Shown here: positions 1 through 64,000 of the stretch, in pieces
Position numbering within the stretch: position 1 is the first letter of the stretch
Layout: each line of letters opens with the position of its first letter
DNA from: a virus
Taxonomy: Duplodnaviria > Heunggongvirae > Uroviricota > Caudoviricetes
Virus record (IMG/VR): IMGVR_UViG_3300046542_000361
DNA length: 64,000 nucleotides
Reading direction: 5' to 3' (one strand)
The notes under the pieces: model-generated
What the model saw: the letters and a program-made list of their open reading frames with translations, nothing else
Told to the model about the DNA's origin: nothing
The model's database searches: none
Made by a program: the position numbers and the translations under genes

Positions 1-428
1 ATCGACTTGGCGATCGCGACATTGTGGGCGTTGGCAAGCTTTGCCTGTCCACCGAGCGCCCGGACGAAGTCGACGACCTTGTCGATGGCGTAGATGTTGA
101 AACGGTCGCTGTCGGCCTCCTTGCCCTGGCGATAGTTGATGAACGCCGGCGTGGTCTTCAGCACCATCAGCACACGCGCCATCGAGGGCAGTGCCAGCTT
201 CGAGCGATAGCTGTTCAGCTTCTTCACCTTGGGCATGTCGGCCGAGCCGTTCGCCTTGCGGCTGATCTCGAACTGGACACGCTCGTCGAAGGCGGCTGCA
301 ACCGTCAGCGCGAACGCCTTGGCGTCATCTTCGTTCACTGCCTTCACCGCGTCCTCGAATATGAAGGCCTGCGGTTCGTTGGACTGCTGGCCGGCCGGTG
401 CCTGGACGGACTTGATTTTCTTGGTCAT
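1..428 (-). CDS. hypothetical protein, partial (start codon at 428, 3' end lies beyond the window start)
   Basis: Minus-strand open frame from ATG at 428 (MTKKIKSVQAPAGQQSNEPQAFIFEDAV...) runs to position 1 without a stop. RBS GGAGAC upstream. Not in the ORF track because it has no stop. The track ORF 24..566(+) is its antisense. Confidence 0.55.
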   Translation of the reverse strand, partial: MTKKIKSVQAPAGQQSNEPQAFIFEDAVKAVNEDDAKAFALTVAAAFDERVQFEISRKANGSADMPKVKKLNSYRSKLALPSMARVLMVLKTTPAFINYRQGKEADSDRFNIYAIDKVVDFVRALGGQAKLANAHNVAIAKS

Positions 429-602
429 TGCGATTGTCTCCGTGTTGTTGACGACTTCGAAAGATTGTTCGCTCTTTCGATGAAAACAACATACGACGTT
501 CAAACGCGGCGTAGTATCTGGCGTGGGTTGGCGCAGCACGGCACGAAGCTTCACTCCGGAGTGTAATCCTTGGACACAATCCTGTCACAAGATTCGCCGT
601 CT

Positions 603-657
603 CCCTTCAATATATTAAATAACTAATAGGTATTAATTACTATGAAGGGAGACGGAC
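603..657. promoter_or_regulatory. perfect 13-bp inverted repeat (CCGTCTCCCTTCA ... TGAAGGGAGACGG) enclosing a ~30 nt AT-rich loop
   Basis: Read directly. An isolated AT-rich island in GC-rich DNA, upstream of the 428 gene start. Confidence 0.5.
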
Positions 658-1439
658 CGGATTGCTGACGCGCCGGAATGAAGGATTGCTCCTTTCTAGC
701 CGGGAGCCGCCCGCCATGGACGTTCCGCGGTGATCCGTGGCGTGCCGAGGCAATCCATGGTCAGCCGGTGGGTCAGCCATGGTCCGGTGTTGAGCGGGTC
801 GACGGTGAGTTTCGGTAGCCCATGGCTCCGGCGCTCGTGGTTCCTGGAAATTCCGAAAAGCCAAAAAGAGAGGCAGGTCCGAAAACCCGCCTCGAGGAAG
901 GCCGCTGTCCGTGATGCGACCACGCTGCATGTAATCAACAGCCAGCTGGACAACTGTCTGCTACGCAATTCATTTGCGCGCTTGTGAAGATAGACGCACG
1001 CGATCGGGATGCAAACGGCGCATCGCGGCTACGGGTGGTCTGGTCAAGCGGTTGATGGAGAGGGGTGAGGCGCGGCGCCGGCCAACCATCCTGTCGCTTA
1101 GAATTCCCTATACGCACATCTATCTCCACACACGCATGCGCTTGCTCTCACCTACACCTATAGAAGCTCAGTGGCTCTCTTACGGTGTGATGCGCACCAT
1201 GGTCGTTCTATAGGTCTGTAGTGGGTGATGCTGCTCTCTAGGCCGGTGGTGTGTTCAGTGGTGCGATCGTCTTTTAAGCGTTGCGTTGCCTGCGTTCTGC
1301 TCTGCTGCGCTGGTGTGTGCTCTGTTGTTGACGACGTTTCGCTGTGATGCGTTTCCAGTGTTTGTCTGCTGTCTCGCTGCTCAGAGATTGATGGTTCGAT
1401 TCTGTGCGCTTCTACGAGCTTTTGCAGATGAGTGGTTAT

Positions 1440-1665
1440 CTGCGTGGGTATGTTGACAGTTTGGGAAAAACGCTGAAATCGGGGTTGGCTGTCAACGTAG
1501 CGTTAACTTACGTCAACATCAAAGCCTTGTGAGGATGGTCATTAGACAAAATGGGGTTAAATCCTGTCAACATAGGCAGGGTTGAAACTAGGTGTTTTGG
1601 GGTAGCCGTGTTGACAGAGAGGCTAGCCTGTCAACATCAGGACCATGGCTGTCAATGTCTGCTGT
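1440..1665. repeat. cluster of about 7 TGTCAAC / GTTGACA half-sites in both orientations (iteron- or operator-like)
   Basis: Copies near 1452, 1488, 1513, 1563, 1609, 1629 and 1647. One pair forms the dyad TGTTGACAG-N11-CTGTCAACA. A GT-rich, A-poor stretch at 1200-1440 lies next to it. Confidence 0.55.
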
Positions 1666-1882
1666 GGCTCAGCTGGTCTATGGTGAGCGTGACCAGGCGG
1701 TTCTCTTCCTCCTGGGCCAGCCGGTTGAAGGCGAGCTCCTGGAGTGCCTGGGCTGTCTCAGTGCGGCTCCAGCCGTATTGCTCAGCGAGGAGCAGCACCT
1801 GGTCGAAGGTGGTCTCGAGGGCGGCCTGGCAGTCGAGGTCGCGATCGGCGTAGGGTGCGAGCTGTCTGGGTGCGGTGATCAT
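1652..1882 (-). CDS. hypothetical small protein (76 aa)
   Basis: ATG with strong RBS GGAAGAGGAA. ORF track. Confidence 0.6.
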   Translation of the reverse strand: MITAPRQLAPYADRDLDCQAALETTFDQVLLLAEQYGWSRTETAQALQELAFNRLAQEEENRLVTLTIDQLSHSRH

Positions 1883-1954
1883 GGCCTGTTCCTCTTCCGT
1901 TCATGAGGACATTAGACCTACCGCATAGGTGGAATCTTGTCGAGGTGGTTGTGT

Positions 1955-2311
1955 TCAGTCCTCGATCAGAGCCTTGAGCCACTCCGGATTGAAGCTCAGC
2001 GTCATAGGCTGGCCGTAGAGCGCGCGTGCGGTCTTGCGGCGTAGTTTCTTCCAGAGCCGCTTGGAACGGTGTCTGCTGGGCTTAGGCTGGTCGAAGATGG
2101 TGCCTATGAGCGGCAAGGCGTTGACGTTGGCGCGGCGTTTGACCTGGGTGCAGGTGAGCACCGGTGCCTGGTGCTCTCTAGCCAGGCTGTGCGCGAGCTC
2201 GGCGCGATCGACCCAGTGAATGAAGCTGTCGCGCCTGGCCGGTAGGAAGCGGATCTCGCCGTATTGCTGCGACAGTTCGCGCAGCTCCTTGTGGACGGTC
2301 TCGAGGGTCAT
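1955..2311 (-). CDS. hypothetical protein (118 aa)
   Basis: ATG with RBS AGGAG. ORF track. Confidence 0.6.
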   Translation of the reverse strand: MTLETVHKELRELSQQYGEIRFLPARRDSFIHWVDRAELAHSLAREHQAPVLTCTQVKRRANVNALPLIGTIFDQPKPSRHRSKRLWKKLRRKTARALYGQPMTLSFNPEWLKALIED

Positions 2312-2320
2312 TGCCAGCTC

Positions 2321-2557
2321 CTAGTGCTTGGGCTCGATGAATGAGGGAATGGCGAGGATTGGCCTGGGCGGGTGCTTGCGCATCAGCTCCACCAGGAAGG
2401 TGCCTAGCTCCGGCGAGGCGTCGACGATCAGCGTGCCGCTGTTGTCGGCGATCTTGTGCTGCACGTAGGCCGTGGTTGCATCCTGCACCTCGGCGATCGG
2501 GCCGTAGAAGGTCATGCCGTTGTCGAACTTGACGAAGGCGTAGGTGAGCTTGGGCAT
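2321..2557 (-). CDS. hypothetical protein (about 78 aa; the track ORF is extended to a GTG at 2566)
   Basis: ATG at 2557 overlaps the stop of the upstream small gene (TGATG). Confidence 0.55.
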   Translation of the reverse strand: MPKLTYAFVKFDNGMTFYGPIAEVQDATTAYVQHKIADNSGTLIVDASPELGTFLVELMRKHPPRPILAIPSFIEPKH

Positions 2558-2691
2558 CAGTTCCACTCCCTCTTAGGGTCGTAGCCTCGCTTCTGCTCCT
2601 TCCGCACCTGGTAGCGCTCGTAGTGAACGCCGGTGATGAAGCAGACCGTGCCGACGGCGAGGAAGGCGTAGAGTTCCAGGGAGCCGATCAT
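2557..2691 (-). CDS. small membrane protein, 44 aa (MIGSLELYAFLAVGTVCFITGVHYERYQ...), one TM helix
   Basis: Not in the ORF track (<60 aa). ATG overlaps the stop of the 2688 gene (ATGA); RBS GAGGA; its own stop overlaps the next gene's ATG. Confidence 0.55.
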   Translation of the reverse strand: MIGSLELYAFLAVGTVCFITGVHYERYQVRKEQKRGYDPKREWN

Positions 2692-2948
2692 GACTGGAAG
2701 TCCTCGCTGATCTGCAGAACCATGCCGCCCCAGCCTCTTTGAAGGTCGTAGCGACCAGGCTTGCCGTTCACGAGCGCCTTGGTAAGCGCGGCTTTCGTTT
2801 CTGGATAACCGTCGCCGGTCTTTTTCAGATACGCCAGATCCGGATGCTCCAGAACCTTGTCGAACATCAAGTCGAGGTTAAACGCCTGGGTGGTCGCCAA
2901 GAGGTTCTCAGCGCCGTTCTCGCCGTAGTGGTAGAGGATATAGATCAT
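2688..2948 (-). CDS. hypothetical protein (about 86 aa from MIYILYHYGENG...)
   Basis: Internal ATG at 2948 with RBS GAGGATA is a better start than the track start at 2981. Confidence 0.5.
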   Translation of the reverse strand: MIYILYHYGENGAENLLATTQAFNLDLMFDKVLEHPDLAYLKKTGDGYPETKAALTKALVNGKPGRYDLQRGWGGMVLQISEDFQS

Positions 2949-3010
2949 GCCGCGCTCTCGCTGTTGTCGATGTTCTGTCATAGCAGCGCGAGCTTAGGAT
3001 GAGAATCTGG

Positions 3011-3298
3011 CTATTGCAGGTCGATGAGAGGCAGGGCACCGGTGACAACGCCATCCGTCGCCATGTCGGCTGGCACGCAGAGGATAGCCTTGGCCTGGGC
3101 TTTGAAGTCCTCGGCATTCTCCTCGAGGGCCTGCTTGCATTCAGCCATGGTGTAGACCTTCGACGTGATGAACACCTCGTTCGCCTTGGTGATGGAGACG
3201 GCTCGGGCCGGCGTGTCGTCTGTGACCTTGATATCCGTGGCCTGTGCGCTCGACGCCGCTGCGAGGATAAGGAGAGTGGCTGCGATGATGTGCTTCAT
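3011..3298 (-). CDS. small secreted protein with N-terminal signal peptide (MKHIIAATLLILAAASSAQA)
   Basis: Signal peptide read in the translation. RBS AGAGG. Confidence 0.6.
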   Translation of the reverse strand: MKHIIAATLLILAAASSAQATDIKVTDDTPARAVSITKANEVFITSKVYTMAECKQALEENAEDFKAQAKAILCVPADMATDGVVTGALPLIDLQ

Positions 3299-3362
3299 GA
3301 TGACCTCTGATTGATTCCGAGATCAAATAGAGCCCGAGCCATGGGCGTGCAAGAAAAAGAAA

Positions 3363-3385
3363 TGGCGCCCGAAGGCGCCACTGTT
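3363..3385 (-). terminator. rho-independent terminator (TGGCGCC cgaa GGCGCCA followed by TTTCTTTTTCTT on the minus strand)
   Basis: Stem-loop plus U-tract immediately after the tail fiber gene stop. Confidence 0.7.
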
Positions 3386-3388
3386 TGA

Positions 3389-6300
3389 TTAGGCGGTGAC
3401 CGTCACCGTCATCACGGTGTCGACGATATCGAAGCCTCGTTTCTGGCGCACCTTGATGCTGAAGGTCTGGTTGACGGTGAGCACACCTGCTCCGCGGATC
3501 AGATCGCCGTTGCTGTTCATCGCCACGCTCGTGCCGGTGTAGGGATCGTAAGCGCGGGAGGTGTTCAGCAGCGACCTGGTCTCGCCAGTGATCTGATCCG
3601 GGAAGTTGACGACGACGCCGGTCTCGGCGACGGCCAGCGACAGGTTCACCGCGGTCGGCAGGGCCGGCAGGGGCGTTGCAAGCGCACCCGTCCGCAGCAC
3701 CTCGCTCGAGGTGGCATAGCTTGCATCGTAAGCCAGCGCCGTCACCGTCTTCGTAACGCCTGCCTCGGTGAAGGTCAGGTGGATACGATCGACACGGCTG
3801 ACCAGGCAGCCCTGATCGGCGTCAGTGATCGTGTAGCTCGACGCGGTCGCACCATCGATCCATTCACAGAGCCAGCCAAGATGCACACCCGTCCAGTTAG
3901 CCCACTGGACCGCAGGCTTGTGCCGGCGCCACTGGTAGGAGCGGGTGATGACCGCGGTCGGGAAGGCCGTAAGCACAGCCGCAGCGTCGAAGCCGCTGTC
4001 GGGGCCGGACAGAACCGCGCCAGACACACGGCTGCCGGTGATCTGCGCGCGTGCAACGACCTTGGGCGGCTCAGCGATGCTGCCGTTATAGGTGAAGTGG
4101 CTGTCCCAGATGAACGCCTGGATCTCACCACCGGCCGGCAGCGTCGTCAGCGTCCGGTCGAGCGGCTTGGTGACGTTGTGGAAGACGAAGCCACGGAAGC
4201 GGCCGGACGTCGGCCGGTCGACACGCACGCCGTTGGCGCACTTGATGACCGTCTCGTCATGCGCCACGATATCGACGCGGCCGGACTTGGTGCCGGTGTA
4301 GCCCGTCACCGAGATACCGGTGAACGACAGCGCCCGGTTCATGTCATACCAGGAATTGTCGTAGAGCTGATGGTTGTGCGATCCCGGCTGGTTGTCGTAG
4401 CCACCGATGCCGTAGCCGAACGAATAGCTGTTCTTGCGCGAGTAGCGGCTGACGTTACGGCAGAAGACCTGGTTGTCACCCTCGTCGGTGCCATGGACGA
4501 AGTTATTCCCATCCAGGATGTTATCGTGGATCAGGATGTAATCGTGCATGTTGGTGACGAGGCAGCCCTTGCCGGACGAGGTCTTGATCGAGTGCATGTC
4601 CAGGAAGGTGCCTCGCATGAGGTAGCCCTTCTGGTGCGGCCCAGGCGAGCCGTCACTGGCATTGCGGTCGGCACGGGTCTGGATCGTGTCGCCTTCAGCC
4701 GTCATAACCGGACGGAAAAGGCAGTCCTCGATCGTGATCTTATCATTGGTGTCGGAATAGAGCCCGTCGGACATGACCTGGAGCAGCGACACGCGCCGCA
4801 GCGTGATGCCGTTGTTCCTGTAGAAATAGATGCCGGACGCGTTTTCCGACGACCCGACGGGATTGAAGCCCGCCTGGTCGATCACAACGTCCTCAATGAC
4901 CCAGTTGGCGCCTTGACGAGCCATGATGGCGCGGTCACCCGAGGTGATGCGCATCTTGGAGATCTTGACGTTGCTGCGGCCGAGCGAGCCATCGTCGGTG
5001 TAATGGTCGATGGCGTAGCTGACGCTGGTCGAACCAATCGCGGTCAGGTCAGCGCCGAGGCCCTCGTAGTTGCGGTTGCTGCCGACCTTCAGCCGGGTGC
5101 CGAACACGCCGCTCAGAACCGCCGTGGCGCCCGACGGAATGGTGTCGGTGCCGACCAGTGTCTGCTTGGCGAACTCAGCGGTCAGGCCGTCATTGCCGTC
5201 GTTGCCGGTGGCGGGGTTCCAGAAGGCTGCCGCAGGCAGCACGACCTTGCCGGCCGTCGTGATCGAGGTCGAGTTGATGGCGTTGGTCGCGGTGACGCGG
5301 CAGGCGATCGTATGGCCTTCCTGAGCCGAGGTCGGCTTGTAGCTCATCAGCGTGGCGCCGGCGATGTCCACGCCGTTGTCGGTCCACTGAACCGTGTAGC
5401 CGGTCGGCTGGTTGGCCCAGGCGCCGAGATCGATCTGCCAGGTGGTGTTGGAGCGATCGGAAGACGCGACGATGGTCGGCGCCGTGGTATTGGCCGGTGT
5501 GACCGACTGGACAGCTGCTGCCGCAAGCGTGATCTCGTTCGAATAGGCGACGACGTCGTTGTTGCGGTTGGAGAAGGTGCGGGCGAGCCGAACCTTCTTC
5601 GTCGCCATGTCGGCGCGGGTCGTGAACACCGACAGCGTCTTCTGGAGATCCTGCACGTTGCCAATCGGCAGGGTGGCATAGGAGAGACCACCGCGAGCAT
5701 CCCACTGGTAGCTGTTTGCACCAGCGGCCGAGATATTGCGTGCCTGCTGCCGGAAGACCAGCCAGTCGCCATCGAGCCACTCGCCGAAGTCATGCGTGAG
5801 CGTCCAGTGCGAGGTGGCGTTGGTCGTAACGCCGAGCTCGCCGAGCTCGGTGCCGGCCGTCACGCCGACCTTCGGCATCTGCACTTCCTCAATCAGAACA
5901 CCACCACGGTATTTGGCCGCATACATCCTGATGCGGATCGAGGAGTTGGTGTTGAGGTGGCGCATGAACAGGTCGTAGACCTGCGCGCCCTCGTTCCCAC
6001 CGGCCGCGCCGATCTGGGTGGCGATATAGTCGTTCTCAGTAGCGCTCGCGGCGACGGAGAAGCTATAGGTGTTGGTGCCACCGTATGCGGCCGTCGAAAG
6101 CCCGACGCCGTGATGATTGTTGCCATCAGGATAGCCCGTCGGCGCAGCGACGGCGGTAGCGGCTGCCAGATAGCGTGTGAGCGGAGCCTTCAGCGCCGGG
6201 ATTTTCGCCTGGTCGATCTGCCACTCGTCGGACTTGATGATGGCATTTTCGCTTGCAGCGCCCGACGAGGTCACGGTCATGCGGCTACCAGGCTCGGTGC

Positions 6301-7006
6301 TGCCGGCAATCACAGGGCTGGAGAGCAGCACGGACGTCTTGTTGGAGACCGGGCCGATGCCGTTAGCGCTATACCACGGGCCGTCGCCGCCTGCGTTGGT
6401 TGGCTGGACCTGAGCCGTGATCACGTCGCCGTCATCGTCGGGCTGCAGCGTGTAGGAGAGCCCCTCGGCGCCGGGAATGACATAGGCCGTGCCGCGCAGA
6501 TAGCGGTAGCGGTAGCCAGTCGGGCTGCCGTCGAAGTTCGGTGGGGTAAGAGTGATGGTGTCGCCGACCTTGGCCGTCGAGGTAGCCGTGACAGCGTCGA
6601 TCGGCACCGACAGGGCGCTGATCGTCTTCTGCATTGTCGCGGTCAGATAGACCGCGATGCGAACCTCGACCGTATAGGTCTGGCCGCGCGCCAGGATACC
6701 GGTAAAATCATACTCGCCGTTGCCAAGCGCATCGGTCGTCGTTGACCTGCTCACGACGGTTCCATTGGCTGCCGTCACCGTCAGCGTCGCCGGAACGCTC
6801 TCAACAGTGCGGCCGGGGCTGATCAGGCGGAAGCGGACGAACGGCGTGCGGTCGTCCTCTTCGAGGAAGAACACATGCACACCGCCGAGGGCGGAGATCG
6901 AGGCTCGATACTCCACGCCGTTCGGGTCCGCGATGATCATGCTACCGATAGCGATTGCCTCGCCAGGTGCGTCAGGAAGTTGGTCGATGGTCAGGCGATC
7001 AGCCAT
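3389..7006 (-). CDS. tail fiber / tailspike protein with pectin-lyase-like right-handed beta-helix region and Ig-like repeats (about 1206 aa; likely start MADRLTIDQL at 7006)
   Basis: Beta-helix-type repeats (…ITSGDRAIMARQGANWVIEDVVIDQAGFN… NGITLRRVSLLQ…ITIEDCLF…). Thr/Ser/Gly-rich low-complexity stretches. ATG at 7006 sits 2 nt after the stop of the upstream gene. The N-terminal 88 aa of the track ORF is Arg/Ser-rich and unlikely to be coding. Confidence 0.65.
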   Translation of the reverse strand: MADRLTIDQLPDAPGEAIAIGSMIIADPNGVEYRASISALGGVHVFFLEEDDRTPFVRFRLISPGRTVESVPATLTVTAANGTVVSRSTTTDALGNGEYDFTGILARGQTYTVEVRIAVYLTATMQKTISALSVPIDAVTATSTAKVGDTITLTPPNFDGSPTGYRYRYLRGTAYVIPGAEGLSYTLQPDDDGDVITAQVQPTNAGGDGPWYSANGIGPVSNKTSVLLSSPVIAGSTEPGSRMTVTSSGAASENAIIKSDEWQIDQAKIPALKAPLTRYLAAATAVAAPTGYPDGNNHHGVGLSTAAYGGTNTYSFSVAASATENDYIATQIGAAGGNEGAQVYDLFMRHLNTNSSIRIRMYAAKYRGGVLIEEVQMPKVGVTAGTELGELGVTTNATSHWTLTHDFGEWLDGDWLVFRQQARNISAAGANSYQWDARGGLSYATLPIGNVQDLQKTLSVFTTRADMATKKVRLARTFSNRNNDVVAYSNEITLAAAAVQSVTPANTTAPTIVASSDRSNTTWQIDLGAWANQPTGYTVQWTDNGVDIAGATLMSYKPTSAQEGHTIACRVTATNAINSTSITTAGKVVLPAAAFWNPATGNDGNDGLTAEFAKQTLVGTDTIPSGATAVLSGVFGTRLKVGSNRNYEGLGADLTAIGSTSVSYAIDHYTDDGSLGRSNVKISKMRITSGDRAIMARQGANWVIEDVVIDQAGFNPVGSSENASGIYFYRNNGITLRRVSLLQVMSDGLYSDTNDKITIEDCLFRPVMTAEGDTIQTRADRNASDGSPGPHQKGYLMRGTFLDMHSIKTSSGKGCLVTNMHDYILIHDNILDGNNFVHGTDEGDNQVFCRNVSRYSRKNSYSFGYGIGGYDNQPGSHNHQLYDNSWYDMNRALSFTGISVTGYTGTKSGRVDIVAHDETVIKCANGVRVDRPTSGRFRGFVFHNVTKPLDRTLTTLPAGGEIQAFIWDSHFTYNGSIAEPPKVVARAQITGSRVSGAVLSGPDSGFDAAAVLTAFPTAVITRSYQWRRHKPAVQWANWTGVHLGWLCEWIDGATASSYTITDADQGCLVSRVDRIHLTFTEAGVTKTVTALAYDASYATSSEVLRTGALATPLPALPTAVNLSLAVAETGVVVNFPDQITGETRSLLNTSRAYDPYTGTSVAMNSNGDLIRGAGVLTVNQTFSIKVRQKRGFDIVDTVMTVTVTA

Positions 7007-7007
7007 T

Positions 7008-7337
7008 TTACGTCTCCAAAATGTTGATGAGGTCGCCCAGGGAGATCTTGCGAGCGCCGGCGCTCGTTCGAACGAGGAGCAGGTCGTCGCTCCTTGCTTC
7101 AGTGCGGAGGGGAAGGTTGCCGAGCGTCTGATCGCTGGCGTAGTGGATACCGAGATCCTTACCGGCCGTGTCGCCGGTAAGTGCGTAGATCGAACCGTTG
7201 CCAAGGCGCAGAACAGCGGCAGGGCCGGTCTCAGGGTCAGGCTCGACGACAAGAATTGGAGGCGCAGACGCACGCAGGCGATTGCTCAGCCGCGGGCGCT
7301 CACGCAGAGGCAGATTGAGGGGAAGGGCGAGCCTCAT
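7008..7337 (-). CDS. hypothetical protein (tail-associated by position)
   Basis: ORF track. ATGA coupling with 7334..7603. Confidence 0.5.
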   Translation of the reverse strand: MRLALPLNLPLRERPRLSNRLRASAPPILVVEPDPETGPAAVLRLGNGSIYALTGDTAGKDLGIHYASDQTLGNLPLRTEARSDDLLLVRTSAGARKISLGDLINILET

Positions 7338-7603
7338 TGGTCGTCACTGACGACAATGGTCTTCCCCTCCGTGTTGCGAAGGGAGACGGCCTGCAGGTAG
7401 GGAAATTTCGGCAGGCGCACGAAGTTTTCGCGGTTGTTGACCAGCAGACCAACCCGGTGCCAAGCCGTGGTGTTACTGACGCGCGCAAGTATTTCAACCT
7501 GGGCGTTAGAATCCGCGGCGTCGAGCTGTAGAATAGATTCGCCGGTTGGCGACCAAACAGCGCTTGCGCCTTGAGCAGCCGTAGAAGTGAAACGTTGAGC
7601 CAT
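7334..7603 (-). CDS. hypothetical protein, first gene of the tail fiber operon
   Basis: ORF track. The conserved motif lies upstream at 7654-7679. Confidence 0.5.
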   Translation of the reverse strand: MAQRFTSTAAQGASAVWSPTGESILQLDAADSNAQVEILARVSNTTAWHRVGLLVNNRENFVRLPKFPYLQAVSLRNTEGKTIVVSDDQ

Positions 7604-7732
7604 AATACCGATCCCCCAATGAATTAAGGCACCAGTATAAGTCCTGCCGTGAGGTAAGTAAATATTGATTTACCGACGGCTTACCATGGGATCGGCCGGC
7701 CAGAAAGGCGCTGTTACACGCCTATCTTGTGT

Positions 7733-7942
7733 TTATACCGCGATACGTTCGAACTCAGCGTAGACGCCGGTGCCACCGAGCATCGTCGCTTTGCCGTGCT
7801 CCTCGAGGTCGGTGATGAATTGGCCGAGCTCCAAGGGATCGGCGCCGTCCAGGTTGTTGATGAGGACGTCCTTGAGCTCGAAATCACCTTCGAGCTCGCG
7901 CTCGTCGGAGTCGGTGCTGCACCAGAACATTCTGACTATCAT
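7733..7942 (-). CDS. hypothetical small acidic protein
   Basis: ORF track. Confidence 0.45.
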   Translation of the reverse strand: MIVRMFWCSTDSDERELEGDFELKDVLINNLDGADPLELGQFITDLEEHGKATMLGGTGVYAEFERIAV

Positions 7943-7952
7943 GGCGACCTCC

Positions 7953-8378
7953 TTAGTGCTTCGACGCAGCCATCAGCTTGCGAATGACGAATGCCGGCTC
8001 GATCCAGAAATTCTCCGGCAGCTTATCGGTCATCGCCTCTTCGTAGCTCCATGTGTCGAGCTGATCGTCGCCTTCAGCCAGCTTTTCGCAGCTCATCGAG
8101 AAGAGAAACGAGCCGTCGTCCTGCCGCTCAACGTGCAAGCCGACGCCATCGATGCCGAAGTCGCCGATCGCCAGACCGTCTTCGTCCGCATCAAAGCCCC
8201 AGCAGTCGCACATCATGCCTTCGATCATCGTCGCGTGATAGTCGTTGCGCTCGATCTCAACCGCCGCTACGCCGAGCAGAGCGCCAATCTCGCCTGGAAC
8301 AACCAGCTCGATACGAAAACGAGCGCTGCCGCCAAATTCGCAGTTCTTGAAGATTTTGATTTCGTTTGCCGTTATCAT
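7953..8378 (-). CDS. hypothetical protein (about 141 aa from MITANEIKIFKN)
   Basis: Internal ATG at 8378. The track N-terminal extension is Arg/Leu-rich and unlikely to be coding. Confidence 0.5.
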   Translation of the reverse strand: MITANEIKIFKNCEFGGSARFRIELVVPGEIGALLGVAAVEIERNDYHATMIEGMMCDCWGFDADEDGLAIGDFGIDGVGLHVERQDDGSFLFSMSCEKLAEGDDQLDTWSYEEAMTDKLPENFWIEPAFVIRKLMAASKH

Positions 8379-8734
8379 CGCGCTATCTCTTGTTCGTTGC
8401 TGACAAAGAGACAGTAGCAAGCGCGATCGCGGATTACGGCAGGCAGCGAGAGGCACTTGAAGCCCATGGCTGGCCGGGCTATATTGCAGGAGTGTTGGCA
8501 GGAAGCGCGAACCTCCTGCCAACTCTTTACGCTACGCTAGGAATTGCACCCGCACGCTTGCTTGCCAGCTCGTGCGGGTTTTCCTTATCGTGAACGTGAC
8601 GCTAAATGGTATCCACCACATAGCAATCCTCCGTTTCGAGAGCGAGGCACTCGCCAATGCCGATGTAGCCCATCTTCATCAGCGCGCCGGGCTGGCTCCG
8701 GCACTTACTGCTTCCACTCCCGAATCTCTCGATC

Positions 8735-8953
8735 CTATGCCATGCGGATCTTGGTGAACAGGTCGTAGATGCTGTTCCAGATCTCGGTCTGCTCCTCGGA
8801 GCCATCGGCGACCGGCTCAACATCGTGGTTGAGCTCCTGGGCGCGCTGGCCTGCGGCGACAGGATCATTGCCCATCTGCAGAGCGTCGAATATGGCAACG
8901 AGAACGCGCTGCTCGCCCGGCGTGATTGTGATCGTCTTGGTCTTTACGGGCAT
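8735..8953 (-). CDS. hypothetical small protein
   Basis: ORF track. Confidence 0.5.
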   Translation of the reverse strand: MPVKTKTITITPGEQRVLVAIFDALQMGNDPVAAGQRAQELNHDVEPVADGSEEQTEIWNSIYDLFTKIRMA

Positions 8954-9420
8954 GTGGTGATCTCCGATTGTTCATTGATCTCTCTCCGCACCGTCATCAC
9001 AGCGCTCGTGGCTGCGGGATACGGGTCTAGGAGAGGATCGTGAGCAATCAAGCGATGGCTCTCTGTGACAATGCGCGCGCCGGGGCCGTTGGTTTGCGCA
9101 AGGCATACAGATGGATTGGTTTCACCCCGGATCTCTCAACGAGTGGGCGACTATCGGGATACCGGCTCTTATGTCGGCCGGGCTTTCCGTATATGTTGCC
9201 TGCTGCGCTCGAAGTGTCAGTGCATCGAGGCTCGCACCGTTCACAGGCACGGTGAGCTATTTGCGGTCGAGGTAGCTACCCTCATCGTTCACATGGCGAT
9301 CTCACGTTGTCTGCTCTTTCTGCTTTCTCTCTGTCGATGATCTGTTATCGCACGTCAGCGCTTGGGTTGCGGTAGGCAGTGCTCGGCACTGTGTTAACAA
9401 CCTCTTGAAATTTAGGCTTA

Positions 9421-9461
9421 ATGAAACGTTAACGGAAGCGGCTGGAGTCGTCGCTTCCGTT
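9421..9461 (-). terminator. 10-bp perfect hairpin AACGGAAGCG-N11-CGCTTCCGTT downstream of the 9522 gene
   Basis: Read directly. Confidence 0.5.
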
Positions 9462-9521
9462 AGCCATGGGATCCGCGGGCGGCGCGTCTAACCAACGATA
9501 ACTATAGATTATCGATGGTTA

Positions 9522-9785
9522 TCAATCACCGGCCAGCACGGCTTTAACGAGCGCGTTCAGACGCTTGTCCTCGAGTGGGTAGCCCTGCTCGGCCGCCCAG
9601 ACCATAATTGCCGATCGGAGCAGGCGGACGCCTTGCCCATCCTCCTCCTGCTGCTGGTCGAGGATCCACAACAGCGCCGTGCGCCTGGTGCCCTCGAGCC
9701 CGAGCTCCTTGTCCTTGATCATCGCCCAACCCTCTTCAGAATCAAGCCAGTCGGCATAGTCTCGCAGTTCGCTAGCGACGGTCAT
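9522..9785 (-). CDS. hypothetical protein
   Basis: ATG with strong RBS AAGGAG. ATGA coupling. Confidence 0.6.
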   Translation of the reverse strand: MTVASELRDYADWLDSEEGWAMIKDKELGLEGTRRTALLWILDQQQEEDGQGVRLLRSAIMVWAAEQGYPLEDKRLNALVKAVLAGD

Positions 9786-9991
9786 GCCGGCTCCTTATTG
9801 ATCTTGCCGCAGGCCGGGCAGGGAGCTTCGTAATAGCTGTAGTGGCTGTTTTCCACATAATGCTCGTCGCAGTTAACGACCCACTTGTGACCGCAGCCCG
9901 AGCCCGCAGGCACTTTGCAATCCTCGCAGGTCATTCTGACCGTGGCCTCACGGTCGACCTCAAAGCGGCCCATGTTCGTATAGGTGGTCAC
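9782..9991 (-). CDS. small zinc-ribbon protein (CEDC…CGHK…CDEH…CPAC)
   Basis: Cys4/His pattern. GTG start with RBS AAGGGAGAG. Confidence 0.55.
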   Translation of the reverse strand: MTTYTNMGRFEVDREATVRMTCEDCKVPAGSGCGHKWVVNCDEHYVENSHYSYYEAPCPACGKINKEPA

Positions 9992-10217
9992 TGTCGCTCT
10001 CCCTTAGTCTGTGTTTGCGCTTGCCGGCAACGCGCTTCTCGCGGCGCCTGGTGTTCGGGTGCCGGCCGTCCCGGTTAGCGCCGTCGAAGCCGTGGGCGCT
10101 CTCACGCCGCGGCATTTCGCAGAAATATGGCTCGAGATCACCGAGGCCGCGCCAGGTGCGCTCCATCGGCTGCGGACCTCGGGCGTGCCAATCGACCGTG
10201 CGGCGGGTGCGGCTCAC
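9960..10217 (-). CDS. Arg-rich small protein (GTG start, coupled to the upstream stop)
   Basis: GTGA overlap with the 10214 gene. The composition is unusual for this genome. Confidence 0.3.
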   Translation of the reverse strand: MSRTRRTVDWHARGPQPMERTWRGLGDLEPYFCEMPRRESAHGFDGANRDGRHPNTRRREKRVAGKRKHRLRESDSDHLYEHGPL

Positions 10218-10456
10218 GGTCGTTTCGCCTTCCTGAGCGGCTGGGCGATCAACCTGGTCAATTTGATCAGCGTGGCGACCTGGTGCTCGACCTTCTGCAG
10301 ACGCTCATGCATTTCGAGGAAGAAACGCCGGCGCTCTTCCTCGTCAACCGGAACCTCGGCGTCACAGACGGCGCAGCGCTGGAAGCCCTGAATGTGTTCC
10401 TCGGCGTCCGGAAAGGCCGTGCCCTGACCGCAATTGCAATATCGCCAGACACCCAT
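10214..10456 (-). CDS. small zinc-binding protein (CNCG…CAVC)
   Basis: RBS GAGGAGAAGGG. Confidence 0.55.
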   Translation of the reverse strand: MGVWRYCNCGQGTAFPDAEEHIQGFQRCAVCDAEVPVDEEERRRFFLEMHERLQKVEHQVATLIKLTRLIAQPLRKAKRP

Positions 10457-10689
10457 CAGCCCTTCTCCTCTGCCAGGTGGCCCTTCCAGGAGACGCGGTA
10501 TTCGTCGAAGTCAGCCTTGGTGGCCGGCCGGAGCGTGTCGCTCGGCGAGATCGGCACTGGCCCACTCAGACGATCGTAGGTGCTGCCCTTGAGGATACTG
10601 GCGTGAAGAATGCCAAACCAGCCAGGCGTCTCCTCGATCGTGTAGCCGAGCGTGTGCTCGTTGAGGACGAAATATTTCGGATTGGTCAT
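10456..10689 (-). CDS. hypothetical protein
   Basis: ORF track. RBS GAGGAGA. Confidence 0.55.
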   Translation of the reverse strand: MTNPKYFVLNEHTLGYTIEETPGWFGILHASILKGSTYDRLSGPVPISPSDTLRPATKADFDEYRVSWKGHLAEEKG

Positions 10690-11069
10690 GCCTCTGCGAT
10701 CTCCTCGGGTGTGGCCGCCCGGACTGCCTCGTGGCTGAAGCGCATATCATCGTCAGTGTGCCAGCCGTCGCCGCGCGTGTAAGTGCCAGTCACGCCGACA
10801 ACCACGAACCAGCCTTCGCCAGGCGGGTCGATGAGACCTTGGATCGTGTAGTCGAGAAACCCATAGCTGCGCTCGTATTCAGCAGCACCTGTGACATCGT
10901 CCTTGCCGTTGATAACGGTCGTGGATTCGATGCTGAAGTTCTCCCAGTCGGTCTTGGAGCCGGCCAGATCGTGCATGATCACCTCGATCAGGACGTCCTC
11001 GGGCGAGGAGAGGTCGATCGGACAATCTTCGGCGTCATCAGACTCCACAGGCGTAGGGGTGAGCTGCAT
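10686..11069 (-). CDS. hypothetical acidic protein (start at MQLTPTPV, ATGA-coupled)
   Basis: The ATG at 11069 overlaps the stop of the 11069..11506 gene. Confidence 0.55.
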   Translation of the reverse strand: MQLTPTPVESDDAEDCPIDLSSPEDVLIEVIMHDLAGSKTDWENFSIESTTVINGKDDVTGAAEYERSYGFLDYTIQGLIDPPGEGWFVVVGVTGTYTRGDGWHTDDDMRFSHEAVRAATPEEIAEA

Positions 11070-11506
11070 CAGTCCACACTCCATTCTTCGACCAGCTCCT
11101 CGAGCGTGGCGTAAACCTTCAATGTCTTGCCTGCCGGCTTATCCATCACGATGAGCCGGTTCGCCTCGTTGATGTAGCCGAACTTCATGATGTGGTTGTT
11201 CGCCTCAGTGACCCAAGGCTGCGACTTCAGCGGCAGGATCGGGTAGGACGGCCAGTGCGACGAATCCTTAATCCGACGCGCATCCTCGGCCATGCGCTGC
11301 GTCTTGAACGCCTGTTTGATATCCCGGCGATGGCGACCGCGCTTGTGCAGCTCTTCAGTGAGCCAGCCGGCAGGATCTTCAGCGCATTCGGCGAGTTCGG
11401 CCAGGTGGGTGAGATCCCGCGCTGAGAGCACAATAAAAGGCACCAGGTCAGGATCGAGCTTGAGCTGGCTCCAGATGGATTTCGGATCACTCGTCATCGG
11501 CGTCAT
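11069..11506 (-). CDS. hypothetical protein
   Basis: ORF track. Confidence 0.55.
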   Translation of the reverse strand: MTPMTSDPKSIWSQLKLDPDLVPFIVLSARDLTHLAELAECAEDPAGWLTEELHKRGRHRRDIKQAFKTQRMAEDARRIKDSSHWPSYPILPLKSQPWVTEANNHIMKFGYINEANRLIVMDKPAGKTLKVYATLEELVEEWSVD

Positions 11507-11963
11507 CCTCGATTGGTGTGAGCTGGTTAAACACCCATCGCTGGCCGCTCTCGCACAGATAAATGGTCATGCCATTGATGCTCTGCGTCACCTGGTCGTC
11601 CCAGTAGAGATCGGTGCCCTGGCCGTCGTAGTTCGGCGTGCCGTCTGGGTTTATACCGTTGATGCGGTTACAGGCGGGCACGATCTCGGCGGTGCCGATA
11701 ATCAGCTCGCCATGAGGCGTCTTGTAGCGCTGCGGCTTAACCTCGAGCTCGGCGCGGTAGTTATTGAGCGCATCCTCGACCTCGGTCTTGGTGATCAGCT
11801 CCATCGCCTTGACGGCAGCGGCCCAGGCTTTCTCCGATCGAGGATCGGTCGCCTCCCAGAACTTGTGCCCTTCCGGCGCCTCGTAGCCCGTGCCGATAAT
11901 ATCGGCGAGCAGCAGACGCGCCAGCTCGTTTGTTTCCATGACGATCTGCTCGTCGGTTCTCAT
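11487..11963 (-). CDS. hypothetical protein
   Basis: RBS GAGGAT. ATGA coupling. Confidence 0.55.
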   Translation of the reverse strand: MRTDEQIVMETNELARLLLADIIGTGYEAPEGHKFWEATDPRSEKAWAAAVKAMELITKTEVEDALNNYRAELEVKPQRYKTPHGELIIGTAEIVPACNRINGINPDGTPNYDGQGTDLYWDDQVTQSINGMTIYLCESGQRWVFNQLTPIEDDADDE

Positions 11964-12190
11964 TGAATATCCTCGTCCAGTTTGAGCTCAACACGAATTG
12001 CCTGAATTTCCGTCTCACCCAGATCGCGGTGCGTGCACTGATCGACCTCGGTGAAACCCCACCAGTTGCCGTCTTCTCCGCGACAAATACGAATGTTGTC
12101 TTCCTGCCATTCGGCACCCGACCAGCACTGGGCGGGCAAGTCCCAGCGGTAATATCCGCTCCCGTCGGTGGATGGATGCCACTCGCTCAC
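11960..12190 (-). CDS. hypothetical small protein (Trp/Cys-rich)
   Basis: GTG start. GTGA overlap with the 12187 gene. Confidence 0.5.
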   Translation of the reverse strand: MSEWHPSTDGSGYYRWDLPAQCWSGAEWQEDNIRICRGEDGNWWGFTEVDQCTHRDLGETEIQAIRVELKLDEDIQ

Positions 12191-12480
12191 GCGTCTTCCC
12201 CTTCCTTCATCCAGGCGTCGAGCCTGTCGTTGGTGGAGTGGTCGGCGATCTGCTCTTCCGGATCCTGGTCAACTTCATTGACGATGAAGGCGTAACCCCA
12301 GCGCTTGCCGTCGGCGTCGAGTATGATGAGGCGCATTTCGTCACACGCCCCGAGCGCTTCCTTGGCGCTGCGCTGACCGGTGCCTTTGTAGTCCGGCTCG
12401 CTCGGGTCGTCGTAGTAGCAGACCATCGTCAAGCCGTTGTTGGCGCAGTGCTTGAGAAGCTGGTTGAGCGTTTTCATCAT
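12187..12480 (-). CDS. hypothetical protein, first gene of an operon
   Basis: RBS GAGGAAAC. The conserved motif (CTATGATCAATCATAG palindrome) lies immediately upstream at 12490-12515. Confidence 0.6.
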   Translation of the reverse strand: MMKTLNQLLKHCANNGLTMVCYYDDPSEPDYKGTGQRSAKEALGACDEMRLIILDADGKRWGYAFIVNEVDQDPEEQIADHSTNDRLDAWMKEGEDA

Positions 12481-12489
12481 GTTTCCTCG

Positions 12490-12515
12490 CGTTGACTATG
12501 ATCAATCATAGAACG
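12490..12515 (-). promoter_or_regulatory. motif copy with perfect palindrome CTATGATCAATCATAG, right upstream of the RBS of the 12480 gene
   Basis: Read directly. Confidence 0.5.
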
Positions 12516-12573
12516 ACAAATCTCGGCATAGTATCTGGCAGTAAGCGGTTGATTTCACTGCCCGAATAGATAG

Positions 12574-13140
12574 TCAGAACCGCCCGAAATTGGGGTTGCC
12601 GGCGTAGGTTCGCGTTGCCTCGGCCTCTCTGCCGTCGGCGCAGACGCTACAAGTGCAGCGGTGCTGCGGCGGCCCGCCGACATGCGTCCATTCGATAGGC
12701 TCCGCACCGACCGTTGCTTTGAAGCCCGTCATCGTATGGTGAACCGTTGAATACTCGCCTTGATCGAGAACCTCCCAGCGGAAGCTATGCTGGGTAACTC
12801 GCATGCAGACTCCGAGCGGCCTTTTGGGGTTAGGCCCGCCTTTCCAGAGATAGTAGTCGAAGCCATCGAGAAAGAGCGCGCTCGTCTGGGCCCATTCGCC
12901 AATCGGATAGGCTGCGTCAAATGAGTCGCGGCCGAGACCTTGCGGAAAGGTCTTGCCGGTGACGCGCATGAACTTCCTGCGCATCGCCTCGAGCGTGCCG
13001 GTATCGTTGTTCTCCCAGTCGCCATCGACGCAGCGGATGACACAGGCCTGGCCGGCGTCCTTGTTCATGGTCAGGAGCGCGTAGTCGCCGGTGTAGGAAT
13101 CCAGCGTCCAGATGCTCTTGTTGTAATTAACCTCGATCAA
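12574..13140 (-). CDS. hypothetical Cys-rich protein ending in the …TYAGNPNFGRF tail (start uncertain; the track's 354-aa Arg-rich N-terminus is spurious)
   Basis: The C-terminal half is protein-like. It shares the C-terminal NPxFGRF motif with three other genes. Confidence 0.5.
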   Translation of the reverse strand: MIEVNYNKSIWTLDSYTGDYALLTMNKDAGQACVIRCVDGDWENNDTGTLEAMRRKFMRVTGKTFPQGLGRDSFDAAYPIGEWAQTSALFLDGFDYYLWKGGPNPKRPLGVCMRVTQHSFRWEVLDQGEYSTVHHTMTGFKATVGAEPIEWTHVGGPPQHRCTCSVCADGREAEATRTYAGNPNFGRF

Positions 13141-13526
13141 AGCTTCATCTCCAGTTGACCGGTCACACGACGCCAGCAGTCGATCACCATGCCGAAGTCC
13201 GATTTGTAGGCGAGCTCGCGCCCGAGGTGGCCGGCGAGCCGGTAGTTCACCTGCTCGAGGTAGATCCAATCGATGCGCCGGCCGCCGAGTTCCGGGCGCT
13301 CGTCCAGGTGCCGCAGCAGCTCGGTGAAATAGCCTCGGCCGCGGTGCTTCGCAGCCAAGGTGATGTTGTGGATCGAGAAGACGTTGTCGCGCGCCTTGTC
13401 CTCGATGCGCCTGACGCCGAAGCGCCAGGTGACGGTCCATATGTCGTTGCGAACGTCGCCACGGGATTCGCCGAGCCCGACATCGCTGTGCAGGTGGTTG
13501 AGCATGTCGGCGACGATCTTGGTCAT
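13137..13526 (-). CDS. GNAT-like acetyltransferase (putative)
   Basis: Motif …LAAKHRGRGYFTELLRHL… resembles the GNAT acetyl-CoA-binding motif A. Assignment from short motifs only. Confidence 0.4.
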   Translation of the reverse strand: MTKIVADMLNHLHSDVGLGESRGDVRNDIWTVTWRFGVRRIEDKARDNVFSIHNITLAAKHRGRGYFTELLRHLDERPELGGRRIDWIYLEQVNYRLAGHLGRELAYKSDFGMVIDCWRRVTGQLEMKL

Positions 13527-13924
13527 TTGCGTTTCCCCGGAAAGCGATTGATGCAGCGCTGCGGCCGGCTCTTGCCGGCGAACTTGCTGGTGCCGTTCTT
13601 GTTGCGGATGAAGGTGCCTTCCCAGCGCCAGATGCCACCGTAATGATTGCAGCCGCGGTTGACCTCGCTACCCAGGTGATCGAAAAGATCGGTCGCGAAC
13701 CAGGGTGAGCCTGGCAGCTCGTCGCCGGCAGCGGTCTTGAAACCCCAGTCGATCGGCATAACGTCGCTGTAAATGGTGAACGTCCAAAGGATGAAGCCGG
13801 TGTAGGTCTCCTTCACCTTTGGCGCGAGGTGACCCCAGGTATTTTGATAGACCGCCTCGACCTGGCCGACGAGCGGTGTGCCGAGCTCTGCTGCGCGTAG
13901 GGCCGCTGCCTTCGAGACGTTCAT
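13523..13924 (-). CDS. hypothetical protein (about 133 aa from MNVSKAAALRA)
   Basis: ATG at 13924 overlaps the stop of the upstream gene (ATGA). Confidence 0.5.
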   Translation of the reverse strand: MNVSKAAALRAAELGTPLVGQVEAVYQNTWGHLAPKVKETYTGFILWTFTIYSDVMPIDWGFKTAAGDELPGSPWFATDLFDHLGSEVNRGCNHYGGIWRWEGTFIRNKNGTSKFAGKSRPQRCINRFPGKRK

Positions 13925-14181
13925 GCCGCCTCCTTGCGAGCGTCCATCATCTCCCGCGTCTCGAACATGGGGTGCTTGAGCCGAGGCTGATAGTTCCGCT
14001 GCCAGTCGCGCAGGTTGATGCTGTCGAACTCGATCTGGTTGCGGCAGCTGTCGCAATACCAGGAGTAGGAGCCGTGGTTATACCAGCGTGCCGGGGCGGC
14101 CTGGCAGCGGGTGCGGTTGCAGGAGCCGTTCTCATGGCCCTTGTCGGGCTTATTGGGGCCGTTGTAATCGCCATAGGCCAT
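13921..14181 (-). CDS. Cys-rich small protein (CNRTRC…CDSC)
   Basis: ORF track. Confidence 0.5.
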   Translation of the reverse strand: MAYGDYNGPNKPDKGHENGSCNRTRCQAAPARWYNHGSYSWYCDSCRNQIEFDSINLRDWQRNYQPRLKHPMFETREMMDARKEAA

Positions 14182-14405
14182 CAGAAGCTCTCCGGCGTCG
14201 TGTTCATCGTGGTCAGATCAGCCTTCCACCAGGCCTTGAGCCACTCGAAAGCTTCGGGGTGGCTGGACTCGCAGGCAATTTCCATCGCCTGGTAGAGGGT
14301 GTAGCCGGCGTAGGTCGTCTCACCCTTCTCGTTGGTGCCGTTCAGGTCTATGACGACCGGCTCGAACTTCTTTGCTGCGTTCCTGGACATGTGACTGCTC
14401 CTCAA
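14181..14405 (-). CDS. hypothetical small protein
   Basis: The conserved motif lies upstream at 14403-14428. Confidence 0.5.
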   Translation of the reverse strand: MRSSHMSRNAAKKFEPVVIDLNGTNEKGETTYAGYTLYQAMEIACESSHPEAFEWLKAWWKADLTTMNTTPESF

Positions 14406-14457
14406 TCAATGTTGACTTATCAAATGTCGCACATCGCGACAAGGATTCCGGTAGGTT

Positions 14458-14712
14458 TTATGTGGCTGACGTCAGGGATCGACGCGAGCTGGCTTCGCCT
14501 CGAGCGGCCCGTCGGATCTGCGATACGACATTGAGCTCGGCCCGGTGATCGTTGCCCTGGCCGTCGCCGCGCTGCTTCTTCGGGCAGCAGGCTGCCAGCG
14601 TGTCGTTGACGAATATCCGAATGTGTTTCTTCCCCTCCTCGAGACGCCAGTCGGCGCCGATCTCCTTGAGGGCGGCCTGTGTCTTCTTCGAAAGGCAATT
14701 GAAAAGCTTCAT
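14458..14712 (-). CDS. hypothetical small protein (Cys pair CCPKK)
   Basis: ORF track. Confidence 0.5.
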   Translation of the reverse strand: MKLFNCLSKKTQAALKEIGADWRLEEGKKHIRIFVNDTLAACCPKKQRGDGQGNDHRAELNVVSQIRRAARGEASSRRSLTSAT

Positions 14713-14786
14713 GTGTCCTCTAAGCTGTTGTTTACTCTCTGTTATCGCATGAGAGCGTCAGGGCTGCACTCGGGAGCGTTCGGTAG

Positions 14787-15125
14787 CTAGAACCGCCCGT
14801 AATTGGGATGGCTAGCATATGGGTCGACCGGAATGATCGGGACTTCCGGCACCGGTGGCCGGTAGGGGCTGTTTTCGAACCGCAGCCAGGTCTCATGGAA
14901 ATACTGGGTGATCTGCGCCTCGGTCCCGCCGCTCGGAATCGGACCTTCCGTGGTCGCGCCGGTCAGGCGATCAACGATGCGCCATTTGAAGGCGTGGTGA
15001 ACCTTGACCTCTTCCTCAATCAATTCATCGTTAAGGTCGCCGATTCCTAGCCACTCTTCCTCCTCGATGAGGAGGCCGATGTAGCGATCGCCTTCTCGTA
15101 TCTCGACAACCGTCTCCAGGAGCAT
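14787..15125 (-). CDS. hypothetical acidic protein (about 112 aa from MLLETVV) ending in …DPYASHPNYGRF
   Basis: Its start overlaps the stop of the 15125 gene. Carries the C-terminal GRF-tail motif. Confidence 0.55.
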   Translation of the reverse strand: MLLETVVEIREGDRYIGLLIEEEEWLGIGDLNDELIEEEVKVHHAFKWRIVDRLTGATTEGPIPSGGTEAQITQYFHETWLRFENSPYRPPVPEVPIIPVDPYASHPNYGRF

Positions 15126-15577
15126 CAATAATCCTCGGCGTAGAAGATGGTGAGCACGCGATGCGTCACCTTGGGATCGGCCGGATTCTCCGACAGGTTC
15201 TCCATCGCGAGGTCGTAATAGTCGATCTTCCACATGTAGCTCTGCCCATCGATCTCGAAAGAGCCGAAGTCGTGCTCGCCGTATGGATCGTCCTTCGCAT
15301 CGAACGCGGCGTAGTTCTTTACCTGCTCGACAGCCTTGACGATCTCGTCAGCTTCTGCGTTCGCCAGACCGCCTGCGATAAAGATCTCGCCGCTGGCCTC
15401 AAGCCGGCGCAACTTGTCGTTCAGAGCGCGGACGTCCGACGTCCATTCGTCGAGCTGGGCGACGACCCAGTCGTTGTAGGAGAGATAGCTCGGAAGCAGC
15501 AGCCCGTCGGTCTTGACGAGGGCGCGCCATTTCTCATAGGTGAAGCGGTCGTGCTGGTTAGATGCGGTCCAGGTCAT
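15125..15577 (-). CDS. hypothetical protein
   Basis: RBS GAGGGA. Confidence 0.55.
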   Translation of the reverse strand: MTWTASNQHDRFTYEKWRALVKTDGLLLPSYLSYNDWVVAQLDEWTSDVRALNDKLRRLEASGEIFIAGGLANAEADEIVKAVEQVKNYAAFDAKDDPYGEHDFGSFEIDGQSYMWKIDYYDLAMENLSENPADPKVTHRVLTIFYAEDY

Positions 15578-15578
15578 T

Positions 15579-15875
15579 TCATCCCTCGTCGGTTAGGCAG
15601 CCCTGCTGCCGGCTGTATTCCATGAACTTCTTGACCTTCTCGCGCTTGCGGATGACCATACTGACGTCGCGGTAAAGCTCGATCTCGGCCTCCTCTGCCA
15701 GCAACTCCTGGGTCGCCTGAAGGTCGTTCCATTCGTGGTTCAGCCGTTCGGTGTTGTTGAAGGTCTGACCCGGCTGCACCTCATCGGCGCCGAACGTCAA
15801 AATCTTGGTGGCGCGCTGAGCGACCTCGAGGCATTCCTCGATGAACTTGGTGAGCAGGTATTCGCGTTTGTTCAT
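15579..15875 (-). CDS. hypothetical protein (from MNKREYLL)
   Basis: ATGA overlap at 15872-15875. Confidence 0.5.
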   Translation of the reverse strand: MNKREYLLTKFIEECLEVAQRATKILTFGADEVQPGQTFNNTERLNHEWNDLQATQELLAEEAEIELYRDVSMVIRKREKVKKFMEYSRQQGCLTDEG

Positions 15876-16243
15876 CGGACTTTCCCCTCCTTGACTAGAC
15901 GGATGGCGATCGCCTGCGTGGCGCGCTGGAGCCACTCCTCGCGCTCGTCAGGACTGAAGCAGCCGTCGCCCTCCGGATAACCCTCGAAAATCGTGTCGCC
16001 ACCGCAGTCCGGATAATCGACGCGGAAGAAGCCATGTCGCAGGCGCAGATAGCCAACCGGCTCCTCGCCGAGGAAGGCGTCATACTGCTCGGGGCAGGCG
16101 CCACAGGTCTGCTCAAGGCGGATCTCGACCTCTTTGATCTCGACGCCGGTCGGCATGCCAGCGTCCGTGTGCGTCTCGCAGGCGTGAAACTCACGGCCGG
16201 CGAAGAAGCAGCCGCAGGCGACGCTGATGACCGAGACGCTCAT
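15872..16243 (-). CDS. Cys-rich protein (multiple CxxC-like pairs)
   Basis: RBS TAGGAGCG. Confidence 0.55.
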   Translation of the reverse strand: MSVSVISVACGCFFAGREFHACETHTDAGMPTGVEIKEVEIRLEQTCGACPEQYDAFLGEEPVGYLRLRHGFFRVDYPDCGGDTIFEGYPEGDGCFSPDEREEWLQRATQAIAIRLVKEGKVR

Positions 16244-16455
16244 GCTGCGCTCCTACCTTCGACATGCTGACGCGCCAGCGCGTCGAGACCTTCGCCTTCG
16301 GAGATCGAAACGACGCCGTAATCCTCGCAGCCGCAGGTCAGGCGCCGGTTCGGCTTCACGATGGAGAACGGCACGGTGTTAACCACGGTGACGTGGTTGC
16401 AGCCGGTGCATTTCAGGTAGCTGCGAAAGGTCGGTGCTTCACGCTTCTTGGACAT
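16240..16455 (-). CDS. zinc-ribbon small protein (CTGC…CGCEDYG)
   Basis: RBS AGGAGAT. Confidence 0.55.
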   Translation of the reverse strand: MSKKREAPTFRSYLKCTGCNHVTVVNTVPFSIVKPNRRLTCGCEDYGVVSISEGEGLDALARQHVEGRSAA

Positions 16456-16999
16456 TGGCGATCTCCTGCTTCTGTTGTTCGATCTGATCCATCGTCAGCG
16501 ACCAGAGCACCTTGTCGCCGCCGCGCAGCACGGCCATCGCGTCTTCCTTTTCCTTCAGGAAAAGCGGGGCGAAGCTCGGCGCCAGCACCGCGACGTTCTT
16601 GGTGTTGTCCTTGATATCGGCGATCTTGACCGTCTGAACGGCCCACGGGGCGAGCGCCAGGCGCTCAACGTTGATCTGGTGCCGGTGCTTACGATTGCCG
16701 GCCGCCTGGCCGATGTTGGTAAGGTAGTAGAGCCCCTCGGCGATATCTTCGTCGAACTGAGCACGGATCACCTCAAGCGTGACGCCGGTGTCTTCGACCG
16801 TGTCGTGCAGCCAGGCCATGCAGACCTGCTGCCAGCTGTGATCGGGCAAAGCCTGAACAATCTCAGCAACGGCACGCGGATGAACGATGTAGGGCTCGTT
16901 GGTGAACTTGCGACGCTGGTCTATGGCGTAATGCGCCGCAGTCGCGAAAGCCTCGGCGCGCGCTATCATTTGCTCGCCGTATGCAGAGTAGTAAGCCAT
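16439..16999 (-). CDS. HD-domain hydrolase of the RelA/SpoT hydrolase type (small alarmone hydrolase-like; start MAYYSAYGEQ at 16999)
   Basis: HPRAVAEIV…WLHDTVEDTGVTLEVIRAQF matches the SpoT / Mesh1 (p)ppGpp hydrolase HD signature (HPL.VA…LLHD.VEDT). RBS AGGAG. The motif lies upstream at 17013-17037. Confidence 0.65.
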   Translation of the reverse strand: MAYYSAYGEQMIARAEAFATAAHYAIDQRRKFTNEPYIVHPRAVAEIVQALPDHSWQQVCMAWLHDTVEDTGVTLEVIRAQFDEDIAEGLYYLTNIGQAAGNRKHRHQINVERLALAPWAVQTVKIADIKDNTKNVAVLAPSFAPLFLKEKEDAMAVLRGGDKVLWSLTMDQIEQQKQEIANVQEA

Positions 17000-17072
17000 G
17001 CTGATCTCCTGATAATCAATCAATGTTTATTTATCGCACAGCGCGAGCAGGATTGCGGTAGGATCGCTGCGG

Positions 17073-17321
17073 CTAGAAGCGGCCGAACAGCGGATGCGTC
17101 TCGTATTCGTTGATGGAGATCAACGTCAGCTCGTCCATGATGATTATCTTCGGATTGGTGCCGGCGAGGGTGTCCGCTACCATCTTTGCAGCCTGGGACT
17201 TGCCCCACCGCCTGGCCGACGAAACGATCATCGCGCCACGGCGATTGCCATACCGATCAATCATAGGCTCGATCTCGGCAAGCATCCGCTTTTGGTAGTC
17301 CTTGAGCTCGGGCTGGGCCAT
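17073..17321 (-). CDS. small P-loop-like protein (…SSARRWGKSQ…IIIMDE…) ending in …NEYETHPLFGRF
   Basis: Start at MAQPELKDY with RBS GGAGA. Carries the C-terminal GRF tail. The motif lies upstream at 17368-17394. Confidence 0.5.
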   Translation of the reverse strand: MAQPELKDYQKRMLAEIEPMIDRYGNRRGAMIVSSARRWGKSQAAKMVADTLAGTNPKIIIMDELTLISINEYETHPLFGRF

Positions 17322-17401
17322 GTGAATCTCCGTCGTTGATCTGCTGATAGCGCCTCGAGCGGTGACGGTCAATCAGTTTTTACTGACCGTCACCGCGAAA
17401 T

Positions 17402-17650
17402 CTATGCAGCCTTGGCAGCCTGTTGTTGGTCCATCCAGGCGAGAAAGGCTGCATCGCTTTTGGTATCGGTGCTCTTCAGCGCCTCGCCGACGGCGCGCAT
17501 CAGTGCACTGCGTTGATCCTCGGGATAATCGGTCAGCGGCTTCACCGGACACTCAGAGGCGTCAGGATTGAGCGCGAAGAACTGCCGCGTCATCGCGGTG
17601 AGGAATGCATTGCAGGCGAACTCGAGGCGCTTACGATTGATCTTTTGCAC
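17402..17650 (-). CDS. hypothetical protein (GTG start, no obvious SD)
   Basis: ORF track. The sequence is protein-like. Confidence 0.4.
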   Translation of the reverse strand: MQKINRKRLEFACNAFLTAMTRQFFALNPDASECPVKPLTDYPEDQRSALMRAVGEALKSTDTKSDAAFLAWMDQQQAAKAA

Positions 17651-18044
17651 GAAGGTTGGCTTTCGTCATGATGAAGTTGATCGTCGCCCGGCTCCATTTG
17701 ACCGACCGGACAGGCGTGATGTCACTATTGTCCAGCACCTTCTTGATATCCGCAAGCGAGGCGCCCGGATCATCCTTCAGGATCTCCTCGATGATCGGCA
17801 CGACCAGAGCGTAGCGCTTGCTGGCCTCGAGCTTGGATGCAACCGCGGCTGCCTTTGCGGCGACCTTGGTGCGCTCGGCCGGCGTCATGCGGACACGCAC
17901 CAGCCGTTTACCCGGCAGAATCTCCTCGATCAGGTCCGGAAACTTGGTGAGACAGTTCCGGATAGCGGCGATGATCGTCTCGCCTGTGCGCTGCTCAAGC
18001 GGTATCGTATCGAGGTGATCGCGCAATCTCTTCCTATGCGGCAT
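17631..18044 (-). CDS. hypothetical protein (from MPHRKRLRD)
   Basis: Internal ATG. The track N-terminus is Arg/Pro-rich. Confidence 0.45.
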   Translation of the reverse strand: MPHRKRLRDHLDTIPLEQRTGETIIAAIRNCLTKFPDLIEEILPGKRLVRVRMTPAERTKVAAKAAAVASKLEASKRYALVVPIIEEILKDDPGASLADIKKVLDNSDITPVRSVKWSRATINFIMTKANLRAKDQS

Positions 18045-18360
18045 TGGCGTTCGCGGCAGGGATATCGGCCGCCCCCTGGTTGATGGCAACGGCGAGAATC
18101 GAACTTTGCAATTCCGGCGTCGCGGCGACAATGCTAAGCACCATCAGCGTTTGTCCATTGAGCAAAGCCTGTTTGTCTTCTGTCGTCATCGAGGCATGCA
18201 TTTTCTGCACACCAGCTATGCAAATACCTTGCTGGAACAATTCGGTCTTCCCGTCCTTACGAATGACCAACCCACAGTCGCCGTCATTGAGGTGAAATGC
18301 CCGTGTAGCGGGCTCCTGCCCGATTGCGGCCGTAATGTTCTCAAGGGCGTTCGTGATCAT
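18034..18360 (-). CDS. hypothetical protein, first gene of a minus-strand operon
   Basis: ATG with RBS AAAGGAATA. Divergent from the plus-strand gene at 18626. Confidence 0.55.
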   Translation of the reverse strand: MITNALENITAAIGQEPATRAFHLNDGDCGLVIRKDGKTELFQQGICIAGVQKMHASMTTEDKQALLNGQTLMVLSIVAATPELQSSILAVAINQGAADIPAANANAA

Positions 18361-18380
18361 TTTATTCCTTTCATACTCAT

Positions 18381-18410
18381 AACTTTTAGGGATGCTGTTA
18401 CCTAAAAGTT
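18381..18410. promoter_or_regulatory. perfect 10-bp palindrome AACTTTTAGG-N10-CCTAAAAGTT (operator-like) in a divergent promoter region
   Basis: Read directly. Further partial dyads (TAGTGACTAA…TAGTCAGTTAGAC) follow at 18410-18450. Confidence 0.5.
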
Positions 18411-18625
18411 GTTTAGTGACTAAGTTAAAATAGTCAGTTAGACATCGGGATGCATGACTATTTTAGCGGTTTCTCTTGTGCGCCGATTCGCCGTGGGTTA
18501 TCTGACGGTTGCACAAAGTTCGTGCCTCTCTCCACACAAGAGAAAATGATGGGTTGCGTGATCACCCCACGGTAGCTTAGGAATGAAGTCCTAAGAGCAT
18601 AACATGTTGAAAAGGAAATACCTGA

Positions 18626-18856
18626 ATGCCCCGGCGAGCCTTTGATGTAATCGCGCATGAACTGAAAGCCTCCCTCCTCGAGCACACGGCTCATTTCCTC
18701 AAGGAGCGCGGCCTGCAATTTGATTCACCCGGCTACCATGCCCAAGCGTCCTTCGGTCTCGAGGATGCAGCGCGAGAGCTCATCATCTTCGGCGCAAACC
18801 TCTCCCCCGACTATCAGCAATTGACCCCTGCCCACAACATCACAGTCGCGGCCTAA
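18626..18856 (+). CDS. hypothetical protein (76 aa), a rare plus-strand gene
   Basis: ATG with RBS AAGGAAA. Followed by a hairpin terminator. Confidence 0.55.
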   Translation: MPRRAFDVIAHELKASLLEHTAHFLKERGLQFDSPGYHAQASFGLEDAARELIIFGANLSPDYQQLTPAHNITVAA

Positions 18857-18868
18857 GTCCCTAAATGT

Positions 18869-19162
18869 CTAGGGGCGCGCATCGGCGCCCCTTCCTTTCC
18901 AGTCACGGTTGATTTTCTCCATACCTGCGCGCGCTAGCTCACCTATGAAGTTAGGATGTTTTTCCCAGAACTTCAGCTTGCGCTCACATATCACCAATTC
19001 CTTCTCGGCCTGCCAGCGCTCGATCGGCGATCCGCGCTCAGCAAAGAAGGTCAGCGCCCGCTTATTTCCGTAATGGCGCAGATACGCTTTGGTGCCGTCC
19101 ATCTTGTCGACGGAAATATTGCTGGCGCCGCTGCCGACGCTTTCATCGTATATTAATGCCAT
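18869..19162 (-). CDS. hypothetical protein
   Basis: RBS GGAGAG. Confidence 0.55.
   Translation of the reverse strand: MALIYDESVGSGASNISVDKMDGTKAYLRHYGNKRALTFFAERGSPIERWQAEKELVICERKLKFWEKHPNFIGELARAGMEKINRDWKGRGADARP
18871..18892. terminator. hairpin AGGGGCGC-gcatcg-GCGCCCCT between convergent genes (bidirectional)
   Basis: 8-bp perfect stem. Overlaps the 3' end of the 18869 gene. Confidence 0.5.
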
Positions 19163-19278
19163 GCTCTAGCTCTCCGTTGTATAACAGAAGAACTATCGCG
19201 CATTTATATTAGGCGATCTATTGGCGCTTGTCGGCAGATGATCCGCCATATTCCCTGAATATTATCTGAACACGAAAT

Positions 19279-19304
19279 AAGCGGCGCATGGGATGCGCCG
19301 CCTT
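19279..19304 (-). terminator. hairpin GCGGCGCAT-ggg-ATGCGCCGC after the rtcB operon
   Basis: Read directly. U-rich tail on the minus strand. Confidence 0.5.
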
Positions 19305-19333
19305 GGTCTGTTGCTTAAACGTTATATCTCGCC

Positions 19334-20791
19334 TTACGAGGCAATCGCCTCCGGCTTCTTTTTCTTCGCGCGCTGCCACTTCATTTCGCCGGCCATGATC
19401 GAGCCTCTGGGCTGGATGCGATCGACAACGTCGGCCAGGCCGTGCTTTGTGATCTGCGCCTGCACCTGGTCGGCGCTCTTGTAGGCCGAGGGAAACTCCG
19501 ACGGGTCGGCAAAGCCGGTGTAGAAGCGAACGTCGAGCCCGGCCGTCTCCTTGATCATCTGGGTCGACACGTCGCGCGGGCTCAAGCCGCGGTCGTCTGA
19601 GCCGTATTCAGCGGCCAGGCGCTTCATATGTGCCGTGCGTGACAGATTGCGGCCGGCGCCGTGCGGTGCAAAGCCGAGTGCGTCCTCGTTGTTGGCGTGC
19701 TTGGTGACGAGGATCGGCTGGGCCATGTTGAGCGGGATCAGCGTCAGGCCGCGGTCGTCAGCTGCGAAGCCGTCATAGGACGGTGTTGCGCCCTTGCCGT
19801 GGTAGTAGAGCCCGTCCGCGCGCCGGAAGACGAAGTTATGCTCGTTCCAGACCTGGTCGATGATCGCATTGCCGAGGTAGTGCGCGATCAGCTGGTGAAT
19901 GCCGAAGTGATTGTATTTCGTCCACAGCCGGACGATCTGCATGGCATCCCAGTAAGCCTTGCCGTCTTCGCTGTTAGCGTCGATCCAGGCATTGTGCAGC
20001 GGGATTCGCGGCGCGACGATGCGCGTGTGCTTCTCTGCAACACGCTTGCCGCGCTTGTAGAGCTGCGCGCCGAGGCCGCGCGAGCCGTGATGCGTGACGA
20101 TCGCCATCTGCTTCGTGCTCTCGAGCTCGCCAACGAAGAGGAAGTGATTGCCGTCGCCCTGGGTCATGAAGTGCTCGACGGCGATATCCTCGAGGCCGCG
20201 CAGGAACGGATTGCTGTCGAACTTGGCGACGATCTGACCGAGGATCGGCGTGAACGCCGACGGAATATCCTTGTCGTTCGTCCGAGCGCCTGGTCCGAAG
20301 TGCGTTGCCTTCATCGCGGCCGTCATCACCTTGCCGACGTCATCGTCGCGCTTGAAGACGCTCATGGCGACGGAGCAGCAGATATCGGCCGAGTGGAAGC
20401 CCGGATGGATCGCGTCTTTGGTCGCCACGACGCCACCGACAGGGATGGTGCCCATCTGGCTGCCGGAAGGGCAGGCGTCAGGCATAACCGCGCCCTTGAC
20501 GATCGTCGGCGTGCGCAGCAGCGCATCCATGTGCGCAATAACCGACGCAGTGTTGAGGATCTCGTCCTCGGTCTCCGGCTCGATGAAGCGGGCGAACGGA
20601 ATGGAGTTCGTGCGCAGCGGCACGCCCTCGGTCACGGCCGGCATGACGCGCAGCGTGAAGAGGTGGTCGATGATCTGCCGATCGCTTTTACCTTCGGCGC
20701 GCATCGCGTTGGCGATGGGCAGAGCCTCTTGAAACCAGGCGCCGGGCTCGAGGCCCCACGAAACGAGGGTCTTTCCAGAAATATTGCTCAC
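19334..20791 (-). CDS. rtcB: RtcB-family RNA 3'-phosphate / 5'-OH ligase
   Basis: GDGNHF, HHGSRGLG and C-terminal HGAGR motifs are diagnostic of RtcB. 485 aa. GTG start with RBS AAAGGAAAG. Confidence 0.85.
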   Translation of the reverse strand: MSNISGKTLVSWGLEPGAWFQEALPIANAMRAEGKSDRQIIDHLFTLRVMPAVTEGVPLRTNSIPFARFIEPETEDEILNTASVIAHMDALLRTPTIVKGAVMPDACPSGSQMGTIPVGGVVATKDAIHPGFHSADICCSVAMSVFKRDDDVGKVMTAAMKATHFGPGARTNDKDIPSAFTPILGQIVAKFDSNPFLRGLEDIAVEHFMTQGDGNHFLFVGELESTKQMAIVTHHGSRGLGAQLYKRGKRVAEKHTRIVAPRIPLHNAWIDANSEDGKAYWDAMQIVRLWTKYNHFGIHQLIAHYLGNAIIDQVWNEHNFVFRRADGLYYHGKGATPSYDGFAADDRGLTLIPLNMAQPILVTKHANNEDALGFAPHGAGRNLSRTAHMKRLAAEYGSDDRGLSPRDVSTQMIKETAGLDVRFYTGFADPSEFPSAYKSADQVQAQITKHGLADVVDRIQPRGSIMAGEMKWQRAKKKKPEAIAS

Positions 20792-21082
20792 TTATGCTTT
20801 CCTTTGCTGTCTGCGCCGAGCGGCACTCGTCAATTGGATAAAGTGACGAAATGCACGCCAGGCCTCTTTGGTGTATGGCCCTTGTTCGGGCCGGTATTGG
20901 TTGCCGTCCTCACCGAGGAACACGTCAAACTCGCCGTCATAGGTCGCGATGACGAAGGTCATGCCGAAGCCACCCTGGTTCATCCATGAGATCAACTGGG
21001 TGGCGTCCGCCTTTGTGCGCTCTTGAAGACCGAGGACGATCGAGTGGCCGTCGCCGAGGGCCAAGACGAATTTGTCGGCCAT
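20792..21082 (-). CDS. hypothetical protein immediately upstream of rtcB
   Basis: ORF track. Coupled to rtcB. Confidence 0.5.
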   Translation of the reverse strand: MADKFVLALGDGHSIVLGLQERTKADATQLISWMNQGGFGMTFVIATYDGEFDVFLGEDGNQYRPEQGPYTKEAWRAFRHFIQLTSAARRRQQRKA

Positions 21083-21249
21083 CAGTCGAACAGCCGAAGA
21101 ATGGCGAATGCAGCCTGTTTCTCGCGGTCGCTCAGCTTATCATTGTGCTCAAGCAACCACTCGTCGAGGCTCATCGGCTCGAGGTCGGGCCGGCTGTTCA
21201 TCATCGCGTTGGCGATTTTGTCGAGGGCTGCGAATTGCTCGTTAGTCAT
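21082..21249 (-). CDS. hypothetical small protein (55 aa, MTNEQFAALDK…)
   Basis: Internal ATG. The track's 172-aa frame is Arg/Ser/Thr-rich and overlaps the 21242 gene. Confidence 0.45.
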   Translation of the reverse strand: MTNEQFAALDKIANAMMNSRPDLEPMSLDEWLLEHNDKLSDREKQAAFAILRLFD

Positions 21250-21715
21250 CGGAACGCCCTTCCGCCTCGGCTTTGTCGGCGCAGTCCGGGCAGCGGCCGT
21301 TGTAGCCATCGCCACCGTCCGCATATTCCTCGCCGCAGTCGCGGCAGGTGTTCTCGTCGTCTTCCGTAACGCCGGCCTCGTCATTGCGAACCCAGATCCA
21401 AGCCTGAACAAAGGCCCCAGGATCATCGCCAGGCGAAACGAAGGCGTCATCGTCGACCTCCATTTCATCGTCAGCCTGGGTCTGCAGATAGGCGCGGTAG
21501 GGATCGGCCGGATCGAAGTCAGCGCGGACCTTGCCGAAGCGATCGAGGATCGCCTGCAGCTCGTCCTTGGCCGCGGTGACGGTCTGAATTGAGCTGGCAT
21601 TCAGCGCCTGATTGCCACTCATCAGCGTGTCGAGCGCCTCGCGGTAGCGGCTGATGCTCGAAGCGAGGGCTGCCTCCACACCGGTCATCTGTTTGTCGTC
21701 GAGGTTAATCCACAT
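21242..21715 (-). CDS. acidic protein with C-terminal zinc ribbon (CRDC…CPDC)
   Basis: Strong RBS GAGGAGAAA. Confidence 0.6.
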   Translation of the reverse strand: MWINLDDKQMTGVEAALASSISRYREALDTLMSGNQALNASSIQTVTAAKDELQAILDRFGKVRADFDPADPYRAYLQTQADDEMEVDDDAFVSPGDDPGAFVQAWIWVRNDEAGVTEDDENTCRDCGEEYADGGDGYNGRCPDCADKAEAEGRSDD

Positions 21716-21726
21716 TCGCTTTCTCC

Positions 21727-22011
21727 TCAGATCGGGTTGACGTGAGCGACACAGTTGACGCCATCGGGCACATGCCAGTTGAGGGCACCGGCGACATTCG
21801 CATCGGGCACGAGGAAGAAGCGGAGATCTTCCGGACCAGCCTCATCAGCCGTTTCCGATGACAGAACGCCTTCAAAGACGGCAGACCATCCGATCGTGAT
21901 GTCAGAGGCCTTCCAGATGTCGAACGCCTCCTGTGGCGTGCCGGCGCGCACAAAGAGGTCCATGCTGTCGCCATTGTTGTCGCTGCCGTTGATGAAATAG
22001 AGGTTGGTCAT
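21727..22011 (-). CDS. hypothetical protein (from MTNLYFINGSD)
   Basis: Internal ATG at 22011. Confidence 0.5.
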   Translation of the reverse strand: MTNLYFINGSDNNGDSMDLFVRAGTPQEAFDIWKASDITIGWSAVFEGVLSSETADEAGPEDLRFFLVPDANVAGALNWHVPDGVNCVAHVNPI

Positions 22012-22018
22012 TGGCGTC

Positions 22019-22300
22019 TCACATACCGCCGAGGCCGAAGCCGCCCGGCGTGCCAGCCTGGACGCCGATCGACGGGTCGCTGAAATTGCGGAAGCCAACG
22101 ACGGGAATGTCGCAGCGCCGGTCAAACTTGCCGACTGGTGCGGTGCGCTCGCAGTCGTTGGCCGACTTATAGGGATGGCCGGCGATCCGGTATTCGTTGC
22201 GCTTCAGCGTCGTGTATGCCGACGATGTGGCGTGCTCCGAAACGCTCGAGCAGGATACGGCGAGCAAAGCCATGCCCGTCACGATGACGAGGTTCTTCAT
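22019..22300 (-). CDS. small lipoprotein (signal peptide plus lipobox LLAVSC)
   Basis: MKNLVIVTGMALLAVSCSS. RBS AAGGAAA. The motif lies upstream at 22355-22379. Confidence 0.6.
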   Translation of the reverse strand: MKNLVIVTGMALLAVSCSSVSEHATSSAYTTLKRNEYRIAGHPYKSANDCERTAPVGKFDRRCDIPVVGFRNFSDPSIGVQAGTPGGFGLGGM

Positions 22301-22370
22301 GATGGATTTCCTTCTGCTGAAACTTCGAAGCGCCTTATGGGATGCGCCGCGGAGTAAGTCAATAATGATT

Positions 22371-22401
22371 GACCGACGGAGACACGATATCCCCGTCGGT
22401 C
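22371..22401 (-). terminator. hairpin GACCGACGG-N13-CCGTCGGTC downstream of the 22409 gene
   Basis: Read directly. Confidence 0.45.
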
Positions 22402-22408
22402 ACGCGGC

Positions 22409-23203
22409 TCACGCGCCGGCCGCAGGTGCCGGCTGGGCGAAGATTTCGCGCAGGCGCTTGGCGACGGTCGAGTTCTCGTTGAACACCAGGGTGTTCTTCT
22501 GGCGCGTGGCGATCTTCGTCGCTTCGAAGAGCGTCATCACCTGGCCCGACTGCGATTGCGCCGTGCCCTGCTTGTAGCTCGCCTTGAACATCGTCGTGAT
22601 GTCCGTGCCGGTGATCGTCTTCTTGTCGTCCAGCAGCTTGAAGGCTGCCTTGACGTAGACCGACGGCTGCTTGCCGGCGTGCAGAGCGGCGAAGAGATTT
22701 TCGAACTTCTCGGCGATCTTCTTCTGGCTCGGCAGGGCAGCCATCACAGCCGTCTTGTTCGCGGCGAGGGCGTCATCGTCCATCGTCGACGCATCGCCTT
22801 CGAGCACGAAGACCTTCGCATCGAGCGAGGCCATGTCGCGCGGCGTGCGCGGGGTGGAAGCTGCACGCGGCGCGCGGGGCGTTGCGGCCGACTGACTGCG
22901 GGCGGCAGCAGCTGCTTCGGAAGGCTTTTCGGCGACGTCCGTTTCGCTCGTCTGTTCGGCATAGCCGTCTTCACGGTCGAGGGACATTTCGAGGTCGTCG
23001 ACGTTGACGTTTTCGAGATCCTCTTCCGTCACGGTCGAGCCGTTGTCGTCGGCTGCCGAGGTTTCGACGATCTCTTCGATTTCATCGGAGATCTCATCGC
23101 CGGCAAGGCCGTCGAGCTCCAGATCGTCGAGCAGGTCGTCAAGAGCGGCTGCAGTCGAGCCGGCGAGGGTTACGTTAGAGGTCGATGCGAGCAACTTTGC
23201 CAT
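22409..23203 (-). CDS. hypothetical protein with a highly acidic N-terminal half (about 264 aa from MAKLLASTS)
   Basis: ATG at 23203 with strong RBS AAAGGAGACA. Long D/E-rich segment (…DDLLDDLELDGLAGDEISDEIEEIVETSAADD…). Confidence 0.55.
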   Translation of the reverse strand: MAKLLASTSNVTLAGSTAAALDDLLDDLELDGLAGDEISDEIEEIVETSAADDNGSTVTEEDLENVNVDDLEMSLDREDGYAEQTSETDVAEKPSEAAAAARSQSAATPRAPRAASTPRTPRDMASLDAKVFVLEGDASTMDDDALAANKTAVMAALPSQKKIAEKFENLFAALHAGKQPSVYVKAAFKLLDDKKTITGTDITTMFKASYKQGTAQSQSGQVMTLFEATKIATRQKNTLVFNENSTVAKRLREIFAQPAPAAGA

Positions 23204-23292
23204 TTCTGTCTCCTTTTCGAGTTCGTTCAAGTCGTTGTTTTCGCTTGCATTGTCTTTATAGCGCGTCATTGATTGGAACTCGGTAGGATAAT

Positions 23293-23850
23293 TCAGGCAG
23301 CCGCTGGGATTTGGCTGGCGATTTGCGGCCGCTCGACAAAGCCGAACCGACGCGCGTTGAAGAGGCTCTGCATCATGCAGTTGACGTCGTAGTCCGCGGC
23401 GTGTGCGAGGGCCGGATCGTAGTCGACGTCACAGGCAAGGCAGAGCTCGCGCAGGTTCGGCTTCTTACCGTCCGGCGTCGCCCAGCTGTATTGCATGGTG
23501 TCGATGATCTCGCGCTTCGGCATGACCAGACCCACGCGCTTGAACTCGTAGGTGACGAAGTCAATATCGAACGCGGCGTTGTGCGCGACGATGATATCCG
23601 CCTTGGACAGATACGCGTGGAGCTTGGGCGCGACCAACTCCCAGGTCGGCATGCCAACCAGGTCTGCGGACGAGATATTGTGGACGGCCTGCGCCTCCTT
23701 GGCGATCGAGCGCTGCGGGTCGATCCGCTGGTTGAAGTCGCGCAAGAGGGACTCGCCGCGATACAGGCCGACATAGACTTCGACGAAGCGGTGATCGCCA
23801 AAGTCGAGGCCGGTGGTTTCAGTATCGAAGCCTGCTTCAATCGGATCCAT
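23293..23850 (-). CDS. DEDDh 3'-5' exonuclease (DnaQ / epsilon-like)
   Basis: Exo I FDTETTGL, Exo II HNAAFD, Exo III HAADYD. RBS AAAGGAATGG. Confidence 0.8.
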   Translation of the reverse strand: MDPIEAGFDTETTGLDFGDHRFVEVYVGLYRGESLLRDFNQRIDPQRSIAKEAQAVHNISSADLVGMPTWELVAPKLHAYLSKADIIVAHNAAFDIDFVTYEFKRVGLVMPKREIIDTMQYSWATPDGKKPNLRELCLACDVDYDPALAHAADYDVNCMMQSLFNARRFGFVERPQIASQIPAAA

Positions 23851-24160
23851 TTATCCATTCCTTTATTCGTTGCAGATCGGCAGGGCTGATGCCCTTGTGT
23901 GCAACAATGATATCGAAGATCGACCAGGCGTTCGGGTGGCGACGCTTGGTGCGATCGTAGTCGTTCCAGTGGTCATTCATCGCGTGGGCGCATTGCTCGG
24001 CCATAGCGCGCCCAGGGAAGCGAATCTCGGCCTCGGGTGATAGCTGACGCGTCAAATGGGTGATCGTGCGCCCACGCCGCTCACAGAGTCGCCAGGAACC
24101 ATCTTCCTCTTGGCGCGCTCCCCAGGCCATTAGCCGAGGCTCCGGCAATACTCCACGCAA
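23837..24160 (-). CDS. hypothetical protein (start uncertain)
   Basis: ORF track. Confidence 0.35.
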   Translation of the reverse strand: MRGVLPEPRLMAWGARQEEDGSWRLCERRGRTITHLTRQLSPEAEIRFPGRAMAEQCAHAMNDHWNDYDRTKRRHPNAWSIFDIIVAHKGISPADLQRIKEWINGSD

Positions 24161-24357
24161 GCCTTCCGGGCTTCGGCGAGGGTAGAATAGAGTCCGCTGA
24201 AAACGTAGCGGTCGCGCTGCATGACGCCAGCAAGATACGGGTCAATCGTCCGGTCGACGTGATCGACGCTCATGATGGCGACGCCGTTGTTCAGGGTCAT
24301 GCCTTGGCCCTTCTTGAGGGTAGGCGACTTCCAGTCGACCATTTCAATGACTGTCAT
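24130..24357 (-). CDS. hypothetical small protein (from MTVIEMVDWK)
   Basis: Internal ATG. The N-terminal extension is Arg-rich. Confidence 0.4.
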   Translation of the reverse strand: MTVIEMVDWKSPTLKKGQGMTLNNGVAIMSVDHVDRTIDPYLAGVMQRDRYVFSGLYSTLAEARKACVEYCRSLG

Positions 24358-24463
24358 GGCGCCACCTGCGACAAAACGAGCATGATGACCGAGTAGACGG
24401 TAAAGGCTGCGATGATTGAGCCCCACAGGATCAGCCGGCACTCTTTCGTGTGCCGCGGCGTTC

Positions 24464-25039
24464 TCAGACGTGAATCCATGTCTTTTCCTCCAAGATATTA
24501 ACGATGGTGGATCGCGCAACGCCGTGCTTCTTCGCCAGCACCGACGGGCTATCTTTCGAGGCGCGGATCTCAATGATCTCCGGCACTGTCAGTTTGGCGT
24601 TCGAATTCTGCGAGCCGCGGCCGGTCTTCAGGCCGTTGGCGTGGGCGTGCTTTTCGTTGTCACGGCCGGTCGACCATTCCAGCTGATATTCGCCCCACTT
24701 CTCGATCAGCTCCTGTGTCGGCTGCTTGAGATAATTGTGGCTCTTGTCGCCGTCGATATGGTTGACCTGCGGCAGGTTGAGCGGGTTCGGCAGGAACGCC
24801 AGCGCGATGACGCGATTGACGAGGACCGACTTCGTGACGCCCTTGAAGGTCAGGTTGAAATAGACTCGGCCGGTCGCCTTGTGCGTCCGGAACTTGACCG
24901 AGTGAACCTCGGCGCTCATGCGCTTGTAGTCAGCAGACGCATACTTGCGACGCCAGATGGTGCCGTCTTCGCGAGCAATGATGTAGCGGCAGGCGATCGC
25001 CTCGAGGATCCACGCGTCTTTTGGGAACTTGTCGGTCAC
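24464..25039 (-). CDS. HNH homing endonuclease (free-standing)
   Basis: VNHIDGDKSHNY HNH motif. GTG start overlaps the upstream stop (GTGA); RBS GAAGGGG. Confidence 0.7.
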   Translation of the reverse strand: MTDKFPKDAWILEAIACRYIIAREDGTIWRRKYASADYKRMSAEVHSVKFRTHKATGRVYFNLTFKGVTKSVLVNRVIALAFLPNPLNLPQVNHIDGDKSHNYLKQPTQELIEKWGEYQLEWSTGRDNEKHAHANGLKTGRGSQNSNAKLTVPEIIEIRASKDSPSVLAKKHGVARSTIVNILEEKTWIHV

Positions 25040-25293
25040 TTTTTCTGCCCCTTCAGCGTGGCGCGCAGTGCGCTGTGCAGGGTCTCGAGCACGCGGCTGT
25101 CGCTTTCGAAGACGAGGCCGGCCGTGATATCCCACATGAGGCTGATGAGGAGGTAGAGCTCCTTGTCGCTGATGACGCCTCGGGTGTGGGCGTCGACGCG
25201 GCGCTTGAGCTCGTGATTGAGCTTGCGGCTCAGCTCCTCGACGTGCGTCGGCCATTCAGCGGCGTCTGGATTGATCGTCGAGGAGACTGTCAT
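25036..25293 (-). CDS. hypothetical protein (from MTVSSTINPD)
   Basis: ATG with RBS GAAAGG. The motif lies upstream at 25306-25337. Confidence 0.5.
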   Translation of the reverse strand: MTVSSTINPDAAEWPTHVEELSRKLNHELKRRVDAHTRGVISDKELYLLISLMWDITAGLVFESDSRVLETLHSALRATLKGQKK

Positions 25294-25330
25294 TTTAGGC
25301 CTTTCATCAATCAATGTTGACTGACTATAA

Positions 25331-25981
25331 TCAAGCTGCGGTTGGAAGTGAAGCGTATTTCACGCGGCGCCGGATGGCATCTTCGTAGGCCTGCAGGAAG
25401 AATTCCTTGGCCTGGAATGCGCCCATCATTTCGATCTCGTAGGGAGCCACCGCGGAATCGTCATGCATCTTGCCGGACTGCCATTCCTCGTTCGGGTCTT
25501 TCGGCACGATCTGCTGGCTCTCGGCCGCGCAGACGGCTTCATCGGCCATCTTCACTTCCCTGGGCAGCGGGAAGGCGAGATTGAAGCGCTTGGCGAAGGT
25601 CTGCTCCCAGCTGAGCTCGATCGGCGCGTAAACGCGATGGACGGTCGGCTCGTGCTTCAACGGGCGGATCATGTCGCCGGTGACGTATTCCGGGCCATCG
25701 TGCAGGAGCGCCTCGAGCTCGTATTCCGGCTTGTGGAGCACGTCGCGCACATAGCGGGCGCAATAGACCGAATGCTCGGCGACCGAGAAGGAGATACGGC
25801 TGCGGAACAGCTTGTGCTGCGTTGCGCCGTTCCAGCGATTGTTGGTCGCCAGGTGATGCGCCACGACCTCGATGTCGATTTCTTCAGGCCGCGGATCGAA
25901 GAGATAGATCTTCTTACCGCTTGCGGAGTGCATGTATTGGCCGCGATTGGCTCGCTGGCCTTGGGCGTTAATCTCGATCAT
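25331..25981 (-). CDS. HD-domain phosphohydrolase (possible nucleotidase)
   Basis: H…HD…D signature: VVAHHLATNNRW … LLHDGPEYVTGD. RBS TAGGAGTG. Confidence 0.6.
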   Translation of the reverse strand: MIEINAQGQRANRGQYMHSASGKKIYLFDPRPEEIDIEVVAHHLATNNRWNGATQHKLFRSRISFSVAEHSVYCARYVRDVLHKPEYELEALLHDGPEYVTGDMIRPLKHEPTVHRVYAPIELSWEQTFAKRFNLAFPLPREVKMADEAVCAAESQQIVPKDPNEEWQSGKMHDDSAVAPYEIEMMGAFQAKEFFLQAYEDAIRRRVKYASLPTAA

Positions 25982-25990
25982 TCGACACTC

Positions 25991-26098
25991 CTAAAGTGCG
26001 TGTTGGAGCAGCAGCAGCGTTGCAGCTGCGGCCAGGAAAAGAATACCAACGGTCGTCGAGCGACGGCGACGGCTGGCGAGGCGATAAAGATTGGTCAT
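25991..26098 (-). CDS. small hydrophobic peptide, 35 aa (MTNLYRLASRRRRSTTVGILFLAAAATLLLLQHAL)
   Basis: Not in the ORF track. Strong RBS AGAGGAAAG. One TM helix. Confidence 0.45.
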   Translation of the reverse strand: MTNLYRLASRRRRSTTVGILFLAAAATLLLLQHAL

Positions 26099-26153
26099 GC
26101 TTTCCTCTTGGTTTGAGGACCGGCCCAATTGCCGATCCTCGTGATGCCTGGGA

Positions 26154-27716
26154 TCAGCCGTTGGGCTTCAGGCCATGCTTGTCGAAGAGCTTCTTCAGGG
26201 TCTTGCGGCAGATATGCAGCTCAGCCTCGATCGCGCGGTTCGACTTGCCTTCGCCGTGCAGCTTGAGTGCGAGCGCCTTCTTGTCAGGCTTGTGACCGGT
26301 TGCCTGGTTGAGCATGTCTTCGCCGGCCTTCATGACATCAGCCATCTTCGGCGCAGGCTTCTTAACCTCGGCTCTCTTCGCGGGAACCGCCGAGGCAGCG
26401 TTGATCGCAGCGCTCATGTCGCCGCTCATCGCAGCCTCATTGACGTCGACCTTCTTGCCGTCGACGTGCAGATCGCCAGCAATCATCTGGACGTGGCTCT
26501 TGGTGATCTCGCCTTCGGGCGCAGGTGCATCCGGGGCGGCCGCCTTGACGGCAACGCGCAGCTCTTGGATCGTCACGACCGGCTTCTTCTCCCCGTGATC
26601 GAGTGCCCTGGCCTCGCCGGACGTGCCAGCGACGATATCCGGTGCCTGCTCGATCAACTGCGTGATCGTCACGTCACCGCCCTTTGCAGCGCCGATGCGA
26701 ACCTCTTCGAGCACCGGAACGTGATTGCCGGTGATCGCGTCAGCGAGCAGCTTGGACGCAGCGTTGTCCTTCGTCATCGGCAGGTTCGAACGCAGCATGT
26801 CGTGGACGTTCTTCGGCACTTCGCCGACAATGTGGTAGGTCGCGACACGCATCTTGTCTGGCTCGCCCATTGGCACAGCGATGACGTCCTCGGGTGCGAT
26901 CTTCACCAGCATGATCGTATCGCCGCTAAAGTCCTTGAGGTAGCCGCGGCGCGCGATGTGCAGGCCGGAGGAGCATTGCGTGCGCCGGCTCGGATCGACC
27001 AGTTTCGGATCCATGCAGACGCGCGAGCCGACGCGCTGGACGACTTTTCCCGAGTGCTTGTCGACGACCACCTTCTTGCCGTCGACAATTTTGGTTGTCA
27101 GCACCTTATAGGCAATGATCGAGCCGTCCTTTGCGATCGGCAGGTCGCCTTTGCGCATGAAGTTGAGCAGCTCCTGAACCGAGTGCCCCTTCTTATCGAT
27201 GACAGACGCGCAGCGCCGCATGAAGTTTTCGACGCCTTCGGTATCGCCGGCCTCGAGCGCGTGCTCCATGTGCGTGCTGAGAGCTTCGACGCCGGGCACC
27301 TTCTTATCGCCGATAATCGCGACAACGACTTCCTCCTCGGGACCAGCCGTCGGCACCCCGTATGTGTGGTTGCCGTAGCTGCCGTCATTGACGGTCGCGG
27401 TCTGGGTGAAGGCCTCGACATTCTTGGAAGCTTCGTCTTCGGCAGCCGGCTTGAACCAGCTCCGGACAGAGGCGACTTTCTCACGCACAAAGCGGATCAG
27501 GCCGCCCGAGCGCTCTTCGATATGGGCGTGAACGTCAAAGGTGTCGAGGTCGATCTCAACCTTCTGGCGCTTTGCGATGAACGGCGTCACCTTGTCCATG
27601 ATCGCCTTCGTCTTCCAGCCCTCGAGCGCCAGGTTCGTTTCCTTACCGTCTGCGTGATAGAGGGTGATGCCTTTGGCGCCTGCGATAGCGCCGACGATGA
27701 TTACAGTCCTGCTCAT
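26154..27716 (-). CDS. rIIB-like protein (putative); 520 aa with C-terminal HTH (…GKSNRAIEAELHICRKTLKKLF…)
   Basis: Translationally coupled (ATGA) to the upstream GHKL ATPase, as in rIIA-rIIB pairs. No catalytic motifs recognised. Confidence 0.35.
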   Translation of the reverse strand: MSRTVIIVGAIAGAKGITLYHADGKETNLALEGWKTKAIMDKVTPFIAKRQKVEIDLDTFDVHAHIEERSGGLIRFVREKVASVRSWFKPAAEDEASKNVEAFTQTATVNDGSYGNHTYGVPTAGPEEEVVVAIIGDKKVPGVEALSTHMEHALEAGDTEGVENFMRRCASVIDKKGHSVQELLNFMRKGDLPIAKDGSIIAYKVLTTKIVDGKKVVVDKHSGKVVQRVGSRVCMDPKLVDPSRRTQCSSGLHIARRGYLKDFSGDTIMLVKIAPEDVIAVPMGEPDKMRVATYHIVGEVPKNVHDMLRSNLPMTKDNAASKLLADAITGNHVPVLEEVRIGAAKGGDVTITQLIEQAPDIVAGTSGEARALDHGEKKPVVTIQELRVAVKAAAPDAPAPEGEITKSHVQMIAGDLHVDGKKVDVNEAAMSGDMSAAINAASAVPAKRAEVKKPAPKMADVMKAGEDMLNQATGHKPDKKALALKLHGEGKSNRAIEAELHICRKTLKKLFDKHGLKPNG

Positions 27717-30091
27717 GCTGCCTCCTTGATGGTGTTGGCTGCGTTGTCGTTGCGAGAAGTCAATTTTGATTTACTACCGGAGCGTTGCAAAAAGCGGATG
27801 AATGCCAGCAACTGCTCCTTCTTCGGTTCGGGGAGAGATTTGCCCTCTTCGATCCATGCGGAGTCGACCAAGACGCCAAGATAGCCGAGCCTCTTGGCGC
27901 AATCCTTTTGGCTGACGAGCAGGTGCTTGAACGTTTCGAGCGCGTTCCGACCAATGAGAGAAATCAGACCGACAGGATGCTCGACACCTTGCCATTCAAG
28001 ACCCTGGCTTCCAGTCGGGAATGTTTCGATGATCTTGATCAGCCGCTTGGCGAGCTTCCAGTTTTCGCCGACCTTGACGCGATCAGGGAAGATGGCCTTG
28101 GCCACATCGATGTGCATTTTCGCCAGATCGACCGCAGTTGCGCCGACAGGCTGGTCAAATCTATCCCTTCGTTCGACGAAGAGCTTGCGGTCGACCATGT
28201 AGCCATATTGGACCTCGCGGCTCTTCACCATCTTCGCAAGGCGTGCGCTCAGCTCCTCGATGATGTTGACGGCGCCGGCTTTGCGCAGCTTCTCTTCCTG
28301 GGCCTTTGTCGTAACGATCGCCACGCCCGGATAGAGATCCTTCAGCGTATAGCGGGCGCTGTAATCGTCGATGCCGACGAGCATCTTGTTGTCGTGCGTT
28401 CTGGCGCGCATGAAGAACTTCGGATTTTGGAGCTCTGGCGCCAGAACGTTTCGATCTTCCATGTAGTTGTCGAGATTGTGGTATTTCTCGTCGTCCGTGT
28501 TCTTGACACGCACGACCTTGGGCTTCTCCCATTCGAAGTCGTAGCTCTCGACCTCGAACTTGAAGGTCTCAGCCATCTTCTCGATGCGCTGGAGCAGATC
28601 CCTTGACGGCTTGGCGCCGACGACAAGGCCGACGAAGAATGACTCGTCGCGATCGGTCGGATCATCCTTCATGCCGACGATCATCGAGGTCAACTCGCGC
28701 CGGTTGGGCGCAACGAAGAGGATTGGCTCGACACTGCCGCTGTTGTTCAAGCCCTCGCGAATGGACGTCATACGCTTGGCACCGCCGAACTCCTCGTTGT
28801 TATCGTAGATCATGGCGCCGTCGAGCAGCTTGAGCTTGGCTGCAAGCTTCACGAAACGCCGGAAGTCGTAGCGCTGCTGCGCGAGGTCGAATGTCAGGCC
28901 CTCCCGGAAGGCTCTTCGGAGCGGCGCGCGCATATCAAAGTGCTTCTTGCGCAGACCGGCAAACAGGTATTTTCGGCGCAGGTTAAGCGGCAGGCGATCA
29001 GGCTTGCACTTGACCGCGTAGGCGGCAATCTCTTGCGGATCAATGACGATCAAGCCTTCGAGCCGCGGCGGATAGACGGAAAGAATGTTTTTCTCGTTCG
29101 GACTGGTTAGGTCATGCTTTTCGGCAAGGAGCGTGACGAACTTTTTGCCGGCGCCCGGAATTGCGGCCTCGATAACGTTGGTCGCGCGTTTCAGCAGCTT
29201 GAGAACCGTCGCCATCGTTAACTCGGTGTAGTTGAGGGATTCACGGCTCGGCGTGACGCCGATGCTGTTTGGAGGAGCGATGAGCACCAGCTTGTAGCCT
29301 TCGCCGATCAGGCTTGCTGCCTTCTTTGCGGCCTCATAGACATGCGTGTCGGTCGTCGTCACCGGATAGAGCACTGTGCCATAGAGCAGATAGACGGCTG
29401 ACTCGTGCATTCCCGAGTGAGCAATTGTGCAGAAACCCTGCTTGCGCGCCGGCGTGTAATCGACGCGCCGCAATTCTTCGCCGTTCAGCTTGACGAGCAT
29501 ACCGCCCTGATAGGCGACGCTGCGAATGATCTGGGACAGCTCATATCGATCGCTCTTGTCGCGCAGCGGGATCGTGACGGTGACGCCGGTCTCGTCGGTC
29601 GGAAGATTTTCGACCATCGGTCGGATCTCGGGGCGACCTTCAGTCGACGCGCCGCCTTTGCTGAGTGCATAGACGTTGCGCAGGCCGGCGTTTCGGCTAT
29701 CGACCGTGAAGTGGTCTGTGTAGGCGAAGGGCGACTTGGAACCGAGGCCAAAACCACCTGTCTGATTTGCGTCCTTGACCTTCGTCGATGCGCCATAGAC
29801 GCAGTAGATGTGGTCGATCAAGCGGTCGGGAATACCAGGGCCGAAATCCTTGAAGATGATCTCGTCGTCCGTCAGGCTGATTTCAACGTGCTTATCGGTG
29901 CAGCCGCCCATGATATGCGCGTCCCAGCCGTTGCAGATGACTTCGCGGATCATGGCGCGCTTGCCGTCGCGATAGATCGCCGAGGACAGCATTCCATAGA
30001 ACTCAACCGAATCCGCTATGCCGAACGATCGAGCCACACCACCGCCAATAACGGCGTGCGTGTCGACCTCTTTAACGTGCGATACCTGCAT
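27713..30091 (-). CDS. GHKL / Hsp90-like ATPase, rIIA-like (putative)
   Basis: Bergerat-fold motifs: N-box REVICNGWDAH, G1 KDFGPGIP, G2 TGGFGLGSKSPFAYTDHFTVDS. 792 aa. RBS AAAGGAAG. Confidence 0.55.
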   Translation of the reverse strand: MQVSHVKEVDTHAVIGGGVARSFGIADSVEFYGMLSSAIYRDGKRAMIREVICNGWDAHIMGGCTDKHVEISLTDDEIIFKDFGPGIPDRLIDHIYCVYGASTKVKDANQTGGFGLGSKSPFAYTDHFTVDSRNAGLRNVYALSKGGASTEGRPEIRPMVENLPTDETGVTVTIPLRDKSDRYELSQIIRSVAYQGGMLVKLNGEELRRVDYTPARKQGFCTIAHSGMHESAVYLLYGTVLYPVTTTDTHVYEAAKKAASLIGEGYKLVLIAPPNSIGVTPSRESLNYTELTMATVLKLLKRATNVIEAAIPGAGKKFVTLLAEKHDLTSPNEKNILSVYPPRLEGLIVIDPQEIAAYAVKCKPDRLPLNLRRKYLFAGLRKKHFDMRAPLRRAFREGLTFDLAQQRYDFRRFVKLAAKLKLLDGAMIYDNNEEFGGAKRMTSIREGLNNSGSVEPILFVAPNRRELTSMIVGMKDDPTDRDESFFVGLVVGAKPSRDLLQRIEKMAETFKFEVESYDFEWEKPKVVRVKNTDDEKYHNLDNYMEDRNVLAPELQNPKFFMRARTHDNKMLVGIDDYSARYTLKDLYPGVAIVTTKAQEEKLRKAGAVNIIEELSARLAKMVKSREVQYGYMVDRKLFVERRDRFDQPVGATAVDLAKMHIDVAKAIFPDRVKVGENWKLAKRLIKIIETFPTGSQGLEWQGVEHPVGLISLIGRNALETFKHLLVSQKDCAKRLGYLGVLVDSAWIEEGKSLPEPKKEQLLAFIRFLQRSGSKSKLTSRNDNAANTIKEAA

Positions 30092-30124
30092 TTCTGTCTT
30101 CCTTTCGTGTCGACCGTTGTTCGA

Positions 30125-30146
30125 TCAATCAATATTTACTGAATAG
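30125..30146 (-). promoter_or_regulatory. conserved operon-upstream motif copy (CAATCAATATTTACTGAATAGC) about 35 nt upstream of the rIIA-like gene start
   Basis: One of about 20 related copies; see findings. Confidence 0.5.
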
Positions 30147-30185
30147 CACGCGCGCAGACGGGATGCGCGCGGCTTTATCAGGCAG

Positions 30186-30806
30186 TCAGTGCATGCCGAC
30201 GCTCTGTTTCAGATCGTCAATGTCGTCCATCCGCTCAACGATTTGCTGGGCGATGAAGTCGACCCGCTGCTGCAACGGCATGACCGGCACCAGTGCGTAG
30301 TTGAGCTCCTGATGGATCTGCGACACGGCGCCATGAATAAGGGCGTGAATGTGCAGCTGGAAGGCGGGATTGGCCGTCGGCGTCGCCTTGGTCGTGTCGA
30401 CTTCATAGACCTTGAGCGGATCCATGACGAAAACCATGTCGTAGTAGGTCTTCGTGACGTCGAGGCACTTCTCAGCGAACGCATGGGCGGCGAGCAGCGT
30501 TGTGTCGCTCGTATCCTTATGCGAGGTCATGCCGAACTGCGCCAGCGTGTAGGCGAAGTAGTCGAGCGGTGTGCGGTCGGTAATGAGCGGCCGCGGAGCT
30601 GCGTTCAGCTTCTCGACGTGATCCTCGAGAACGAGGATCTGCATCGCCAGCCGGTCGGTGAGGCTCATTTCACCAACGGGATTGAAGCCGAACTTCTTGG
30701 CGACGTCGAACGAGGAGTCGAGAAACTCGATGCCGAGCTGTTCAGCAAGGAGTTTCGCGGCCGTCGTCTTGCCGGAGCGGTGAGTGCCACAAACGCCATA
30801 CAGCAT
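30186..30806 (-). CDS. P-loop nucleotide kinase (possible dNMP kinase)
   Basis: Walker A GTHRSGKTT near the N-terminus. 206 aa. Confidence 0.5.
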   Translation of the reverse strand: MLYGVCGTHRSGKTTAAKLLAEQLGIEFLDSSFDVAKKFGFNPVGEMSLTDRLAMQILVLEDHVEKLNAAPRPLITDRTPLDYFAYTLAQFGMTSHKDTSDTTLLAAHAFAEKCLDVTKTYYDMVFVMDPLKVYEVDTTKATPTANPAFQLHIHALIHGAVSQIHQELNYALVPVMPLQQRVDFIAQQIVERMDDIDDLKQSVGMH

Positions 30807-31270
30807 CAGGCGGCCATTCCGGTCGAGCCGAAACCCTTCTCGCCGCGGCCTGTATTGCTCAGCTCCTTCTTCTCGATGAAATTCACCGGAATGTAGGTCG
30901 CGAAGATGAGCTGAGCGATGCGCTCGCCGTGCTTGACGACAAACGGCTTGTCCGACGTGTTGTGCAGGATCACGCCGACGTCACCGCGATAGTCGCTGTC
31001 GATTACACCGCCGAGGATAGCGATGCCGTTCTTATAGGCGAGCCCGGAGCGGCCGCGGACCTCTGCCCACATGCCGGTGATCATTTCGACGGCAATGCCG
31101 GTCTTGAACAGCTTGCTCTCGCCGGGATCGAGCACATACTCGACGTGCTCGATGTGGCTTTCGCCGAAGGTCGCCTTGAGGTTTGCGACGAGGTCGGCGC
31201 CGGCTGCGTGGGGCGTGCCGTAGGTCGGCACAACGGCGTCGGGGTGGAGTTTCTTGAAGTTGATTCTCAT
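30806..31270 (-). CDS. dut: dUTP diphosphatase
   Basis: dUTPase motifs AGADL, GRSGLA, GVIDSDYRG and RGEKGFGSTG. Confidence 0.9.
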   Translation of the reverse strand: MRINFKKLHPDAVVPTYGTPHAAGADLVANLKATFGESHIEHVEYVLDPGESKLFKTGIAVEMITGMWAEVRGRSGLAYKNGIAILGGVIDSDYRGDVGVILHNTSDKPFVVKHGERIAQLIFATYIPVNFIEKKELSNTGRGEKGFGSTGMAA

Positions 31271-31479
31271 GCTTGTTCTCCAAAGAGGGCGTGGATTGCA
31301 GCCTCGGCAACGGACTGCGTGATCACCTCGATCGCTGCTTCCTTCGCCGCGTCAGGCGTTTCGAAGGGGCCGTAGAGCGCGCTCGACGGCTGGATGGCGT
31401 AATAGTAGCCAACGCCTGCTTCCTGCGCGACGTAGTGATCGATGTGGATCTTGAGTATGGGGTTCTCGATGCTGTCCAT
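31267..31479 (-). CDS. hypothetical small protein
   Basis: RBS AAGGAG. ATGA coupling to dut. Confidence 0.55.
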   Translation of the reverse strand: MDSIENPILKIHIDHYVAQEAGVGYYYAIQPSSALYGPFETPDAAKEAAIEVITQSVAEAAIHALFGEQA

Positions 31480-31500
31480 GACAGGCTCCTTAAACGAAAA

Positions 31501-31530
31501 AGACTAGTCAATCAATGTTTATTGACTAGT
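31501..31530 (-). promoter_or_regulatory. motif copy with perfect 10-bp dyad GACTAGTCAA-tcaatgttta-TTGACTAGTC
   Basis: Between the SPFH gene end and the start of the 31479 gene. Confidence 0.5.
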
Positions 31531-31561
31531 CTTAGAGCAAAAATATGTGGGTTGCTAGCGC

Positions 31562-32416
31562 TTATTTGATGTTGAGAAAGGGAGTAGCGCTGCCCGGAAT
31601 GAAGCTCGTCGGCAACTTGCCATCCCAGCGTTCAGCCTTCGTCAGTTCGACCAGGTTCGGCGACTGTGCCAGGGCGTCAGATTTCGCCTTGATCGCAGAT
31701 GCTTCGGCGTCGCCTTGAAGTCTCACGGCCTCGGCATTGGCCTTCGCTGTGGCAAGCTGACTGTCAGCTGCAGCCTGGGCCTGGGTGACGGCGACCTGGG
31801 CAAGCACCTTCTCGCGTTCCAGCTTCTGCTTTTCCGTCTGGACCAGCATTTCAGCCTGGGCACGTTGTTCGGCCGCAGCCTCGACGGCGTCGGAGAAGTT
31901 GATGTTCTCGATGTTGACGCCTTCGATCTTGACCAGGCCGACGCCGAGATCAGCGATCGCCTTTGCCACTTCCGTGTTCAAGCGCCCACGCTCCCGGATC
32001 GCCGTGTCAGCGGTGAATGTGCCGAAGACGTTCTTGATCTGCTCGCGGATCTGTCGCTTGAGCGCTCGGGTCTCGATGCCTTCGAGCGTCTGGAAGTCGC
32101 GATAGAGCGCCTCGATTTCCTTGTCAGCCGGCACGGCCGCGTAGTTGACGGAGAAGGTCACATTGGCAGTCTGCCGATCGGCCGTGTAGACGGGCTCTTC
32201 GGGAAACTCGAGCGCCTGGGTGCGGACGCTGATGATGTGCGCGTCATCGAGGAACGGCTTTTTCCAGTGGAAGCCCGGCCCGGCGACGCTGCCAATCTTG
32301 CCTTGGCTGACGATGACGGCGCGCTCGCCTTCGTCGACAGTGTAGAACGAGCCGCCCAACACGAACAGCACGAGAACGGCGATAAACCCGCCGACGATAA
32401 GACCAACCTTACCCAT
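31562..32416 (-). CDS. SPFH / band-7 (prohibitin / HflC-like) membrane protein
   Basis: N-terminal TM helix, SPFH core (…YTVDEGERAVIV…), long C-terminal Ala/Gln-rich coiled coil. Confidence 0.75.
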   Translation of the reverse strand: MGKVGLIVGGFIAVLVLFVLGGSFYTVDEGERAVIVSQGKIGSVAGPGFHWKKPFLDDAHIISVRTQALEFPEEPVYTADRQTANVTFSVNYAAVPADKEIEALYRDFQTLEGIETRALKRQIREQIKNVFGTFTADTAIRERGRLNTEVAKAIADLGVGLVKIEGVNIENINFSDAVEAAAEQRAQAEMLVQTEKQKLEREKVLAQVAVTQAQAAADSQLATAKANAEAVRLQGDAEASAIKAKSDALAQSPNLVELTKAERWDGKLPTSFIPGSATPFLNIK

Positions 32417-32535
32417 TAGTTCTTTTCTCCTTTTGAGTTATCCATACGATTACGGATGAGATCGAGCGCCTTGATGACGCCCAGTGAAACGATGACGGCG
32501 ACGACGAGGGCGCCGAGAGTGGTCAGCAACAACAT
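32416..32535 (-). CDS. small membrane peptide, 39 aa (MLLLTTLGALVVAVIVSLGVIKALD…)
   Basis: Not in the ORF track. RBS GGAGG. Stop overlaps the SPFH ATG (TAATG). Confidence 0.5.
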   Translation of the reverse strand: MLLLTTLGALVVAVIVSLGVIKALDLIRNRMDNSKGEKN

Positions 32536-32546
32536 CAGTGCCTCCT

Positions 32547-32813
32547 TCAGTAGAGGCGAACGGTGTAGGCTTTCAGGAAGCCACCGCAGATAACGCCCTC
32601 GACGCGCCGGCCGCTTGCGGCAGTGGCGACGAACTCGGTGTTATAGGTGTCGCCCTTCGAGCAGCCGAACCACGAGCCGCCCTTGAGCTGGATATCCTTC
32701 ATGCCGTTGTCTGCGAGGATGCGATATGCATCCTGCGGATCGACAGCGCACGAGGACGCAAGAGCGACGGCAGCGATTGCGGCGCCGGCGAGAATGGTCT
32801 TTCTGAGAAACAC
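32547..32813 (-). CDS. small lipoprotein / secreted protein (signal peptide, …ALASSC)
   Basis: GTG start with RBS CAGGAGCA. Signal peptide read in the translation. Confidence 0.5.
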   Translation of the reverse strand: MFLRKTILAGAAIAAVALASSCAVDPQDAYRILADNGMKDIQLKGGSWFGCSKGDTYNTEFVATAASGRRVEGVICGGFLKAYTVRLY

Positions 32814-32911
32814 GGAATGCTCCTGATTGTTAGAGGAAGAGGCAGATCACGCCGGCAATCGCCAGCGTGTATCCGAGAAGCTCGAGGCGGCGATGCAGCC
32901 TCAGATCACGT

Positions 32912-33901
32912 TCACGCTGCGTCACGGACGTATTCACCCGGCAGCGTCTTGCGATATTGGATCCAGCCAGGGCCGAGATTGCCGGCCAGGTGCGGGTTAT
33001 TCCACTGGTAGAACGACCGTCGCTGTGACGGGCCGCGACTTGCGTCCACACAGATCGCACCGGTGTCTGGCGTTGCCTGGTGCTCGGCCGGCGATGCGTG
33101 CAGCGGCGAGGAGCCTACGAGAAGCTCGTAGCGCTCCAGCTCTTTTTCGATCGAGGCATCGCCGTCGAAGGGCTTGTAGGAGATACGGGCACAGCGAGCG
33201 ACGGAGAGCTTCTTGAGGTAGTCAATCGTCGGGTGCGTCGTTTCCGGATAGGGCTCGAGATAATCCTCGACCATCGCGATATCATCCTGCGTGACATAAG
33301 GCAGGTGCCATTCACCGGGCCGCAGGCCGCGGATCGGCGTGTGCTCGATCGCCTCGCGGATCAGCTTGGCGAGATCCTGGAAGTGCGGCTCGGCAGCCTG
33401 GTGATCACGCAGATGCATGAAGTTTGCCCAGTCGGTCGAGGTGATCAGCGTGTCGATCCAGGAGAACGGCTCGATCAGACGATTGGCGATCTGCTTGTGA
33501 TAGCCGGCGTTGGAGAACGCTTCAGCGGCTTCAACCGCATGATCACGCTGGTCGAGCCATGCGCCTTCGCGCGAAAAGGTGAGGTCGGAATTGGGGCAAT
33601 CCTCATCCCCGCGAATAATCACCGGCTCGTCGCATTCCGCGCCGGCCTGCATGCCCTTCTGATTTGCACCCCAATGCCAGGGAACGAAGGGCGTCTCGCG
33701 GATTTCCTTCAGCATCGTCGCAACCGGCACGGCGCGCGAGGAGCGAGCATTCCGGCTGAAGACGCGATGCGTCATGATCTCGGCGTGGATGATGCGCGGG
33801 TAGCGCGCATGAATGGTGAAGATCGGCGGCACGTTATCGCCGGGACCAGGCATCGGCGCGGACGCTGCGATGACCTTCACGAACATTTGGTCTTTCGACA
33901 T
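32912..33901 (-). CDS. thyX: flavin-dependent thymidylate synthase
   Basis: ThyX signature RHR…S.R (IMTHRVFSRNARSSRA). 329 aa. RBS AAGGAAT. Confidence 0.85.
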   Translation of the reverse strand: MSKDQMFVKVIAASAPMPGPGDNVPPIFTIHARYPRIIHAEIMTHRVFSRNARSSRAVPVATMLKEIRETPFVPWHWGANQKGMQAGAECDEPVIIRGDEDCPNSDLTFSREGAWLDQRDHAVEAAEAFSNAGYHKQIANRLIEPFSWIDTLITSTDWANFMHLRDHQAAEPHFQDLAKLIREAIEHTPIRGLRPGEWHLPYVTQDDIAMVEDYLEPYPETTHPTIDYLKKLSVARCARISYKPFDGDASIEKELERYELLVGSSPLHASPAEHQATPDTGAICVDASRGPSQRRSFYQWNNPHLAGNLGPGWIQYRKTLPGEYVRDAA

Positions 33902-33909
33902 GGGATTCC

Positions 33910-34110
33910 TTACTGGCTGAGAAGGCGACGGGAGATTTCGAGAAGCTCATCCTCGGTGCCGCCGCGCTCGATATCGAAGACCTGATGGCACTGGTCTGCC
34001 AGGTTGCGCATTTCGGCGTAGGTGAGCTTCTGGATGAGGCCGGCGATATGCTTCAGCCGGTCGCCGGGGCGGTCGTCCTCAGTCTTCGGCGTTATTCTGC
34101 GTTCGTTCAC
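33910..34110 (-). CDS. hypothetical small protein (GTG start)
   Basis: The track ORF is trimmed to a GTG with RBS GGAG to limit overlap with the 34079 gene. Confidence 0.4.
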   Translation of the reverse strand: MNERRITPKTEDDRPGDRLKHIAGLIQKLTYAEMRNLADQCHQVFDIERGGTEDELLEISRRLLSQ

Positions 34111-34273
34111 GGATGCTCCTTTCAAGTTCGCCCGCGAGCGCGTGCCGATAGCTCGAGCCGCGGACATTACCGTTGATGAATTGTCTGGTTGCGTCCTCGC
34201 GCAGCCAGGTGATCGTTTCCTTCAAGTCGACCGGGAGGAGGGGCCTTAGATTAGGAACGATCACCTGGCTCAT
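34079..34273 (-). CDS. hypothetical small protein
   Basis: ATGA coupling with the 34270 gene. Confidence 0.45.
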   Translation of the reverse strand: MSQVIVPNLRPLLPVDLKETITWLREDATRQFINGNVRGSSYRHALAGELERSIRERTQNNAED

Positions 34274-34548
34274 GCGACCCTCGGGCCAGGGGCGTCGGAG
34301 AGCTCGAGGGAAACGCGGACGTTGTATTCGACGCCGTTGTGCTTGAACGTCGCCTGGATCATCTTCTCGGTGGCGAGAAAGCCACGAATAAGCTTCTGAT
34401 CGGTGTTCACCACGTCGAGGACGCGATCGACGATAGCCTTGGTGCTATCGAGCAGACGACACTCGGCCTCGGTGATGTCGATCTTGGTCGGTGTCGGCGC
34501 CAGTGCGGCCTTGCGGCGCTCCGGGAACTGAAGAATTGCGGCTGACAT
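34270..34548 (-). CDS. hypothetical protein
   Basis: RBS GAGGAGA. The motif overlaps the RBS at 34558-34586. Confidence 0.55.
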   Translation of the reverse strand: MSAAILQFPERRKAALAPTPTKIDITEAECRLLDSTKAIVDRVLDVVNTDQKLIRGFLATEKMIQATFKHNGVEYNVRVSLELSDAPGPRVA

Positions 34549-34641
34549 GCTGTCTCCTCAATCAATGTTGACTTATGGTTGAAAAGGGATGATCGGTGTG
34601 AGCCGACTTTCAGCAGCGATTACGCTCTAACTGTCATCCAT

Positions 34642-34742
34642 CCCTTATGTGAAGCGTCCGATCCAATGAGCTATTGGCTCACCCATCTTCGCCGTCGCCA
34701 ACTACAACCGACCTCTCGGCCGTCAGACGCTTCACATAAGGG
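34642..34742 (-). ncRNA. candidate structured small RNA: 17-bp perfect inverted repeat (CCCTTATGTGAAGCGTC … GACGCTTCACATAAGGG) around a ~66 nt loop
   Basis: Lies in a 370-nt ORF-free gap. A conserved motif copy sits on each side (34858-34897 and 34558-34586); the former is placed to read into the hairpin on the minus strand. Confidence 0.4.
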
Positions 34743-34924
34743 CCGGGCTTATTTTCTGACGATCCCGGCTCGTCTTGGTTAATCAATTTGGACTGTTTCC
34801 GACGATCACTTAGATGAGCTTCATTGGCACCTCGTCGTTCGTTTTGCTGCGCTTGCGTTCAATCAACATTTACTTACTAGCAAGCGCAGCGATGGGACTC
34901 AAGTGAGAAAATAGAGAATCTGCA

Positions 34925-35146
34925 TTACGCCAGATATTTTCTCAGCGCGTCGAAACCACCGACATGCGTGTCGCCATCCCAAACCTGCGGGAAGGTGTCG
35001 GCGCCGGTGCGGTCTTTGAAGGCGAGCTGCTCCTCACGGGTGGCAAGGTGCTCTTCTTCGAACTCGACGCCACGGACGGCCAGGTGCGCTTTCGCACGCC
35101 TGCACCACTTGCAATCGGGGCGGCTGACGATTTTCCAGCCCATCAT
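34925..35146 (-). CDS. nrdH: glutaredoxin-like NrdH
   Basis: CKWC redox motif. 73 aa. ATGA-coupled to nrdJ. Confidence 0.8.
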   Translation of the reverse strand: MMGWKIVSRPDCKWCRRAKAHLAVRGVEFEEEHLATREEQLAFKDRTGADTFPQVWDGDTHVGGFDALRKYLA

Positions 35147-37563
35147 GCCGCCTCCTTCTCGTCTTCGGCGAAGTCGATCGGGCAGGCGCCGGCGCCGCAG
35201 TCCACATGCTCGAAGCCGATGTCTTCCTTGACGCTGTCGTTCTCGATCGCCGAGGCAATCATTTCGAATTGCGCCTTCGTCACCGGCTGCTCCGGCTGAT
35301 ACTCATAGGCCGACGTGTCGGTCTGCGGCATCACAGAGCAGCAGCGGATCGAAAACTGGCCGTCGATCAGCGTATGCAGGAAGTGTTCGAAATCGACCAC
35401 CTTCGGATCATACTTGAGGGTGTAGCTGACCTGGTTGCCGGTTTCATTGAGGAGGGACTGACCGGCCTCGTCGACGCCGTGGATCCAATACTTCTCCAGC
35501 AGGCGCAGGAATTCGTATTGATCTTCAGGCGTGGCTTCAGCAGCCGTGACCACCCAGGCGCCACCGTCCAGCTCGCAGATCCGCGGCTTGGTCGGGAAAC
35601 CAACGACGGTCGTGCCTTCGTAGGTCTTCAGCCGCTTCACCGGATAGCCCATTTCCTCATACTGCGCGACCAGCGGGTCGTCGTTGCGGAACTGCACCCA
35701 ACGGATGAACTCGCGCATCGAGGGCAGGTGAGCGCCTTCGGTGAGGCCGAACAGCTTCGAGGTCGTCCCGGCCGGCTTGAACGTCGTGTTGGTGTGCGGC
35801 ACGTTCACGCCGAGGATCGCAGCGAACTCGATCGCCTCCTCGTCGATGGCACGCTTGAAGCGCGACAGCGTCATCCACATCGCCTTCGACTTTTCCTCGT
35901 TGACGATATCGTGCCAGGTGAAGCCGAAGCGGGCATAGGCCCATTCATGGAAGCCGGTGATGCCGACGCCGATGCGGTTGGTGCGGTTGACCTCGCGCCG
36001 ATAAAGGCAGTCCATCGTGTTGACGCGCATCAGCGCACGCACAGCGGCACGGAAGGCGCTTTCAGCGTCGTCGTCGTTCTGGGCATGGAACGGCACCACG
36101 TCAGCGATGACGCAGTAAGCGCCAAGCATCAGCAGCGTGATCTCGCCGCAAGGGTTTGTGATCATGGTGTATTTGACACCCATAACCACGCGAGCGAGGG
36201 CTGCCATCAGCGGCACGGTTTCGGCGTCGACCTGGAAGCGCGAGGAGCCGGCATAGAGCCCGTCGACATAATCCTCGATGCCGTCGTTGTTCTGCGTCAG
36301 CTTGTCCTGATTAATGATGCCGGGCTCGCCGGTGCCATCGAAGTAGGAAGCCTTGGCGAGCTCGATCAGCACCTTCCAGGCGTGCGCCTCGATCTCGGTG
36401 ATGGCGTTGATGGCACGCAGGAACACCAGGCGCTGCACGGAGTTCGTCAGATCGCCGTCGCCGAGCTGGTTGCGAACCTTCTTACAGGCGGCGCGGAACT
36501 CGTCATCGATGGTGACGGAGTTGTTCGAAGACCAGAGGAAGCCACCGCGCTTCAGCTGGATGAAGCCGAAGATCGTCTTGTCCTTCCAGTGCTTCGTCGC
36601 CATACGGGCAGCGCGGCGCGCACCGCCGACGAGAACGCACTCGGCCGCGTAGTGGTCGGCATACATTGCGGCACGCCACGGCTCCATGCCGGCATCGCGC
36701 AGCAGTGCGATATTGGCGATCGCCGACATCAGCGGGCCGGGGCCAGACGCCGGGCGGTTCTGCATGCCCTTGATCGGAGAACCGTTCTCGCGCACGCCGG
36801 TAAAGTCGAGGATCAACACCTCGTCGCGGCGACCTTCGAAGGCCATGCGCTCGATGATTTCGACGGCTTTCGCCCAGCCCTCGCGGCTGTCGGGCACTTC
36901 GAAGATGGTGGTCTTGCGGCCGGCATAGAGGTGCTCGGCGTCGCGGCGCGTCTTGTAGCCCGAGATCAGTCCGCGCTGCACGTCCTTGTGCGACCAGTCG
37001 ATGACAGGCACGACGATCGGCATTTCGTTGTAGTCGGCGCGGATCATCAAGTCGTCATATGCGCGACCGACGCCGGAGCCGTTGAGCAGCAGATAGAAGA
37101 GCAGGAAGGTGGCAGCTGCCGTCGAGCAGTTGGTGAAGACTTCCTGGTTGCGTTCCGGCTGCGTCTCGTCGCCGTGCTGCAGGTGCCGGCCGGACATCAG
37201 GAGCGAGGCCTGGCGCAGATGGTGATTGAGCGTCGAATATTCGAACTGCTGGGCGTTTGCGCCACGCGGATCGAGCAGCGAGTTACCAAGGGCGACACGA
37301 TGGGCAACGTCGGACCAGGTCTCAACGCGCGTTGGCGGCTTTGCCCAGTGAGTGAAGCTGTTGGCATGATCGATGCCGATCGCGATACCCTGCGCGGCGG
37401 CAGCTCCGACGTAGAACTCGCGGTTCGGGTCGTTCTCGCTGATGACCGGAAACGACGGGAATTGCACTGCGGAATAGTCGGGGATCTTACGGTTGATGGT
37501 GCGGTCAGCGACAGCCTGACCCATGCCAGGGAAGTAATCCCTGGCGGGCGTGAACATATTCAT
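35143..37563 (-). CDS. nrdJ: class II (adenosylcobalamin-dependent) ribonucleotide reductase
   Basis: 806 aa. Active-site MITNPCGEITL. RBS CAGGAGTAA. Confidence 0.8.
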   Translation of the reverse strand: MNMFTPARDYFPGMGQAVADRTINRKIPDYSAVQFPSFPVISENDPNREFYVGAAAAQGIAIGIDHANSFTHWAKPPTRVETWSDVAHRVALGNSLLDPRGANAQQFEYSTLNHHLRQASLLMSGRHLQHGDETQPERNQEVFTNCSTAAATFLLFYLLLNGSGVGRAYDDLMIRADYNEMPIVVPVIDWSHKDVQRGLISGYKTRRDAEHLYAGRKTTIFEVPDSREGWAKAVEIIERMAFEGRRDEVLILDFTGVRENGSPIKGMQNRPASGPGPLMSAIANIALLRDAGMEPWRAAMYADHYAAECVLVGGARRAARMATKHWKDKTIFGFIQLKRGGFLWSSNNSVTIDDEFRAACKKVRNQLGDGDLTNSVQRLVFLRAINAITEIEAHAWKVLIELAKASYFDGTGEPGIINQDKLTQNNDGIEDYVDGLYAGSSRFQVDAETVPLMAALARVVMGVKYTMITNPCGEITLLMLGAYCVIADVVPFHAQNDDDAESAFRAAVRALMRVNTMDCLYRREVNRTNRIGVGITGFHEWAYARFGFTWHDIVNEEKSKAMWMTLSRFKRAIDEEAIEFAAILGVNVPHTNTTFKPAGTTSKLFGLTEGAHLPSMREFIRWVQFRNDDPLVAQYEEMGYPVKRLKTYEGTTVVGFPTKPRICELDGGAWVVTAAEATPEDQYEFLRLLEKYWIHGVDEAGQSLLNETGNQVSYTLKYDPKVVDFEHFLHTLIDGQFSIRCCSVMPQTDTSAYEYQPEQPVTKAQFEMIASAIENDSVKEDIGFEHVDCGAGACPIDFAEDEKEAA

Positions 37564-37597
37564 AATTTACTCCTGATTTTCGAAAGGCACCTATGCT

Positions 37598-37623
37598 AAA
37601 TCAATATTGATTGACTGCATAGG
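37598..37623 (-). promoter_or_regulatory. conserved motif copy (AAATCAATATTGATTGACTGCATAGG) upstream of nrdJ
   Basis: Dyad ATCAAT-ATTG-ATTGA. Confidence 0.5.
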
Positions 37624-37640
37624 CTTGTATTTTACGCAGT

Positions 37641-38213
37641 TTATGCAGCTGCCTTTTGGCTCGCGGCGAGGATCTGCACAGCCTGCCGGAAGCTCGGCAG
37701 CTTGATACCGGCATGCACGACACCCACGCCGTCGGCCAGGTGTTCGTTCTTCTGGGTTGGCACCATGACGCCACCGCGCTTTGTCGTCAGCCACGGTGCA
37801 TCAGGGTAGAGGTTGAATGCCCAGTGGATCATTTCCTCTTTCGACGCGGTGCGGGTGCCGACCGCGGCAATCTTCGTCTGCGCCGGCGCCACTTCTTCCG
37901 GCACGACGTCGAGGCCAGCATAGAGGCCGATCACGATCCCGAAGCCGAGCACAGCGTCGTAGCTCTTTCCGCCAAACGGGACTTCAGCGAAGGTGATGAT
38001 GCAATCCTTGGTGAACTCATTGGCCTCGGCCGCAAGCTTCTTGGCGCGCTCGAAGGTGTCAGAAGATGCACGCATCTTCTTGGTCTGCTCCTTCTCCGTC
38101 TCGATCAGCTTCAGATCGAGAACCGACAGCGCGCCGCTGCCGATATCATATTCCATTTTCGCAATACCGAAATTGCGCAGCGAGCCGTCGAGGCCGGCGA
38201 TCTTGATCTTCAT
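37641..38213 (-). CDS. RuvC-like Holliday junction resolvase (putative)
   Basis: N-terminal MKIKIAGLDGS (compare RuvC GIDPGS) and EHLADGVGVVHAG (compare RuvC DAADALAIA). 190 aa. Confidence 0.55.
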   Translation of the reverse strand: MKIKIAGLDGSLRNFGIAKMEYDIGSGALSVLDLKLIETEKEQTKKMRASSDTFERAKKLAAEANEFTKDCIITFAEVPFGGKSYDAVLGFGIVIGLYAGLDVVPEEVAPAQTKIAAVGTRTASKEEMIHWAFNLYPDAPWLTTKRGGVMVPTQKNEHLADGVGVVHAGIKLPSFRQAVQILAASQKAAA

Positions 38214-38216
38214 GTG

Positions 38217-38720
38217 TCAGAACCTTCCGAAGTTGGGATTAGTCTCATAGGCTTTCGAAGCCTCCTTCTTTTCCGCGAGCGCGAGCAGGGCCACCTCGGC
38301 GTCTTCGTTGATCAGATTGATCTTCACGTTTGCGACGATCTCGCGGAAATCCTCGCATTCGGTGATATCGAGCGCCTCTGCCAGGGATGAGCCGACCAGG
38401 GGAAAGACGGCGTCCATCGAGGCTTCGTCGACGTCAGCCCAGTCGTATTCCTTGGTCTCGACCGGCACTGCCTTGAAGATCAGCTGACCCTTGGCGCCGA
38501 GGTAGAAATCGTTCAGAAAGTGCTCCGATGCCGGGAGCAGGGGCCTTTGACGATAGCCAGGGCGCGGGTCGCTCTGCTTCATCACCGGGCGTGTGTGCAT
38601 GCCTTCAACGGCGAAAGGCTCATCGATCGACTTCAGAACTTCCAGCAAACGCTTGCCGGCGCGCTCGGTCAGAGCCTTTTCCTCTTCGCCGATCGGCGTC
38701 TTGGTTGATTTGGGTGGCAT
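38217..38720 (-). CDS. hypothetical protein ending in …KAYETNPNFGRF
   Basis: RBS GAGGAA. The motif lies immediately upstream at 38733-38774. Carries the C-terminal GRF tail. Confidence 0.55.
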   Translation of the reverse strand: MPPKSTKTPIGEEEKALTERAGKRLLEVLKSIDEPFAVEGMHTRPVMKQSDPRPGYRQRPLLPASEHFLNDFYLGAKGQLIFKAVPVETKEYDWADVDEASMDAVFPLVGSSLAEALDITECEDFREIVANVKINLINEDAEVALLALAEKKEASKAYETNPNFGRF

Positions 38721-38732
38721 TCATTCCTCGTG

Positions 38733-38774
38733 AGTCAATTTTTACTGACTGCTGAATAGTCAGTTTGGCCTTGG
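38733..38774 (-). promoter_or_regulatory. conserved motif copy (AGTCAATTTTTACTGACTGCTGAATAGTCAGTTTGG), about 12 nt from the RBS of the 38217 gene
   Basis: Both modules present (TTTACTGAC core and GAATAGTCAGTTT). Confidence 0.5.
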
Positions 38775-38787
38775 TGTTTCGAAAATT

Positions 38788-38955
38788 TTAGTTGGCGATC
38801 GGTTCGCTCGGCTTTTGATGGCCGAGGCCGCGGATCAGGTGGTAGCCGCTGTCCTGCAGTTTGATCACCCGACCAAAGGTGTCGAACGGGCCGGCGATGA
38901 CCATAACCTGTCCTGGGACAGCGGACGTTTGGAGCTGATAGAGATTGCCGCTCAT
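38788..38955 (-). CDS. hypothetical small protein (55 aa, from MSGNLYQLQ)
   Basis: ATGA coupling with the 38952 gene. Confidence 0.45.
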   Translation of the reverse strand: MSGNLYQLQTSAVPGQVMVIAGPFDTFGRVIKLQDSGYHLIRGLGHQKPSEPIAN

Positions 38956-39356
38956 GCCGCTTTCTCCTTCTTCACTGCGAGCTCCTGCGCTCGCTTTCTC
39001 CAAAATCGCCAGAGGACATTGCCTTCGACGGCAGCCTCGACGCGCTGAAACGTGCTGCGCGGGATCGGCACGAATTCCTTCCAGCGCAGCCGCTCCTCGG
39101 TGTTCATGTCGAGCGGGTGCTTACCCATGCCGGCCGCGAAGGCGAACTTGAGCAGGTCCGTCAGGTCGACGGCATCAGCCGTTGCACAGTCGCTGTCGAA
39201 CTCAACCAGCTTGCGGATCTCACAAGCGAAGAACCAGGCGCGCATGCCGCCCTTGTAGCCCTCGGGCATCTTCGGCGCGGTCTTCTCCCATTCGTCGATA
39301 TACCTGGGATGCACCGACCAGAAGAGATAGGCGAGATCATCGATCTTATCGCTCAT
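38952..39356 (-). CDS. hypothetical protein
   Basis: ORF track. ATGA coupling. Confidence 0.55.
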   Translation of the reverse strand: MSDKIDDLAYLFWSVHPRYIDEWEKTAPKMPEGYKGGMRAWFFACEIRKLVEFDSDCATADAVDLTDLLKFAFAAGMGKHPLDMNTEERLRWKEFVPIPRSTFQRVEAAVEGNVLWRFWRKRAQELAVKKEKAA

Positions 39357-39706
39357 GCTTTCACCAGTGCCGCTTCGAGAACGATCCGGGCCTCATGCAG
39401 GCACTTCTCTTTCTCGGTGCCCTTAAACCAGCCCCAGACGTGGATCTGCTTGAAGAACCGGCTGTCCCTGTTCCACCAGGTCTCGAAATCCTCGTCAGAC
39501 CACCCGTAGGTGTCCTGCTTGATGCGCTTTTCGAGCGCCTTTGCCGCGCGATCGACCATTTCGTCGGTAACGAACACCTTCTCCAGCGCGCAGATCGCCG
39601 GGGCGATCAAGCCATCAGCGAACTCCGCTTGCTCAACAACCTCGCCGGCCTTGAGCTTTGCATAGGCGTGCCGAAGCTGCGCCAAATGGTAGACAATGTT
39701 CGTCAT
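39353..39706 (-). CDS. hypothetical protein (from MTNIVYHLAQL)
   Basis: The ATG at 39706 overlaps the sbcC stop. Confidence 0.5.
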   Translation of the reverse strand: MTNIVYHLAQLRHAYAKLKAGEVVEQAEFADGLIAPAICALEKVFVTDEMVDRAAKALEKRIKQDTYGWSDEDFETWWNRDSRFFKQIHVWGWFKGTEKEKCLHEARIVLEAALVKA

Positions 39707-41649
39707 GCCGCTACCTCTCTGACCGTCGTCTCGCCGGCCTTCTTCTCGATTTCGATGACCTGCGGGATCCAATCACGCAACGAATTGTGGCTGATCACGA
39801 AGACCGAGCCGCGCTCCTTGGCCTTCTCCTCGAGCACCTGCATCAGTCGCTCGAGCCCAGCCTCATCGAGCGCATCGTCAATCTCGTCGCCGAGGAAGAG
39901 CTCGATCGGCTTCGTCGCGCGGGTCGCGACCAGATCCTGCAGCGCCAGCGCACATGCAATCCGGACCTTGCGCTTCTCGCCGCCCGACTGCAGGCCGAAC
40001 CGCTTGCCGCCCATCGTGTTCTCAACCTCGATCGAGAACTTCTCCTTCAGCTCGCCTTTGGCGTTCGGCACAAGCGTCGTCCAGGTCGCGGTGATGTTGC
40101 CATCCGACAGCGTGCCGAGATAATGCGCCGTGCGCTGATTGAGGAACGGCGTCACATCGTCCATGATGTGGGCGCGGACCCCTGCCGGCGAGAAGACCTT
40201 CACCACCGCGTCGGCGTGTGCAACGTCGGTATCGGCCTTCACCTTCTCGTCGGCGAGCTCCACGAGTTGCTGACCTTGCTCTTCGATCTGCGCCTTGAAG
40301 CGCTCGATGGTGCGATCGTGCGGGTTTTTCTCGACCTTGATGGCTTTCGCGCGTTCGGCGTGCTGCCGCGCTCGGACCACCAGGCTTTCCTTCTCGCGGA
40401 GCAGACTTTCCACTCCGTTCAATTTCTCTTGCAGATCGCGTCTGAGCGTCGTGGCTTCACTGAGATCAGTCATTGACGCTTTGAACGCGTCCCGCTCTTC
40501 AGTGAGCTTCTGTGCGTTGTTCTGAGCATCTGCCAGCGCAAGCTTAGCTGCTTTGTGCTCGTCAGCGACTGCGTTGGCAGCTTTGACCGCTGCAATGCGG
40601 GCCGTAGCCACTTCGGCCTGGGTGATCTCGCGACCGCAGCCGTCGCACGGGCAGCCGACCTTGTGATCGATATTGGTGAGATCGGCGCGCATTTGCTGAT
40701 GCTTGCCGGCGAGGCGCTGCATTTCGCGCTGAAAGCCGAGCGTATAAGCATTGGCCGTCGCCAGAGCCTTTTCATGATCGGCGAGCTCCTGCTGCTCATG
40801 TCCGACGGCCGCGATCTTATCGTCGAGATCCTTGATCCGGGTCTCGAGCTCGGTCTTCACCGGCTCTGCTTGGATCAGCGCCTCGGCATCGCGGACCTTC
40901 TGCACGAAGTCGCGTGCAAAGCCGGTCTCCTGCGCAACACGCGCAAGGCGCTCCGTCTCCCAGGTCTCATGTTGAGCCTCGGCGTTCTTCAGATTGTCCT
41001 CGTCGCGATCGCGGGCTAGGATGATATTGTCGAACTTGGTGACGACGCCGGCAGCCGCAGTCTTTGCATCACCGGCGCGCTGTCGGGCGACGGAATAGGC
41101 TTCTTCCAGCACAGTCACGCCGGACGCCTCTTCGATCAGGATCTTGAGCTGCTTGTCGGTCATGCCGGGCAGATCAGGCATGCGCTCCTGGCCTGCATAG
41201 ATCGAACCGACGAACACGTCGAGCGAGCAGCCGAGGATCTTGTCGACCACTTCCTGCGTCAGCTTGTCGGTGCCCTTGGTGAGGTCACCCCAGGCGGCGC
41301 CGAGCGTCGGGGCCAGGTGGCTGACGATCAAGGCGTTCTTGTGCGTCTTGTGCTTGCGATGGCGCGCGATCACGTAGATATGACCGTTGTCGTTGACCTC
41401 GACGACGACACGCGTGCCCTTGCCGGCCTTGTCGTTGATGATGGCGTCGCCGGACTCGTCGCGAGCGGTTACGCCGTAGAGCGCCCAGCAGAGCGCGTCG
41501 AAGATCGAGGACTTGCCGGCGCCGTTCGACATCGCCGAGGTGTCGTCGAGATTGGCACCCTGGATCAGCACCAGGCCGCGGTCGTTCAGAACGAACTCGG
41601 CGCTGGTGATCGCCATGAAGTTCTCGATGGTGAGTTTGGTGAATTTCAA
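39703..41649 (-). CDS. sbcC: SbcC / Rad50-like ATPase (gp46-like)
   Basis: Walker A GANGAGKSS, central zinc hook CPCDGCG, C-terminal Walker B / D-loop LFLGDEIDDALD. TTG start coupled to the upstream stop. Confidence 0.85.
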   Translation of the reverse strand: MKFTKLTIENFMAITSAEFVLNDRGLVLIQGANLDDTSAMSNGAGKSSIFDALCWALYGVTARDESGDAIINDKAGKGTRVVVEVNDNGHIYVIARHRKHKTHKNALIVSHLAPTLGAAWGDLTKGTDKLTQEVVDKILGCSLDVFVGSIYAGQERMPDLPGMTDKQLKILIEEASGVTVLEEAYSVARQRAGDAKTAAAGVVTKFDNIILARDRDEDNLKNAEAQHETWETERLARVAQETGFARDFVQKVRDAEALIQAEPVKTELETRIKDLDDKIAAVGHEQQELADHEKALATANAYTLGFQREMQRLAGKHQQMRADLTNIDHKVGCPCDGCGREITQAEVATARIAAVKAANAVADEHKAAKLALADAQNNAQKLTEERDAFKASMTDLSEATTLRRDLQEKLNGVESLLREKESLVVRARQHAERAKAIKVEKNPHDRTIERFKAQIEEQGQQLVELADEKVKADTDVAHADAVVKVFSPAGVRAHIMDDVTPFLNQRTAHYLGTLSDGNITATWTTLVPNAKGELKEKFSIEVENTMGGKRFGLQSGGEKRKVRIACALALQDLVATRATKPIELFLGDEIDDALDEAGLERLMQVLEEKAKERGSVFVISHNSLRDWIPQVIEIEKKAGETTVREVAA

Positions 41650-41864
41650 GCGCGTGGCTCCCGATAGTTGCGAAAGATGATCGCCGCCGAACTCATGAGC
41701 TGGCGCGTCTCGGCCTCACTCTCCGGCTCGAGGACCAACCATCCGTCTTCAGTTTTGAGGGCGAAGTTCTGACTGCCGTGTTGACCGCAAAAGTTCGGTG
41801 CGATCTCGACGGTTTGGATTTTGGATCGGCGCGGCGATCCCGTTTTGCGGGTCCACATCTTCAT
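41646..41864 (-). CDS. hypothetical small protein (from MKMWTRK)
   Basis: ATGA coupling. Confidence 0.45.
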   Translation of the reverse strand: MKMWTRKTGSPRRSKIQTVEIAPNFCGQHGSQNFALKTEDGWLVLEPESEAETRQLMSSAAIIFRNYREPRA

Positions 41865-42070
41865 CAGCTCCAATCCTCCAAAGCCATGTGAAATTCGTCC
41901 CGAAGCTCTTCGTCGCCGGCGAGTTGAGCCAGCACAGCGAAGAGAAGTTCGGTGATGCCGCTTCCATCAGACGTCCACTGATTGATTGCGGCAGCGACAA
42001 TCTCTGGAATGTCGCCTTTAGGCGCCAACAGAACATTGGCGAGAATCTGATGCTTGCTCATCGACATCAT
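41864..42070 (-). CDS. hypothetical small acidic protein
   Basis: ATGA coupling. Confidence 0.5.
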   Translation of the reverse strand: MMSMSKHQILANVLLAPKGDIPEIVAAAINQWTSDGSGITELLFAVLAQLAGDEELRDEFHMALEDWS

Positions 42071-42609
42071 TTCGCTCCGAAGGTTTCGGCGATCGTCTTG
42101 GCAACGTCTTCGCGGATCGCCTTCAACGCCTCGACCTTCCAGTCGTGCTCAAGCGTGCCGCCCATTCGAGGAATGCGCTCTTCAAGCCGCTTGGCGAGAA
42201 TATCTGTCGCGTCCTTCACGCGGCGCTCGACCGTTCCGACCTGCTCAGTGACCGCGGCGTCGACTTTCTCATTCACCGCCCTAGAAAGAAGCTGCCGGAA
42301 CTCGTCGGGCAGTTTCTTCTGCGCAACGGAGCCCCAGCCACCGGCACGGACGGACTCAACGAGGCTTGAGAGCTTCTTGTCGAGCTCGGCGCGCAGGGCT
42401 ATATCGTTTCTGACCGCCTCGACCAAGTCGTTTTTGTGCTCCTTGAAGCACTCCTCGATCAGCTTCCGGACGTCGGTCGAAACGTCGTTCTGATAGAGGT
42501 TGCGCGTAACCTCGACAATCACGGCGCGCTGCAATTCCAGCTTGAAGTCCGGATCCATTTCGACGAGCTTGGCGAGAGCCGAGCCATCGAGGCGAATAAC
42601 TGTGGTCAT
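42067..42609 (-). CDS. hypothetical protein (180 aa)
   Basis: RBS AGGGGTAAG. Confidence 0.55.
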   Translation of the reverse strand: MTTVIRLDGSALAKLVEMDPDFKLELQRAVIVEVTRNLYQNDVSTDVRKLIEECFKEHKNDLVEAVRNDIALRAELDKKLSSLVESVRAGGWGSVAQKKLPDEFRQLLSRAVNEKVDAAVTEQVGTVERRVKDATDILAKRLEERIPRMGGTLEHDWKVEALKAIREDVAKTIAETFGAK

Positions 42610-42959
42610 CACTTACCCCTGTTGTTGATCGCAGCCGTGAGGTCGCCGGTCGCGGCAGCCTGGTTGATCTGCTGTTGTTTCGAAGGCTGGGCGGGACGAG
42701 CCGCTGCACTCGGCGTCGGCGCGCTGTAATCGCGGCGCTCGCGCTTGTGACTGCGCGGCTGCTCACTCGAGACTGCCGTCTGCGCGGTCATGACGAAATT
42801 CAGACCGGTCATCTTGCCGCGATACATCTGCGCCGTCTGAAGCGGCAGATCGTGCATCGAGACACGAACGCGCTCCTCGCGGTCGCCGGTCTTGTTGCCT
42901 TTGGCGTCGAAGGTTGAGATCCGTGTGACCTGATCATAGGTGATGCTGTAAAGCTGCAT
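42609..42959 (-). CDS. hypothetical protein; paralog of the partial gene at 63906..64000
   Basis: C-terminus …AARPAQPSKQQQINQAAATGDLTAAINNRGK versus …AARPAKPAQDNTINHAAMTGDMTAAINAAA at the window end, with about 70% DNA identity over the 3' ends. Confidence 0.55.
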   Translation of the reverse strand: MQLYSITYDQVTRISTFDAKGNKTGDREERVRVSMHDLPLQTAQMYRGKMTGLNFVMTAQTAVSSEQPRSHKRERRDYSAPTPSAAARPAQPSKQQQINQAAATGDLTAAINNRGK

Positions 42960-43024
42960 GATGTTCTTTCCTGCGTGATTTCAATGACTTGATAGACGAT
43001 AGCGCGTCAAAACATGGGTTGCTA

Positions 43025-44116
43025 TCAGGCGTCTTCAGTCACCGCTCTGGCAGCATCGAGCACTTCGGCGCATTCGCGCTTCAGCCGCTCGCGATCGACC
43101 AGCGCCGAGATATCCTTCGCGTCATCGATGAAGTGGGCGACGGACTCGTCGACAGTGACGGTGCCGGCCTTCGGCGTGCCGGTGCGCGCTGTTGCCGCGA
43201 TCTTCTTCGGCGCCATGATGACGACGCCCATTGCGCCGGAGTCCTCGAGGAACTTGCGCAGCTCGGCGATCTCGGCCGAGGTCATTTCCGGGCCGGAGAA
43301 GCGGACATAGTTGCCGTCGGCTGCAAGCGCCATGTCGGTTTCGTCGAGTCCGCTGACATCGACGAAGCGCGGCGCATGGGTCGCATGGAACTCGATCTTG
43401 CCGTCGTCCTGGACGACCATGAAGCCAGCCTTGGTGCCGACGTCGTTCCAGCGCTGATGTGTGGTCGCGCCGATCGACCAGACACCAGGCACAACCTGCT
43501 TGTGATTGTGATAGTCGCCGGCAAAGACGTTGCGGAAGCCGAAGTCTGCCAACATTTCGCCGGTGAGACCGTGTGGCGGGGTGCCGATCAGGACGCCATC
43601 GATACCTGCATGAATGAAGACGTCGATACGCTCAAAAGCGGCGTGCCCTGTCAGCTTCTCGAGATCAGCCATCAGAAGCTCGGTCGTCATGCGATAGGGC
43701 ACAAAGCCGAGCAGGTGGTTGCCGCGGTAGACATGCCGCGCTTCGTTGATGACGTGGAAAGTGCCGTGATCGCTCTTGGTCTGGCTGAGCGTCTCGATGG
43801 CATTACCAAGCTGCGTCGTATCCTTACCGGCCAGGTCGTGATTACCTGGGATCGCGTAGATATCGAGCCCGCTGTCGAGGATCTCTTTGATGACGGCCTG
43901 CAGCGGGTTGAGCACTTCGGGATCAATCGAGCCGCGAACGTGCAGAATGTCGCCGGCGCAGACGATGAATTCAGCGCCAATGCTCTTGGCGTGACGAGCC
44001 GCGCGCAGCAGCTCGTCGAGGGTGATCCGCAGGCGGCCGTTGACGCCATCGACCGTGAACGTCGAGAACGTCGACCATTTATGGCAGTGAAGGTCTGAAA
44101 TGATGACGTAGCTCAT
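43025..44116 (-). CDS. sbcD: SbcD / Mre11-like nuclease (gp47-like)
   Basis: Calcineurin-like phosphoesterase motifs DLH, GDILH, GNHD. 363 aa from MSYVIISDLH. Confidence 0.85.
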   Translation of the reverse strand: MSYVIISDLHCHKWSTFSTFTVDGVNGRLRITLDELLRAARHAKSIGAEFIVCAGDILHVRGSIDPEVLNPLQAVIKEILDSGLDIYAIPGNHDLAGKDTTQLGNAIETLSQTKSDHGTFHVINEARHVYRGNHLLGFVPYRMTTELLMADLEKLTGHAAFERIDVFIHAGIDGVLIGTPPHGLTGEMLADFGFRNVFAGDYHNHKQVVPGVWSIGATTHQRWNDVGTKAGFMVVQDDGKIEFHATHAPRFVDVSGLDETDMALAADGNYVRFSGPEMTSAEIAELRKFLEDSGAMGVVIMAPKKIAATARTGTPKAGTVTVDESVAHFIDDAKDISALVDRERLKRECAEVLDAARAVTEDA

Positions 44117-44289
44117 GCGCTCTTTTCCCCCGTGATTGCTTCGACTACCCAACGCAGGACGGTGAGGCTTGCGGCAAAGATGACCACGCCGGCATCCCCT
44201 CGGTTTGCGGCCCAGGCGACAGGCGCCACATTTACGATCGCACTGGCGACACCGAGCGCGCCGGCCGCTGAAATAATGCGGTTAAACAT
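44113..44289 (-). CDS. small two-TM membrane protein, 58 aa
   Basis: Not in the ORF track. RBS AGGAGAA. Stop overlaps the sbcD ATG (ATGA). Two motif copies lie upstream at 44304-44379. Confidence 0.5.
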   Translation of the reverse strand: MFNRIISAAGALGVASAIVNVAPVAWAANRGDAGVVIFAASLTVLRWVVEAITGEKSA

Positions 44290-44303
44290 AAAGTTCTCCT
44301 GTA

Positions 44304-44379
44304 AGTCATTATTGACTGACTAGCGTTTGAATAGCGCGTCGCACAACGGGAAGCAATCAATATTTACTGACTATTTGAC
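44304..44379 (-). promoter_or_regulatory. two tandem motif copies upstream of the small membrane gene / sbcD operon
   Basis: AGTCATTATTGACTGACTAGCGTTTGAATAGC and CAATCAATATTTACTGACTATTTGAC. Confidence 0.5.
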
Positions 44380-44414
44380 GGAAAGATGAAGCCGCCCGAA
44401 GGCGGCTCACAGTC

Positions 44415-44825
44415 TCAGAAAACTTCGTGCAGGGCGTCGATGATAACCCACGGCGACAATGCCTCATGCATGTCGTCCAGGCGAATCCAGCGAATTTTGT
44501 TATTCTCGCTAGCGTAGATGTAGCCGGTTAGTTCCTCGTCTCCTGCAACGAAGACAGCGCCCTCGATAACAATGCTGCCGGACACATTCTGTGCGCGTTT
44601 GAGAGTGTCGACCAAATCCTTCCCGTTATCACCGTCCTGTTTTGGCTCGAAATCGCTGATAGCGTGCTTGCCGATATGCGTGGCGTAGCAGGCCTGCGCG
44701 AGTGTCACCGCGGTCTTCCAATCTTCAGCCACGATATGCAAATCTTGATCGTGACCGGTCTTTTCCTGTGCAAACGGATCTCGCACCGGGGTGCCAGCGG
44801 GAATGCTAATTGTGAATGCCTTCAA
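44415..44825 (-). CDS. hypothetical protein (TTG start)
   Basis: RBS GAAGGAAGAAAG in front of the TTG. Confidence 0.5.
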   Translation of the reverse strand: MKAFTISIPAGTPVRDPFAQEKTGHDQDLHIVAEDWKTAVTLAQACYATHIGKHAISDFEPKQDGDNGKDLVDTLKRAQNVSGSIVIEGAVFVAGDEELTGYIYASENNKIRWIRLDDMHEALSPWVIIDALHEVF

Positions 44826-44860
44826 AGCTTTCTTCCTTCTGAAATAGCGATTTCTACCTA

Positions 44861-45258
44861 TTAGCGAATTTTCGTGGCGCCGGGAATGTGGGTAAAATAT
44901 TTAATCGGCAGATAGCGCTGCGCGGCGCCGCCTCGGCGCTCAAAATTCAGGAACTTGGTCTTCTTGCTGTCAAAGAAGTTTTCGAGGCGGGTGATGTAGA
45001 TGTCGTTGTTCTGCTTTACGCGAACGCCGACCCAGACGATTTTCATCAGCCGCAGCTCGGTGATGGTTTCCTCGTCCAGCGCCCAGGATGCGAGATCCTT
45101 GCGCAGTGCATCCGAATTGCACTTCTCGCCGAACCGGAAGATCTGATCGAGCTTCCGGGCGGCGAGGTAAACGTTCCTATTCGCAAAGTGATAGATGTGG
45201 CCGTAGATCCGACGCCCTCTGCGGACGACCGTTGTTGGCACCTTGGGCTTGCGCGCCA
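44861..45258 (-). CDS. hypothetical basic protein
   Basis: ATG with RBS GGAAAGG. Overlaps the 3' end of the ASCH gene in another frame. Confidence 0.4.
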
Positions 45259-45689
45259 TTTTCAAAGCCTTTCCATTCGTAAAGACCTTGAGCGCCTTTG
45301 ATCGGGATCGGGTGCTCGAGGAGCTGCGGCTCTTTCAGGCGCCAGGCGAAGCCGTCGGGCTTATACCAGCCGTAAGCTTTTTCCTCACGCGTGATATCAT
45401 CGAGGAACTCCTCGTTGATCTGCTCGTAGCTGTCGAGAATCACCGTGCCGAGCAGGTAGCCCTTCTTCAGCTCATCGAACGTCCAGCCCTCGTCGAGCAT
45501 GTTCCAGAAGAACTGAAATTCCTCTTCGTTGAAGGCTGCGAGCTGCTTGGGCAGAACGCTCTTCGTCGCGGCAATGCCGATGCGCTGACCGATCACTGAT
45601 TTGGGCGGCGCCCAGGTTCTTGTCTCAAACCTTTTGTGGCCGTGGACGATCAGTGTCGCCCACGGCTGCCAAATCGAAATCACTTTCAT
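45177..45689 (-). CDS. ASCH-domain (PUA-like) protein
   Basis: MKVISIWQPWATLIVHGHKRFETR and PIPIKGAQGLYEW are ASCH hallmarks. RBS GGAGAG. Confidence 0.65.
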   Translation of the reverse strand: MKVISIWQPWATLIVHGHKRFETRTWAPPKSVIGQRIGIAATKSVLPKQLAAFNEEEFQFFWNMLDEGWTFDELKKGYLLGTVILDSYEQINEEFLDDITREEKAYGWYKPDGFAWRLKEPQLLEHPIPIKGAQGLYEWKGFENGAQAQGANNGRPQRASDLRPHLSLCE

Positions 45690-45777
45690 CAATTCTCTCC
45701 GATGATCACAAATCAGTAATAGACTGCATATCACTGGAGCTTCATTGAGCGGAGTGATTTTTCGCTAAATAGCGAAA

Positions 45778-46881
45778 TTATGCCGCGATAGGATCAGCGT
45801 CTTCGTCGAAGTCGGCGTCGATCTCAGCAACGACAGGCGGCTCGAAGTTCGCCGGCAGCAGCGCCATCAGCTTCTTGAAGCCAGCCTCACCTTCGCCTTC
45901 GATCTGGCGAGCGAGCGTTTCCTTCGCGATCGTCTTGCCATCGAACGTCACGAAGCCAGGCTTGGCCTTCGGCAGGAAGCCATTGGTCTCGAGGAACTCC
46001 ACCAGCGAGCGCTGCCGGTCGAACTTGCCAGTTCCGTCTTCCTGGAACATGAAGCGCCAGGCGGCCGTCTGGAAGGGGCGGGCGATCTTGTTCTTCTTGT
46101 AGGAGCCGGTCACTTCCATACCGATGATCTCCGTGCCCTTCTTGATCTGGGCGGCCGACAGCCACAGGCGCTGCGAGAAGTAAAATGCCGGAGCATTGCC
46201 GCCCGTCGTCTTGCGCGGATCGCCGAATTTGACGCCGATATCGGTGCGCAGCTGATTGAGGAAGATGGCGCAGATGCCGAGCTCCTCGACGAACTGCGAG
46301 AACGCCGGGAACGCATTCGACGTTGCACGGGCGAGCGCCGTGTTGTCGTTCATGTTGCGATCTTCCAGCGACTTCACGCCGACGGCCTTGCCGTTCTTCA
46401 TTTCGTAATAGGCCGACTGCGGCACCATTGCTGCAAGACTGTCGAAAACCCAGCAGATCGGCGCGTCCTTCTTGATCAGCTTGTTCTTGCGCACATGCGT
46501 GGCAGCGACAACGCAAATCTGCAGGCTTTCCTCGAAGGTCTTTGGCGTCTTGAAGACGAAGCGGCCAGGCGTGGTATCGAGCCCGAGCTTCGGCGCCAGC
46601 TTGACGGAGAACGAGCGTTCGTGATCCATGAAGCCTGCGATCCCGCCCATTGCCTGGGCGCCGGCCATTCCTGCCGTTGCGAGCGCGGTCTTGCCGGAGG
46701 AGGGCGGGCCGGCGATCTCGATCATGCGGCCGACGGGAAAAGCGCCCTGATCCCAGCTCGAATTGGATGCATGGTCGAGCGGCGGGAAGCCGGACGGCAG
46801 GAACTGAGAAACAGTCACCTCCTCGTCGTTGGCGCCGATCGCTGCGGCCAGGCTGTTTGCGATATCTGCTGCTGATGCCAT
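45778..46881 (-). CDS. RecA / UvsX-family recombinase
   Basis: Walker A GPPSSGKT in a RecA-like core. 367 aa. Strong RBS AGGAGAAAA. Confidence 0.8.
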   Translation of the reverse strand: MASAADIANSLAAAIGANDEEVTVSQFLPSGFPPLDHASNSSWDQGAFPVGRMIEIAGPPSSGKTALATAGMAGAQAMGGIAGFMDHERSFSVKLAPKLGLDTTPGRFVFKTPKTFEESLQICVVAATHVRKNKLIKKDAPICWVFDSLAAMVPQSAYYEMKNGKAVGVKSLEDRNMNDNTALARATSNAFPAFSQFVEELGICAIFLNQLRTDIGVKFGDPRKTTGGNAPAFYFSQRLWLSAAQIKKGTEIIGMEVTGSYKKNKIARPFQTAAWRFMFQEDGTGKFDRQRSLVEFLETNGFLPKAKPGFVTFDGKTIAKETLARQIEGEGEAGFKKLMALLPANFEPPVVAEIDADFDEDADPIAA

Positions 46882-46890
46882 CGTTTTCTC

Positions 46891-47436
46891 CTATTCGTCG
46901 ATGAAGTCTGCACCGTCATCCTCAGATGACGTATCTGTCGGGCCAAGGTCGTCGTCTAAGTCATTATTGACTGACTGCGTCGGACGCGGAATCGCGGCCT
47001 TGGCCTGCTTGGTAAGGCGCCCGCCAATGGCTTGCGCCAGGGATCGGCCGTCCATATTCGAGGCGTCGATCGGCCCGGCCGGAACGACGGGCGCGGACAG
47101 CGGCTGCGGGATCAAACCCTTCGGAACGAGGTATTCATTAACACCACCTCCGACGTAGACCTTGAGAAGCTCCGTAGCCGGCAGCTCGACGCTGTCGAGC
47201 GAGAACTCGCCGTTCGTCGCCCTGGCAACGTCACGCACCACGTCGATCTTCTCCCAGATCTTGCCGATCGTGCTGTCGAGGAAGAACCGCGCCCGGTGGT
47301 AGTCTTCCTTGCTGATCTCGTGGCCGTGCTTTTCAGCCACGCGCAGCAGATCGCCGTAAGCTTTGCCGATCTTGCCGATCGCCTGCTCGAGCGCCCGCTT
47401 CGGTTCGCTCTTGGCGGGGTTTGCTTCAGTTTGCAT
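46891..47436 (-). CDS. hypothetical protein with an acidic C-terminal tail (…DDDLGPTDTSSEDDGADFIDE); possible recombination mediator or SSB partner
   Basis: Position between the FEN/SSB genes and recA. The acidic tail resembles SSB-type interaction tails. A motif copy is embedded in its 3' coding end at 46958-46979. Confidence 0.5.
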   Translation of the reverse strand: MQTEANPAKSEPKRALEQAIGKIGKAYGDLLRVAEKHGHEISKEDYHRARFFLDSTIGKIWEKIDVVRDVARATNGEFSLDSVELPATELLKVYVGGGVNEYLVPKGLIPQPLSAPVVPAGPIDASNMDGRSLAQAIGGRLTKQAKAAIPRPTQSVNNDLDDDLGPTDTSSEDDGADFIDE

Positions 47437-47629
47437 GCCGGCGATCCTTGAGCATGTCGATCGTTGCGGCGATCAGAATGTAGAGCCAGGTCAGCGGCCA
47501 GAACAGGGAGGCAAGTGCCAGGCGCCAGCGGTAGAGGTGCTTGATGCCGGAAGCGATGAACAAGGTAACGGCCATGCCGACGAGATAGAGCCAGGCGAAA
47601 AGGAAGTAGATGAGAAAGGCTGGAATCAT
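47426..47629 (-). CDS. small two-TM membrane protein
   Basis: Hydrophobic (IPAFLIYFLFAWLYLVGMAVTLFIA…). ATGA-coupled to the FEN gene. Confidence 0.5.
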   Translation of the reverse strand: MIPAFLIYFLFAWLYLVGMAVTLFIASGIKHLYRWRLALASLFWPLTWLYILIAATIDMLKDRRHAN

Positions 47630-48582
47630 GCTGCGAGCTCCTCTTGCAGGTGGTGAAAGGCGGGAAAGACCGAGAGCCACGACTTCAGATCGCTGGCGAT
47701 CGAGCGGAACATCAGTCGATTGCAGAAGGTCCGGAAGCGCTCGAGGTCGGGCTCACCGGCGTCGACGCGCAGATTGATCGGCTCGGGGCGAAGCGGGGTG
47801 CGCAGATCCATCAGCTTGCGATTGCGCTGGAAGATCATCTGCTTTTCTTCGCTCTCGGCGAAGTCGCGGAACTTCTTCAAGACCTTCTTCGGATCGAGCG
47901 TCTTGTCGATCAGCATGTTGGAGAAGTTCGAGGTCGAGCCGTAGAGGTTGAGAAACTGGATCGCACCTTTCTCGCCGATACCACCTACGCCAGGCACGCT
48001 GTCACCGTCGTCGCCGGCCAGGCACTTCATTTCGACAAACTGCTCGAAGCTGTCGAGCTTGACGTCGATTGCCGTTTCCATGTCGGCCGGCTTCATGATC
48101 TTGCGATCACGGATCGGATCGAGCCAGAGAATGCGGTCGTTGACGAGCTGCACCCAGTCCTTGTCACCGGAGACGAGCACGACGCGATCGCCCTTGGCCG
48201 CGTAGCGATCGCCCATGATTGCTGCGAGGTCGTCAGCTTCCATGTTCGACGCGCGCACCTGGGGCATGCCGATCAGCTGCATCGCCTTCTTGATCGCCGG
48301 GATCTGGCTTTCAGCGACCTTCTTCATTTCGGCCGCCTTGATTGCGGTCGCGGTATCTTCTTTCTTGCGGGCGGACTTGTATTCCGGGAAATCCATGTAA
48401 CGCCAGCTGGCGCCATCCCAGAGCACCGCGGGCTTCGCGGTCGGGTAGGCTGCAACGAGCTTGCGGACGATCTTGACGAAGTGAAAGATGGCTTGGACCT
48501 GCGTATCGCCCACCTTCAGCGGTTTGGCGTTGTTGGCCGCATGAGCAATATTCATGCCGTCGATCAGCAAATAGCGGGACAT
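47626..48582 (-). CDS. 5'-3' exonuclease / flap endonuclease (T4 RNase H / Pol I 5'-exo family)
   Basis: LVSGDKDWVQLV and LAGDDGDSVPGV motifs. 318 aa from MSRYLLIDGMN. Confidence 0.8.
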   Translation of the reverse strand: MSRYLLIDGMNIAHAANNAKPLKVGDTQVQAIFHFVKIVRKLVAAYPTAKPAVLWDGASWRYMDFPEYKSARKKEDTATAIKAAEMKKVAESQIPAIKKAMQLIGMPQVRASNMEADDLAAIMGDRYAAKGDRVVLVSGDKDWVQLVNDRILWLDPIRDRKIMKPADMETAIDVKLDSFEQFVEMKCLAGDDGDSVPGVGGIGEKGAIQFLNLYGSTSNFSNMLIDKTLDPKKVLKKFRDFAESEEKQMIFQRNRKLMDLRTPLRPEPINLRVDAGEPDLERFRTFCNRLMFRSIASDLKSWLSVFPAFHHLQEELAA

Positions 48583-48611
48583 TTCTAAGCCTTTATTTTG
48601 GGGAAGGGGCG

Positions 48612-48725
48612 TCAGGAGGTTGCGAGCGAACAACGGGAGACAGGGGTGCAACCTCCTGACGAACAGGCCCGGCAGCGCGACGTGCCGGGCCAGAGATCAC
48701 TGCGCTCAAACGCGCGGCGCAGTGA
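48612..48725 (-). terminator. three consecutive hairpins downstream of the SSB gene (13-bp GTCAGGAGGTTGC-N24-GCAACCTCCTGAC; 8-bp GCCCGGCA…TGCCGGGC; 6-bp CTGCGC…GCGCAG)
   Basis: Read directly. Confidence 0.45.
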
Positions 48726-48729
48726 CGAC

Positions 48730-49671
48730 TTAGATGGTGTCCAGGTCAGCGAGGACGTCGTCGATGTCGTTGTCGTCGAGAACGACGGCATCTTCTTCAA
48801 CAACAGCCGGCTTGGACGGAGCGGTGCGGACAGCGGCCTTCGTGACCGGTGCCGTTTCTTCAACTTCGAAAGGCACGTCATCGTCGAGGTCGGAAGCGTC
48901 AGCCAGTGCGTCGGCGTCGACGTCCGGATCGACCTGGGCGGCCTTCGAGGTCAGTGCTGCGGTCGGCGTCTTGTTGCCGAGGCGCGGGAGGTTGACCTGG
49001 GCGACCTGGGCGATGAAGTTCAGCGCCTTCTGTTCATCACCGCGGAAGAACTCCTTGTTGATGTGGTCGGTCAGGTTGTGGCAGTCCTTGAGGTGAGCCT
49101 TCGTGACCGGCTGGGACTTGCCGGGCGCGACATTGACCGTGTATTCGGTCTGCAGGCCCTTGCCGGTGCGGCTGATCGAGATATCCATGCCGACGTTACC
49201 GTCGAGAATATCTTCGCCTTCTTCGGCATACTGCTGGACGATGTTCAAGATGGCGCCGAAGGTGCCGGTCGTGATCTCGAGGATCTGAACCTTGTCGGGA
49301 TCGGTCGAGCCCTTCGAACGGTCGAGAACGTTGAGCAGGACGGTCTTGCGAGCGCGCCAGCTTTCGTAGAGCTTCTTGGAGTCTTCATCGATCGCGCCGG
49401 ACAGAGCGGCGTTGATCGCGGTGTCGATCTCGCAGGGCTGGCCGAAGCAGACGTCGGAGCAACCAACGACGGCGATGGGCTTACCCTTGCCTTCAACTTC
49501 AGGCTTGATCCAGTGAACACCGAGGTCGGCCCAGAACTGTGCGTTCACGTCGGGCAGGAGGATGCGGTAGCGGTTGATACCTTCCTTCGGCTTGATGCGT
49601 TCGCCAGTGGAACGCTGATACTTGTTGGCGCCATTGGCGACGAGCTTCTGCAGTGCGGGGGAGAGAGCCAT
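48730..49671 (-). CDS. gp32-like single-stranded DNA-binding protein
   Basis: N-terminal …NGANKYQRSTGERIKPKEGINRYRILLP… resembles the gp32 LAST motif region. H/C zinc ligand cluster (HW…CSDVCFGQPC). Acidic C-terminal tail. RBS AAAGGAAAAA. Confidence 0.65.
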   Translation of the reverse strand: MALSPALQKLVANGANKYQRSTGERIKPKEGINRYRILLPDVNAQFWADLGVHWIKPEVEGKGKPIAVVGCSDVCFGQPCEIDTAINAALSGAIDEDSKKLYESWRARKTVLLNVLDRSKGSTDPDKVQILEITTGTFGAILNIVQQYAEEGEDILDGNVGMDISISRTGKGLQTEYTVNVAPGKSQPVTKAHLKDCHNLTDHINKEFFRGDEQKALNFIAQVAQVNLPRLGNKTPTAALTSKAAQVDPDVDADALADASDLDDDVPFEVEETAPVTKAAVRTAPSKPAVVEEDAVVLDDNDIDDVLADLDTI

Positions 49672-49804
49672 TTCGAGTTTTTCCTTTTCGAGGCTGTGAG
49701 CTTGGTGCTTTGTCGGTTCGTGCTTGCTATTAGCTAAATCGCTAAATCGCTAAGTAAGAATAGACAGTTTGCGGTCGGGTTGCGTGAGAAAAATCGAGGA
49801 TTTT

Positions 49805-50056
49805 TCAGGCGAAAGTGTCGAGCATCTTGGCGCGTTGCGCAGCGGCGCGAGCTGCGGCGTCAGCAGCGACGCGAGCCTTGGCTTCGGCGCGCTTTGCAGC
49901 TTCAGCACGGCGCTCTGATGCGCTGGTCTGCTTGCGCTCATGCCGCTCGAGCTTGGTTGCGATCTTGGTGATCGGCTTCATGATCGTATCGACGGACTCT
50001 TCCTTACCGAAGAGCTTGCGGAGAGCGGCGATCAGATCATCGAGGGTGTATTTCAT
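49805..50056 (-). CDS. hypothetical small protein (Ala/Arg-rich coiled coil)
   Basis: The motif lies upstream at 50076-50110. Confidence 0.5.
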   Translation of the reverse strand: MKYTLDDLIAALRKLFGKEESVDTIMKPITKIATKLERHERKQTSASERRAEAAKRAEAKARVAADAAARAAAQRAKMLDTFA

Positions 50057-50075
50057 CTTGTGGGCTCCGTGGGTT

Positions 50076-50110
50076 TGAGTCAGTCAATTTTGACTGACTG
50101 TTGAATAGAC
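50076..50110 (-). promoter_or_regulatory. conserved motif copy: perfect dyad GTCAGTCAA-TT-TTGACTGAC plus TGAATAG module
   Basis: Upstream of the 49805 gene. Confidence 0.5.
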
Positions 50111-50135
50111 GAAAAATCGTCGGTTGACAGAAAAT

Positions 50136-50678
50136 TTAAGCGGCGTTCTGGGAGACGCGTTTCAGATAGCCTTCCTTGAGATTGGACAGGTCTTCCTCGC
50201 GGCCGGAGCGCAGCTTGGTGACGAGCTCACCCTTCATTTCTTCGCGCTCGGTGGCGCCGTGCTGAACGAGCATGTCCTTGCGGTGCCGGAAGGCTTCGAC
50301 CGCAGTCTTGGCGATCGCCTCGATCTGCTTGGCCTCGTTCAGCGCCTTCTTGACGGTCGTCACGCGCTCATGGCGCGTCACCAGCTTGTCGAGCAGGGCT
50401 TCCGTGACCTTCTCACCGGACGCAACCATCTTGTCGCGCAGGACGCGGTAGACGGCCGCCTCGGTGTTCTCAAGCAGCAGCTTGATATTGTCCACCTGGC
50501 GCGCGGCTTTGGCTGCCTGGACGCCGTAATGGGCAAACAGCTGCGCCTGCTCGGCCTGGGCGCCGGAGAGGTCGACCAGCGAGTAGCCGAGATCCTCCTT
50601 CAGCTTGACGGTTTCGACGTAGTTGCGCACGGTGATCTTGTTGTGCGCCTTCTTCTCGGCTTCAGCTTCATCGCTCAT
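50136..50678 (-). CDS. hypothetical protein upstream of dnaE
   Basis: RBS AAAGGAAAC. Confidence 0.55.
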   Translation of the reverse strand: MSDEAEAEKKAHNKITVRNYVETVKLKEDLGYSLVDLSGAQAEQAQLFAHYGVQAAKAARQVDNIKLLLENTEAAVYRVLRDKMVASGEKVTEALLDKLVTRHERVTTVKKALNEAKQIEAIAKTAVEAFRHRKDMLVQHGATEREEMKGELVTKLRSGREEDLSNLKEGYLKRVSQNAA

Positions 50679-50737
50679 GATCGTTTCCTTTGATCTGCTG
50701 CGTTAGAATAGCGCTTGTGAGCGCGGTTTGCGGGTGG

Positions 50738-53700
50738 TCAGTCGAGGAGATCGATGACTGACGCAAAGACGTCCTCCATCAGTTCCTGCTTCTCGGGCGA
50801 GTAGTAGATTTCGCCAGGGTTGAAGCCGATCACCAGGTTAGCATCGAGCTCCTTGTGATAGACGATCTTGCCGGCCGCCTCAGAGGTCTTGCCCTTAAAG
50901 TCAGGCAGGAAGTGCCGGACGACGGTCGTGCCGAGCAGCACGATGATGGGCGGCCGCAGGACATCGATTTCGCGCTCGAGGTAGGGCAGATACAGCCGGA
51001 CCTCGTCCGACGAAATCTGCTTGCCCGCCTTCGGCCGTTTGAGCAGCGCCGTCCAATAGAAGGACTTGCGGTCGAGTTGATGGTTCATCAGCGCATCGAT
51101 GACCGGCGCCGAGGCTTTGCCGATCGACATCATGCCTTCCTGCTCTTCCGGATTGTTGGGCGCGTCCGTGATGATCATGAACTGCGCCTGTTTGCCGAAA
51201 TGCGGCTGCACCATGATGCCATCTTCCGACAGGTCCGCCTTGTAGTCGTCGATCACCTCGGCGATCGCTTCCTTGGTCGCCTTGTCGTTCTCCATCGATC
51301 GAGGCACCGGCACGGTTGCCGTCACCAGGCCGGGCAGGAGCTCGAGCTGATCCTTGATACGGCTCGGGTCGTTCGGGCCGACCTGTCCAGGTTCGATGCG
51401 TGAGAACGCGCCGACGAGATCGAGGTTTTCCTGATGCCGCTTGTTGCACCTGGTCTTGTTGACGCGCGCTAGGAAGTCGGCCTTGTTCTGGAAGGGACCG
51501 ACCGGCTTGCCTGTCTTCTCGTCGACCGCGGTGCGGGCGGCAAGGATCGCGCTCGTCGTCGTGCCCGAGATCCCCTTGATGCGCTGGAACGGCATGACCA
51601 TTCGGACATCGGTGACGATCTCGAAACGCTCGGTCGAAATGTTGATATCGGGCATGTTCACGTCGATGCCGAAGCGACCTGCATCGCGCAGCAGCGCCGG
51701 CAGCTTGTCCTCGTCCATCTGCGTTAGCGCGGCTGCGAAGAACTCGACCGGATAGTGCGTCTTCAGCCACATCGACTGCCAGGAGATCAGCGAATATTCG
51801 ACCGAGTGGCTCTTGTTGAAGCCGTAGCCGGCGAAGCCTTCGATCTTGTCGAAAAGCGTGCCTGCCCATTCCTCGGTGCAGCCGATCGTCTTGACCGCAC
51901 CGTCGCAGAACTTGCCGCGCTCCTTTTTCATTTCCTCGGGCAATTTCTTACCCATGATCTTACGCAGCTTGTCAGCGTCGGCGCCGGAATATCCGCAGAT
52001 CACCTGCGAGATCTTCATAACCTGCTCCTGGTAGACGATGACGCCGTATGTATCGCGCAGCACGTCTTCCATCAGCGGGTGGTCGTAATCGACGCTCTCG
52101 TTACCCTGCTTGCGTCGATAGTAGCTATCCATCATGCCTGATTCCATCGGGCCTGGTCGGTAGAGCGCGGTCGCCGCGGTGATATCGTCGAAGGTGATGG
52201 TGCCGTCGGCGCCGAGCTCGCGCAGCAGCTTGCGCATGCCAGCGCTTTCGAACTGGAAGACGCCTGTGGTCAAACCTGCGGCGAAGTTCTTCAGCACCGC
52301 CTGGTCGTCGAGCGGCACCTTCATCAGATTGATCTTCTTGGCGTGGCGCTCGAAGATATAGCGCAGCACAAGCGCGATCAGGTCGAGCGTGGACAGGCCG
52401 AGGATATCGAGCTTGACCAGGCCTTGATCCTCGACGATGCGCTTGTCCCAGCAGACGACGGCGCTGTCGCCTTTACGGCGCTCGATGACGGCGCGCTCCT
52501 CGAGATCGACACCGCCGACGACGATGCCGGACGCGTGCTGGCTCATATTGCGGATCGTGCCTTCGATGCGCTCCATGATATCCCAGTGGCCGGGATACTT
52601 GCCGGCGAACTCATCGATCTCGCCGACTTCCTCGCGGCACACCGGCAGTTTCACGTTGGCGCCGTGTTTCTTCGGCACCAGTTTGGAGATCGAATATTCC
52701 TTCTCCGGGATATCGAAGGCGCGGCCGACATCGCGGATCGAGGACGCAGCAGCAAGCGTGCCGAAGTTCGACACACCGGCGACGCGCTTCTCGCCGAATT
52801 TCTGGATGAGATAATCGACGACCTCGTGCCGGCGCGTCGACATGAAGTCAAGGTCGGCGTCGGGAAGGTCAAGACGCTCTGGATTGATGAAGCGCTCAAA
52901 GAGCAGGCCGAAGCGGATCGGGTCGCAGTCTGTGATGCCCATCAGATAAGCGACAAGCGAGCCACCAACCGAACCTCGACCAGGGCCGACGAGAATGCCG
53001 TTTGACTTGGCGAAGCGGACGACGTCCTGGGCCAGCAGGAAGTAACCCGCGAAGGACAGCTTCTTCAGCACCTCGAGCTCGTAGACCAGGCGCGGCTTAT
53101 AGAGGTCGACCAAGTCTTGCGGCTCCGGCTTGTGCCCGAAGCTCTCCTGGCTGAAACGGTTCTTCCAGCCGAGCTTGCATTCCTCGACCAGCTTGGCAAA
53201 CTCGTCCGGCGCCATCACCGGCAGCGAGACGGGTGCTTTCGACCAGGTGTATTCGACCGCATCGACCAGCCAGTCGGTGTTTGCCAGACCTTGCTTAAAG
53301 TGAGCGCCGGCGCCAGTGACACCGCGCAGCGCGACGTGCTTTGCAGCCTTGACCACTTCGGCGCCAAGGTCGCTCGCCTTCAGGACATGGAAGTCTCTGT
53401 TCCAGTTCGACTTGTGCCAGCCCTCGGAGATCTTGTTGCCGTTGGCGATCGCCGACATGATCTCGTGGGCGTCAGCCTGGTCGGCCTCGTAATAGGCGGG
53501 GCGCACGACCAGCGGGCGAGCCTTGAAGCGCGCGATCAGATCCAGCGAGCGCTTGTTGAGCGCGCCGAAATACGGCGTATCGACTGGGATCAGCGGTGCG
53601 AACACGTAGTCAGGATGCAGGTAGTCGACGAGCTTGGCGCAGATCGCTTCTGCGTCGGCGCGCATGATGACGCCGTGCGTGTCGCCGAGGTGAACAGCCA

Positions 53701-54151
53701 GGTGACCGGCGCCGAGCTTTTCGAACTCTTCCCAGAGATCGTCATAGCCGAGCTTGGCCGTGTAGTAGAAGCGGCCAGGCACCTTGTTGCCAGATGCGTC
53801 TTCGGTGTCGCCGGCATTGGCCTTGCTCAGCAACCGGTAGACCGTCTTCAGACCGGTCTCCGTCAGCACGTAAGCGGTGAGGAAGTGCTCGGGCGGCATG
53901 TGCTTCTTCTTCTGGCCCTTCGCCGGGCGCCAGGTCGGATCTTCCGACAGACGCAGGCGCACGCCGACGATCGGCTTGACGTCAGCCTTCTTGGCGCGAT
54001 TGGAGAAGTCGATCATGCCGGTGATGCTCATGGTGTCGGTGATCGCGACGGCCTTGGCACCCTGTTCCTTCGCGATATCGACCAGCTTCTCGGCGTTGAG
54101 AATGCTTTCGCCGAGGGAGAAGTCAGTTCGGGCTGCGAGAATGGCGTGCAT
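50738..54151 (-). CDS. dnaE: DnaE-type DNA polymerase III alpha subunit (PHP domain plus Pol III alpha core)
   Basis: 1137 aa. N-terminal PHP domain (MHAILAARTDFSLGESIL…). Pol III alpha is the usual replicase with this domain layout. Confidence 0.85.
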   Translation of the reverse strand: MHAILAARTDFSLGESILNAEKLVDIAKEQGAKAVAITDTMSITGMIDFSNRAKKADVKPIVGVRLRLSEDPTWRPAKGQKKKHMPPEHFLTAYVLTETGLKTVYRLLSKANAGDTEDASGNKVPGRFYYTAKLGYDDLWEEFEKLGAGHLAVHLGDTHGVIMRADAEAICAKLVDYLHPDYVFAPLIPVDTPYFGALNKRSLDLIARFKARPLVVRPAYYEADQADAHEIMSAIANGNKISEGWHKSNWNRDFHVLKASDLGAEVVKAAKHVALRGVTGAGAHFKQGLANTDWLVDAVEYTWSKAPVSLPVMAPDEFAKLVEECKLGWKNRFSQESFGHKPEPQDLVDLYKPRLVYELEVLKKLSFAGYFLLAQDVVRFAKSNGILVGPGRGSVGGSLVAYLMGITDCDPIRFGLLFERFINPERLDLPDADLDFMSTRRHEVVDYLIQKFGEKRVAGVSNFGTLAAASSIRDVGRAFDIPEKEYSISKLVPKKHGANVKLPVCREEVGEIDEFAGKYPGHWDIMERIEGTIRNMSQHASGIVVGGVDLEERAVIERRKGDSAVVCWDKRIVEDQGLVKLDILGLSTLDLIALVLRYIFERHAKKINLMKVPLDDQAVLKNFAAGLTTGVFQFESAGMRKLLRELGADGTITFDDITAATALYRPGPMESGMMDSYYRRKQGNESVDYDHPLMEDVLRDTYGVIVYQEQVMKISQVICGYSGADADKLRKIMGKKLPEEMKKERGKFCDGAVKTIGCTEEWAGTLFDKIEGFAGYGFNKSHSVEYSLISWQSMWLKTHYPVEFFAAALTQMDEDKLPALLRDAGRFGIDVNMPDINISTERFEIVTDVRMVMPFQRIKGISGTTTSAILAARTAVDEKTGKPVGPFQNKADFLARVNKTRCNKRHQENLDLVGAFSRIEPGQVGPNDPSRIKDQLELLPGLVTATVPVPRSMENDKATKEAIAEVIDDYKADLSEDGIMVQPHFGKQAQFMIITDAPNNPEEQEGMMSIGKASAPVIDALMNHQLDRKSFYWTALLKRPKAGKQISSDEVRLYLPYLEREIDVLRPPIIVLLGTTVVRHFLPDFKGKTSEAAGKIVYHKELDANLVIGFNPGEIYYSPEKQELMEDVFASVIDLLD

Positions 54152-54389
54152 TAAGGGGCAACTCCTGGGTATGGGTCAGATAGATGTCGTTACGGGTGAT
54201 CTCGGGCAGCATGTGCCAGCGGTGGAGCAGCACCTGTCGGCCGAAGAGGGTTTCGATGCTCTCCTCGAGGTATTTGAGCAGCTCGACCGGTGGTGGATGA
54301 TCGTGCTGCACGACCATGTCGAGCCTTCCGGCTGCGATGGCGTTCTGATCGAGGAAGTCGCAGGTGAAAAGCACGCGAATGCCGGGCAT
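54123..54389 (-). CDS. hypothetical small protein
   Basis: ATG at 54389 is coupled (ATGA) to the 54389..54919 stop. Confidence 0.4.
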   Translation of the reverse strand: MPGIRVLFTCDFLDQNAIAAGRLDMVVQHDHPPPVELLKYLEESIETLFGRQVLLHRWHMLPEITRNDIYLTHTQELPLNARHSRSPN

Positions 54390-54919
54390 CAACCTCTCCT
54401 CAGTGTGACCAGGCCGTCGATATTGTCGACAGCGCCAATGTGTGTGAGCGCCTGGATCGTCATGCGCGCGTGACTGTCTGCCGTGCCTTCGGTCCAGCCG
54501 AGCTTCGTCGTGAAAGCATAGGCGAGCGTGTGCCGATCGAGCGGCTGGCGCATCTTGAGCAGCAGGTGCCCGGCGATCTTCAGGAAGCTCGACGAACCGG
54601 CGAACGGGTTGACGCCTTTGGCGAAGTTTTCGGTGACGCGCAGATTGGAGCTGTCGAGCTTCTCGACCAGCGCCATGACCTTCTTCGGCACCGTCAGTTC
54701 GGCGGGATGCGCCGCTGGCTTTTCAGCGAGCGGGTTCTTGGCTTTCTTCGAGCCCTTGCCTGTCACGCCGACGCGCTCTCGAAGGATCTCGAGATTGGCG
54801 AAATGCAGCGGCCGGCAGGTCTCGGCGAACTTGCAGACCGCGCACACCGGCGCCGTCTCTTCAAATGCAAGTGCAGAGCCAAAGCAGCCAGGCGCAAATG
54901 ACGGGATAATGACGTTCAT
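54389..54919 (-). CDS. hypothetical protein with Cys-rich N-terminus
   Basis: RBS AAAGGA. ATGA-coupled to the sigma factor gene. Confidence 0.5.
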   Translation of the reverse strand: MNVIIPSFAPGCFGSALAFEETAPVCAVCKFAETCRPLHFANLEILRERVGVTGKGSKKAKNPLAEKPAAHPAELTVPKKVMALVEKLDSSNLRVTENFAKGVNPFAGSSSFLKIAGHLLLKMRQPLDRHTLAYAFTTKLGWTEGTADSHARMTIQALTHIGAVDNIDGLVTLRRG

Positions 54920-55548
54920 GCGGCAGTCCTTTGAACCTTCTCGGAGAGCGTGCGCAGCTCGGCGAGGATCTTCGTGCGTTCCGGGCGGTCGGCGTCCATC
55001 AGGCGAAACACGAAGGACGTCGTTATGTGGCTGATCAGAATGTTCTGCGCGCCGATCGACTTGGCGTATTCGGCGCGCGCCTTCAGCAAGCGCATCTGCT
55101 CCAAGAGTTCGGGCGGCTGCTCATAGAGGAGCTTCAAAAACAGCGCGCTGCGTTCGCTCAGCCGCCGCAGCGCCCATGCGATGTGTGTCGCTTCATCCAC
55201 CTGCGCATCCGGCGAGGGCTCGCTCGAAGGCATCAGGTCGACCAGCTTGTCGTTTTCGTCGCTATTGCCGACGGGCGCGTCGAGCCGCTGGGCGCGCTCC
55301 TCGCCGATCCGCTTGAACATCTTGCGATTGATCTCGAGCTTGGAGCGGCGAATACCCTCGATCAGATACGCGTTGAAGGGCACGCCGAGCATCGGATCGA
55401 ACGTGTCGCGTGCGCGGCACCAGACGAGCCAAAGCTCTTGCTCGACGTCATCATGGCTAAGCGATGTTGCGCCGTTGCCATGAAGCTTCCTTGCGATCGA
55501 CCAGGACAGACGCCGGATCAGCTCGACGCTCTCCTTATGGTCAATCAT
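54916..55548 (-). CDS. sigma-70 family (ECF-like) RNA polymerase sigma factor
   Basis: Region-2-like DVEQELWLVWCRARDTFDP…FNAYLIEGIRRS and a C-terminal region-4-like helix. 210 aa. Confidence 0.6.
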   Translation of the reverse strand: MIDHKESVELIRRLSWSIARKLHGNGATSLSHDDVEQELWLVWCRARDTFDPMLGVPFNAYLIEGIRRSKLEINRKMFKRIGEERAQRLDAPVGNSDENDKLVDLMPSSEPSPDAQVDEATHIAWALRRLSERSALFLKLLYEQPPELLEQMRLLKARAEYAKSIGAQNILISHITTSFVFRLMDADRPERTKILAELRTLSEKVQRTAA

Positions 55549-56807
55549 GCGAAATACCTTTGCAGAACCTGCTCGACAGTCACCTGGTCGACGCGGGAGC
55601 AGCGGTTGGCGAATGCGAGCTTGAAGCCGAGGATGGGGTTGTTACCGAAGACGATCGTCAGCGAGGACGCGGTGATCAGCTCACGCGGCGAGATCGTCAT
55701 CGACATTTCGCCCTTGGTGAAGCTTTCGCGGATCGAGTTCGCGACCTTGACGAACTTGTCGGCGTCAGGCTTGCCGAGACCGGCCTTCGAGCGCAGCACC
55801 AGGCTTTCCTGCTTGGCGTCCATGTATTTCACCTCTTCGGTGATATGGAAGCGCGAGTAGGACGCTGCGTTCTGGATCATCGTGCCTTGGTAGAGGCCTG
55901 TCTCATCGCCGACGCCGTTGGTGTTGCCGGTCGCAACGAAGCGGAAATCGGGATGCGGATGAATGACGCGCTGGTCGATCGGCGCATCCTTGATGACGAG
56001 CGGCTTGCCCTCGAGCACCGGCTGATAGAGCGCGATCACCGACGGCATGGCGAAGTCGTATTCGTCAGCGCAGTAGACCATGCCGTATTTCATCGCCATT
56101 GCCAGCGGGCCATACTGAAACTCGGTGATGGTCTGCGGCTTCTTGACGACGTGGATCTTGCCGTCGGGGCCGAGCTCCTGGGCGTCGACGAGCACGGTCT
56201 TGACGACATACTGGCCGAGGATATGCGCCTCTTCGGTGTTGCCGGTGTGCTGGACGCGCAAGAAAGGCCGCCCGGTGCGTGCGGCACACTGCTCGAGCAC
56301 CGTCGTCTTGCCGGTGCCGTGCATGCCCCAGAGGTAGACGTTCATGGCAAGTTCGAAGCCGAGGCAGACTTTCTTGACCAGGTCGATGTTGAAGACATAG
56401 TCGCCGTCGATCGACTGCACATAGGCGTCAGCCTCGGGATGATGCTCGGTCAGGCAGCGCAGCATGATCGGATTGTTGGTCGACGACAGCGCCGTCGAGG
56501 CATCGAGCCCGAAGATGTCGGAGAGCGAGCGCTCGGCGAAAGCGAACGCCTGGCCCGGCTGAAACGACGCAGCGGCAGCCTTGCGGTCGGCAGCCTCCTT
56601 GGCCTTCATCGCCGCGCGCCGGCCTCGGTCGGACATCAGCGGGTGGCCCGGATACTCTTCCTTGTAGCGCTCGATCGTCCAGTCCGGATAGTTCTGCTTC
56701 AGGTAGACGCGAATGGAGTCGCAAAGCCCGCCGTCGATCGCGCAAACGATCTTGGCGTTCGCGTCGTCAGGTGCGGGCGCAAGGGTGGTAGCAGCTGCTG
56801 CGGTCAT
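55545..56807 (-). CDS. MoxR / CobS-like AAA+ ATPase
   Basis: Walker A GMHGTGKTT, Walker B YCADEYD, AAA_5-type layout. Start MTAAAATT with RBS GGAGA. Two motif copies lie upstream at 56846-56914. Confidence 0.75.
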   Translation of the reverse strand: MTAAAATTLAPAPDDANAKIVCAIDGGLCDSIRVYLKQNYPDWTIERYKEEYPGHPLMSDRGRRAAMKAKEAADRKAAAASFQPGQAFAFAERSLSDIFGLDASTALSSTNNPIMLRCLTEHHPEADAYVQSIDGDYVFNIDLVKKVCLGFELAMNVYLWGMHGTGKTTVLEQCAARTGRPFLRVQHTGNTEEAHILGQYVVKTVLVDAQELGPDGKIHVVKKPQTITEFQYGPLAMAMKYGMVYCADEYDFAMPSVIALYQPVLEGKPLVIKDAPIDQRVIHPHPDFRFVATGNTNGVGDETGLYQGTMIQNAASYSRFHITEEVKYMDAKQESLVLRSKAGLGKPDADKFVKVANSIRESFTKGEMSMTISPRELITASSLTIVFGNNPILGFKLAFANRCSRVDQVTVEQVLQRYFA

Positions 56808-56845
56808 TAAAATCTCCGTTCGATGTTGCGATCTGTCGTCGCGTT

Positions 56846-56914
56846 CAATCAATATTTACTTACTAACAAGCGTAGCGATGGGATGCAATCAGTTTTTACT
56901 GACCGACTGCATTA
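56846..56914 (-). promoter_or_regulatory. two tandem motif copies upstream of the CobS-like gene; the first is a ~40-nt element near-identical to 34858-34897
   Basis: CAATCAATATTTACTTACTAACAAGCGTAGCGATGGGA then CAATCAGTTTTTACTGACCGACTGCATTA. Confidence 0.5.
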
Positions 56915-56919
56915 CCCGA

Positions 56920-59442
56920 TCATTTCATGAGGATCTTCTTCAGTTCGCCCATCACGGCGCGCGGCAGGTCGTCGACCGACTGCAGGACAATGTGGTTGTC
57001 GTAGAAGCGCGCGACGGCGTCGGACTCGATGCCGATACCGACGAGATCGTAGCCCATGTTGGTCAGACGCTCGACCATGTGCTTCAGGTGCGCGTCGTCA
57101 TTTCTGGCGCCGGCAGGAAAGCCGTCGGACAGGACGATGATGACCTTGCGCTTCTCCTTGCGCCGCGCCAGGCGCATTGCTGCGTATTCGAGGGACTCGC
57201 CGTCGATATTGCCGCCCATATAAGGCTGATGCTTGCGCTGGTAAGCGAAGCGCTTCTTGACGTCGGCGTTAAGCCGCTCGTTGAAATCTTTGAAGATCGG
57301 CATGTAGATCGGCACGACGCGCGAGAAGGCAACGTTGGATTTGTTCGTCTCGGTCTGAAGGTCGTTGTTGAACTGCCTGATCCTATCTTCCGTCATGACG
57401 CTGCCTTGGCCCCACATCTGCGCGGTCGTAAAGCCCATGCATTCGGAGGGGATATTGCAGCGCTCGAGCACCGAGGCGAGCGCGTAAGAGGCCGACAGCG
57501 CCGTTGCCATTGGTCGCCCCTGCATCGAGCCGGAGCAGTCCGACAGCAGCGACACAGCCGTGTCTTTCGCGCGGATCTCTTCACGGCGCGAGAACACGCG
57601 CGAATCGCCGGCCGTCAGCCGATGCAGACCGGCGCTGTTCAAGCGGCCAGAGCGTTGACCGGCGACATTGAAGACGCGCGCCTGGGCGGCCATCATGCGC
57701 TCGATATCCTTCTGCATCACGCCAGTCAGCGCGCGGGTCTGCTCCTCGAGCTCGACGATATAGCGGCTTTTGAAATCTTCCGGCACCTCGAGCGGCTTGA
57801 TCACGTCGTATTCACGGGTGAAGATCGAATAATCCGAGGCCCTGCAGGCCGAGATCGCTTCCTTGACGATGATCTTGACCAGCGCCGACGAGATATCCTT
57901 TTCGTCGAGCGCGTCATCATCCATTGCGGCAAAGGGGTTCTGGTTCGGATCGTAGCCGATGGAAGCGACGTCGATCGCCGGCTCCTCATCTTCACTGGCC
58001 GAGCCGTCGTTTGCGTCTTCATCGTCGCCGGCGTCCTCGACAGCGACATTGCTCAGAGGCTCGCCAGACTCCTCATCGCCGTCTTCACCTTCTTCGGATT
58101 CACCATCGGGATCAGAGCCTCCAGCGTCGCTTTCGCTCTCGTCACCCTCAGCGTCCACATCTTCGTCGGCATCGTCAGCGGGCTCCCCGGAGCTGTTCTG
58201 CTCGGCGTCCTTGCCTTCATCAACCTCAGAAGCATCCGATGCTTCGTCGCCGTCAGCAGCAGAGCCGTCACCCCCTTCCTCGCTTCCGCCATCAGCATCA
58301 TCGGGCGCGCTGCCGGAACCATCTTGATCATCGGCATCGTCAGCGTCGTCCTCTTCGGCCGAGCCGGCGCCTTTGCTTTCCTCGGGCTCATTGCCAGCGT
58401 CGGCATCGTCCTTGTCGCCGGAACCGTCACCTGCGTCTTCGTCGGCCGTTTGATCACCATCCTGATCGTCGTCGCCGTCGTCTGCGCTTCCAGCGCCAGG
58501 TTCCTTGTCGCTTTCCTCATCGTCGGCTTTTTCTTCGCCTTCGCCGGAACCTTCGTTCTCACCGTCGCCGGCATCGTCTTCCTTCTCCTCTTCGTCGCTT
58601 TCGCCTTCGCCGCCCGACGCTTTGTCGTTGTCTTCGGTGTGCTCGCGCTCACCGTCGCCTTCACCGTCGCCGGTCTGCTGTTCGTCGGAATGATCCTTGT
58701 CGTCTTCGCCTTCGGACGGCTCCTGGTCGTCGGAGCCTTCGCCCTGGTCCTGATCGTCTTGCTCTTCAGGCTCGGGCGGCTGCGGCGGGGCGGGCGGCGG
58801 TGGCGGGTAGAGAATGGCTTCGACCTCGACCGCAATGTCGTAGGTCTGCTCGGTCGTCTGGAGCAACGGCATCTTGTCTTGCGACGCCTTTGAGAAGCGC
58901 TGCATGAATGGCTTGACCAGCTCGTGCTCCCAGTAATTGTTGTCGTCCATGAATTCCTGGAATTCGACGTGGCCGGCAAGCGCGCGCATCATGACGACGA
59001 TCAGATAGCCGAACTCTTCTTCCTTCGAGTGCGCCTTTGCGATCGCGGCCGCGGTGACGTTGCGCAGGAAGTATTCACGCAGCTTGGAAATGTTGCGCTT
59101 CGAGCCGGGGAACTCATTGCTCATCAGCCGCTCGATCATCGTATCTTCGATGATATTGTGCAGATTGTGCAGGCGCTTCGACTTGTCGCGCGCCTTGAAC
59201 AGGAAGTCGGTGAAGAGGACATGCGCGACTTCATGGTCGATGAAGCCCTGGATCGCGAAGACAAACTCCGGCTCGGCATTGTCGGGCAGGAGAGGAATGT
59301 TGACGCGCCAGGGCAGACCGGTGACGGGGTGCGGTTGAACATAGGCTTGCGTGCCCATTTGCGTCACGGTCAGGCCTTTGCCAGCAAGCATCGGCACGAT
59401 CTTCTTGATCGCTTCGCGCAGGATCACGATGTCTTTGTTCAT
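56920..59442 (-). CDS. CobT-like vWA-domain protein with a ~250-aa poly-acidic low-complexity linker and an N-terminal HExxH (HEVAH) motif
   Basis: C-terminal vWA MIDAS LLSDCSGSMQG. Extreme D/E/G/S-rich repeat region. 840 aa. Confidence 0.7.
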   Translation of the reverse strand: MNKDIVILREAIKKIVPMLAGKGLTVTQMGTQAYVQPHPVTGLPWRVNIPLLPDNAEPEFVFAIQGFIDHEVAHVLFTDFLFKARDKSKRLHNLHNIIEDTMIERLMSNEFPGSKRNISKLREYFLRNVTAAAIAKAHSKEEEFGYLIVVMMRALAGHVEFQEFMDDNNYWEHELVKPFMQRFSKASQDKMPLLQTTEQTYDIAVEVEAILYPPPPPAPPQPPEPEEQDDQDQGEGSDDQEPSEGEDDKDHSDEQQTGDGEGDGEREHTEDNDKASGGEGESDEEEKEDDAGDGENEGSGEGEEKADDEESDKEPGAGSADDGDDDQDGDQTADEDAGDGSGDKDDADAGNEPEESKGAGSAEEDDADDADDQDGSGSAPDDADGGSEEGGDGSAADGDEASDASEVDEGKDAEQNSSGEPADDADEDVDAEGDESESDAGGSDPDGESEEGEDGDEESGEPLSNVAVEDAGDDEDANDGSASEDEEPAIDVASIGYDPNQNPFAAMDDDALDEKDISSALVKIIVKEAISACRASDYSIFTREYDVIKPLEVPEDFKSRYIVELEEQTRALTGVMQKDIERMMAAQARVFNVAGQRSGRLNSAGLHRLTAGDSRVFSRREEIRAKDTAVSLLSDCSGSMQGRPMATALSASYALASVLERCNIPSECMGFTTAQMWGQGSVMTEDRIRQFNNDLQTETNKSNVAFSRVVPIYMPIFKDFNERLNADVKKRFAYQRKHQPYMGGNIDGESLEYAAMRLARRKEKRKVIIVLSDGFPAGARNDDAHLKHMVERLTNMGYDLVGIGIESDAVARFYDNHIVLQSVDDLPRAVMGELKKILMK

Positions 59443-59484
59443 TTCGCACTCCGTTAAATCAATTTTGATTGATTATTTATCGCA

Positions 59485-59715
59485 TCAAAAATCTTGGATC
59501 ACAAACGGGAAGAGCAGGAGCCCTTGTCCGACTGCAGGGATGATGATGTGGATATTGCCGTGTTCGGGGTGCGTGCCGGTGAAGACGGTCACGCCCTCCT
59601 TGTCCGTTCGCACGCAATTCACCAATGACGCGCCCTCTGCCCAGGCAAGGTCGAAAGGAATCTCCTTGACGGCGCCGAGGTGGGTCTTGGTGGTTGCCTG
59701 CTGTTGCTTCTGCAT
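59485..59715 (-). CDS. hypothetical small protein
   Basis: Motif copies lie at 59455-59483 and 59745-59764. Confidence 0.45.
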   Translation of the reverse strand: MQKQQQATTKTHLGAVKEIPFDLAWAEGASLVNCVRTDKEGVTVFTGTHPEHGNIHIIIPAVGQGLLLFPFVIQDF

Positions 59716-59781
59716 GATGCGTCCTTTGTCATGTCAACACCGATCAGTCAATATTTACTGATGGAGCTAGAGAAAGAAAAA

Positions 59782-59807
59782 GCGATCCGGGGCCTATTCC
59801 GGATCGC
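59782..59807 (-). terminator. rho-independent terminator GCGATCCGG-N8-CCGGATCGC followed by TTTTTCTTTCT on the minus strand
   Basis: Immediately after the regulator gene stop. Confidence 0.65.
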
Positions 59808-59833
59808 GGTGGCTATAAGCCGGGTCGCCCCGG

Positions 59834-60238
59834 TTATTTCGCGAAGGCCTCGGTGACGGCAGCGCGCTGCCGGTCGTTGATCTTCGGATCGCTGTTGCCG
59901 GAAGCCTCGCGGACAATACCGAGGATTTCGACTTCGTTTTCAGTGCAGATGAATTCCAGCATCCTCGCGGTTGTCTCGTCCTCGGGCATGAACTGCTCGA
60001 GCGCCATCCGGAAGAGGAACATCGGATCCACGCCGATCGCACGGGCGAGCGGAACGACGCGGTCAAGCGGCAGCTTGGCGTCGCCCTTCTTGATCATCGT
60101 AACCATGTTCGACTGGGTCCAGCCGGCCGCCTGGGCGATTTCGCGGTGGGATCGGTTGACCACTTGGTCGATATGCTTGTCGAGAAAACGCGCAACCTTC
60201 GTGTTAGCGTAGGGGCGAACGTAAGTTGTAGTGGACAT
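59834..60238 (-). CDS. XRE-family helix-turn-helix transcriptional regulator (repressor-like)
   Basis: HTH …SHREIAQAAGWTQSNMVTMIKKG… Strong RBS AAGGAAGAAGGG. Upstream of it is the AT-rich region. Confidence 0.65.
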   Translation of the reverse strand: MSTTTYVRPYANTKVARFLDKHIDQVVNRSHREIAQAAGWTQSNMVTMIKKGDAKLPLDRVVPLARAIGVDPMFLFRMALEQFMPEDETTARMLEFICTENEVEILGIVREASGNSDPKINDRQRAAVTEAFAK

Positions 60239-60239
60239 T

Positions 60240-60600
60240 TAATAATAACCCTTCTTCCTTGACCTTTGTTTTACTTGTCACTAACAGCGTTTTCTTGTTT
60301 TCTGCTTTAGTGAATAGCGCATCGGTCTTGGGGTGCAACGATTTCTTTTGGCAAAATTTAGGGCAGTAAGTCAATACCGATTTACCCACAAAATGCAGTC
60401 AATTCCATTTTGCCGCACCGAAACGCAAGGAATCGCGGGGGAAACGGTGCGAAAAGAAATTTTTCAAGTGGTGATTTTTAGGGAGTTGACGCGAGTTCCA
60501 TAAGGTCTGTTATGCGACTTTTACGGGCTTGGCTGAAAACTGTAACCAAGGATAGATTTTTCTTGGGGTTTTATCCCACTACCGAATCGTGGCATCGCTG
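60240..60600. promoter_or_regulatory. AT-rich origin-like region with inverted repeats (GGCAAAAT…ATTTTGCC; CGCACCG…CGGTGCG) and a DnaA-box-like TTTACCCACA
   Basis: The lowest-GC stretch of the window, between the divergent regulator gene and the RHH / Rep genes. Confidence 0.45.
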
Positions 60601-60605
60601 GTAAT

Positions 60606-60842
60606 ATGACGCTGGTTCGAAGTGAGTCTCTAGCCATGAACGTTGAAACAAATGCTAACGCGCGTGCCGCAACCAAGTATCGGGAGAAGCGAGAGGCGGC
60701 CGGCGAGCGCCAGGTCACCGTTTGGCTTGCTCCCTGTGCGCAGTTGAAGGTCGACGAAATGATGTCAGCCGGTGGGTTTAAGAACCGGTCGGATTTGATC
60801 GCCCGCGCGATCCAGGAATTTGAATTGAACAAAGGAAACTAA
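60606..60842 (+). CDS. ribbon-helix-helix (CopG-like) DNA-binding protein
   Basis: …KYREKREAAGERQVTVWL… is typical of RHH plasmid/phage regulators. ATG at 60606 or 60636. Confidence 0.5.
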   Translation: MTLVRSESLAMNVETNANARAATKYREKREAAGERQVTVWLAPCAQLKVDEMMSAGGFKNRSDLIARAIQEFELNKGN

Positions 60843-61011
60843 ACTCGGCAAAGCAAAAGGCCCCAGGACGCCAATCCCAGAGCCTTTTTATTCTAAGCGA
60901 CTACGGATCGCCTCGTTTTGACACCTTGGTTATCCCGAATCATCGCTCGATTGTCAACATTTCTTTCGGGAGTGTTCGGCGAAGCTTTGCCCTTGGATAC
61001 AAGGGAAACCA

Positions 61012-62118
61012 ATGGGAGCGCAGTCATCCGGCTGGCGTGGATTAAGTCCGACACTTTCGGTCGGCCAAGATCTCGACAGCGCCGAAAAGCAAGACCTCTT
61101 CGACACGGCCAGAATGGCAGCTCGAGTCCTTGGGTTGCCGCCGACGGCGCGGTTCGTCCTCGACCAGCTCTGCGGCGTTTATAACGGCGAACCGATCGAA
61201 GGTCGAATCCTTGTCTGGCCGTCAAACGAGTTCATCGGCGAGCGCACTGGCATTCCGGAGCGGTCCATCAGGTTCGCGCTCGCCCGTCTGATCGAGGAGG
61301 GCGTGATCATCTCCAAGGATTCGCCGAACGGCAAGCGGTTTGCGCAGCGCTCGCCATCCGGCCAGATCATCCGTGCCTTCGGTTTCGACCTCTCCCCTCT
61401 CCTTGCGCGCCGGCCGGAGTTTGTCGCCAGGCTCGCGGCGCTCAAGGAATTGGAGCGTGAGCGGAGCGTTGCCTTCGACGAGCTGGTCATTCACCGGCGT
61501 TCGGCCCAGGAAGCTCTCAGGACGCTTGCAGAGGTTTACCCGAGCGTCGACATAGCTGATCTGACGGCGCGCGCCCTGGAGCTCATGCGCGTCACACCGC
61601 GCAGGTCCGGTGCGGGATCAGCCGACCCTTTCCGCGGGCAGTGGCAAGCACTCAGAGAAGAGGCAGAATCCAGATATTATACCGCCTCTGCCGGCAATAA
61701 CTGCCGTCACAAAGACAGCAACAAATATGCCCCTGACCAGTCTTGTGACAACGGCTCTGAAGATGTGCAGGAGGCGCCGGCGCAGCGGACGGATCTGCGC
61801 GACCTGAAGATGGCTTGCCTTGATGCGATGGAATTCATGGGTGAGATCCGGCACGACCTCGAGCTTGTCGCGGCTGCCGGGCGAATGCGGGGCTCGTTCG
61901 GCGTGTCAGTGTCGGCCTGGGAGGAGGCCAGGCGCGAAATCGGCCCGGTGCCGGCTGCCGCGACCCTGGTGTGGGTCATCCAGATGCAGGCGCGGCCAGC
62001 TGCCGGCGCCGAGCAGATCAAGAATTTCGGTGGTTACTTCCGGGCGATGTGCCGGTTGGTCCGCGACGGCCGCGTCAACCTCGATGAAGAGATCCAAAAG
62101 CTCAGGCGACGACAATAA
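61012..62118 (+). CDS. replication initiator-like protein with winged HTH (RepC / RP-C-like, putative)
   Basis: wHTH SNEFIGERTGIPERSIRFALARLIEEGVI. 368 aa. RBS AAGGGAAA. One of only three plus-strand genes. Confidence 0.45.
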   Translation: MGAQSSGWRGLSPTLSVGQDLDSAEKQDLFDTARMAARVLGLPPTARFVLDQLCGVYNGEPIEGRILVWPSNEFIGERTGIPERSIRFALARLIEEGVIISKDSPNGKRFAQRSPSGQIIRAFGFDLSPLLARRPEFVARLAALKELERERSVAFDELVIHRRSAQEALRTLAEVYPSVDIADLTARALELMRVTPRRSGAGSADPFRGQWQALREEAESRYYTASAGNNCRHKDSNKYAPDQSCDNGSEDVQEAPAQRTDLRDLKMACLDAMEFMGEIRHDLELVAAAGRMRGSFGVSVSAWEEARREIGPVPAAATLVWVIQMQARPAAGAEQIKNFGGYFRAMCRLVRDGRVNLDEEIQKLRRRQ

Positions 62119-62146
62119 AAAAAAGGGCAGCCCGCGAGAGCTGCCC
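62117..62146 (-). terminator. rho-independent terminator (GGGCAGC tctcgcg GCTGCCC followed by TTTTTTTT on the minus strand)
   Basis: Stops the minus-strand ligase operon before it collides with the plus-strand rep gene. Confidence 0.7.
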
Positions 62147-62213
62147 AGTTGGAAAGGAGACACACAATGACGGAACGGATGGAACGTCGCTGTGATTATA
62201 GAATAGTCAGTTT

Positions 62214-62369
62214 TTACTCGGCTTTTCGAAAAATCTCGAAGTTTTTCGAGACGGGAATTGGTCGAGCCACGCAATACCAGTTCATGTCGTAGCCAAATTT
62301 CTTGGCCGCGTCATAAAGGCTTCTGGAAAGGATGACGCGATCGGTGCCGTCTGGCGCCTTTGTCGTCAT
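62214..62369 (-). CDS. hypothetical small protein, 51 aa
   Basis: Not in the ORF track. ATG overlaps the ligase stop (ATGA). Confidence 0.4.
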   Translation of the reverse strand: MTTKAPDGTDRVILSRSLYDAAKKFGYDMNWYCVARPIPVSKNFEIFRKAE

Positions 62370-63895
62370 GCGGCCTCTCTAAGTGCCTCGCCGGCCTTGT
62401 CGTCACGGAAGCGCACAGCGCGCGGGTGACGCAGCGAGCCGTCGGGCGTCACTTCGTTGAACTCGATCTCGAGCATTCGGCCGAGGAACTTGAAGCCGCG
62501 ATCGTGAACCGTTGCGATGCTGATGAAATAGCCCGGCTTGAAGCCGACCTTCGGATCGATACCGAGAATGGCCGCATCATGCTGCCAGTCCTCCCACAGC
62601 TGATCGCGGTCGTCACTCGACCATCCACCACCGACGCGCACGTTGACGCCTTTATGCCAGACGATCGCCCCGCCCATGCGGTTCTCGTTCTCGGCATTCT
62701 CCTCGCCGTTGAAGAAGCCGTTGATGAAGAGATCGATGGTCTCCTCGGGCTTGATCTTCTGCCAGAGGTGCGACTTCTTCTTTTCATAGGCGCCGTCGTA
62801 GGTCTTGACCATCGCACCTTCGAGGCCCTTCGGCTTGCCGGTCTGCTTATCGACCAGCACCTTGAGGAGTTCGGCTTCGACTTCGGCATCGCCACGGGCG
62901 ATATAGTTGGCGATCGTCTGATTGATCAGGCGCTCGTAGATCTCGGCGATTTCCTCGTGACTGTTTGCCTCGTAGATCGGCGTCATGAAGACCGGCGCCT
63001 GAGTGATCGATCGGACCTCGCTGACAAAGGTCGACAGCAGCTCGCGCCGCTTTTCATAAGGCACCTTGTAGGGTGTGTTGCCGAGGAAGCCGGAGAGCGG
63101 CAACAGGTCGAAGGATTCGAGCTGAGCGTCGTAAGCCTTCTCGCTCTTGCGCCGCATCGCGCCGGACGTCTCGAAGAGACCGTTAATCGCCTCGGTGTCG
63201 AGAACGAAGGTCGGGTGCTCGTTGGCACCATCGAAAAGAATTGTCACGACGTCACGGTAATGATCATCAAAATGATCACTACCCGCCATCTGGCTCATCG
63301 CAATGGCAGCATTGAGCAGCGGTGCGGCGAGATCCTGCAGTGCAGGAATAGCCTTGCCCGACCTGGTGAAGAAAGCTCCCTTCCCTTCTTTCGCGATAAA
63401 GGTCACGCGCATGCCATCGAGCTTCGGCTCGACCGCGACCGGGAATTGCGTCACGCGCTTTTCCTCGTAGGGATGAGCGCGCATCACGCCGAACGACGGC
63501 AGGAAGCCCGGCAGCACGGATTCGATCGTCGTGTTGGAGATCCCAGCCTTCAGATCCTTGTTGAGGATCAGGAAGAGGATCTCGCGGCCGGCGTCTTCGA
63601 GTTCCTCAAACAGGATTTCGATCGCGTCCTTGGCCGCCCTGCCCGAGAGTGTGCGCGTCGAGAGATCAATCAGCACATTCTCCACCATCGCGTCGGTAAA
63701 GAGGATGCGCGCTTCCTGCAGCTCCGGCACCTTCTTGACGGTAACGCCGTAAGTGATGAACGGGTCGTAGGTCCATTTCAGGATGAACTTGCCGAGATCA
63801 TCGGCAAGCAGCTTCTCGAGGCCGGCCTGTTTGTCCAGGCGGCCCGGCGAGTTAGCGATTTCGCGAATAAGCGAAAGGGCTTCGGTTGCGTTCAA
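62366..63895 (-). CDS. ATP-dependent DNA ligase
   Basis: Motif I KLDGMR (adenylylation lysine), motif IV EGAMVK, motif VI RHPRAVRFRDDK. RBS AAGGAGAAG. Confidence 0.85.
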   Translation of the reverse strand: MNATEALSLIREIANSPGRLDKQAGLEKLLADDLGKFILKWTYDPFITYGVTVKKVPELQEARILFTDAMVENVLIDLSTRTLSGRAAKDAIEILFEELEDAGREILFLILNKDLKAGISNTTIESVLPGFLPSFGVMRAHPYEEKRVTQFPVAVEPKLDGMRVTFIAKEGKGAFFTRSGKAIPALQDLAAPLLNAAIAMSQMAGSDHFDDHYRDVVTILFDGANEHPTFVLDTEAINGLFETSGAMRRKSEKAYDAQLESFDLLPLSGFLGNTPYKVPYEKRRELLSTFVSEVRSITQAPVFMTPIYEANSHEEIAEIYERLINQTIANYIARGDAEVEAELLKVLVDKQTGKPKGLEGAMVKTYDGAYEKKKSHLWQKIKPEETIDLFINGFFNGEENAENENRMGGAIVWHKGVNVRVGGGWSSDDRDQLWEDWQHDAAILGIDPKVGFKPGYFISIATVHDRGFKFLGRMLEIEFNEVTPDGSLRHPRAVRFRDDKAGEALREAA

Positions 63896-63905
63896 GGTCT
63901 TCTCC

Positions 63906-64000
63906 TTATGCTGCTGCGTTGATGGCCGCGGTCATGTCGCCGGTCATCGCTGCATGGTTGATGGTATTGTCTTGGGCAGGCTTAGCGGGACGAGCCGCAC
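63906..64000 (-). CDS. hypothetical protein, partial (3' end only); paralog of the 42609..42959 gene
   Basis: C-terminus …AARPAKPAQDNTINHAAMTGDMTAAINAAA* runs off the window end. Confidence 0.5.
   Translation of the reverse strand, partial: AARPAKPAQDNTINHAAMTGDMTAAINAAA

Follow-up and report, generated by a model that had tools for sequence, protein, structure and literature searches.

What does a stretch of 376 bases without genes do within a part of a phage genome in which all genes lie on the minus strand? The window, i.e., the whole 64,000-nucleotide stretch of DNA analyzed here, comes from a plasmid-like prophage related to Rhizobium phage RHEph10. The gap has a glutaredoxin gene and small unknown open reading frames (ORFs) as neighbors, and the genes downstream of it belong to a nucleotide-metabolism cluster in which an antirepressor signature is absent. 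It contains a promoter-like element, a four-codon mini-ORF, and an RNA of about 100 bases with a cloverleaf fold. A first-pass annotation had proposed the gap as a small RNA candidate on account of an inverted repeat and a duplicated element.

Coding content and repeats of the gap

The gap is noncoding save for the mini-ORF, and no other conserved protein ORF was found within it, which bears out the earlier view that nothing protein-like is encoded there. The plus-strand ORF at 34579-34782 (67 aa), already suspected to be spurious, was rejected as a gene, because it lacks conservation: RHph_N1_15 has lost its start region, and length differences of one base in relatives shift its frame. Frameshifting length differences and deletions in relatives also ruled out coding by a minus-strand ORF of 35 aa and by a 13-codon frame within the structured RNA (element B).

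The 17-bp perfect inverted repeat reported in the first-pass annotation was found at the same positions: CCCTTATGTGAAGCGTC occupies 34642-34658, and 34726-34742 is its exact reverse complement. Among inverted repeats with a loop of at most 200 nt, no other in the window is as long. By hand arithmetic, about 7e-4 repeats of 17 bp are expected, and the longest inverted repeat in 40 block shuffles measured 10 to 14 bp, with at least 15 bp reached in 0/40. The repeat extends to 20 nt (34642-34661 and 34723-34742) if one non-Watson-Crick position is allowed, where the minus strand has a U.G wobble and the plus strand a C.A mismatch. The coordinates of this and the other features are collected in Table 1.

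Table 1. Features of the gap and of the paralogous block at the cobS-like gene (positions in the window)
Feature	Position	Strand	Remarks
Promoter/operator block	34859..34903	-	Paralogous to 56845-56889, ahead of the cobS-like gene
-35-like CTTGAG/TTGAGT	34897-34903	-	Start of the block
-10-like TAGTAA	34874-34879	-	17-nt spacer after the -35-like element
18-mer, first copy, TAAGTAAATGTTGATTGA	34859-34876	-	Overlaps the -10/+1 region of the block
11-bp inverted repeat, GCTGCGCTTGC / GCAAGCGCAGC	34846..34890		Encloses the first 18-mer copy
SD-like GAGGTG	34828-34833	-	Precedes the mini-ORF
Mini-ORF ATG AAG CTC ATC TAA (MKLI*)	34824-34810	-	Kept in 10 relatives
Conserved box, GATCGTCGGAAA	34796-34807	-	Repeated within the loop of hairpin A
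18-mer, second copy, degenerate, ACAGTCCAAATTGATTAA	34779-34796	-	After the conserved box
Hairpin A, GCCGGG - AUCGUCAGAAAAUAA(G) - CCCGG(C)	34743..34769	-	Abuts the long stem; seen in predicted folds
Element B, 101-nt four-way junction/cloverleaf RNA	34642..34742	-	Closing stem of 17 perfect bp (20 with U.G); three interior hairpins
Element C, Y-shaped hairpin, closing stem GGGAUGG / UCAUCCC and two arms	34582..34644	-	Then UUUU, 34582-34585
18-mer, third copy, TAAGTCAACATTGATTGA	34558-34575	-	Then SD GGAGA (34553-34557) and ATG (34548-34546) of the 92-aa gene
Paralogous promoter/operator block	56845..56902	-	Upstream of the cobS-like gene

Structure of element B on the gene strand

The three interior hairpins of B carry the loops GAGA, an 8-nt loop, and GAGCCAAUA, and T-loop and D-loop signatures are absent. 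An inner CCAAT palindrome to which the first-pass annotation had drawn attention, CCAATGAGCTATTGG, is present but is not the helix conserved in relatives; comparison instead backs the minus-strand interior helix GAUGGGU / GCUCAUU. Fold covariation across related phages, suggested earlier as a check, favored a conserved structure. In an alignment of the interiors of six relatives with the X-type interior, double changes occurred in 13 of the 36 pairs and 95.7% of cells were paired; none of 500 shuffles equaled this, and slid controls were 29 to 47% paired, although with 6 to 9 distinct sequences from one narrow phage group such statistics are modest and inflated by relatedness. The alifold energy of the interior was -14.9 (z -5.1) on the minus strand versus -2.0 (z -0.5) on the plus strand, and the strand fold difference amounted to 12.6 kcal/mol in the window and 17.7 kcal/mol in Y2_11 (-71.8 versus -54.1 kcal/mol). 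Because they rely on G.U pairs, the interior helices can form on the minus strand alone. The closing stem itself has strand-mixed mismatches, with several minus-strand C.A positions in L005, RHph_N1_15, and plasmid p5 corresponding to G.U on the plus strand. Compared to the window, the long stem of RHEph10 has four double (compensatory) changes, and that of L006 has several more, one of them within the conserved stem base. Since the interior structure exists on the gene strand only, B is an RNA structure rather than a DNA palindrome. That its hairpin is part of a selected minus-strand RNA structure is well supported by these comparisons, and B is very probably a real, so far uncatalogued RNA.

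An Rfam scan, another check put forward in the first-pass annotation, returned no family match for the gap at E<=10 (34500-34960; tRNA, tmRNA, YrlA, C4, and hammerhead models included) and no match in the whole window at the gathering threshold. ARAGORN detected neither tRNA nor tmRNA in the window. In the relatives, Rfam matched tRNA-Cys only, L006 yielding chance matches only. B was rejected as a tRNA because ARAGORN and Rfam are silent on it, though both detect tRNA-Cys in RHEph10 and L007. A riboswitch with a four-way junction (cobalamin, SAM-I) was dismissed given the lack of an Rfam match and the replacement of the interior in N1_10, L007, and Y2_11, and a multi-copy repeat or miniature inverted-repeat element was dismissed because B is single-copy in each genome. 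Covariance model R1 found one B locus per genome (window and 100 kb of RHEph10), and blastn placed B at one position per record. A crude duplex search of the interior and loops of B against the leader and downstream regions revealed no compact conserved interaction and was dominated by long meaningless duplexes.

Leader, promoter/operator block, and downstream hairpin

Nine relatives that span the gap share one layout, i.e., the promoter/operator block, the mini-ORF, an invariant hairpin, a long stem with a variable interior, and optional modules. The long stem measures 17 to 21 bp in all nine despite differing sequence and interior. Six relatives have the three-hairpin four-way junction interior, and in N1_10, L007, and Y2_11 it is swapped for unrelated sequence, an indication that the stem alone is needed throughout, which weakens the idea of one conserved trans-acting RNA. 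A tRNA-Cys module lies on the strand of B in RHEph10 and L007 (ARAGORN, Rfam), and in L007 the last base of the long stem is the first base of the tRNA-Cys; the slot in relatives also holds tRNA-like fragments and other structured modules. Between the window and p5, the leader and B are 85 to 90% identical, the flanking coding sequences are 60 to 76% identical, and the 92-aa protein is just 54% identical. In p5, a terminator-like hairpin of its own follows the glutaredoxin gene, and two opposite-strand genes separate that gene from B. In p5 and in L030, a metagenome contig that ends at hairpin A, the neighbor of the unit is not the glutaredoxin gene but a divergent one, and immediately upstream there is a divergently oriented HTH regulator that has repeats of its own; the promoter block, mini-ORF, and hairpin A are retained in both, and B in p5. 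The family is narrow (9 to 10 distinct sequences). Scans of genome contigs with a conserved-leader pattern and of metagenomes with a 27-nt pattern gave 0 matches each, an 18-nt pattern gave 38 metagenome matches of which L030 alone is real, and searches with the 92-aa protein revealed no further loci. Outside the RHEph10-like phage group, nothing was found either by the plasmid search with B and C or by scanning genomic, metagenomic, and viral collections for the leader pattern.

The duplication of about 40 nt near the cobS-like gene, noted in the first-pass annotation, is genuine, as the 39-nt element at 34859-34897 has a single other match in the window (56845-56883, 3 mismatches; chance expectation, 0). 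The paralogous block is somewhat longer than these 39 nt, from the -35-like TTG through the end of the 18-mer (TTGNNTCCCATCGCTRCGCTTGYTAGTAAGTAAATRTTGATTGA). Each relative has exactly two copies of it per genome, and the copy at the gap locus is invariant in nine of them. At the cobS-like gene, the block sits 37 nt before the ATG and is flanked by a second 18-mer (56885-56902) overlapping its -35-like TTGCAT. The 11-bp inverted repeat is kept at the gap locus in relatives and is absent from the cobS copy. As for the proposal that the element drives minus-strand transcription, its orientation is the same as at the cobS-like gene and a promoter is plausible, but a scan with a generic E. coli-type sigma-70 consensus did not call the block, whose -10-like hexamer is weak. 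The arrangement TTGAGT/TTGCAT-N17-TAGTAA only loosely resembles the rhizobial consensus, CTTGAC-N17-CTATAT. It is plausible that the gap unit has its own promoter, since the block and the RNA are kept in p5, where opposite-strand genes and the terminator-like hairpin cut off the glutaredoxin gene.

The gap had been described as bracketed by two motif copies; it actually holds three copies of an 18-nt quasi-palindrome. This 18-mer has 25 matches in the window versus 0.04 expected, i.e., about one per 3 kb, and 31 sites in RHEph10 (100 kb searched). All sites are intergenic and lie upstream of many operons, some doubled around a promoter, and the 18-mer-SD-ATG layout of the 92-aa gene recurs at other genes, one of the 18-mers lying at 14402-14419. 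As expected of a DNA site, covariation between the half-sites is lacking. The 18-mer is most likely an operator rather than a signal specific to small RNAs, and it may be part of a promoter for a phage sigma factor. Of the small RNA proposal, there is good support for a structured RNA on the minus strand that follows a plausible promoter, while the motif is a genome-wide 18-mer, most likely without specificity for such an RNA. Phage P1 has 22 dispersed 17-bp C1 repressor operators, which are asymmetric (PMC8546580). Like them, the 18-mer is dispersed genome-wide and lies upstream of many operons; unlike them, it is quasi-palindromic.

The mini-ORF keeps its SD, ATG, and an in-frame stop after 3 to 4 codons in 10/10 relatives, although the peptide takes eight forms, the stop codon takes three, and any change in length amounts to exactly one codon. 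Nothing else in the gap is as conserved as hairpin A, near-invariant in all 10 relatives including the distant fragment L030, and a possible H-type pseudoknot (AGACGA-GCCGGG-A-UCGUC-AGAAAAUAAG-CCCGGC) was noticed by eye in a stretch that is invariant in relatives. On the other side of B, the three 5′ G residues of element C (34642-34644) double as the final three bases of the B stem. A terminator scan on C gave a weak match (GTCGGCTCACACCGAT and CATCCCTTTT at 34607..34592) in a Y-shaped structure with only four U residues. C is present in RHEph10 and L005, diverged in p5, and absent from RHph_N1_15, whose B borders directly on the 18-mer and SD; in L007, the interior of C sits within the long stem. 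Covariation in this Y-module had no strand preference, with few sequences only. The core of a hammerhead ribozyme is CUGANGA ... GAAA ... UH. C was rejected as a hammerhead (GGAUGA ... CUGAAAG) since its core is one base short and lacks C3/U4, and no Rfam hammerhead match was obtained at E<=10.

Proposed processing of element B and rival readings

We tentatively favor, while stopping a little short of calling it probable, a reading of the gap as a conserved noncoding minus-strand transcription unit of RHEph10-like phage-plasmids in which B is processed via its long stem. A sigma-70-like promoter would start the RNA near 34865-34870, with the 18-bp operator-like palindrome covering -10/+1. The leader would carry the mini-ORF of 3 to 4 codons, presumably translated, and hairpin A, followed by B and then C. 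B would be the constant occupant of a cassette slot in which tRNA-Cys, tRNA-like pieces, and other modules are optional in relatives, and the array would be cotranscribed with, or just ahead of, the operon of the 92-aa gene. The long perfect stem would be a determinant of processing and stability. A double-strand-specific nuclease such as RNase III might cut it, and RNase P might cut at the abutting tRNA in relatives; cleavage would free a stable small structured RNA, possibly acting in trans, and set the ends of the flanking messages. B may thus be a processed or cis-acting leader element instead of a free-standing small RNA of 100 to 200 nt, since in relatives it shares an array with tRNA-Cys directly upstream of the next operon.

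Stems processed by RNase III, such as the sites in phage T7 early mRNA and the stems flanking 16S and 23S rRNA, comprise about two turns of double-stranded RNA and are sequence independent. The B stem is likewise conserved in length (17 to 21 bp) and not in sequence, and B is intercistronic within a long one-directional phage transcription unit, as the T7 sites are. Unlike those sites, which have a characteristic internal loop, the B stem is perfect, and its enclosed, covarying interior hints at something beyond a signal for cleavage. The species 1 and 2 RNAs of phage T4 are structured non-tRNA molecules of about 100 to 140 nt in a tRNA cluster, and their function was long unknown. They share transcription unit and processing with the phage tRNAs, and B, likewise a structured non-tRNA RNA, would do so in relatives; however, T4 represents another phage lineage without sequence relation, and here it is the tRNA that is optional and the structured RNA that is constant.

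Phage-plasmids offer a further model in the P4 CI and N15 CA RNAs, which are processed leader/immunity RNAs. In an attenuator or immunity-type cis leader following the logic of these RNAs and of P1/P7 c4, B and C would compete for the GGG at 34642-34644. Fully formed, B would weaken the C terminator and allow read-through into the 92-aa operon, while a B that is opened, cut, or bound would let C terminate, with the mini-ORF and the operator tuning the switch. The order of elements suits such a leader, with a plausible promoter under a putative repressor-type operator, one of many dispersed through the genome, an end-paired structured RNA of about 80 to 100 nt, a terminator-like hairpin with a U-run, and a small-ORF operon. 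The GGG is common to B and C in the window, RHEph10, L005, and p5 (with C diverged), and the regulator gene directly upstream in p5 and L030 is also in keeping with it. The host element is a plasmid-prophage like P1, which has dispersed operators and, according to PMC8546580 (citing Citron & Schuster 1992), a processed c4 RNA. Yet C is missing from RHph_N1_15, and a strong C terminator would silence the tRNA-Cys located between B/C and the gene in RHEph10 and L007. B is fully formed in the minimum-energy fold, so that a balanced switch is not evident. In contrast to P1/P7 c4, B has no Rfam C4 match and its loops have no convincing conserved complementarity to the downstream ribosome-binding site; the downstream genes, a nucleotide-metabolism cluster without antirepressor signature, are not recognizable as icd/ant, and the B interior is swapped between close relatives. 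We consider such an attenuator possible but unlikely. The cloverleaf of B, with four helices around one junction, invites another comparison, in which B (and C) would be degenerate tRNA-like RNAs serving as a decoy or substrate of an anticodon nuclease or RtcB or as a Y-RNA-like scaffold. Y RNAs, which are found in phages too and can share a precursor with tRNA, measure 80 to 130 nt and combine a tRNA-like domain with a long terminal stem (PMC4201824). B resembles YrlA/Yrn1 in its size of 101 nt, its terminal stem of 17 to 20 bp, and its multibranched tRNA-shaped domain, and its slot carries tRNA-Cys and tRNA-like fragments in relatives. Salmonella Y RNAs are linked to RtcB, and the window phage encodes RtcB (gp099 in RHEph10). 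We nevertheless regard a tRNA-derived mimic as improbable, because ARAGORN and the Rfam tRNA, tmRNA, and YrlA models are silent even at E<=10, B has no T-arm or D-arm signature, and its interior is interchangeable among relatives. Moreover, none of the 29 window ORFs scanned, all large ones included, contained a TROVE/Ro60 domain, and rtcB lies 14 kb away from B. Another gap, at 19163-19333 downstream of rtcB, appeared to be structured, and this on the minus strand alone; considered as a structured RNA in its own right, it was rejected as mainly a canonical terminator without an Rfam match.

The first-pass annotation had itself named a hairpin acting only as the terminator of the upstream nrdH operon as grounds for abandoning the small RNA. 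In this reading, the hairpin would be no more than a terminator, 3′-end stabilizer, or insulator of the RNR-glutaredoxin transcript. It does lie downstream of the glutaredoxin stop codon with no strong canonical terminator in between, and very stable stems protect 3′ ends. However, the bases after the 3′ arm of B (AUGGAUGAC in the window) are equally U-poor in all relatives, and a stem without a following U-tract is not a plain terminator; the canonical terminators of this genome consist of a short GC-rich stem and a U-run (after rtcB and upstream of the 18-mers at 44353-44370 and 59744-59761). About 180 nt separate B from the stop codon, with the mini-ORF and a conserved promoter-like block in between, and p5 keeps B (86 to 89% identity) apart from the glutaredoxin gene, despite that gene's own hairpin and the two opposite-strand genes. 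A terminator also needs no covarying three-hairpin interior, and a role confined to the operon end appears very improbable to us. Least credible, to the point of being hardly worth entertaining, is a palindrome acting at the DNA level, i.e., a cruciform, a protein-binding or recombination site, or the remnant of a miniature mobile element that has inverted repeats at its ends and exchangeable cargo. The stem base (CCCTTATG / CATAAGGG) is kept while the interior varies, the cassette boundaries coincide with the stem, and the closing-stem mismatches have no clear strand preference, all of which a DNA element could explain. Against this, the G.U-dependent interior helices form only on the minus strand, the element is single-copy per genome and confined to this phage group in the plasmid search (B, C) and the leader pattern scans, and neither a transposase nor an integrase was found near the gap.

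The processed-stem reading can be extended to an RNA-based regulatory or counter-defense cassette slot, in which B, excised from the operator-controlled leader, would act in trans as a c4/CA-like immunity RNA or as a tRNA-shaped decoy or scaffold with RtcB. We hold this extension to be distinctly unlikely. If true, a c4/CA-like B would decide read-through into the downstream operon, the swapped interiors and tRNA modules would reflect an arms race with host defenses that target tRNA, and the mini-ORF would couple the locus to translation status. The regulation of the RHEph10-like plasmid-prophages of nitrogen-fixing rhizobia is essentially unstudied, and the locus offers three handles on it, namely, the 18-bp operator-like motif that recurs across the genome, together with the two paralogous promoter blocks; the conserved mini-ORF; and the covarying, strand-specific RNA of about 100 nt, which Rfam lacks and which is conserved better than the surrounding proteins. 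At the least, B is a candidate for a new RNA family and the locus is a cassette hotspot of tRNA gene gain and loss. If B proved to be a processed regulator or a tRNA-shaped decoy, the RNA-control theme of the P1/P4/N15 phage-plasmids would reach the alphaproteobacteria.

Phage group and gene neighborhood of the gap

The window is related to Rhizobium phage RHEph10 and to phages RHph_N1_15, N1_10, and Y2_11, with 84-91% identity around the ORF-free gap. Members of the RHEph10 group have been described as plasmid-like prophages with a RepC-type replicon (PMC4447125, PMC7969092), and the 115.6-kb "plasmid" p5 of Pararhizobium qamdonense also belongs to it. Nine distinct sequences span the gap, i.e., the window, N1_15 (same as N2_6), N1_10, RHEph10, Y2_11 (same as Y2_17_1), the IMG/VR contigs L005, L006, and L007, and p5 (L009); a tenth, the cut metagenome fragment L030, was usable for the leader only. 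Practically all window genes are carried by the minus strand. A class II ribonucleotide reductase lies upstream of the glutaredoxin gene, and the 92-aa gene is followed by two further small ORFs and thyX.

Between the window and p5, the leader is 85-90% identical and the 101-nt structured element within it (element B) 86-89% identical; identity is 60-76% for the coding sequences on either side (glutaredoxin and 92-aa genes) and 54% for the 92-aa proteins. A covariance model of B found one locus per genome. Neither a plasmid search with B and the Y-shaped hairpin C that follows it nor scans for the conserved-leader pattern in viral, genome, and metagenome collections gave any match beyond the RHEph10 phage group. 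As the first-pass annotation had proposed, the gap lacks protein-coding content, which is ruled out by frameshifting length differences among relatives.

Several features were also noted in the neighborhood. The ribonucleotide reductase of the window is B12 dependent, while RHEph10 has class I alpha and beta genes (L053 7454-10113); this module swap adjoins the conserved glutaredoxin gene and noncoding unit on their upstream side, and cobS/cobT-like genes are also carried by the phage with the B12-dependent enzyme. Another perfect inverted repeat, of 15 bp and with 38 nt in its loop, begins right after the ATG of a 64-aa gene; this start codon and the 92-aa stop codon overlap (ATGA). In N1_15 and N1_10 the repeat shows a compensatory double change within coding sequence (GGTGATC/GATCACC to GGCGATC/GATCGCC), and it is likely an RNA hairpin enforcing translational coupling. 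Downstream of rtcB, the minus strand of the gap folds much better than the plus strand (z of -4.4 versus +0.1); this gap holds a canonical terminator, GGCGGCGCAU-CCC-AUGCGCCGCU plus a U-run, together with more small hairpins; an Rfam search of it gave no match.

Coordinates of the gap, its elements, and other features discussed
Feature	Position	Strand	Remark
Gap	34549-34924		Between glutaredoxin/NrdH-like and 92-aa genes
Glutaredoxin/NrdH-like gene	34925-35146	minus	Flanks gap, upstream side
92-aa gene	34270-34548	minus	Flanks gap, downstream side; no assigned function
SD GAGGTG and 4-codon mini-ORF	34810-34833	minus	MKLI*
Hairpin A	34743-34769	minus	
Invariant stretch including A	34743-34775	minus	
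Element B	34642-34742	minus	
Hairpin C	34582-34644	minus	
18-mers in gap	34558-34575, 34779-34796, 34859-34876		
Duplicate of ~40-nt element	56845-56883		
18-mers elsewhere (examples)	14402-14419, 17016-17033, 25307-25324, 30125-30142, 31508-31525, 37597-37614, 44302-44319, 44353-44370, 50080-50097, 56845-56862, 56885-56902, 59455-59472, 59744-59761		
Palindromes centered on 18-mers	17359-17396, 31500-31533		34-38 bp
15-bp inverted repeat	34203-34217 / 34256-34270	minus	
Class II ribonucleotide reductase	35143-37563		
RtcB RNA ligase gene	19334-20791	minus	
Gap downstream of rtcB	19163-19333	minus	
Sigma-70-region-2 protein gene	54916-55548	minus	Immediately downstream of cobS-like gene

Covariation and strand bias of the long hairpin

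The 17-bp perfect inverted repeat described earlier was recovered; allowing one U.G position, as read on the minus strand, lengthens it to 20 nt. Among inverted repeats of the window whose loops are ≤200 nt, no other is as long, and the longest repeats in 40 composition-preserving block shuffles were only 10-14 bp. The inner palindrome reported with it, CCAATGAGCTATTGG, does exist but differs from the helix kept by relatives. An RNAalifold consensus built from the six sequences with a three-hairpin (X-type) interior gave a four-way junction, closed by a stem of 15+4 bp and bearing three hairpins (5, 5, and 7 bp). Compensatory changes were found across related phages: 13/36 pairs changed on both sides, 95.7% of cells formed standard pairs (29-47% in slid-partner controls), and 0/500 shuffles equaled the observed values, statistics that come from few, related sequences and from a structure derived from the alignment on which it was scored.

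The fold is also strand specific. Consensus energy for the whole of B was -41.6 on the minus and -27.5 on the plus strand; for the interior alone it was -14.9 (z of -5.1) and -2.0 (z of -0.5), respectively. The Y2_11 element has the same bias (-71.8 versus -54.1 kcal/mol), and the helices of B depend on many G.U pairs, which are C.A on the opposite strand. Since a DNA palindrome would be strand symmetric, B is an RNA feature of the gene strand. The closing stem itself gives mixed strand signals, with several minus-strand C.A mismatches in L005, N1_15, and p5. Judged from this comparative and folding evidence, the long hairpin is a selected RNA structure.

Conserved order of elements and the dispersed 18-mer

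On the minus strand, all relatives begin with the block TTGNNT-CCCATCGCTRCGCTTGY-TAGTAA-GTAAATRTTGATTGA. The duplicated ~40-nt element noticed before corresponds to 39 nt with exactly one other copy, at 3 mismatches (0 expected by chance), and the promoter-like block occurs exactly twice per genome, in the gap and 37 nt upstream of the cobS-like gene start, where an additional 18-mer overlaps the -35-like hexamer. The similarity of the two copies runs from the -35-like TTG to just past the 18-mer, the footprint expected for a promoter plus operator. The copy outside the gap stands at the head of the cobS-sigma operon. In p5, a terminator-like hairpin comes after the glutaredoxin gene, then two opposite-strand genes (one for a helix-turn-helix regulator), and only then the block, mini-ORF, A, and B; L030 has the same divergent arrangement. 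These layouts imply that the unit almost certainly carries its own promoter, for which the block is the obvious candidate. The proposal that this element drives minus-strand transcription thus gains from the layouts, but a generic sigma-70 scan does not call the block a promoter; the phage encodes its own sigma-70-region-2 protein. The divergent gene adjoins the block upstream in these two more distant relatives (L009 404-1340; L030 150-310), is annotated in p5 as the helix-turn-helix regulator, is preceded by its own GTCTTAC/GTAAGAC repeats, and creates a layout resembling a switch region.

The motif copies said to bracket the gap are present, yet there are three rather than two, drawn from ~20-25 copies of an 18-nt quasi-palindrome. 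Its pattern, T[CA]A[GA]T[CA]AA-NN-TT[GT]A[CT]T[GT]A (consensus TCAGTCAA-NN-TTGACTGA), has 25 matches in the window versus 0.04 expected and 31 in the first 100 kb of RHEph10, structural-gene region included. It lies 9-52 nt before many start codons, often right behind canonical terminators, and some copies form the center of longer palindromes. No covariation links its two half-sites. The 18-mer behaves like a dispersed operator, probably that of a global phage-plasmid regulator, and its distribution is comparable to the 22 C1 operators of plasmid-prophage P1 (PMC8546580).

After the block come a strong Shine-Dalgarno-like sequence, GAGGTG, and a mini-ORF that is 3-4 codons long. Eight peptides occur (MKLI, MKSL, MKRL, MKHL, MTKF, MKK, MKQ, and MKR), with TAA, TAG, or TGA stops; because lengths differ by exactly one codon, the frame is intact in 10/10 sequences, which suggests a translated leader mini-ORF. 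Next come the conserved box GAYCGTCGGA with a second, degenerate 18-mer, and the almost invariant hairpin A, GCCGGG-AUCGUCAGAAAAUAA-CCCGGC. The invariant stretch AGACGA-GCCGGG-A-UCGUC-AGAAAAUAAG-CCCGGC could instead form an H-type pseudoknot, with GACGA/UCGUC crossing GCCGGG/CCCGGC and an A-rich third loop; as it does not vary, it gives no covariation signal.

A long stem (17-21 bp) stands directly after A, and its interior varies among relatives. Four stem positions distinguish RHEph10 from the window, every one a double (compensatory) change; L006 has several more altered pairs, one of them in the base of the stem, CCTTTATG / CATAAAGG, which is conserved elsewhere; the stem of N1_10, perfect over 21 bp, differs in its upper part; and Y2_11 has an unrelated 18-bp stem in the same position. 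Optional modules follow: C with a U-run (window, RHEph10, and L005; diverged in p5), tRNA-Cys (RHEph10 and L007), a ~110-nt "Z" module (N1_10, L005, and L007), or tRNA-like pieces (L006). The third 18-mer then abuts the Shine-Dalgarno sequence and ATG of the 92-aa gene. In L007 the long stem and tRNA-Cys share one base, the last of the stem and the first of the tRNA; in N1_15 the stem runs directly into the final 18-mer. Extra modules in L005, L003, and L007 follow the long stem or tRNA and precede the last 18-mer, and "Z" may encode a ~30-residue peptide (MTVRRKPSTICTVENGRVGCLSRWKNLPKA in L005). The two pieces in L006 (~150-485, minus strand) have good T-arms (AAGGGCTCGAATCCCTT; GGGGTTCGACTCCTC...ACCA) and were called by neither ARAGORN nor Rfam.

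Processing, attenuation, and tRNA-like readings

The gap is most likely a noncoding gene-strand transcription unit or leader, with the long stem as its functional constant. The stem would act as an RNase III-type signal for double-strand-specific processing or for stability, which fits both the need for about two turns of perfect duplex irrespective of sequence and the position between cistrons of a phage transcription unit read in one direction, with direct fusion to a tRNA in one relative. Processing would free the enclosed ~60-100 nt RNA and set neighboring RNA ends; that the interior covaries in six relatives suggests a function for the freed RNA itself.

The main rival reading, a cis-acting attenuator, would have the B/C leader control transcription. 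The last three G of B (34642-34644) are the first three of the closing stem of C (GGGAUGG / UCAUCCC, then UUUU), and this sharing recurs in p5 although C diverged there. Such an attenuator would be akin to c4 of P1, CI of P4, and CA of N15, all operator-controlled leader RNAs. Against this reading, N1_15 lacks C, RHEph10 has a tRNA downstream of C, and in the minimum-energy fold B prevails entirely. The cloverleaf topology of B, the tRNA found in this slot in relatives, and the RtcB encoded by the phage suggested a tRNA mimic or Y-RNA-like element, a reading that fails on its defining features: B has no T- or D-arm signature and no model match, and no Ro60 gene was found among the scanned window ORFs.

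Known identities were rejected as well. No Rfam family matched the 461-nt region even at E≤10, so the scan proposed earlier gave no name to the element, and tRNA/tmRNA was ruled out. The hairpin is not a plain terminator, the alternative raised at first, because no U-tract follows B in any relative; genuine terminators here are short GC-rich hairpins with U-runs. The interchangeable interior rules out a riboswitch, and a repeat family was ruled out for B. C partly resembles a hammerhead (GGAUGA...GAAA), but its core is incomplete and no model matched.

The original observation is therefore confirmed and its interpretation as a small RNA partly supported, in the form of a structured minus-strand RNA in a conserved leader. 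Embedded there with a promoter/operator paralogue and a mini-ORF, B is a candidate new structured RNA family, so far confined to RHEph10-like phage-plasmids, and belongs among the phage small structured RNAs or processed leaders, an already known kind.

What the first reader, a model, noticed from the sequence alone, without database searches (positions are those of the whole stretch)
55545..59442. MoxR / CobS-like AAA+ ATPase paired with a vWA protein carrying a 250-aa poly-acidic linker and an HExxH motif
Classic AAA+ (GMHGTGKTT, YCADEYD) plus vWA-MIDAS (DCSGSM) partner genes, sharing a double copy of the conserved upstream motif. The vWA protein holds an extreme D/E/G/S-rich low-complexity region of about 250 aa (57950-58800) and an N-terminal HEVAH that could be a metalloprotease-type zinc site.

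CobS/CobT-like pairs recur in large phages with no known function. They may act as a chaperone or remodeller, perhaps on the GRF-tailed proteins.
Basis: partly seen in the sequence, partly recalled or inferred. Interest (0 to 1): 0.55.

Follow-up and report, generated by a model that had tools for sequence, protein, structure and literature searches.

The report
Phage CobS/CobT-like ATPase–adaptor pair
This is the "CobS/CobT" gene pair already annotated in Rhizobium phage RHEph10 and in SSU5-type phage-plasmids: an AAA+ motor and a vWA adaptor built like the motor and adaptor of cobalt chelatase, except that the adaptor keeps a protease-type zinc site the cellular enzyme has lost, so it probably remodels (and perhaps cuts) a protein rather than making vitamin B12.

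Summary
There are two co-oriented minus-strand genes.

- **CobS-like AAA+ ATPase:** 55545-56807, with the true start probably the ATG at 56807.
- **CobT-like protein:** 840 aa, 56920-59442. It has an N-domain with HEVAH, a roughly 300-aa polyacidic disordered linker (net charge -119), a "shaft", and a vWA domain with a full MIDAS motif.

The window is a relative (about 89% nt identity) of phage-plasmid RHEph10, where both genes are already annotated as CobS and CobT.

**What I add**
- The N-domain is homologous to the cellular CobT N-domain, which has an M48-like fold.
- 0 of 120 cellular CobT proteins keep HExxH. All 156 sampled relatives of the phage-type protein do, as do the enterobacterial plasmids I checked.
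- Three phage lineages (Pseudomonas, Acinetobacter, Stenotrophomonas) have lost the two histidines.
- The order cobT-cobS-(small ORFs)-dnaE is conserved across Rhizobium, Salmonella, Yersinia pMT, E. coli, Klebsiella, Acinetobacter, Pseudomonas and Stenotrophomonas elements. More distant phages place the pair beside PolA.
- Both proteins score far below the NCBI CobS and CobT equivalog cut-offs, and no cobN is present.

**Best reading:** a CobST-type motor-adaptor that remodels, and possibly cleaves, a protein client early in infection.

**Rival:** a true B12 chelatase helper. This window encodes a B12-dependent RNR, which favours it.

It is a known kind of gene pair whose function is untested.

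The parts
59782..59807 (-). Intrinsic-terminator-like hairpin (9-bp stem, 7 GC, T-run) after the upstream HTH gene. It marks the upstream boundary of the transcription unit that contains cobT and cobS.
   Evidence: sequence
59744..59759 (-). Exact copy of the window-wide palindromic motif AGTAAATATTGACTGA, 29 nt upstream of the small ORF that precedes cobT.
59485..59715 (-). 76-aa ORF, the first gene of the unit. It is conserved in RHEph10 (gp042) and Pararhizobium p5. The small ORFs at the same position in enteric, Acinetobacter and Pseudomonas elements are only 16-22% identical, so I do not count it as a conserved component.
59457..59472 (.). Palindromic motif copy (3 mismatches), 15 nt upstream of the cobT ATG.
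56920..59442 (-). CobT-like adaptor gene, 840 aa: M48-like N-domain, polyacidic disordered linker, then shaft and vWA.
   Evidence: Pfam CobT_C 7.6e-34, and CobT N-domain 29.9 bits when scanned alone; PHROG 1576, 5e-230; PDB CobT 9uka_G, 6e-21; full-length AlphaFold model
58810..59442 (-). N-domain, aa 1-211: helix, three-stranded sheet, then a helical bundle. This is the same element order reported for the cellular CobT_N (M48C-like).
59221..59235 (-). HEVAH (H70, E71, H74): candidate zinc ligands and catalytic glutamate on helix 58-77.
   Evidence: invariant in 132-156 relatives; absent in 0/120 cellular CobT; His lost in three phage lineages
59131..59148 (-). E99, D100 and E104 on the next helix (89-110): candidates for the third zinc ligand (gluzincin pattern). 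E99 and E104 are also kept in cellular CobT (EQARVE).
57898..58809 (-). Proline-rich start followed by a D/E/G/A/S linker, aa 212-515, net charge -119, predicted disordered. It is the fastest-evolving part: 64% identity to RHEph10, against 97% for the N-domain and 90% for the C-domain.
   Evidence: no long tandem repeat
57565..57678 (-). Segment aligned to the CobT 'shaft' (Q373-R413 of the solved protein), which inserts into the CobS ring. It is modelled as a beta-hairpin after the long helix 560-587 and is well conserved in the family (G595, G599, L606, F617).
   Evidence: alignment; preprint
57526..57540 (-). MIDAS D635-x-S637-x-S639 at the end of vWA strand beta-1. The remaining MIDAS residues are T672/T673 (57424-57429) and D773 (57124-57126).
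   Evidence: D635, S637, S639 and D773 invariant; T672/T673 at >=90%
56885..56900 (-). Second, degenerate motif copy (3 mismatches) in the cobT-cobS spacer.
56845..56860 (-). Exact motif copy, 38 nt upstream of the cobS ATG.
55545..56807 (-). CobS-like AAA+ ATPase, 420 aa from the ATG at 56807. Residues 123-419 align to solved CobS 33-314, with Walker A (56301-56327), Walker B (56055-56075), ATGNT and SPRELI conserved. It has a lineage-specific N-terminal extension of about 100 aa. It ends where CobS residue 314 of 328 aligns.
   Evidence: TIGR01650 7e-47, 160 bits, cut-off 558; Pfam AAA_5 and CbbQ_C; PHROG 249, 2e-83; PDB 9ujv_A, 5e-42, with alignment; A3
54916..55548 (-). Context: a phage sigma-70-family factor whose start overlaps the cobS stop by 4 nt, so the two are translationally coupled. 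This gene is specific to the Rhizobium phage group and is absent at this position in SSU5, nickie and the Acinetobacter plasmid.
50738..54151 (-). Context: DNA polymerase III alpha (DnaE), the conserved downstream neighbour of cobT-cobS in every SSU5-supergroup element I examined.

Best explanation
The two genes encode a phage version of the CobS-CobT motor-adaptor machine.

Inferred by homology to the solved cobalt-chelatase CobST complex:
- A hexameric CobS-like AAA+ ring grips the 'shaft' that precedes the vWA domain of the CobT-like protein.
- ATP binding and hydrolysis move the adaptor.
- The adaptor holds a client protein between its MIDAS face and the beta-sheet/cleft of its M48-like N-domain. 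The two are joined by a roughly 300-residue polyanionic disordered tether.

Unlike cellular CobT, the phage N-domain keeps an intact gluzincin signature: HExxH plus conserved Glu/Asp on the next helix. In this phage the adaptor is therefore probably also a metallopeptidase that cuts what it holds. This is inferred and not shown.

The pair opens an early transcription unit that runs on into a phage sigma factor and DnaE. I infer that it acts on a protein client at the onset of lytic or plasmid replication, either host or phage, and that it does not act as a cobalt chelatase subunit. The client is unknown.
For: Identity as a CobST-type pair
- CobS hits: 7e-47; 5e-42, residues 123-419 against 33-314, with Walker A/B, sensor motifs and the SPR sensor-2 aligned.
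- CobT_C hits: and the alignment that covers the shaft.
- The N-domain passes Pfam CobT on its own.
- hhalign against the cellular CobT_N profile gives E 7e-6 local and prob 91% global.
- The AlphaFold element order (helix, 3 strands, helices; linker disordered; beta0, long helix, hairpin, vWA) matches the preprint's description.

Zincin site
- H70, E71 and H74 are invariant, and D69, N96, E99, D100 and E104 are at least 90% conserved, in 132-136 representatives.
- 156 of 156 sampled relatives have HExxH.
- It is intact in SSU5, Y. pestis pMT, E. coli and Klebsiella plasmids, CRP-810 and a Bacteroides phage.
- 0 of 120 cellular CobT have it; the aligned segment reads GAADaxAlRL.

Not a chelatase equivalog
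- Scores are 160 against a cut-off of 558 for CobS and 100 against 759 for CobT.
- There is no cobN in the window or in RHEph10.
- The same pair sits on 1036 plasmid records, mostly Klebsiella, Escherichia, Acinetobacter, Enterobacter, Yersinia and Salmonella.
- E. coli needs about 30 heterologous genes for de novo B12, and Salmonella uses CbiK rather than CobNST (bioRxiv 10.1101/394338).

Replication and early context
- The order cobT-cobS-(0-3 small ORFs)-dnaE holds in 10 elements from 8 genera.
- Distant HExxH-vWA + AAA_5 pairs lie beside primase-helicase/PolA/5'-3' exonuclease, or between helicases and PolA.
- A terminator lies before the unit and none lies within it.
- cobS and cobT co-occur in the same 34-35 phage records.
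Against: - No biochemical or genetic data exist for any phage CobST.
- The histidines are replaced, with Glu kept, in nickie-like Pseudomonas phages, Acinetobacter phage-plasmids and a Stenotrophomonas phage. These keep the same cobT-cobS-dnaE arrangement. Whatever function is shared by the supergroup therefore does not need the zinc site.
- Placement in a replication or nucleotide-metabolism module also fits a B12 role, and this particular phage encodes a B12-dependent RNR.
- The phage CobS lacks the C-terminal helix that docks CobT_N in the solved complex (against the preprint). The assembly may therefore differ from the template I rely on.
- The sample of 156 is biased towards relatives that score well against an HExxH-containing profile.
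Confidence: 0.5

Rival explanations
1. The pair is a genuine auxiliary metabolic gene pair. Phage CobS and CobT replace or supplement the host motor and adaptor, dock onto host CobN, and raise cobalt insertion into hydrogenobyrinic acid a,c-diamide. That increases adenosylcobalamin for B12-dependent nucleotide synthesis. This is the model of Liu et al. 2021.
For: - The closest characterised family for both proteins is cobaltochelatase CobS/CobT.
- All structural modules of CobT are present, including the shaft and MIDAS.
- This window encodes an RTPR-like class II (adenosylcobalamin-dependent) ribonucleotide reductase at 35143-37563: PF21995 at 8.8e-10 and TIGR02505 at 4e-69.
- Rhizobium hosts use the aerobic CobNST pathway (my own knowledge).
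- The hypothesis is published in PMC8651126.
Against: - Scores are 3.5-fold and 7.6-fold below the equivalog cut-offs.
- The zincin site is invariant in close relatives yet absent from 0/120 true CobT.
- RHEph10 and SSU5 carry the same pair together with class I RNRs.
- The Rhizobium phages that share this class II RNR (I4, P11VFA, L338C) are not among the CobS or CobT hits.
- More than 1000 plasmids of enterobacteria and Acinetobacter carry the pair. These hosts do not use CobN-dependent cobalt insertion (and my own knowledge).
- The host already has CobS and CobT.
- The pair is linked to dnaE, or to PolA in distant phages, rather than to any cob gene.
Confidence: 0.2
2. The N-domain is a pseudo-peptidase here as well. 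Under this view HExxH is a structural or regulatory metal site, or a relic, and the machine only remodels or assembles a client without cutting it. This would be exactly how CobT, NorD, CbbO and ViaA adaptors work.
For: - Cellular CobT uses the same domain purely for binding: the beta-sheet and the beta3-alpha2 loop hold CobN, and alpha1/alpha2 dock on CobS.
- Three phage lineages lost both histidines but kept the operon.
- E99 and E104 are conserved even where the histidines are gone.
Against: Strict invariance of H70, E71 and H74 across 132-156 representatives clustered at 50% identity or below, and across Rhizobium, enteric, Roseobacter and Bacteroides elements, is hard to explain without selection on the metal site.
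Confidence: 0.15
3. The pair is a virion-morphogenesis chaperone and protease. The MoxR-vWA pair would assemble or proteolytically process structural proteins. Iyer et al. 2021 proposed this for the MPTase-vWA + MoxR pair of jumbo phages, by analogy with the MoxR-vWA system needed for tail development of Acidianus two-tailed virus.
For: Literature proposal for the same domain architecture (PMC7824862).
Against: - In every element I examined the pair sits in the early or replication module, next to ligase, primase, helicase and DNA polymerase, and far from or opposite to the head and tail genes.
- It is retained on Y. pestis pMT, next to caf1 and dnaE. That element is maintained as a plasmid.
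Confidence: 0.07
4. The pair is a host-takeover or anti-defence device. The polyanionic tether would act as a DNA mimic that recruits host DNA-binding proteins, such as nucleoid, restriction or replisome factors, to the MIDAS/peptidase head. There they would be pulled apart or cleaved.
For: - The tether has extreme negative charge (-119) and its length lies at the top of the family range of 0-321 aa.
- It occupies an early position in the operon.
Against: - Acidic linkers of 50-144 aa are present in all cellular CobT proteins, where they are plain disordered tethers.
- Linker sequence evolves fast, and four family members have no acidic run at all.
- There are no PADLOC or anti-defence family hits.
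- This is entirely inferential.
Confidence: 0.08

Closest known systems
Aerobic cobaltochelatase motor and adaptor CobS/CobT (CobSTN; PDB 9ujv/9uka series; Zhou et al., bioRxiv 10.64898/2026.07.21.739949)
   Same: - The AAA+ core matches, with Walker A/B and sensor motifs.
- The adaptor has the same three-part layout: N-domain with helix, 3-stranded sheet and helical bundle; disordered acidic linker; then beta0, long helix, shaft and vWA with MIDAS.
   Different: - Scores lie far below the equivalog cut-offs.
- The N-domain keeps HExxH, which 0 of 120 cellular CobT have.
- The linker is about 300 aa against about 90-100 aa.
- The phage CobS has an N-terminal extension of about 100 aa and lacks the last 14 or so residues. 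According to the preprint, those residues form the hydrophobic patch that docks CobT_N.
- No CobN gene accompanies the pair, and many hosts lack one.
Phage cobS-cobT pair (RHEph10 gp044/gp043; SSU5_050/049; Y. pestis pMT 'porphyrin biosynthesis protein'; cyanophage and haloarchaeal-virus cobST; PHROG 249 and 1576)
   Same: This is a direct member. Identity to RHEph10 is 91.5% for CobS, 97% for the CobT N-domain and 90% for the CobT C-domain. Gene order is identical. PHROG E-values are 2e-83 and 5e-230.
   Different: - The linker is only 64% identical to RHEph10.
- This phage has swapped the class I RNR of RHEph10 for a class II enzyme.
- Published annotations treat the pair as a B12 auxiliary metabolic gene, and none tests that.
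MoxR AAA+ plus metallopeptidase-vWA pair of group 2.2 jumbo phages (Iyer et al. 2021, PMC7824862)
   Same: The two-gene architecture matches: a MoxR-clade ATPase and a vWA co-chaperone with an N-terminal metallopeptidase domain.
   Different: - Those authors place it in virion assembly, whereas the context here is early/replication.
- I did not compare sequences directly, because their accessions were not retrievable with these tools.
MoxR-vWA motor-adaptor chaperones: CbbQ-CbbO, NorQ-NorD, RavA-ViaA, CoxD-CoxE
   Same: Each has an AAA_5 / CbbQ_C ATPase and a MIDAS-bearing adaptor that captures a client and transmits ATP-driven remodelling.
   Different: Those adaptors have no peptidase-like N-domain with an intact HExxH. 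Their clients are metalloenzymes encoded next to them, whereas here the neighbours are replication genes.
M48/M56 gluzincin peptidases and soluble minigluzincins (Ste24/ZMPSTE24, BepA, HtpX-like, BlaR1, proabylysin/projannalysin)
   Same: An HExxH helix follows a small beta-sheet, with a Glu-bearing helix next. They are the best peptidase-class structural neighbours. Cellular CobT_N is reported as M48C-like.
Mg-chelatase BchD/ChlD
   Same: A proline-rich then acidic linker sits between an N-terminal module and a C-terminal integrin-I/vWA domain that works with an AAA+ ring (my own knowledge; cited).
   Different: BchD has a degenerate AAA module at its N-terminus, not a zincin-like domain. According to the preprint, BchI belongs to a different AAA+ clade.

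Membership tests
Cobaltochelatase subunit CobS (NCBIfam TIGR01650, equivalog) | Whole-protein score above the curated equivalog cut-off (558.55 bits) | tested here: not met
   160.2 bits, E 7e-47
Cobaltochelatase subunit CobS (NCBIfam TIGR01650, equivalog) | AAA+ core of the CobS type: Walker A GxxGxGKS/T, Walker B DExD, sensor-1 ATxNT, sensor-2 SPR, and alignment across the large and small subdomains | tested here: met
   Residues 123-419 align to solved CobS 33-314. GMHGTGKTT, ADEYD, ATGNT and SPRELI are all aligned.
Cobaltochelatase subunit CobS (NCBIfam TIGR01650, equivalog) | C-terminal helix alpha10 (about residues 317-326) that docks CobT_N | tested here: not met
   The phage protein ends at the position aligned with residue 314 of 328. 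The interface residues come from the preprint.
Cobaltochelatase subunit CobS (NCBIfam TIGR01650, equivalog) | Works with CobN to insert Co2+ into hydrogenobyrinic acid a,c-diamide | not testable with these tools
   There is no cobN in the window or in RHEph10. This needs biochemistry or complementation.
Cobaltochelatase subunit CobT (NCBIfam TIGR01651, equivalog) | Whole-protein score above the cut-off (759.05 bits) | tested here: not met
   100.2 bits
Cobaltochelatase subunit CobT (NCBIfam TIGR01651, equivalog) | Architecture: CobT_N, disordered acidic linker, then shaft and vWA | tested here: met
   Pfam CobT (29.9 bits against a gathering cut-off of 26.1 for the N-domain alone) and CobT_C; hhalign; AlphaFold; shaft region aligned
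Cobaltochelatase subunit CobT (NCBIfam TIGR01651, equivalog) | MIDAS motif on the vWA domain | tested here: met
   D635, S637, S639 and D773 are invariant, and T672/T673 are at least 90% conserved
Cobaltochelatase subunit CobT (NCBIfam TIGR01651, equivalog) | N-domain is a non-catalytic M48-like module (no HExxH) | tested here: not met
   0 of 120 cellular CobT have HExxH, whereas the window protein has HEVAH at the aligned position
Phage CobS/CobT pair (PHROG 249 + PHROG 1576) | Profile matches to both PHROGs, adjacent co-oriented genes, and co-occurrence in the same genomes | tested here: met
   2.3e-83 and 5.1e-230; 34 and 35 phage records with the same genus breakdown; 88-90% nt identity to annotated RHEph10 and Y2_11 loci
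Zincin / gluzincin metallopeptidase (M48-like) | HExxH on a helix that follows a beta-sheet, conserved among homologs | tested here: met
   HEVAH lies on helix 58-77, after strands 25-48. It is invariant in 132-156 relatives. It is lost in three lineages.
Zincin / gluzincin metallopeptidase (M48-like) | Third metal ligand (Glu) on the following helix | tested here: inconclusive
   E99, D100 and E104 on helix 89-110 are at least 90% conserved.
Zincin / gluzincin metallopeptidase (M48-like) | Significant structural or profile match to a curated peptidase family | tested here: inconclusive
Zincin / gluzincin metallopeptidase (M48-like) | Zinc binding and peptide-bond hydrolysis | not testable with these tools
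   Needs purified protein.
MoxR-vWA chaperone systems | MoxR-clade (AAA_5 / CbbQ_C) ATPase encoded next to a MIDAS-bearing vWA protein | tested here: met
Known anti-phage defence systems (PADLOC-DB 2.0) | Match to any defence-system protein model | tested here: not met
   No hits at E <= 0.01 for CobS-like, CobT-like or the flanking small ORFs

The most novel reading that the evidence does not exclude
The phage CobST pair is an ATP-driven 'grab, pull and cut' machine and not a vitamin gene. The AAA+ ring tugs the adaptor's shaft. The MIDAS face and an active M48-type zincin hold and cleave a host or phage DNA-replication-associated protein. The roughly 300-residue polyanionic tether helps recruit DNA-binding clients. 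This lets the element's own DnaE- or PolA-based replisome take over. A corollary follows: the cobalt-chelatase adaptor CobT would be a catalytically dead descendant of such a protease-adaptor, its former substrate cleft now gripping CobN.
Probability: 0.12. Interest if true: 0.8.

Novelty: new member of a known kind. Interest (0 to 1): 0.38.

Why it matters
cobS is a near-universal single-copy gene of marine myocyanophages. The cobS-cobT pair is also found in tailed viruses of bacteria and archaea, and in more than 1000 sequenced plasmids, including Yersinia pestis pMT and Klebsiella and E. coli phage-plasmids that carry resistance genes. It is routinely counted as a vitamin-B12 auxiliary metabolic gene in viral ecology, yet nobody has tested that.

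Three results here turn the annotation into a testable alternative:
- The phage-type adaptor keeps a protease-type metal site that every sampled cellular CobT has lost.
- The pair travels with the element's DNA polymerase.
- It thrives in hosts without CobN-dependent cobalt insertion.

If the alternative is right, B12-related inferences drawn from viral cobS/cobT counts would need revising. A new phage-encoded remodeller or protease with an unknown client would also be on the table. For this particular window the finding itself is ordinary, because near-identical genes are already deposited and named.

Tried and rejected
- **Foldseek of the N-domain model against PDB.** Nothing significant; the best hits were abylysin (E 1.2) and an M1 aminopeptidase. 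The solved CobT_N did not appear. The afdb50 library was not available.
- **Narrow 11-sequence N-domain profile against PDB sequences.** No CobT hit even at E <= 10.
- **First hhalign against a poor 22-sequence CobT-related alignment.** Only 17% probability. With 60 true CobT N-domains it rose to 84-91%.
- **First homolog search with the N-domain.** The word-indexed search found only 10 proteins. The exhaustive HMMER scan was needed.
- **Small ORF upstream of cobT as a third conserved component.** Rejected, at 16-22% identity across lineages.
- **Upstream palindromic motif as an RNA hairpin.** Folding energies were not different from shuffles, with z between -0.4 and -1.4. It is more likely a DNA-level site.
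Tails are present in the window and in RHEph10 but absent from SSU5. The four tailed proteins have no significant Pfam match (one sub-threshold DUF1955 hit, E 0.006) and no PHROG match.
- **Defence-system membership.** No PADLOC hits.
- **cobN hidden in the window.** The only CobN-sized ORF (3389-7273) has just a weak beta-helix hit.
- **Tandem-repeat origin of the linker.** Only short GGC/GCG runs at its proline-rich start.
- **Class II RNR as support for the B12 model across phages.** No overlap between the CobS/CobT-bearing and RNR-II-bearing Rhizobium phage records.

Full report
**1. What is in the sequence**

The downstream ORF is an AAA+ ATPase.
- Walker A is GMHGTGKTT and Walker B is YCADEYD.
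- The mechanical ORF starts at a TTG at 56852. The ATG at 56807 is a better start, for three reasons. It has a GGAG 8 nt upstream. An exact copy of a window-wide 16-nt motif lies at 56845-56860, inside the TTG extension. The RHEph10 homolog is 406 aa.

The upstream ORF (56920-59442, 840 aa) has these features.
- HEVAH is at residues 70-74.
- The low-complexity region spans aa 212-515 (nt 57898-58809). It opens with PPPPPAPPQPPEP and is then dominated by D, E, G, A and S, with net charge -119.
- DCSGSM is at residues 635-640.

cobT has a single 3-mismatch copy 15 nt before its ATG, and another exact copy precedes the small ORF upstream.

**2. Where the window comes from**

- The 6.5 kb around the finding is 88-90% identical to Rhizobium phages RHph_Y2_11 and RHEph10. 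These are 115-117 kb siphoviruses that carry a RepC plasmid replication gene.
- It is 81% identical to a 115.6-kb circular plasmid of Pararhizobium qamdonense.
- RepC is also present in the window at 61012-62118.
- In RHEph10 the two genes are already annotated as "putative cobalamin biosynthesis protein (CobT)" and "porphyrin biosynthesis (CobS)".

The finding is therefore a new allele of deposited, named genes.

**3. Family identity**

The ATPase:
- Pfam AAA_5 and CbbQ_C.
- NCBIfam CobS at 7e-47 but only 160 bits against an equivalog cut-off of 558.
- PHROG 249 at 2e-83.
- Solved CobS (PDB 9ujv) at 5e-42. Residues 123-419 align to 33-314, and all catalytic motifs align.

The vWA protein:
- Pfam CobT_C at 7.6e-34.
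- NCBIfam CobT at 100 bits against a cut-off of 759.
- PHROG 1576 at 5e-230.
- Solved CobT (9uka_G) at 6e-21 over residues 536-835.
- Scanned on its own, the N-terminal 214 residues pass the Pfam CobT gathering threshold, at 29.9 against 26.1 bits.

**4. The adaptor, module by module**

A 2026 preprint on the cobalt chelatase (bioRxiv 10.64898/2026.07.21.739949) describes cellular CobT as follows.
- CobT_N has one helix, a three-stranded sheet and eight helices, "resembling the peptidase M48C domain".
- A disordered linker of about 90 residues follows.
- CobT_C has a strand, two long helices, a "shaft" that inserts into the nucleotide-bound CobS ring, and a vWA domain with MIDAS.
- CobN is held between CobT_N (its sheet and the beta3-alpha2 loop) and the MIDAS face.

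My AlphaFold models reproduce this layout for the phage protein.
- The N-domain alone has pLDDT 95 and pTM 0.90, with helix 3-20, strands 25-48, then helices from 58.
- In the full-length model, residues about 221-500 have pLDDT 32-58 and no secondary structure.
- The C-terminal part shows helix 517-535, strand 547-550, long helix 560-587, a hairpin at 589-623, and then the vWA sheet starting at 628-635, which ends in D635.

Further points on the modules:
- The hairpin is the segment that HMMER aligns to the shaft (Q373-R413) of the solved protein. It is conserved in the family.
- MIDAS is complete. D635, S637, S639 and D773 are invariant, and T672/T673 are at least 90% conserved.
- Profile-profile comparison of 107 phage-type N-domains with 60 cellular CobT N-domains gives E 7e-6 and probability 84% locally over 130 columns. 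In global mode it gives 91% over 210 columns.

**5. The HExxH question**

Conservation in relatives:
- An exhaustive HMMER scan with the N-domain profile found 2377 cluster representatives at E <= 1e-3, and 390 at E <= 1e-30.
- All 156 sequences I could retrieve have HExxH within the first 200 residues.
- All 128 full-length ones have DxSxS.
- In alignments of 132-136 representatives, H70, E71, H74 and G113 are invariant. D69, N96, E99, D100, E104 and N117 are at least 90% conserved.

Contrast with cellular CobT:
- None of 120 cellular CobT proteins has HExxH.
- The aligned segment reads RLRGAADaxAlRLkhHD, against AIQGFxDHEVAHVLFTD in the phage type.
- The next helix keeps its two glutamates: AmEQARVEa against NIxEDTxIER.

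Fold evidence:
- Foldseek against PDB was not significant.
- Against BFVD, the domain recurs at the N-terminus of vWA proteins from sipho-, podo- and myoviruses, Gordonia and Brevibacterium phages, and haloarchaeal tailed viruses.

The motif is not universal in phages.
- The two histidines are replaced in Pseudomonas phage nickie (GFLDSEISKV), Acinetobacter plasmid pA1296_1 (GFLDQEVAKY) and Stenotrophomonas phage BUCTxx99 (GFLDREVSTL). The glutamate is kept in all three.
- The motif is intact in SSU5, Y. pestis pMT, E. coli pRHB14-C22_3, Klebsiella pKPHS1, Roseobacter phage CRP-810 and a Bacteroides phage.

The site is therefore under strong selection in most lineages, including this one. But the function shared by the whole supergroup cannot depend on it. 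My sample of 156 is also biased towards sequences that score well against an HExxH-bearing profile.

**6. The acidic linker**

- An acidic run is a family trait. The median is 101 aa (range 50-144) in 116 cellular CobT proteins and 190 aa (range 0-321) in 128 phage-type proteins.
- The window's run is near the top of that range.
- It is the least conserved part. Identity to RHEph10 is 64% in the linker, against 97% for the N-domain and 90% for the C-domain.
- It is not a long tandem repeat.

This argues for selection on composition and length rather than on sequence. I see no evidence that it is more than a long charged tether. A DNA-mimic role is speculation.

**7. Genomic context**

Within the window:
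- A strong terminator-like hairpin (59807-59782) follows the upstream HTH gene.
- The unit then runs motif, 76-aa ORF, motif, cobT, two motifs, cobS.
- Next comes a sigma-70-family gene whose start overlaps the cobS stop, then two small ORFs, then dnaE (50738-54151).
- No terminator-like site on the coding strand lies between the ORF-76 start and the end of the scanned stretch (54000, just inside dnaE).

Across other elements:
- The order cobT-cobS-(0-3 small ORFs)-dnaE is the same in RHEph10, Pararhizobium p5, Salmonella phage SSU5, Pseudomonas phage nickie, Acinetobacter pA1296_1, Y. pestis pMT, an E. coli plasmid, Klebsiella pKPHS1 and Stenotrophomonas phage BUCTxx99.
- A DNA ligase, primase and helicase lie upstream. 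In the enteric plasmids a divergent regulator and an integrase lie just before the unit.
- The C-terminal domain finds 1036 plasmid records: Klebsiella 347, Escherichia 228, Acinetobacter 147, Enterobacter 92, Yersinia 63 and Salmonella 49.
- In two unrelated metagenomic phages, HExxH-vWA + AAA_5 pairs lie next to primase-helicase/PolA/5'-3' exonuclease, or between helicases and PolA.
- In the phage collection, CobS-like and CobT-like genes occur in the same 34-35 records.

**8. Chelatase or not**

For a real B12 role:
- The homology itself points that way.
- The hypothesis is published (PMC8651126).
- Something I noticed only when annotating the rest of the window also supports it. This phage carries an RTPR-like, adenosylcobalamin-dependent class II RNR at 35143-37563.

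Against it:
- Both scores lie far below the equivalog cut-offs.
- There is no cobN in the window or in RHEph10.
- RHEph10 and SSU5 have the same pair with class I RNRs.
- The Rhizobium phages that share this class II RNR lack the pair.
- The pair is abundant in enterobacteria and Acinetobacter. E. coli has no de novo pathway, and Salmonella inserts cobalt with CbiK rather than CobNST. For Acinetobacter and Yersinia this rests on my own knowledge.
- Rhizobium already has CobS and CobT.
- The conserved zincin site has no counterpart in any sampled cellular CobT.

I rate the chelatase reading at about 0.2.

**9. Most likely mechanism**

Shown:
- Homology and module-by-module correspondence to the CobST motor-adaptor.
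- A conserved zincin signature.
- A conserved operon with a DNA polymerase.

Inferred:
- A CobS-like hexamer engages the shaft of one or two adaptors.
- ATP-driven motion is transmitted to a client held between MIDAS and the N-domain cleft. In cellular CobT that same surface grips CobN.
- Where HExxH is intact, as here, the client is probably cleaved.
- The client is unknown. Position and synteny point to the onset of replication of the element.

Two differences from the template warn against copying the CobST geometry too literally.
- The phage CobS lacks the C-terminal helix that docks CobT_N in the solved complex.
- It carries an N-terminal extension of about 100 residues. This has a C-x2-C-x4-H-x5-H motif in the SSU5, nickie and Acinetobacter proteins, but the motif is degenerate here.

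**10. Comparison with prior knowledge, and verdict**

- The gene pair is known and annotated.
- Its metallopeptidase-vWA + MoxR architecture in phages was described by Iyer et al. 2021, who proposed a virion-assembly role. The context I find does not favour that role.
- The M48-like fold of cellular CobT_N is in the 2026 preprint, which does not mention HExxH, zinc or phages.

What appears to be new in this analysis:
- The explicit contrast between an intact zincin site in the phage-type adaptor and none in 120 cellular CobT proteins.
- The lineage-specific histidine losses.
- The breadth of the cobT-cobS-polymerase linkage.

The finding is a new member of a known kind. It is of moderate interest because it bears on a long-standing open question, namely what viral cobS/cobT do, and because it suggests clean experiments. 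No PADLOC defence model matches.

Noticed in passing
window 35143-37563 (-): An 806-aa RTPR-like class II (adenosylcobalamin-dependent) ribonucleotide reductase: PF21995 insertion domain, and TIGR02505 at 233 bits against a cut-off of 340. RHEph10 has a class I NrdA/NrdB pair plus glutaredoxin at the equivalent place. The nearest homologs (70-72% aa) are in the unrelated Rhizobium phages I4, P11VFA and L338C, so this looks like a module swap. A ThyX-like gene (32912-33901) likewise replaces the ThyA of RHEph10.
   Followed up: partly
window 12574-13812, 14787-15347, 17073-17372, 38217-38720 (all -): Four otherwise unrelated proteins with no significant family match end in a shared C-terminal tail, Y-x-x-[NH]-P-[NL]-[FY]-G-R-F-COOH. 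RHEph10 has 6-7 such tails, including a WGR-domain protein ending in NPRFGMF. SSU5 has none. This looks like a lineage-specific docking or degradation tag, and its partner is unknown.
   Followed up: partly
window, 21 loci, e.g. 30125-30140, 56845-56860, 59744-59759: The near-palindromic 16-mer AGTAAATATTGAYTGA (consensus roughly AGTCAATATTGACTGA) gives 30 matches against 0.16 expected. Twenty of the 21 loci lie 10-78 nt upstream of a minus-strand ATG, some as close as 10-15 nt. Predicted RNA hairpins are no more stable than shuffles, so it is probably a DNA site for a dimeric regulator or a phage-specific promoter element. The phage sigma factor is encoded right after cobS.
   Followed up: partly
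window 56500-56807 (-); L003 9414-9600, L004 9158-9300, L006 9096-9250: The N-terminal extension of the SSU5-supergroup CobS-like proteins carries a C-x2-C-x4-H-x5-H zinc-finger-like motif in SSU5, nickie and the Acinetobacter plasmid. It is degenerate in the Rhizobium phages (IVCAIDGGLCDSIRVYLK here). More distant CobS-like proteins (318-345 aa) lack the extension altogether.
   Followed up: partly
window 61012-62118 (+) and the whole window: RepC plasmid replication initiator (RP-C, 2.7e-38) lies divergent from the cobT unit. Together with the 81%-identical circular plasmid p5 of Pararhizobium qamdonense, this marks the element as a phage-plasmid of the RHEph10 group.
   Followed up: partly
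window 54916-55548 (-): A phage sigma-70-family gene (region 2; PHROG 351) has a start codon that overlaps the cobS stop (ATGA). It is present at this position only in the Rhizobium/Pararhizobium elements, and not in SSU5, nickie or the Acinetobacter plasmid.
   Followed up: no
proteins P0002 and P0005 (Mesorhizobium and metagenome fragments): Some close homologs of the N-domain carry an IPT/TIG domain immediately after it, where this protein has the start of its acidic linker. The linker position therefore tolerates insertion of a folded domain.
   Followed up: no
L014 (Y. pestis Pestoides F plasmid MT): On the plague plasmid pMT, the intact HExxH-CobT / AAA / dnaE unit lies about 2.8 kb from the F1 capsule gene caf1, behind an integrase and a divergent regulator.
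   Followed up: no
window 50738-54151 (-); L006 11807-16049: The phage DnaE here is 1137 aa. According to the RHEph10 annotation it carries a uracil-DNA-glycosylase-like C-terminal region. In the Acinetobacter plasmid, DnaE is shorter (785 aa) and a separate UDG-family gene follows, after a NUMOD4 homing-endonuclease-like ORF. This suggests a split or fused polymerase-UDG arrangement.
   Followed up: no
window 56713-58893 (+): A 726-aa antisense ORF runs across the acidic-linker coding region. It is a by-product of GAN/GGN-rich codons on the coding strand and is not a gene.
   Followed up: no
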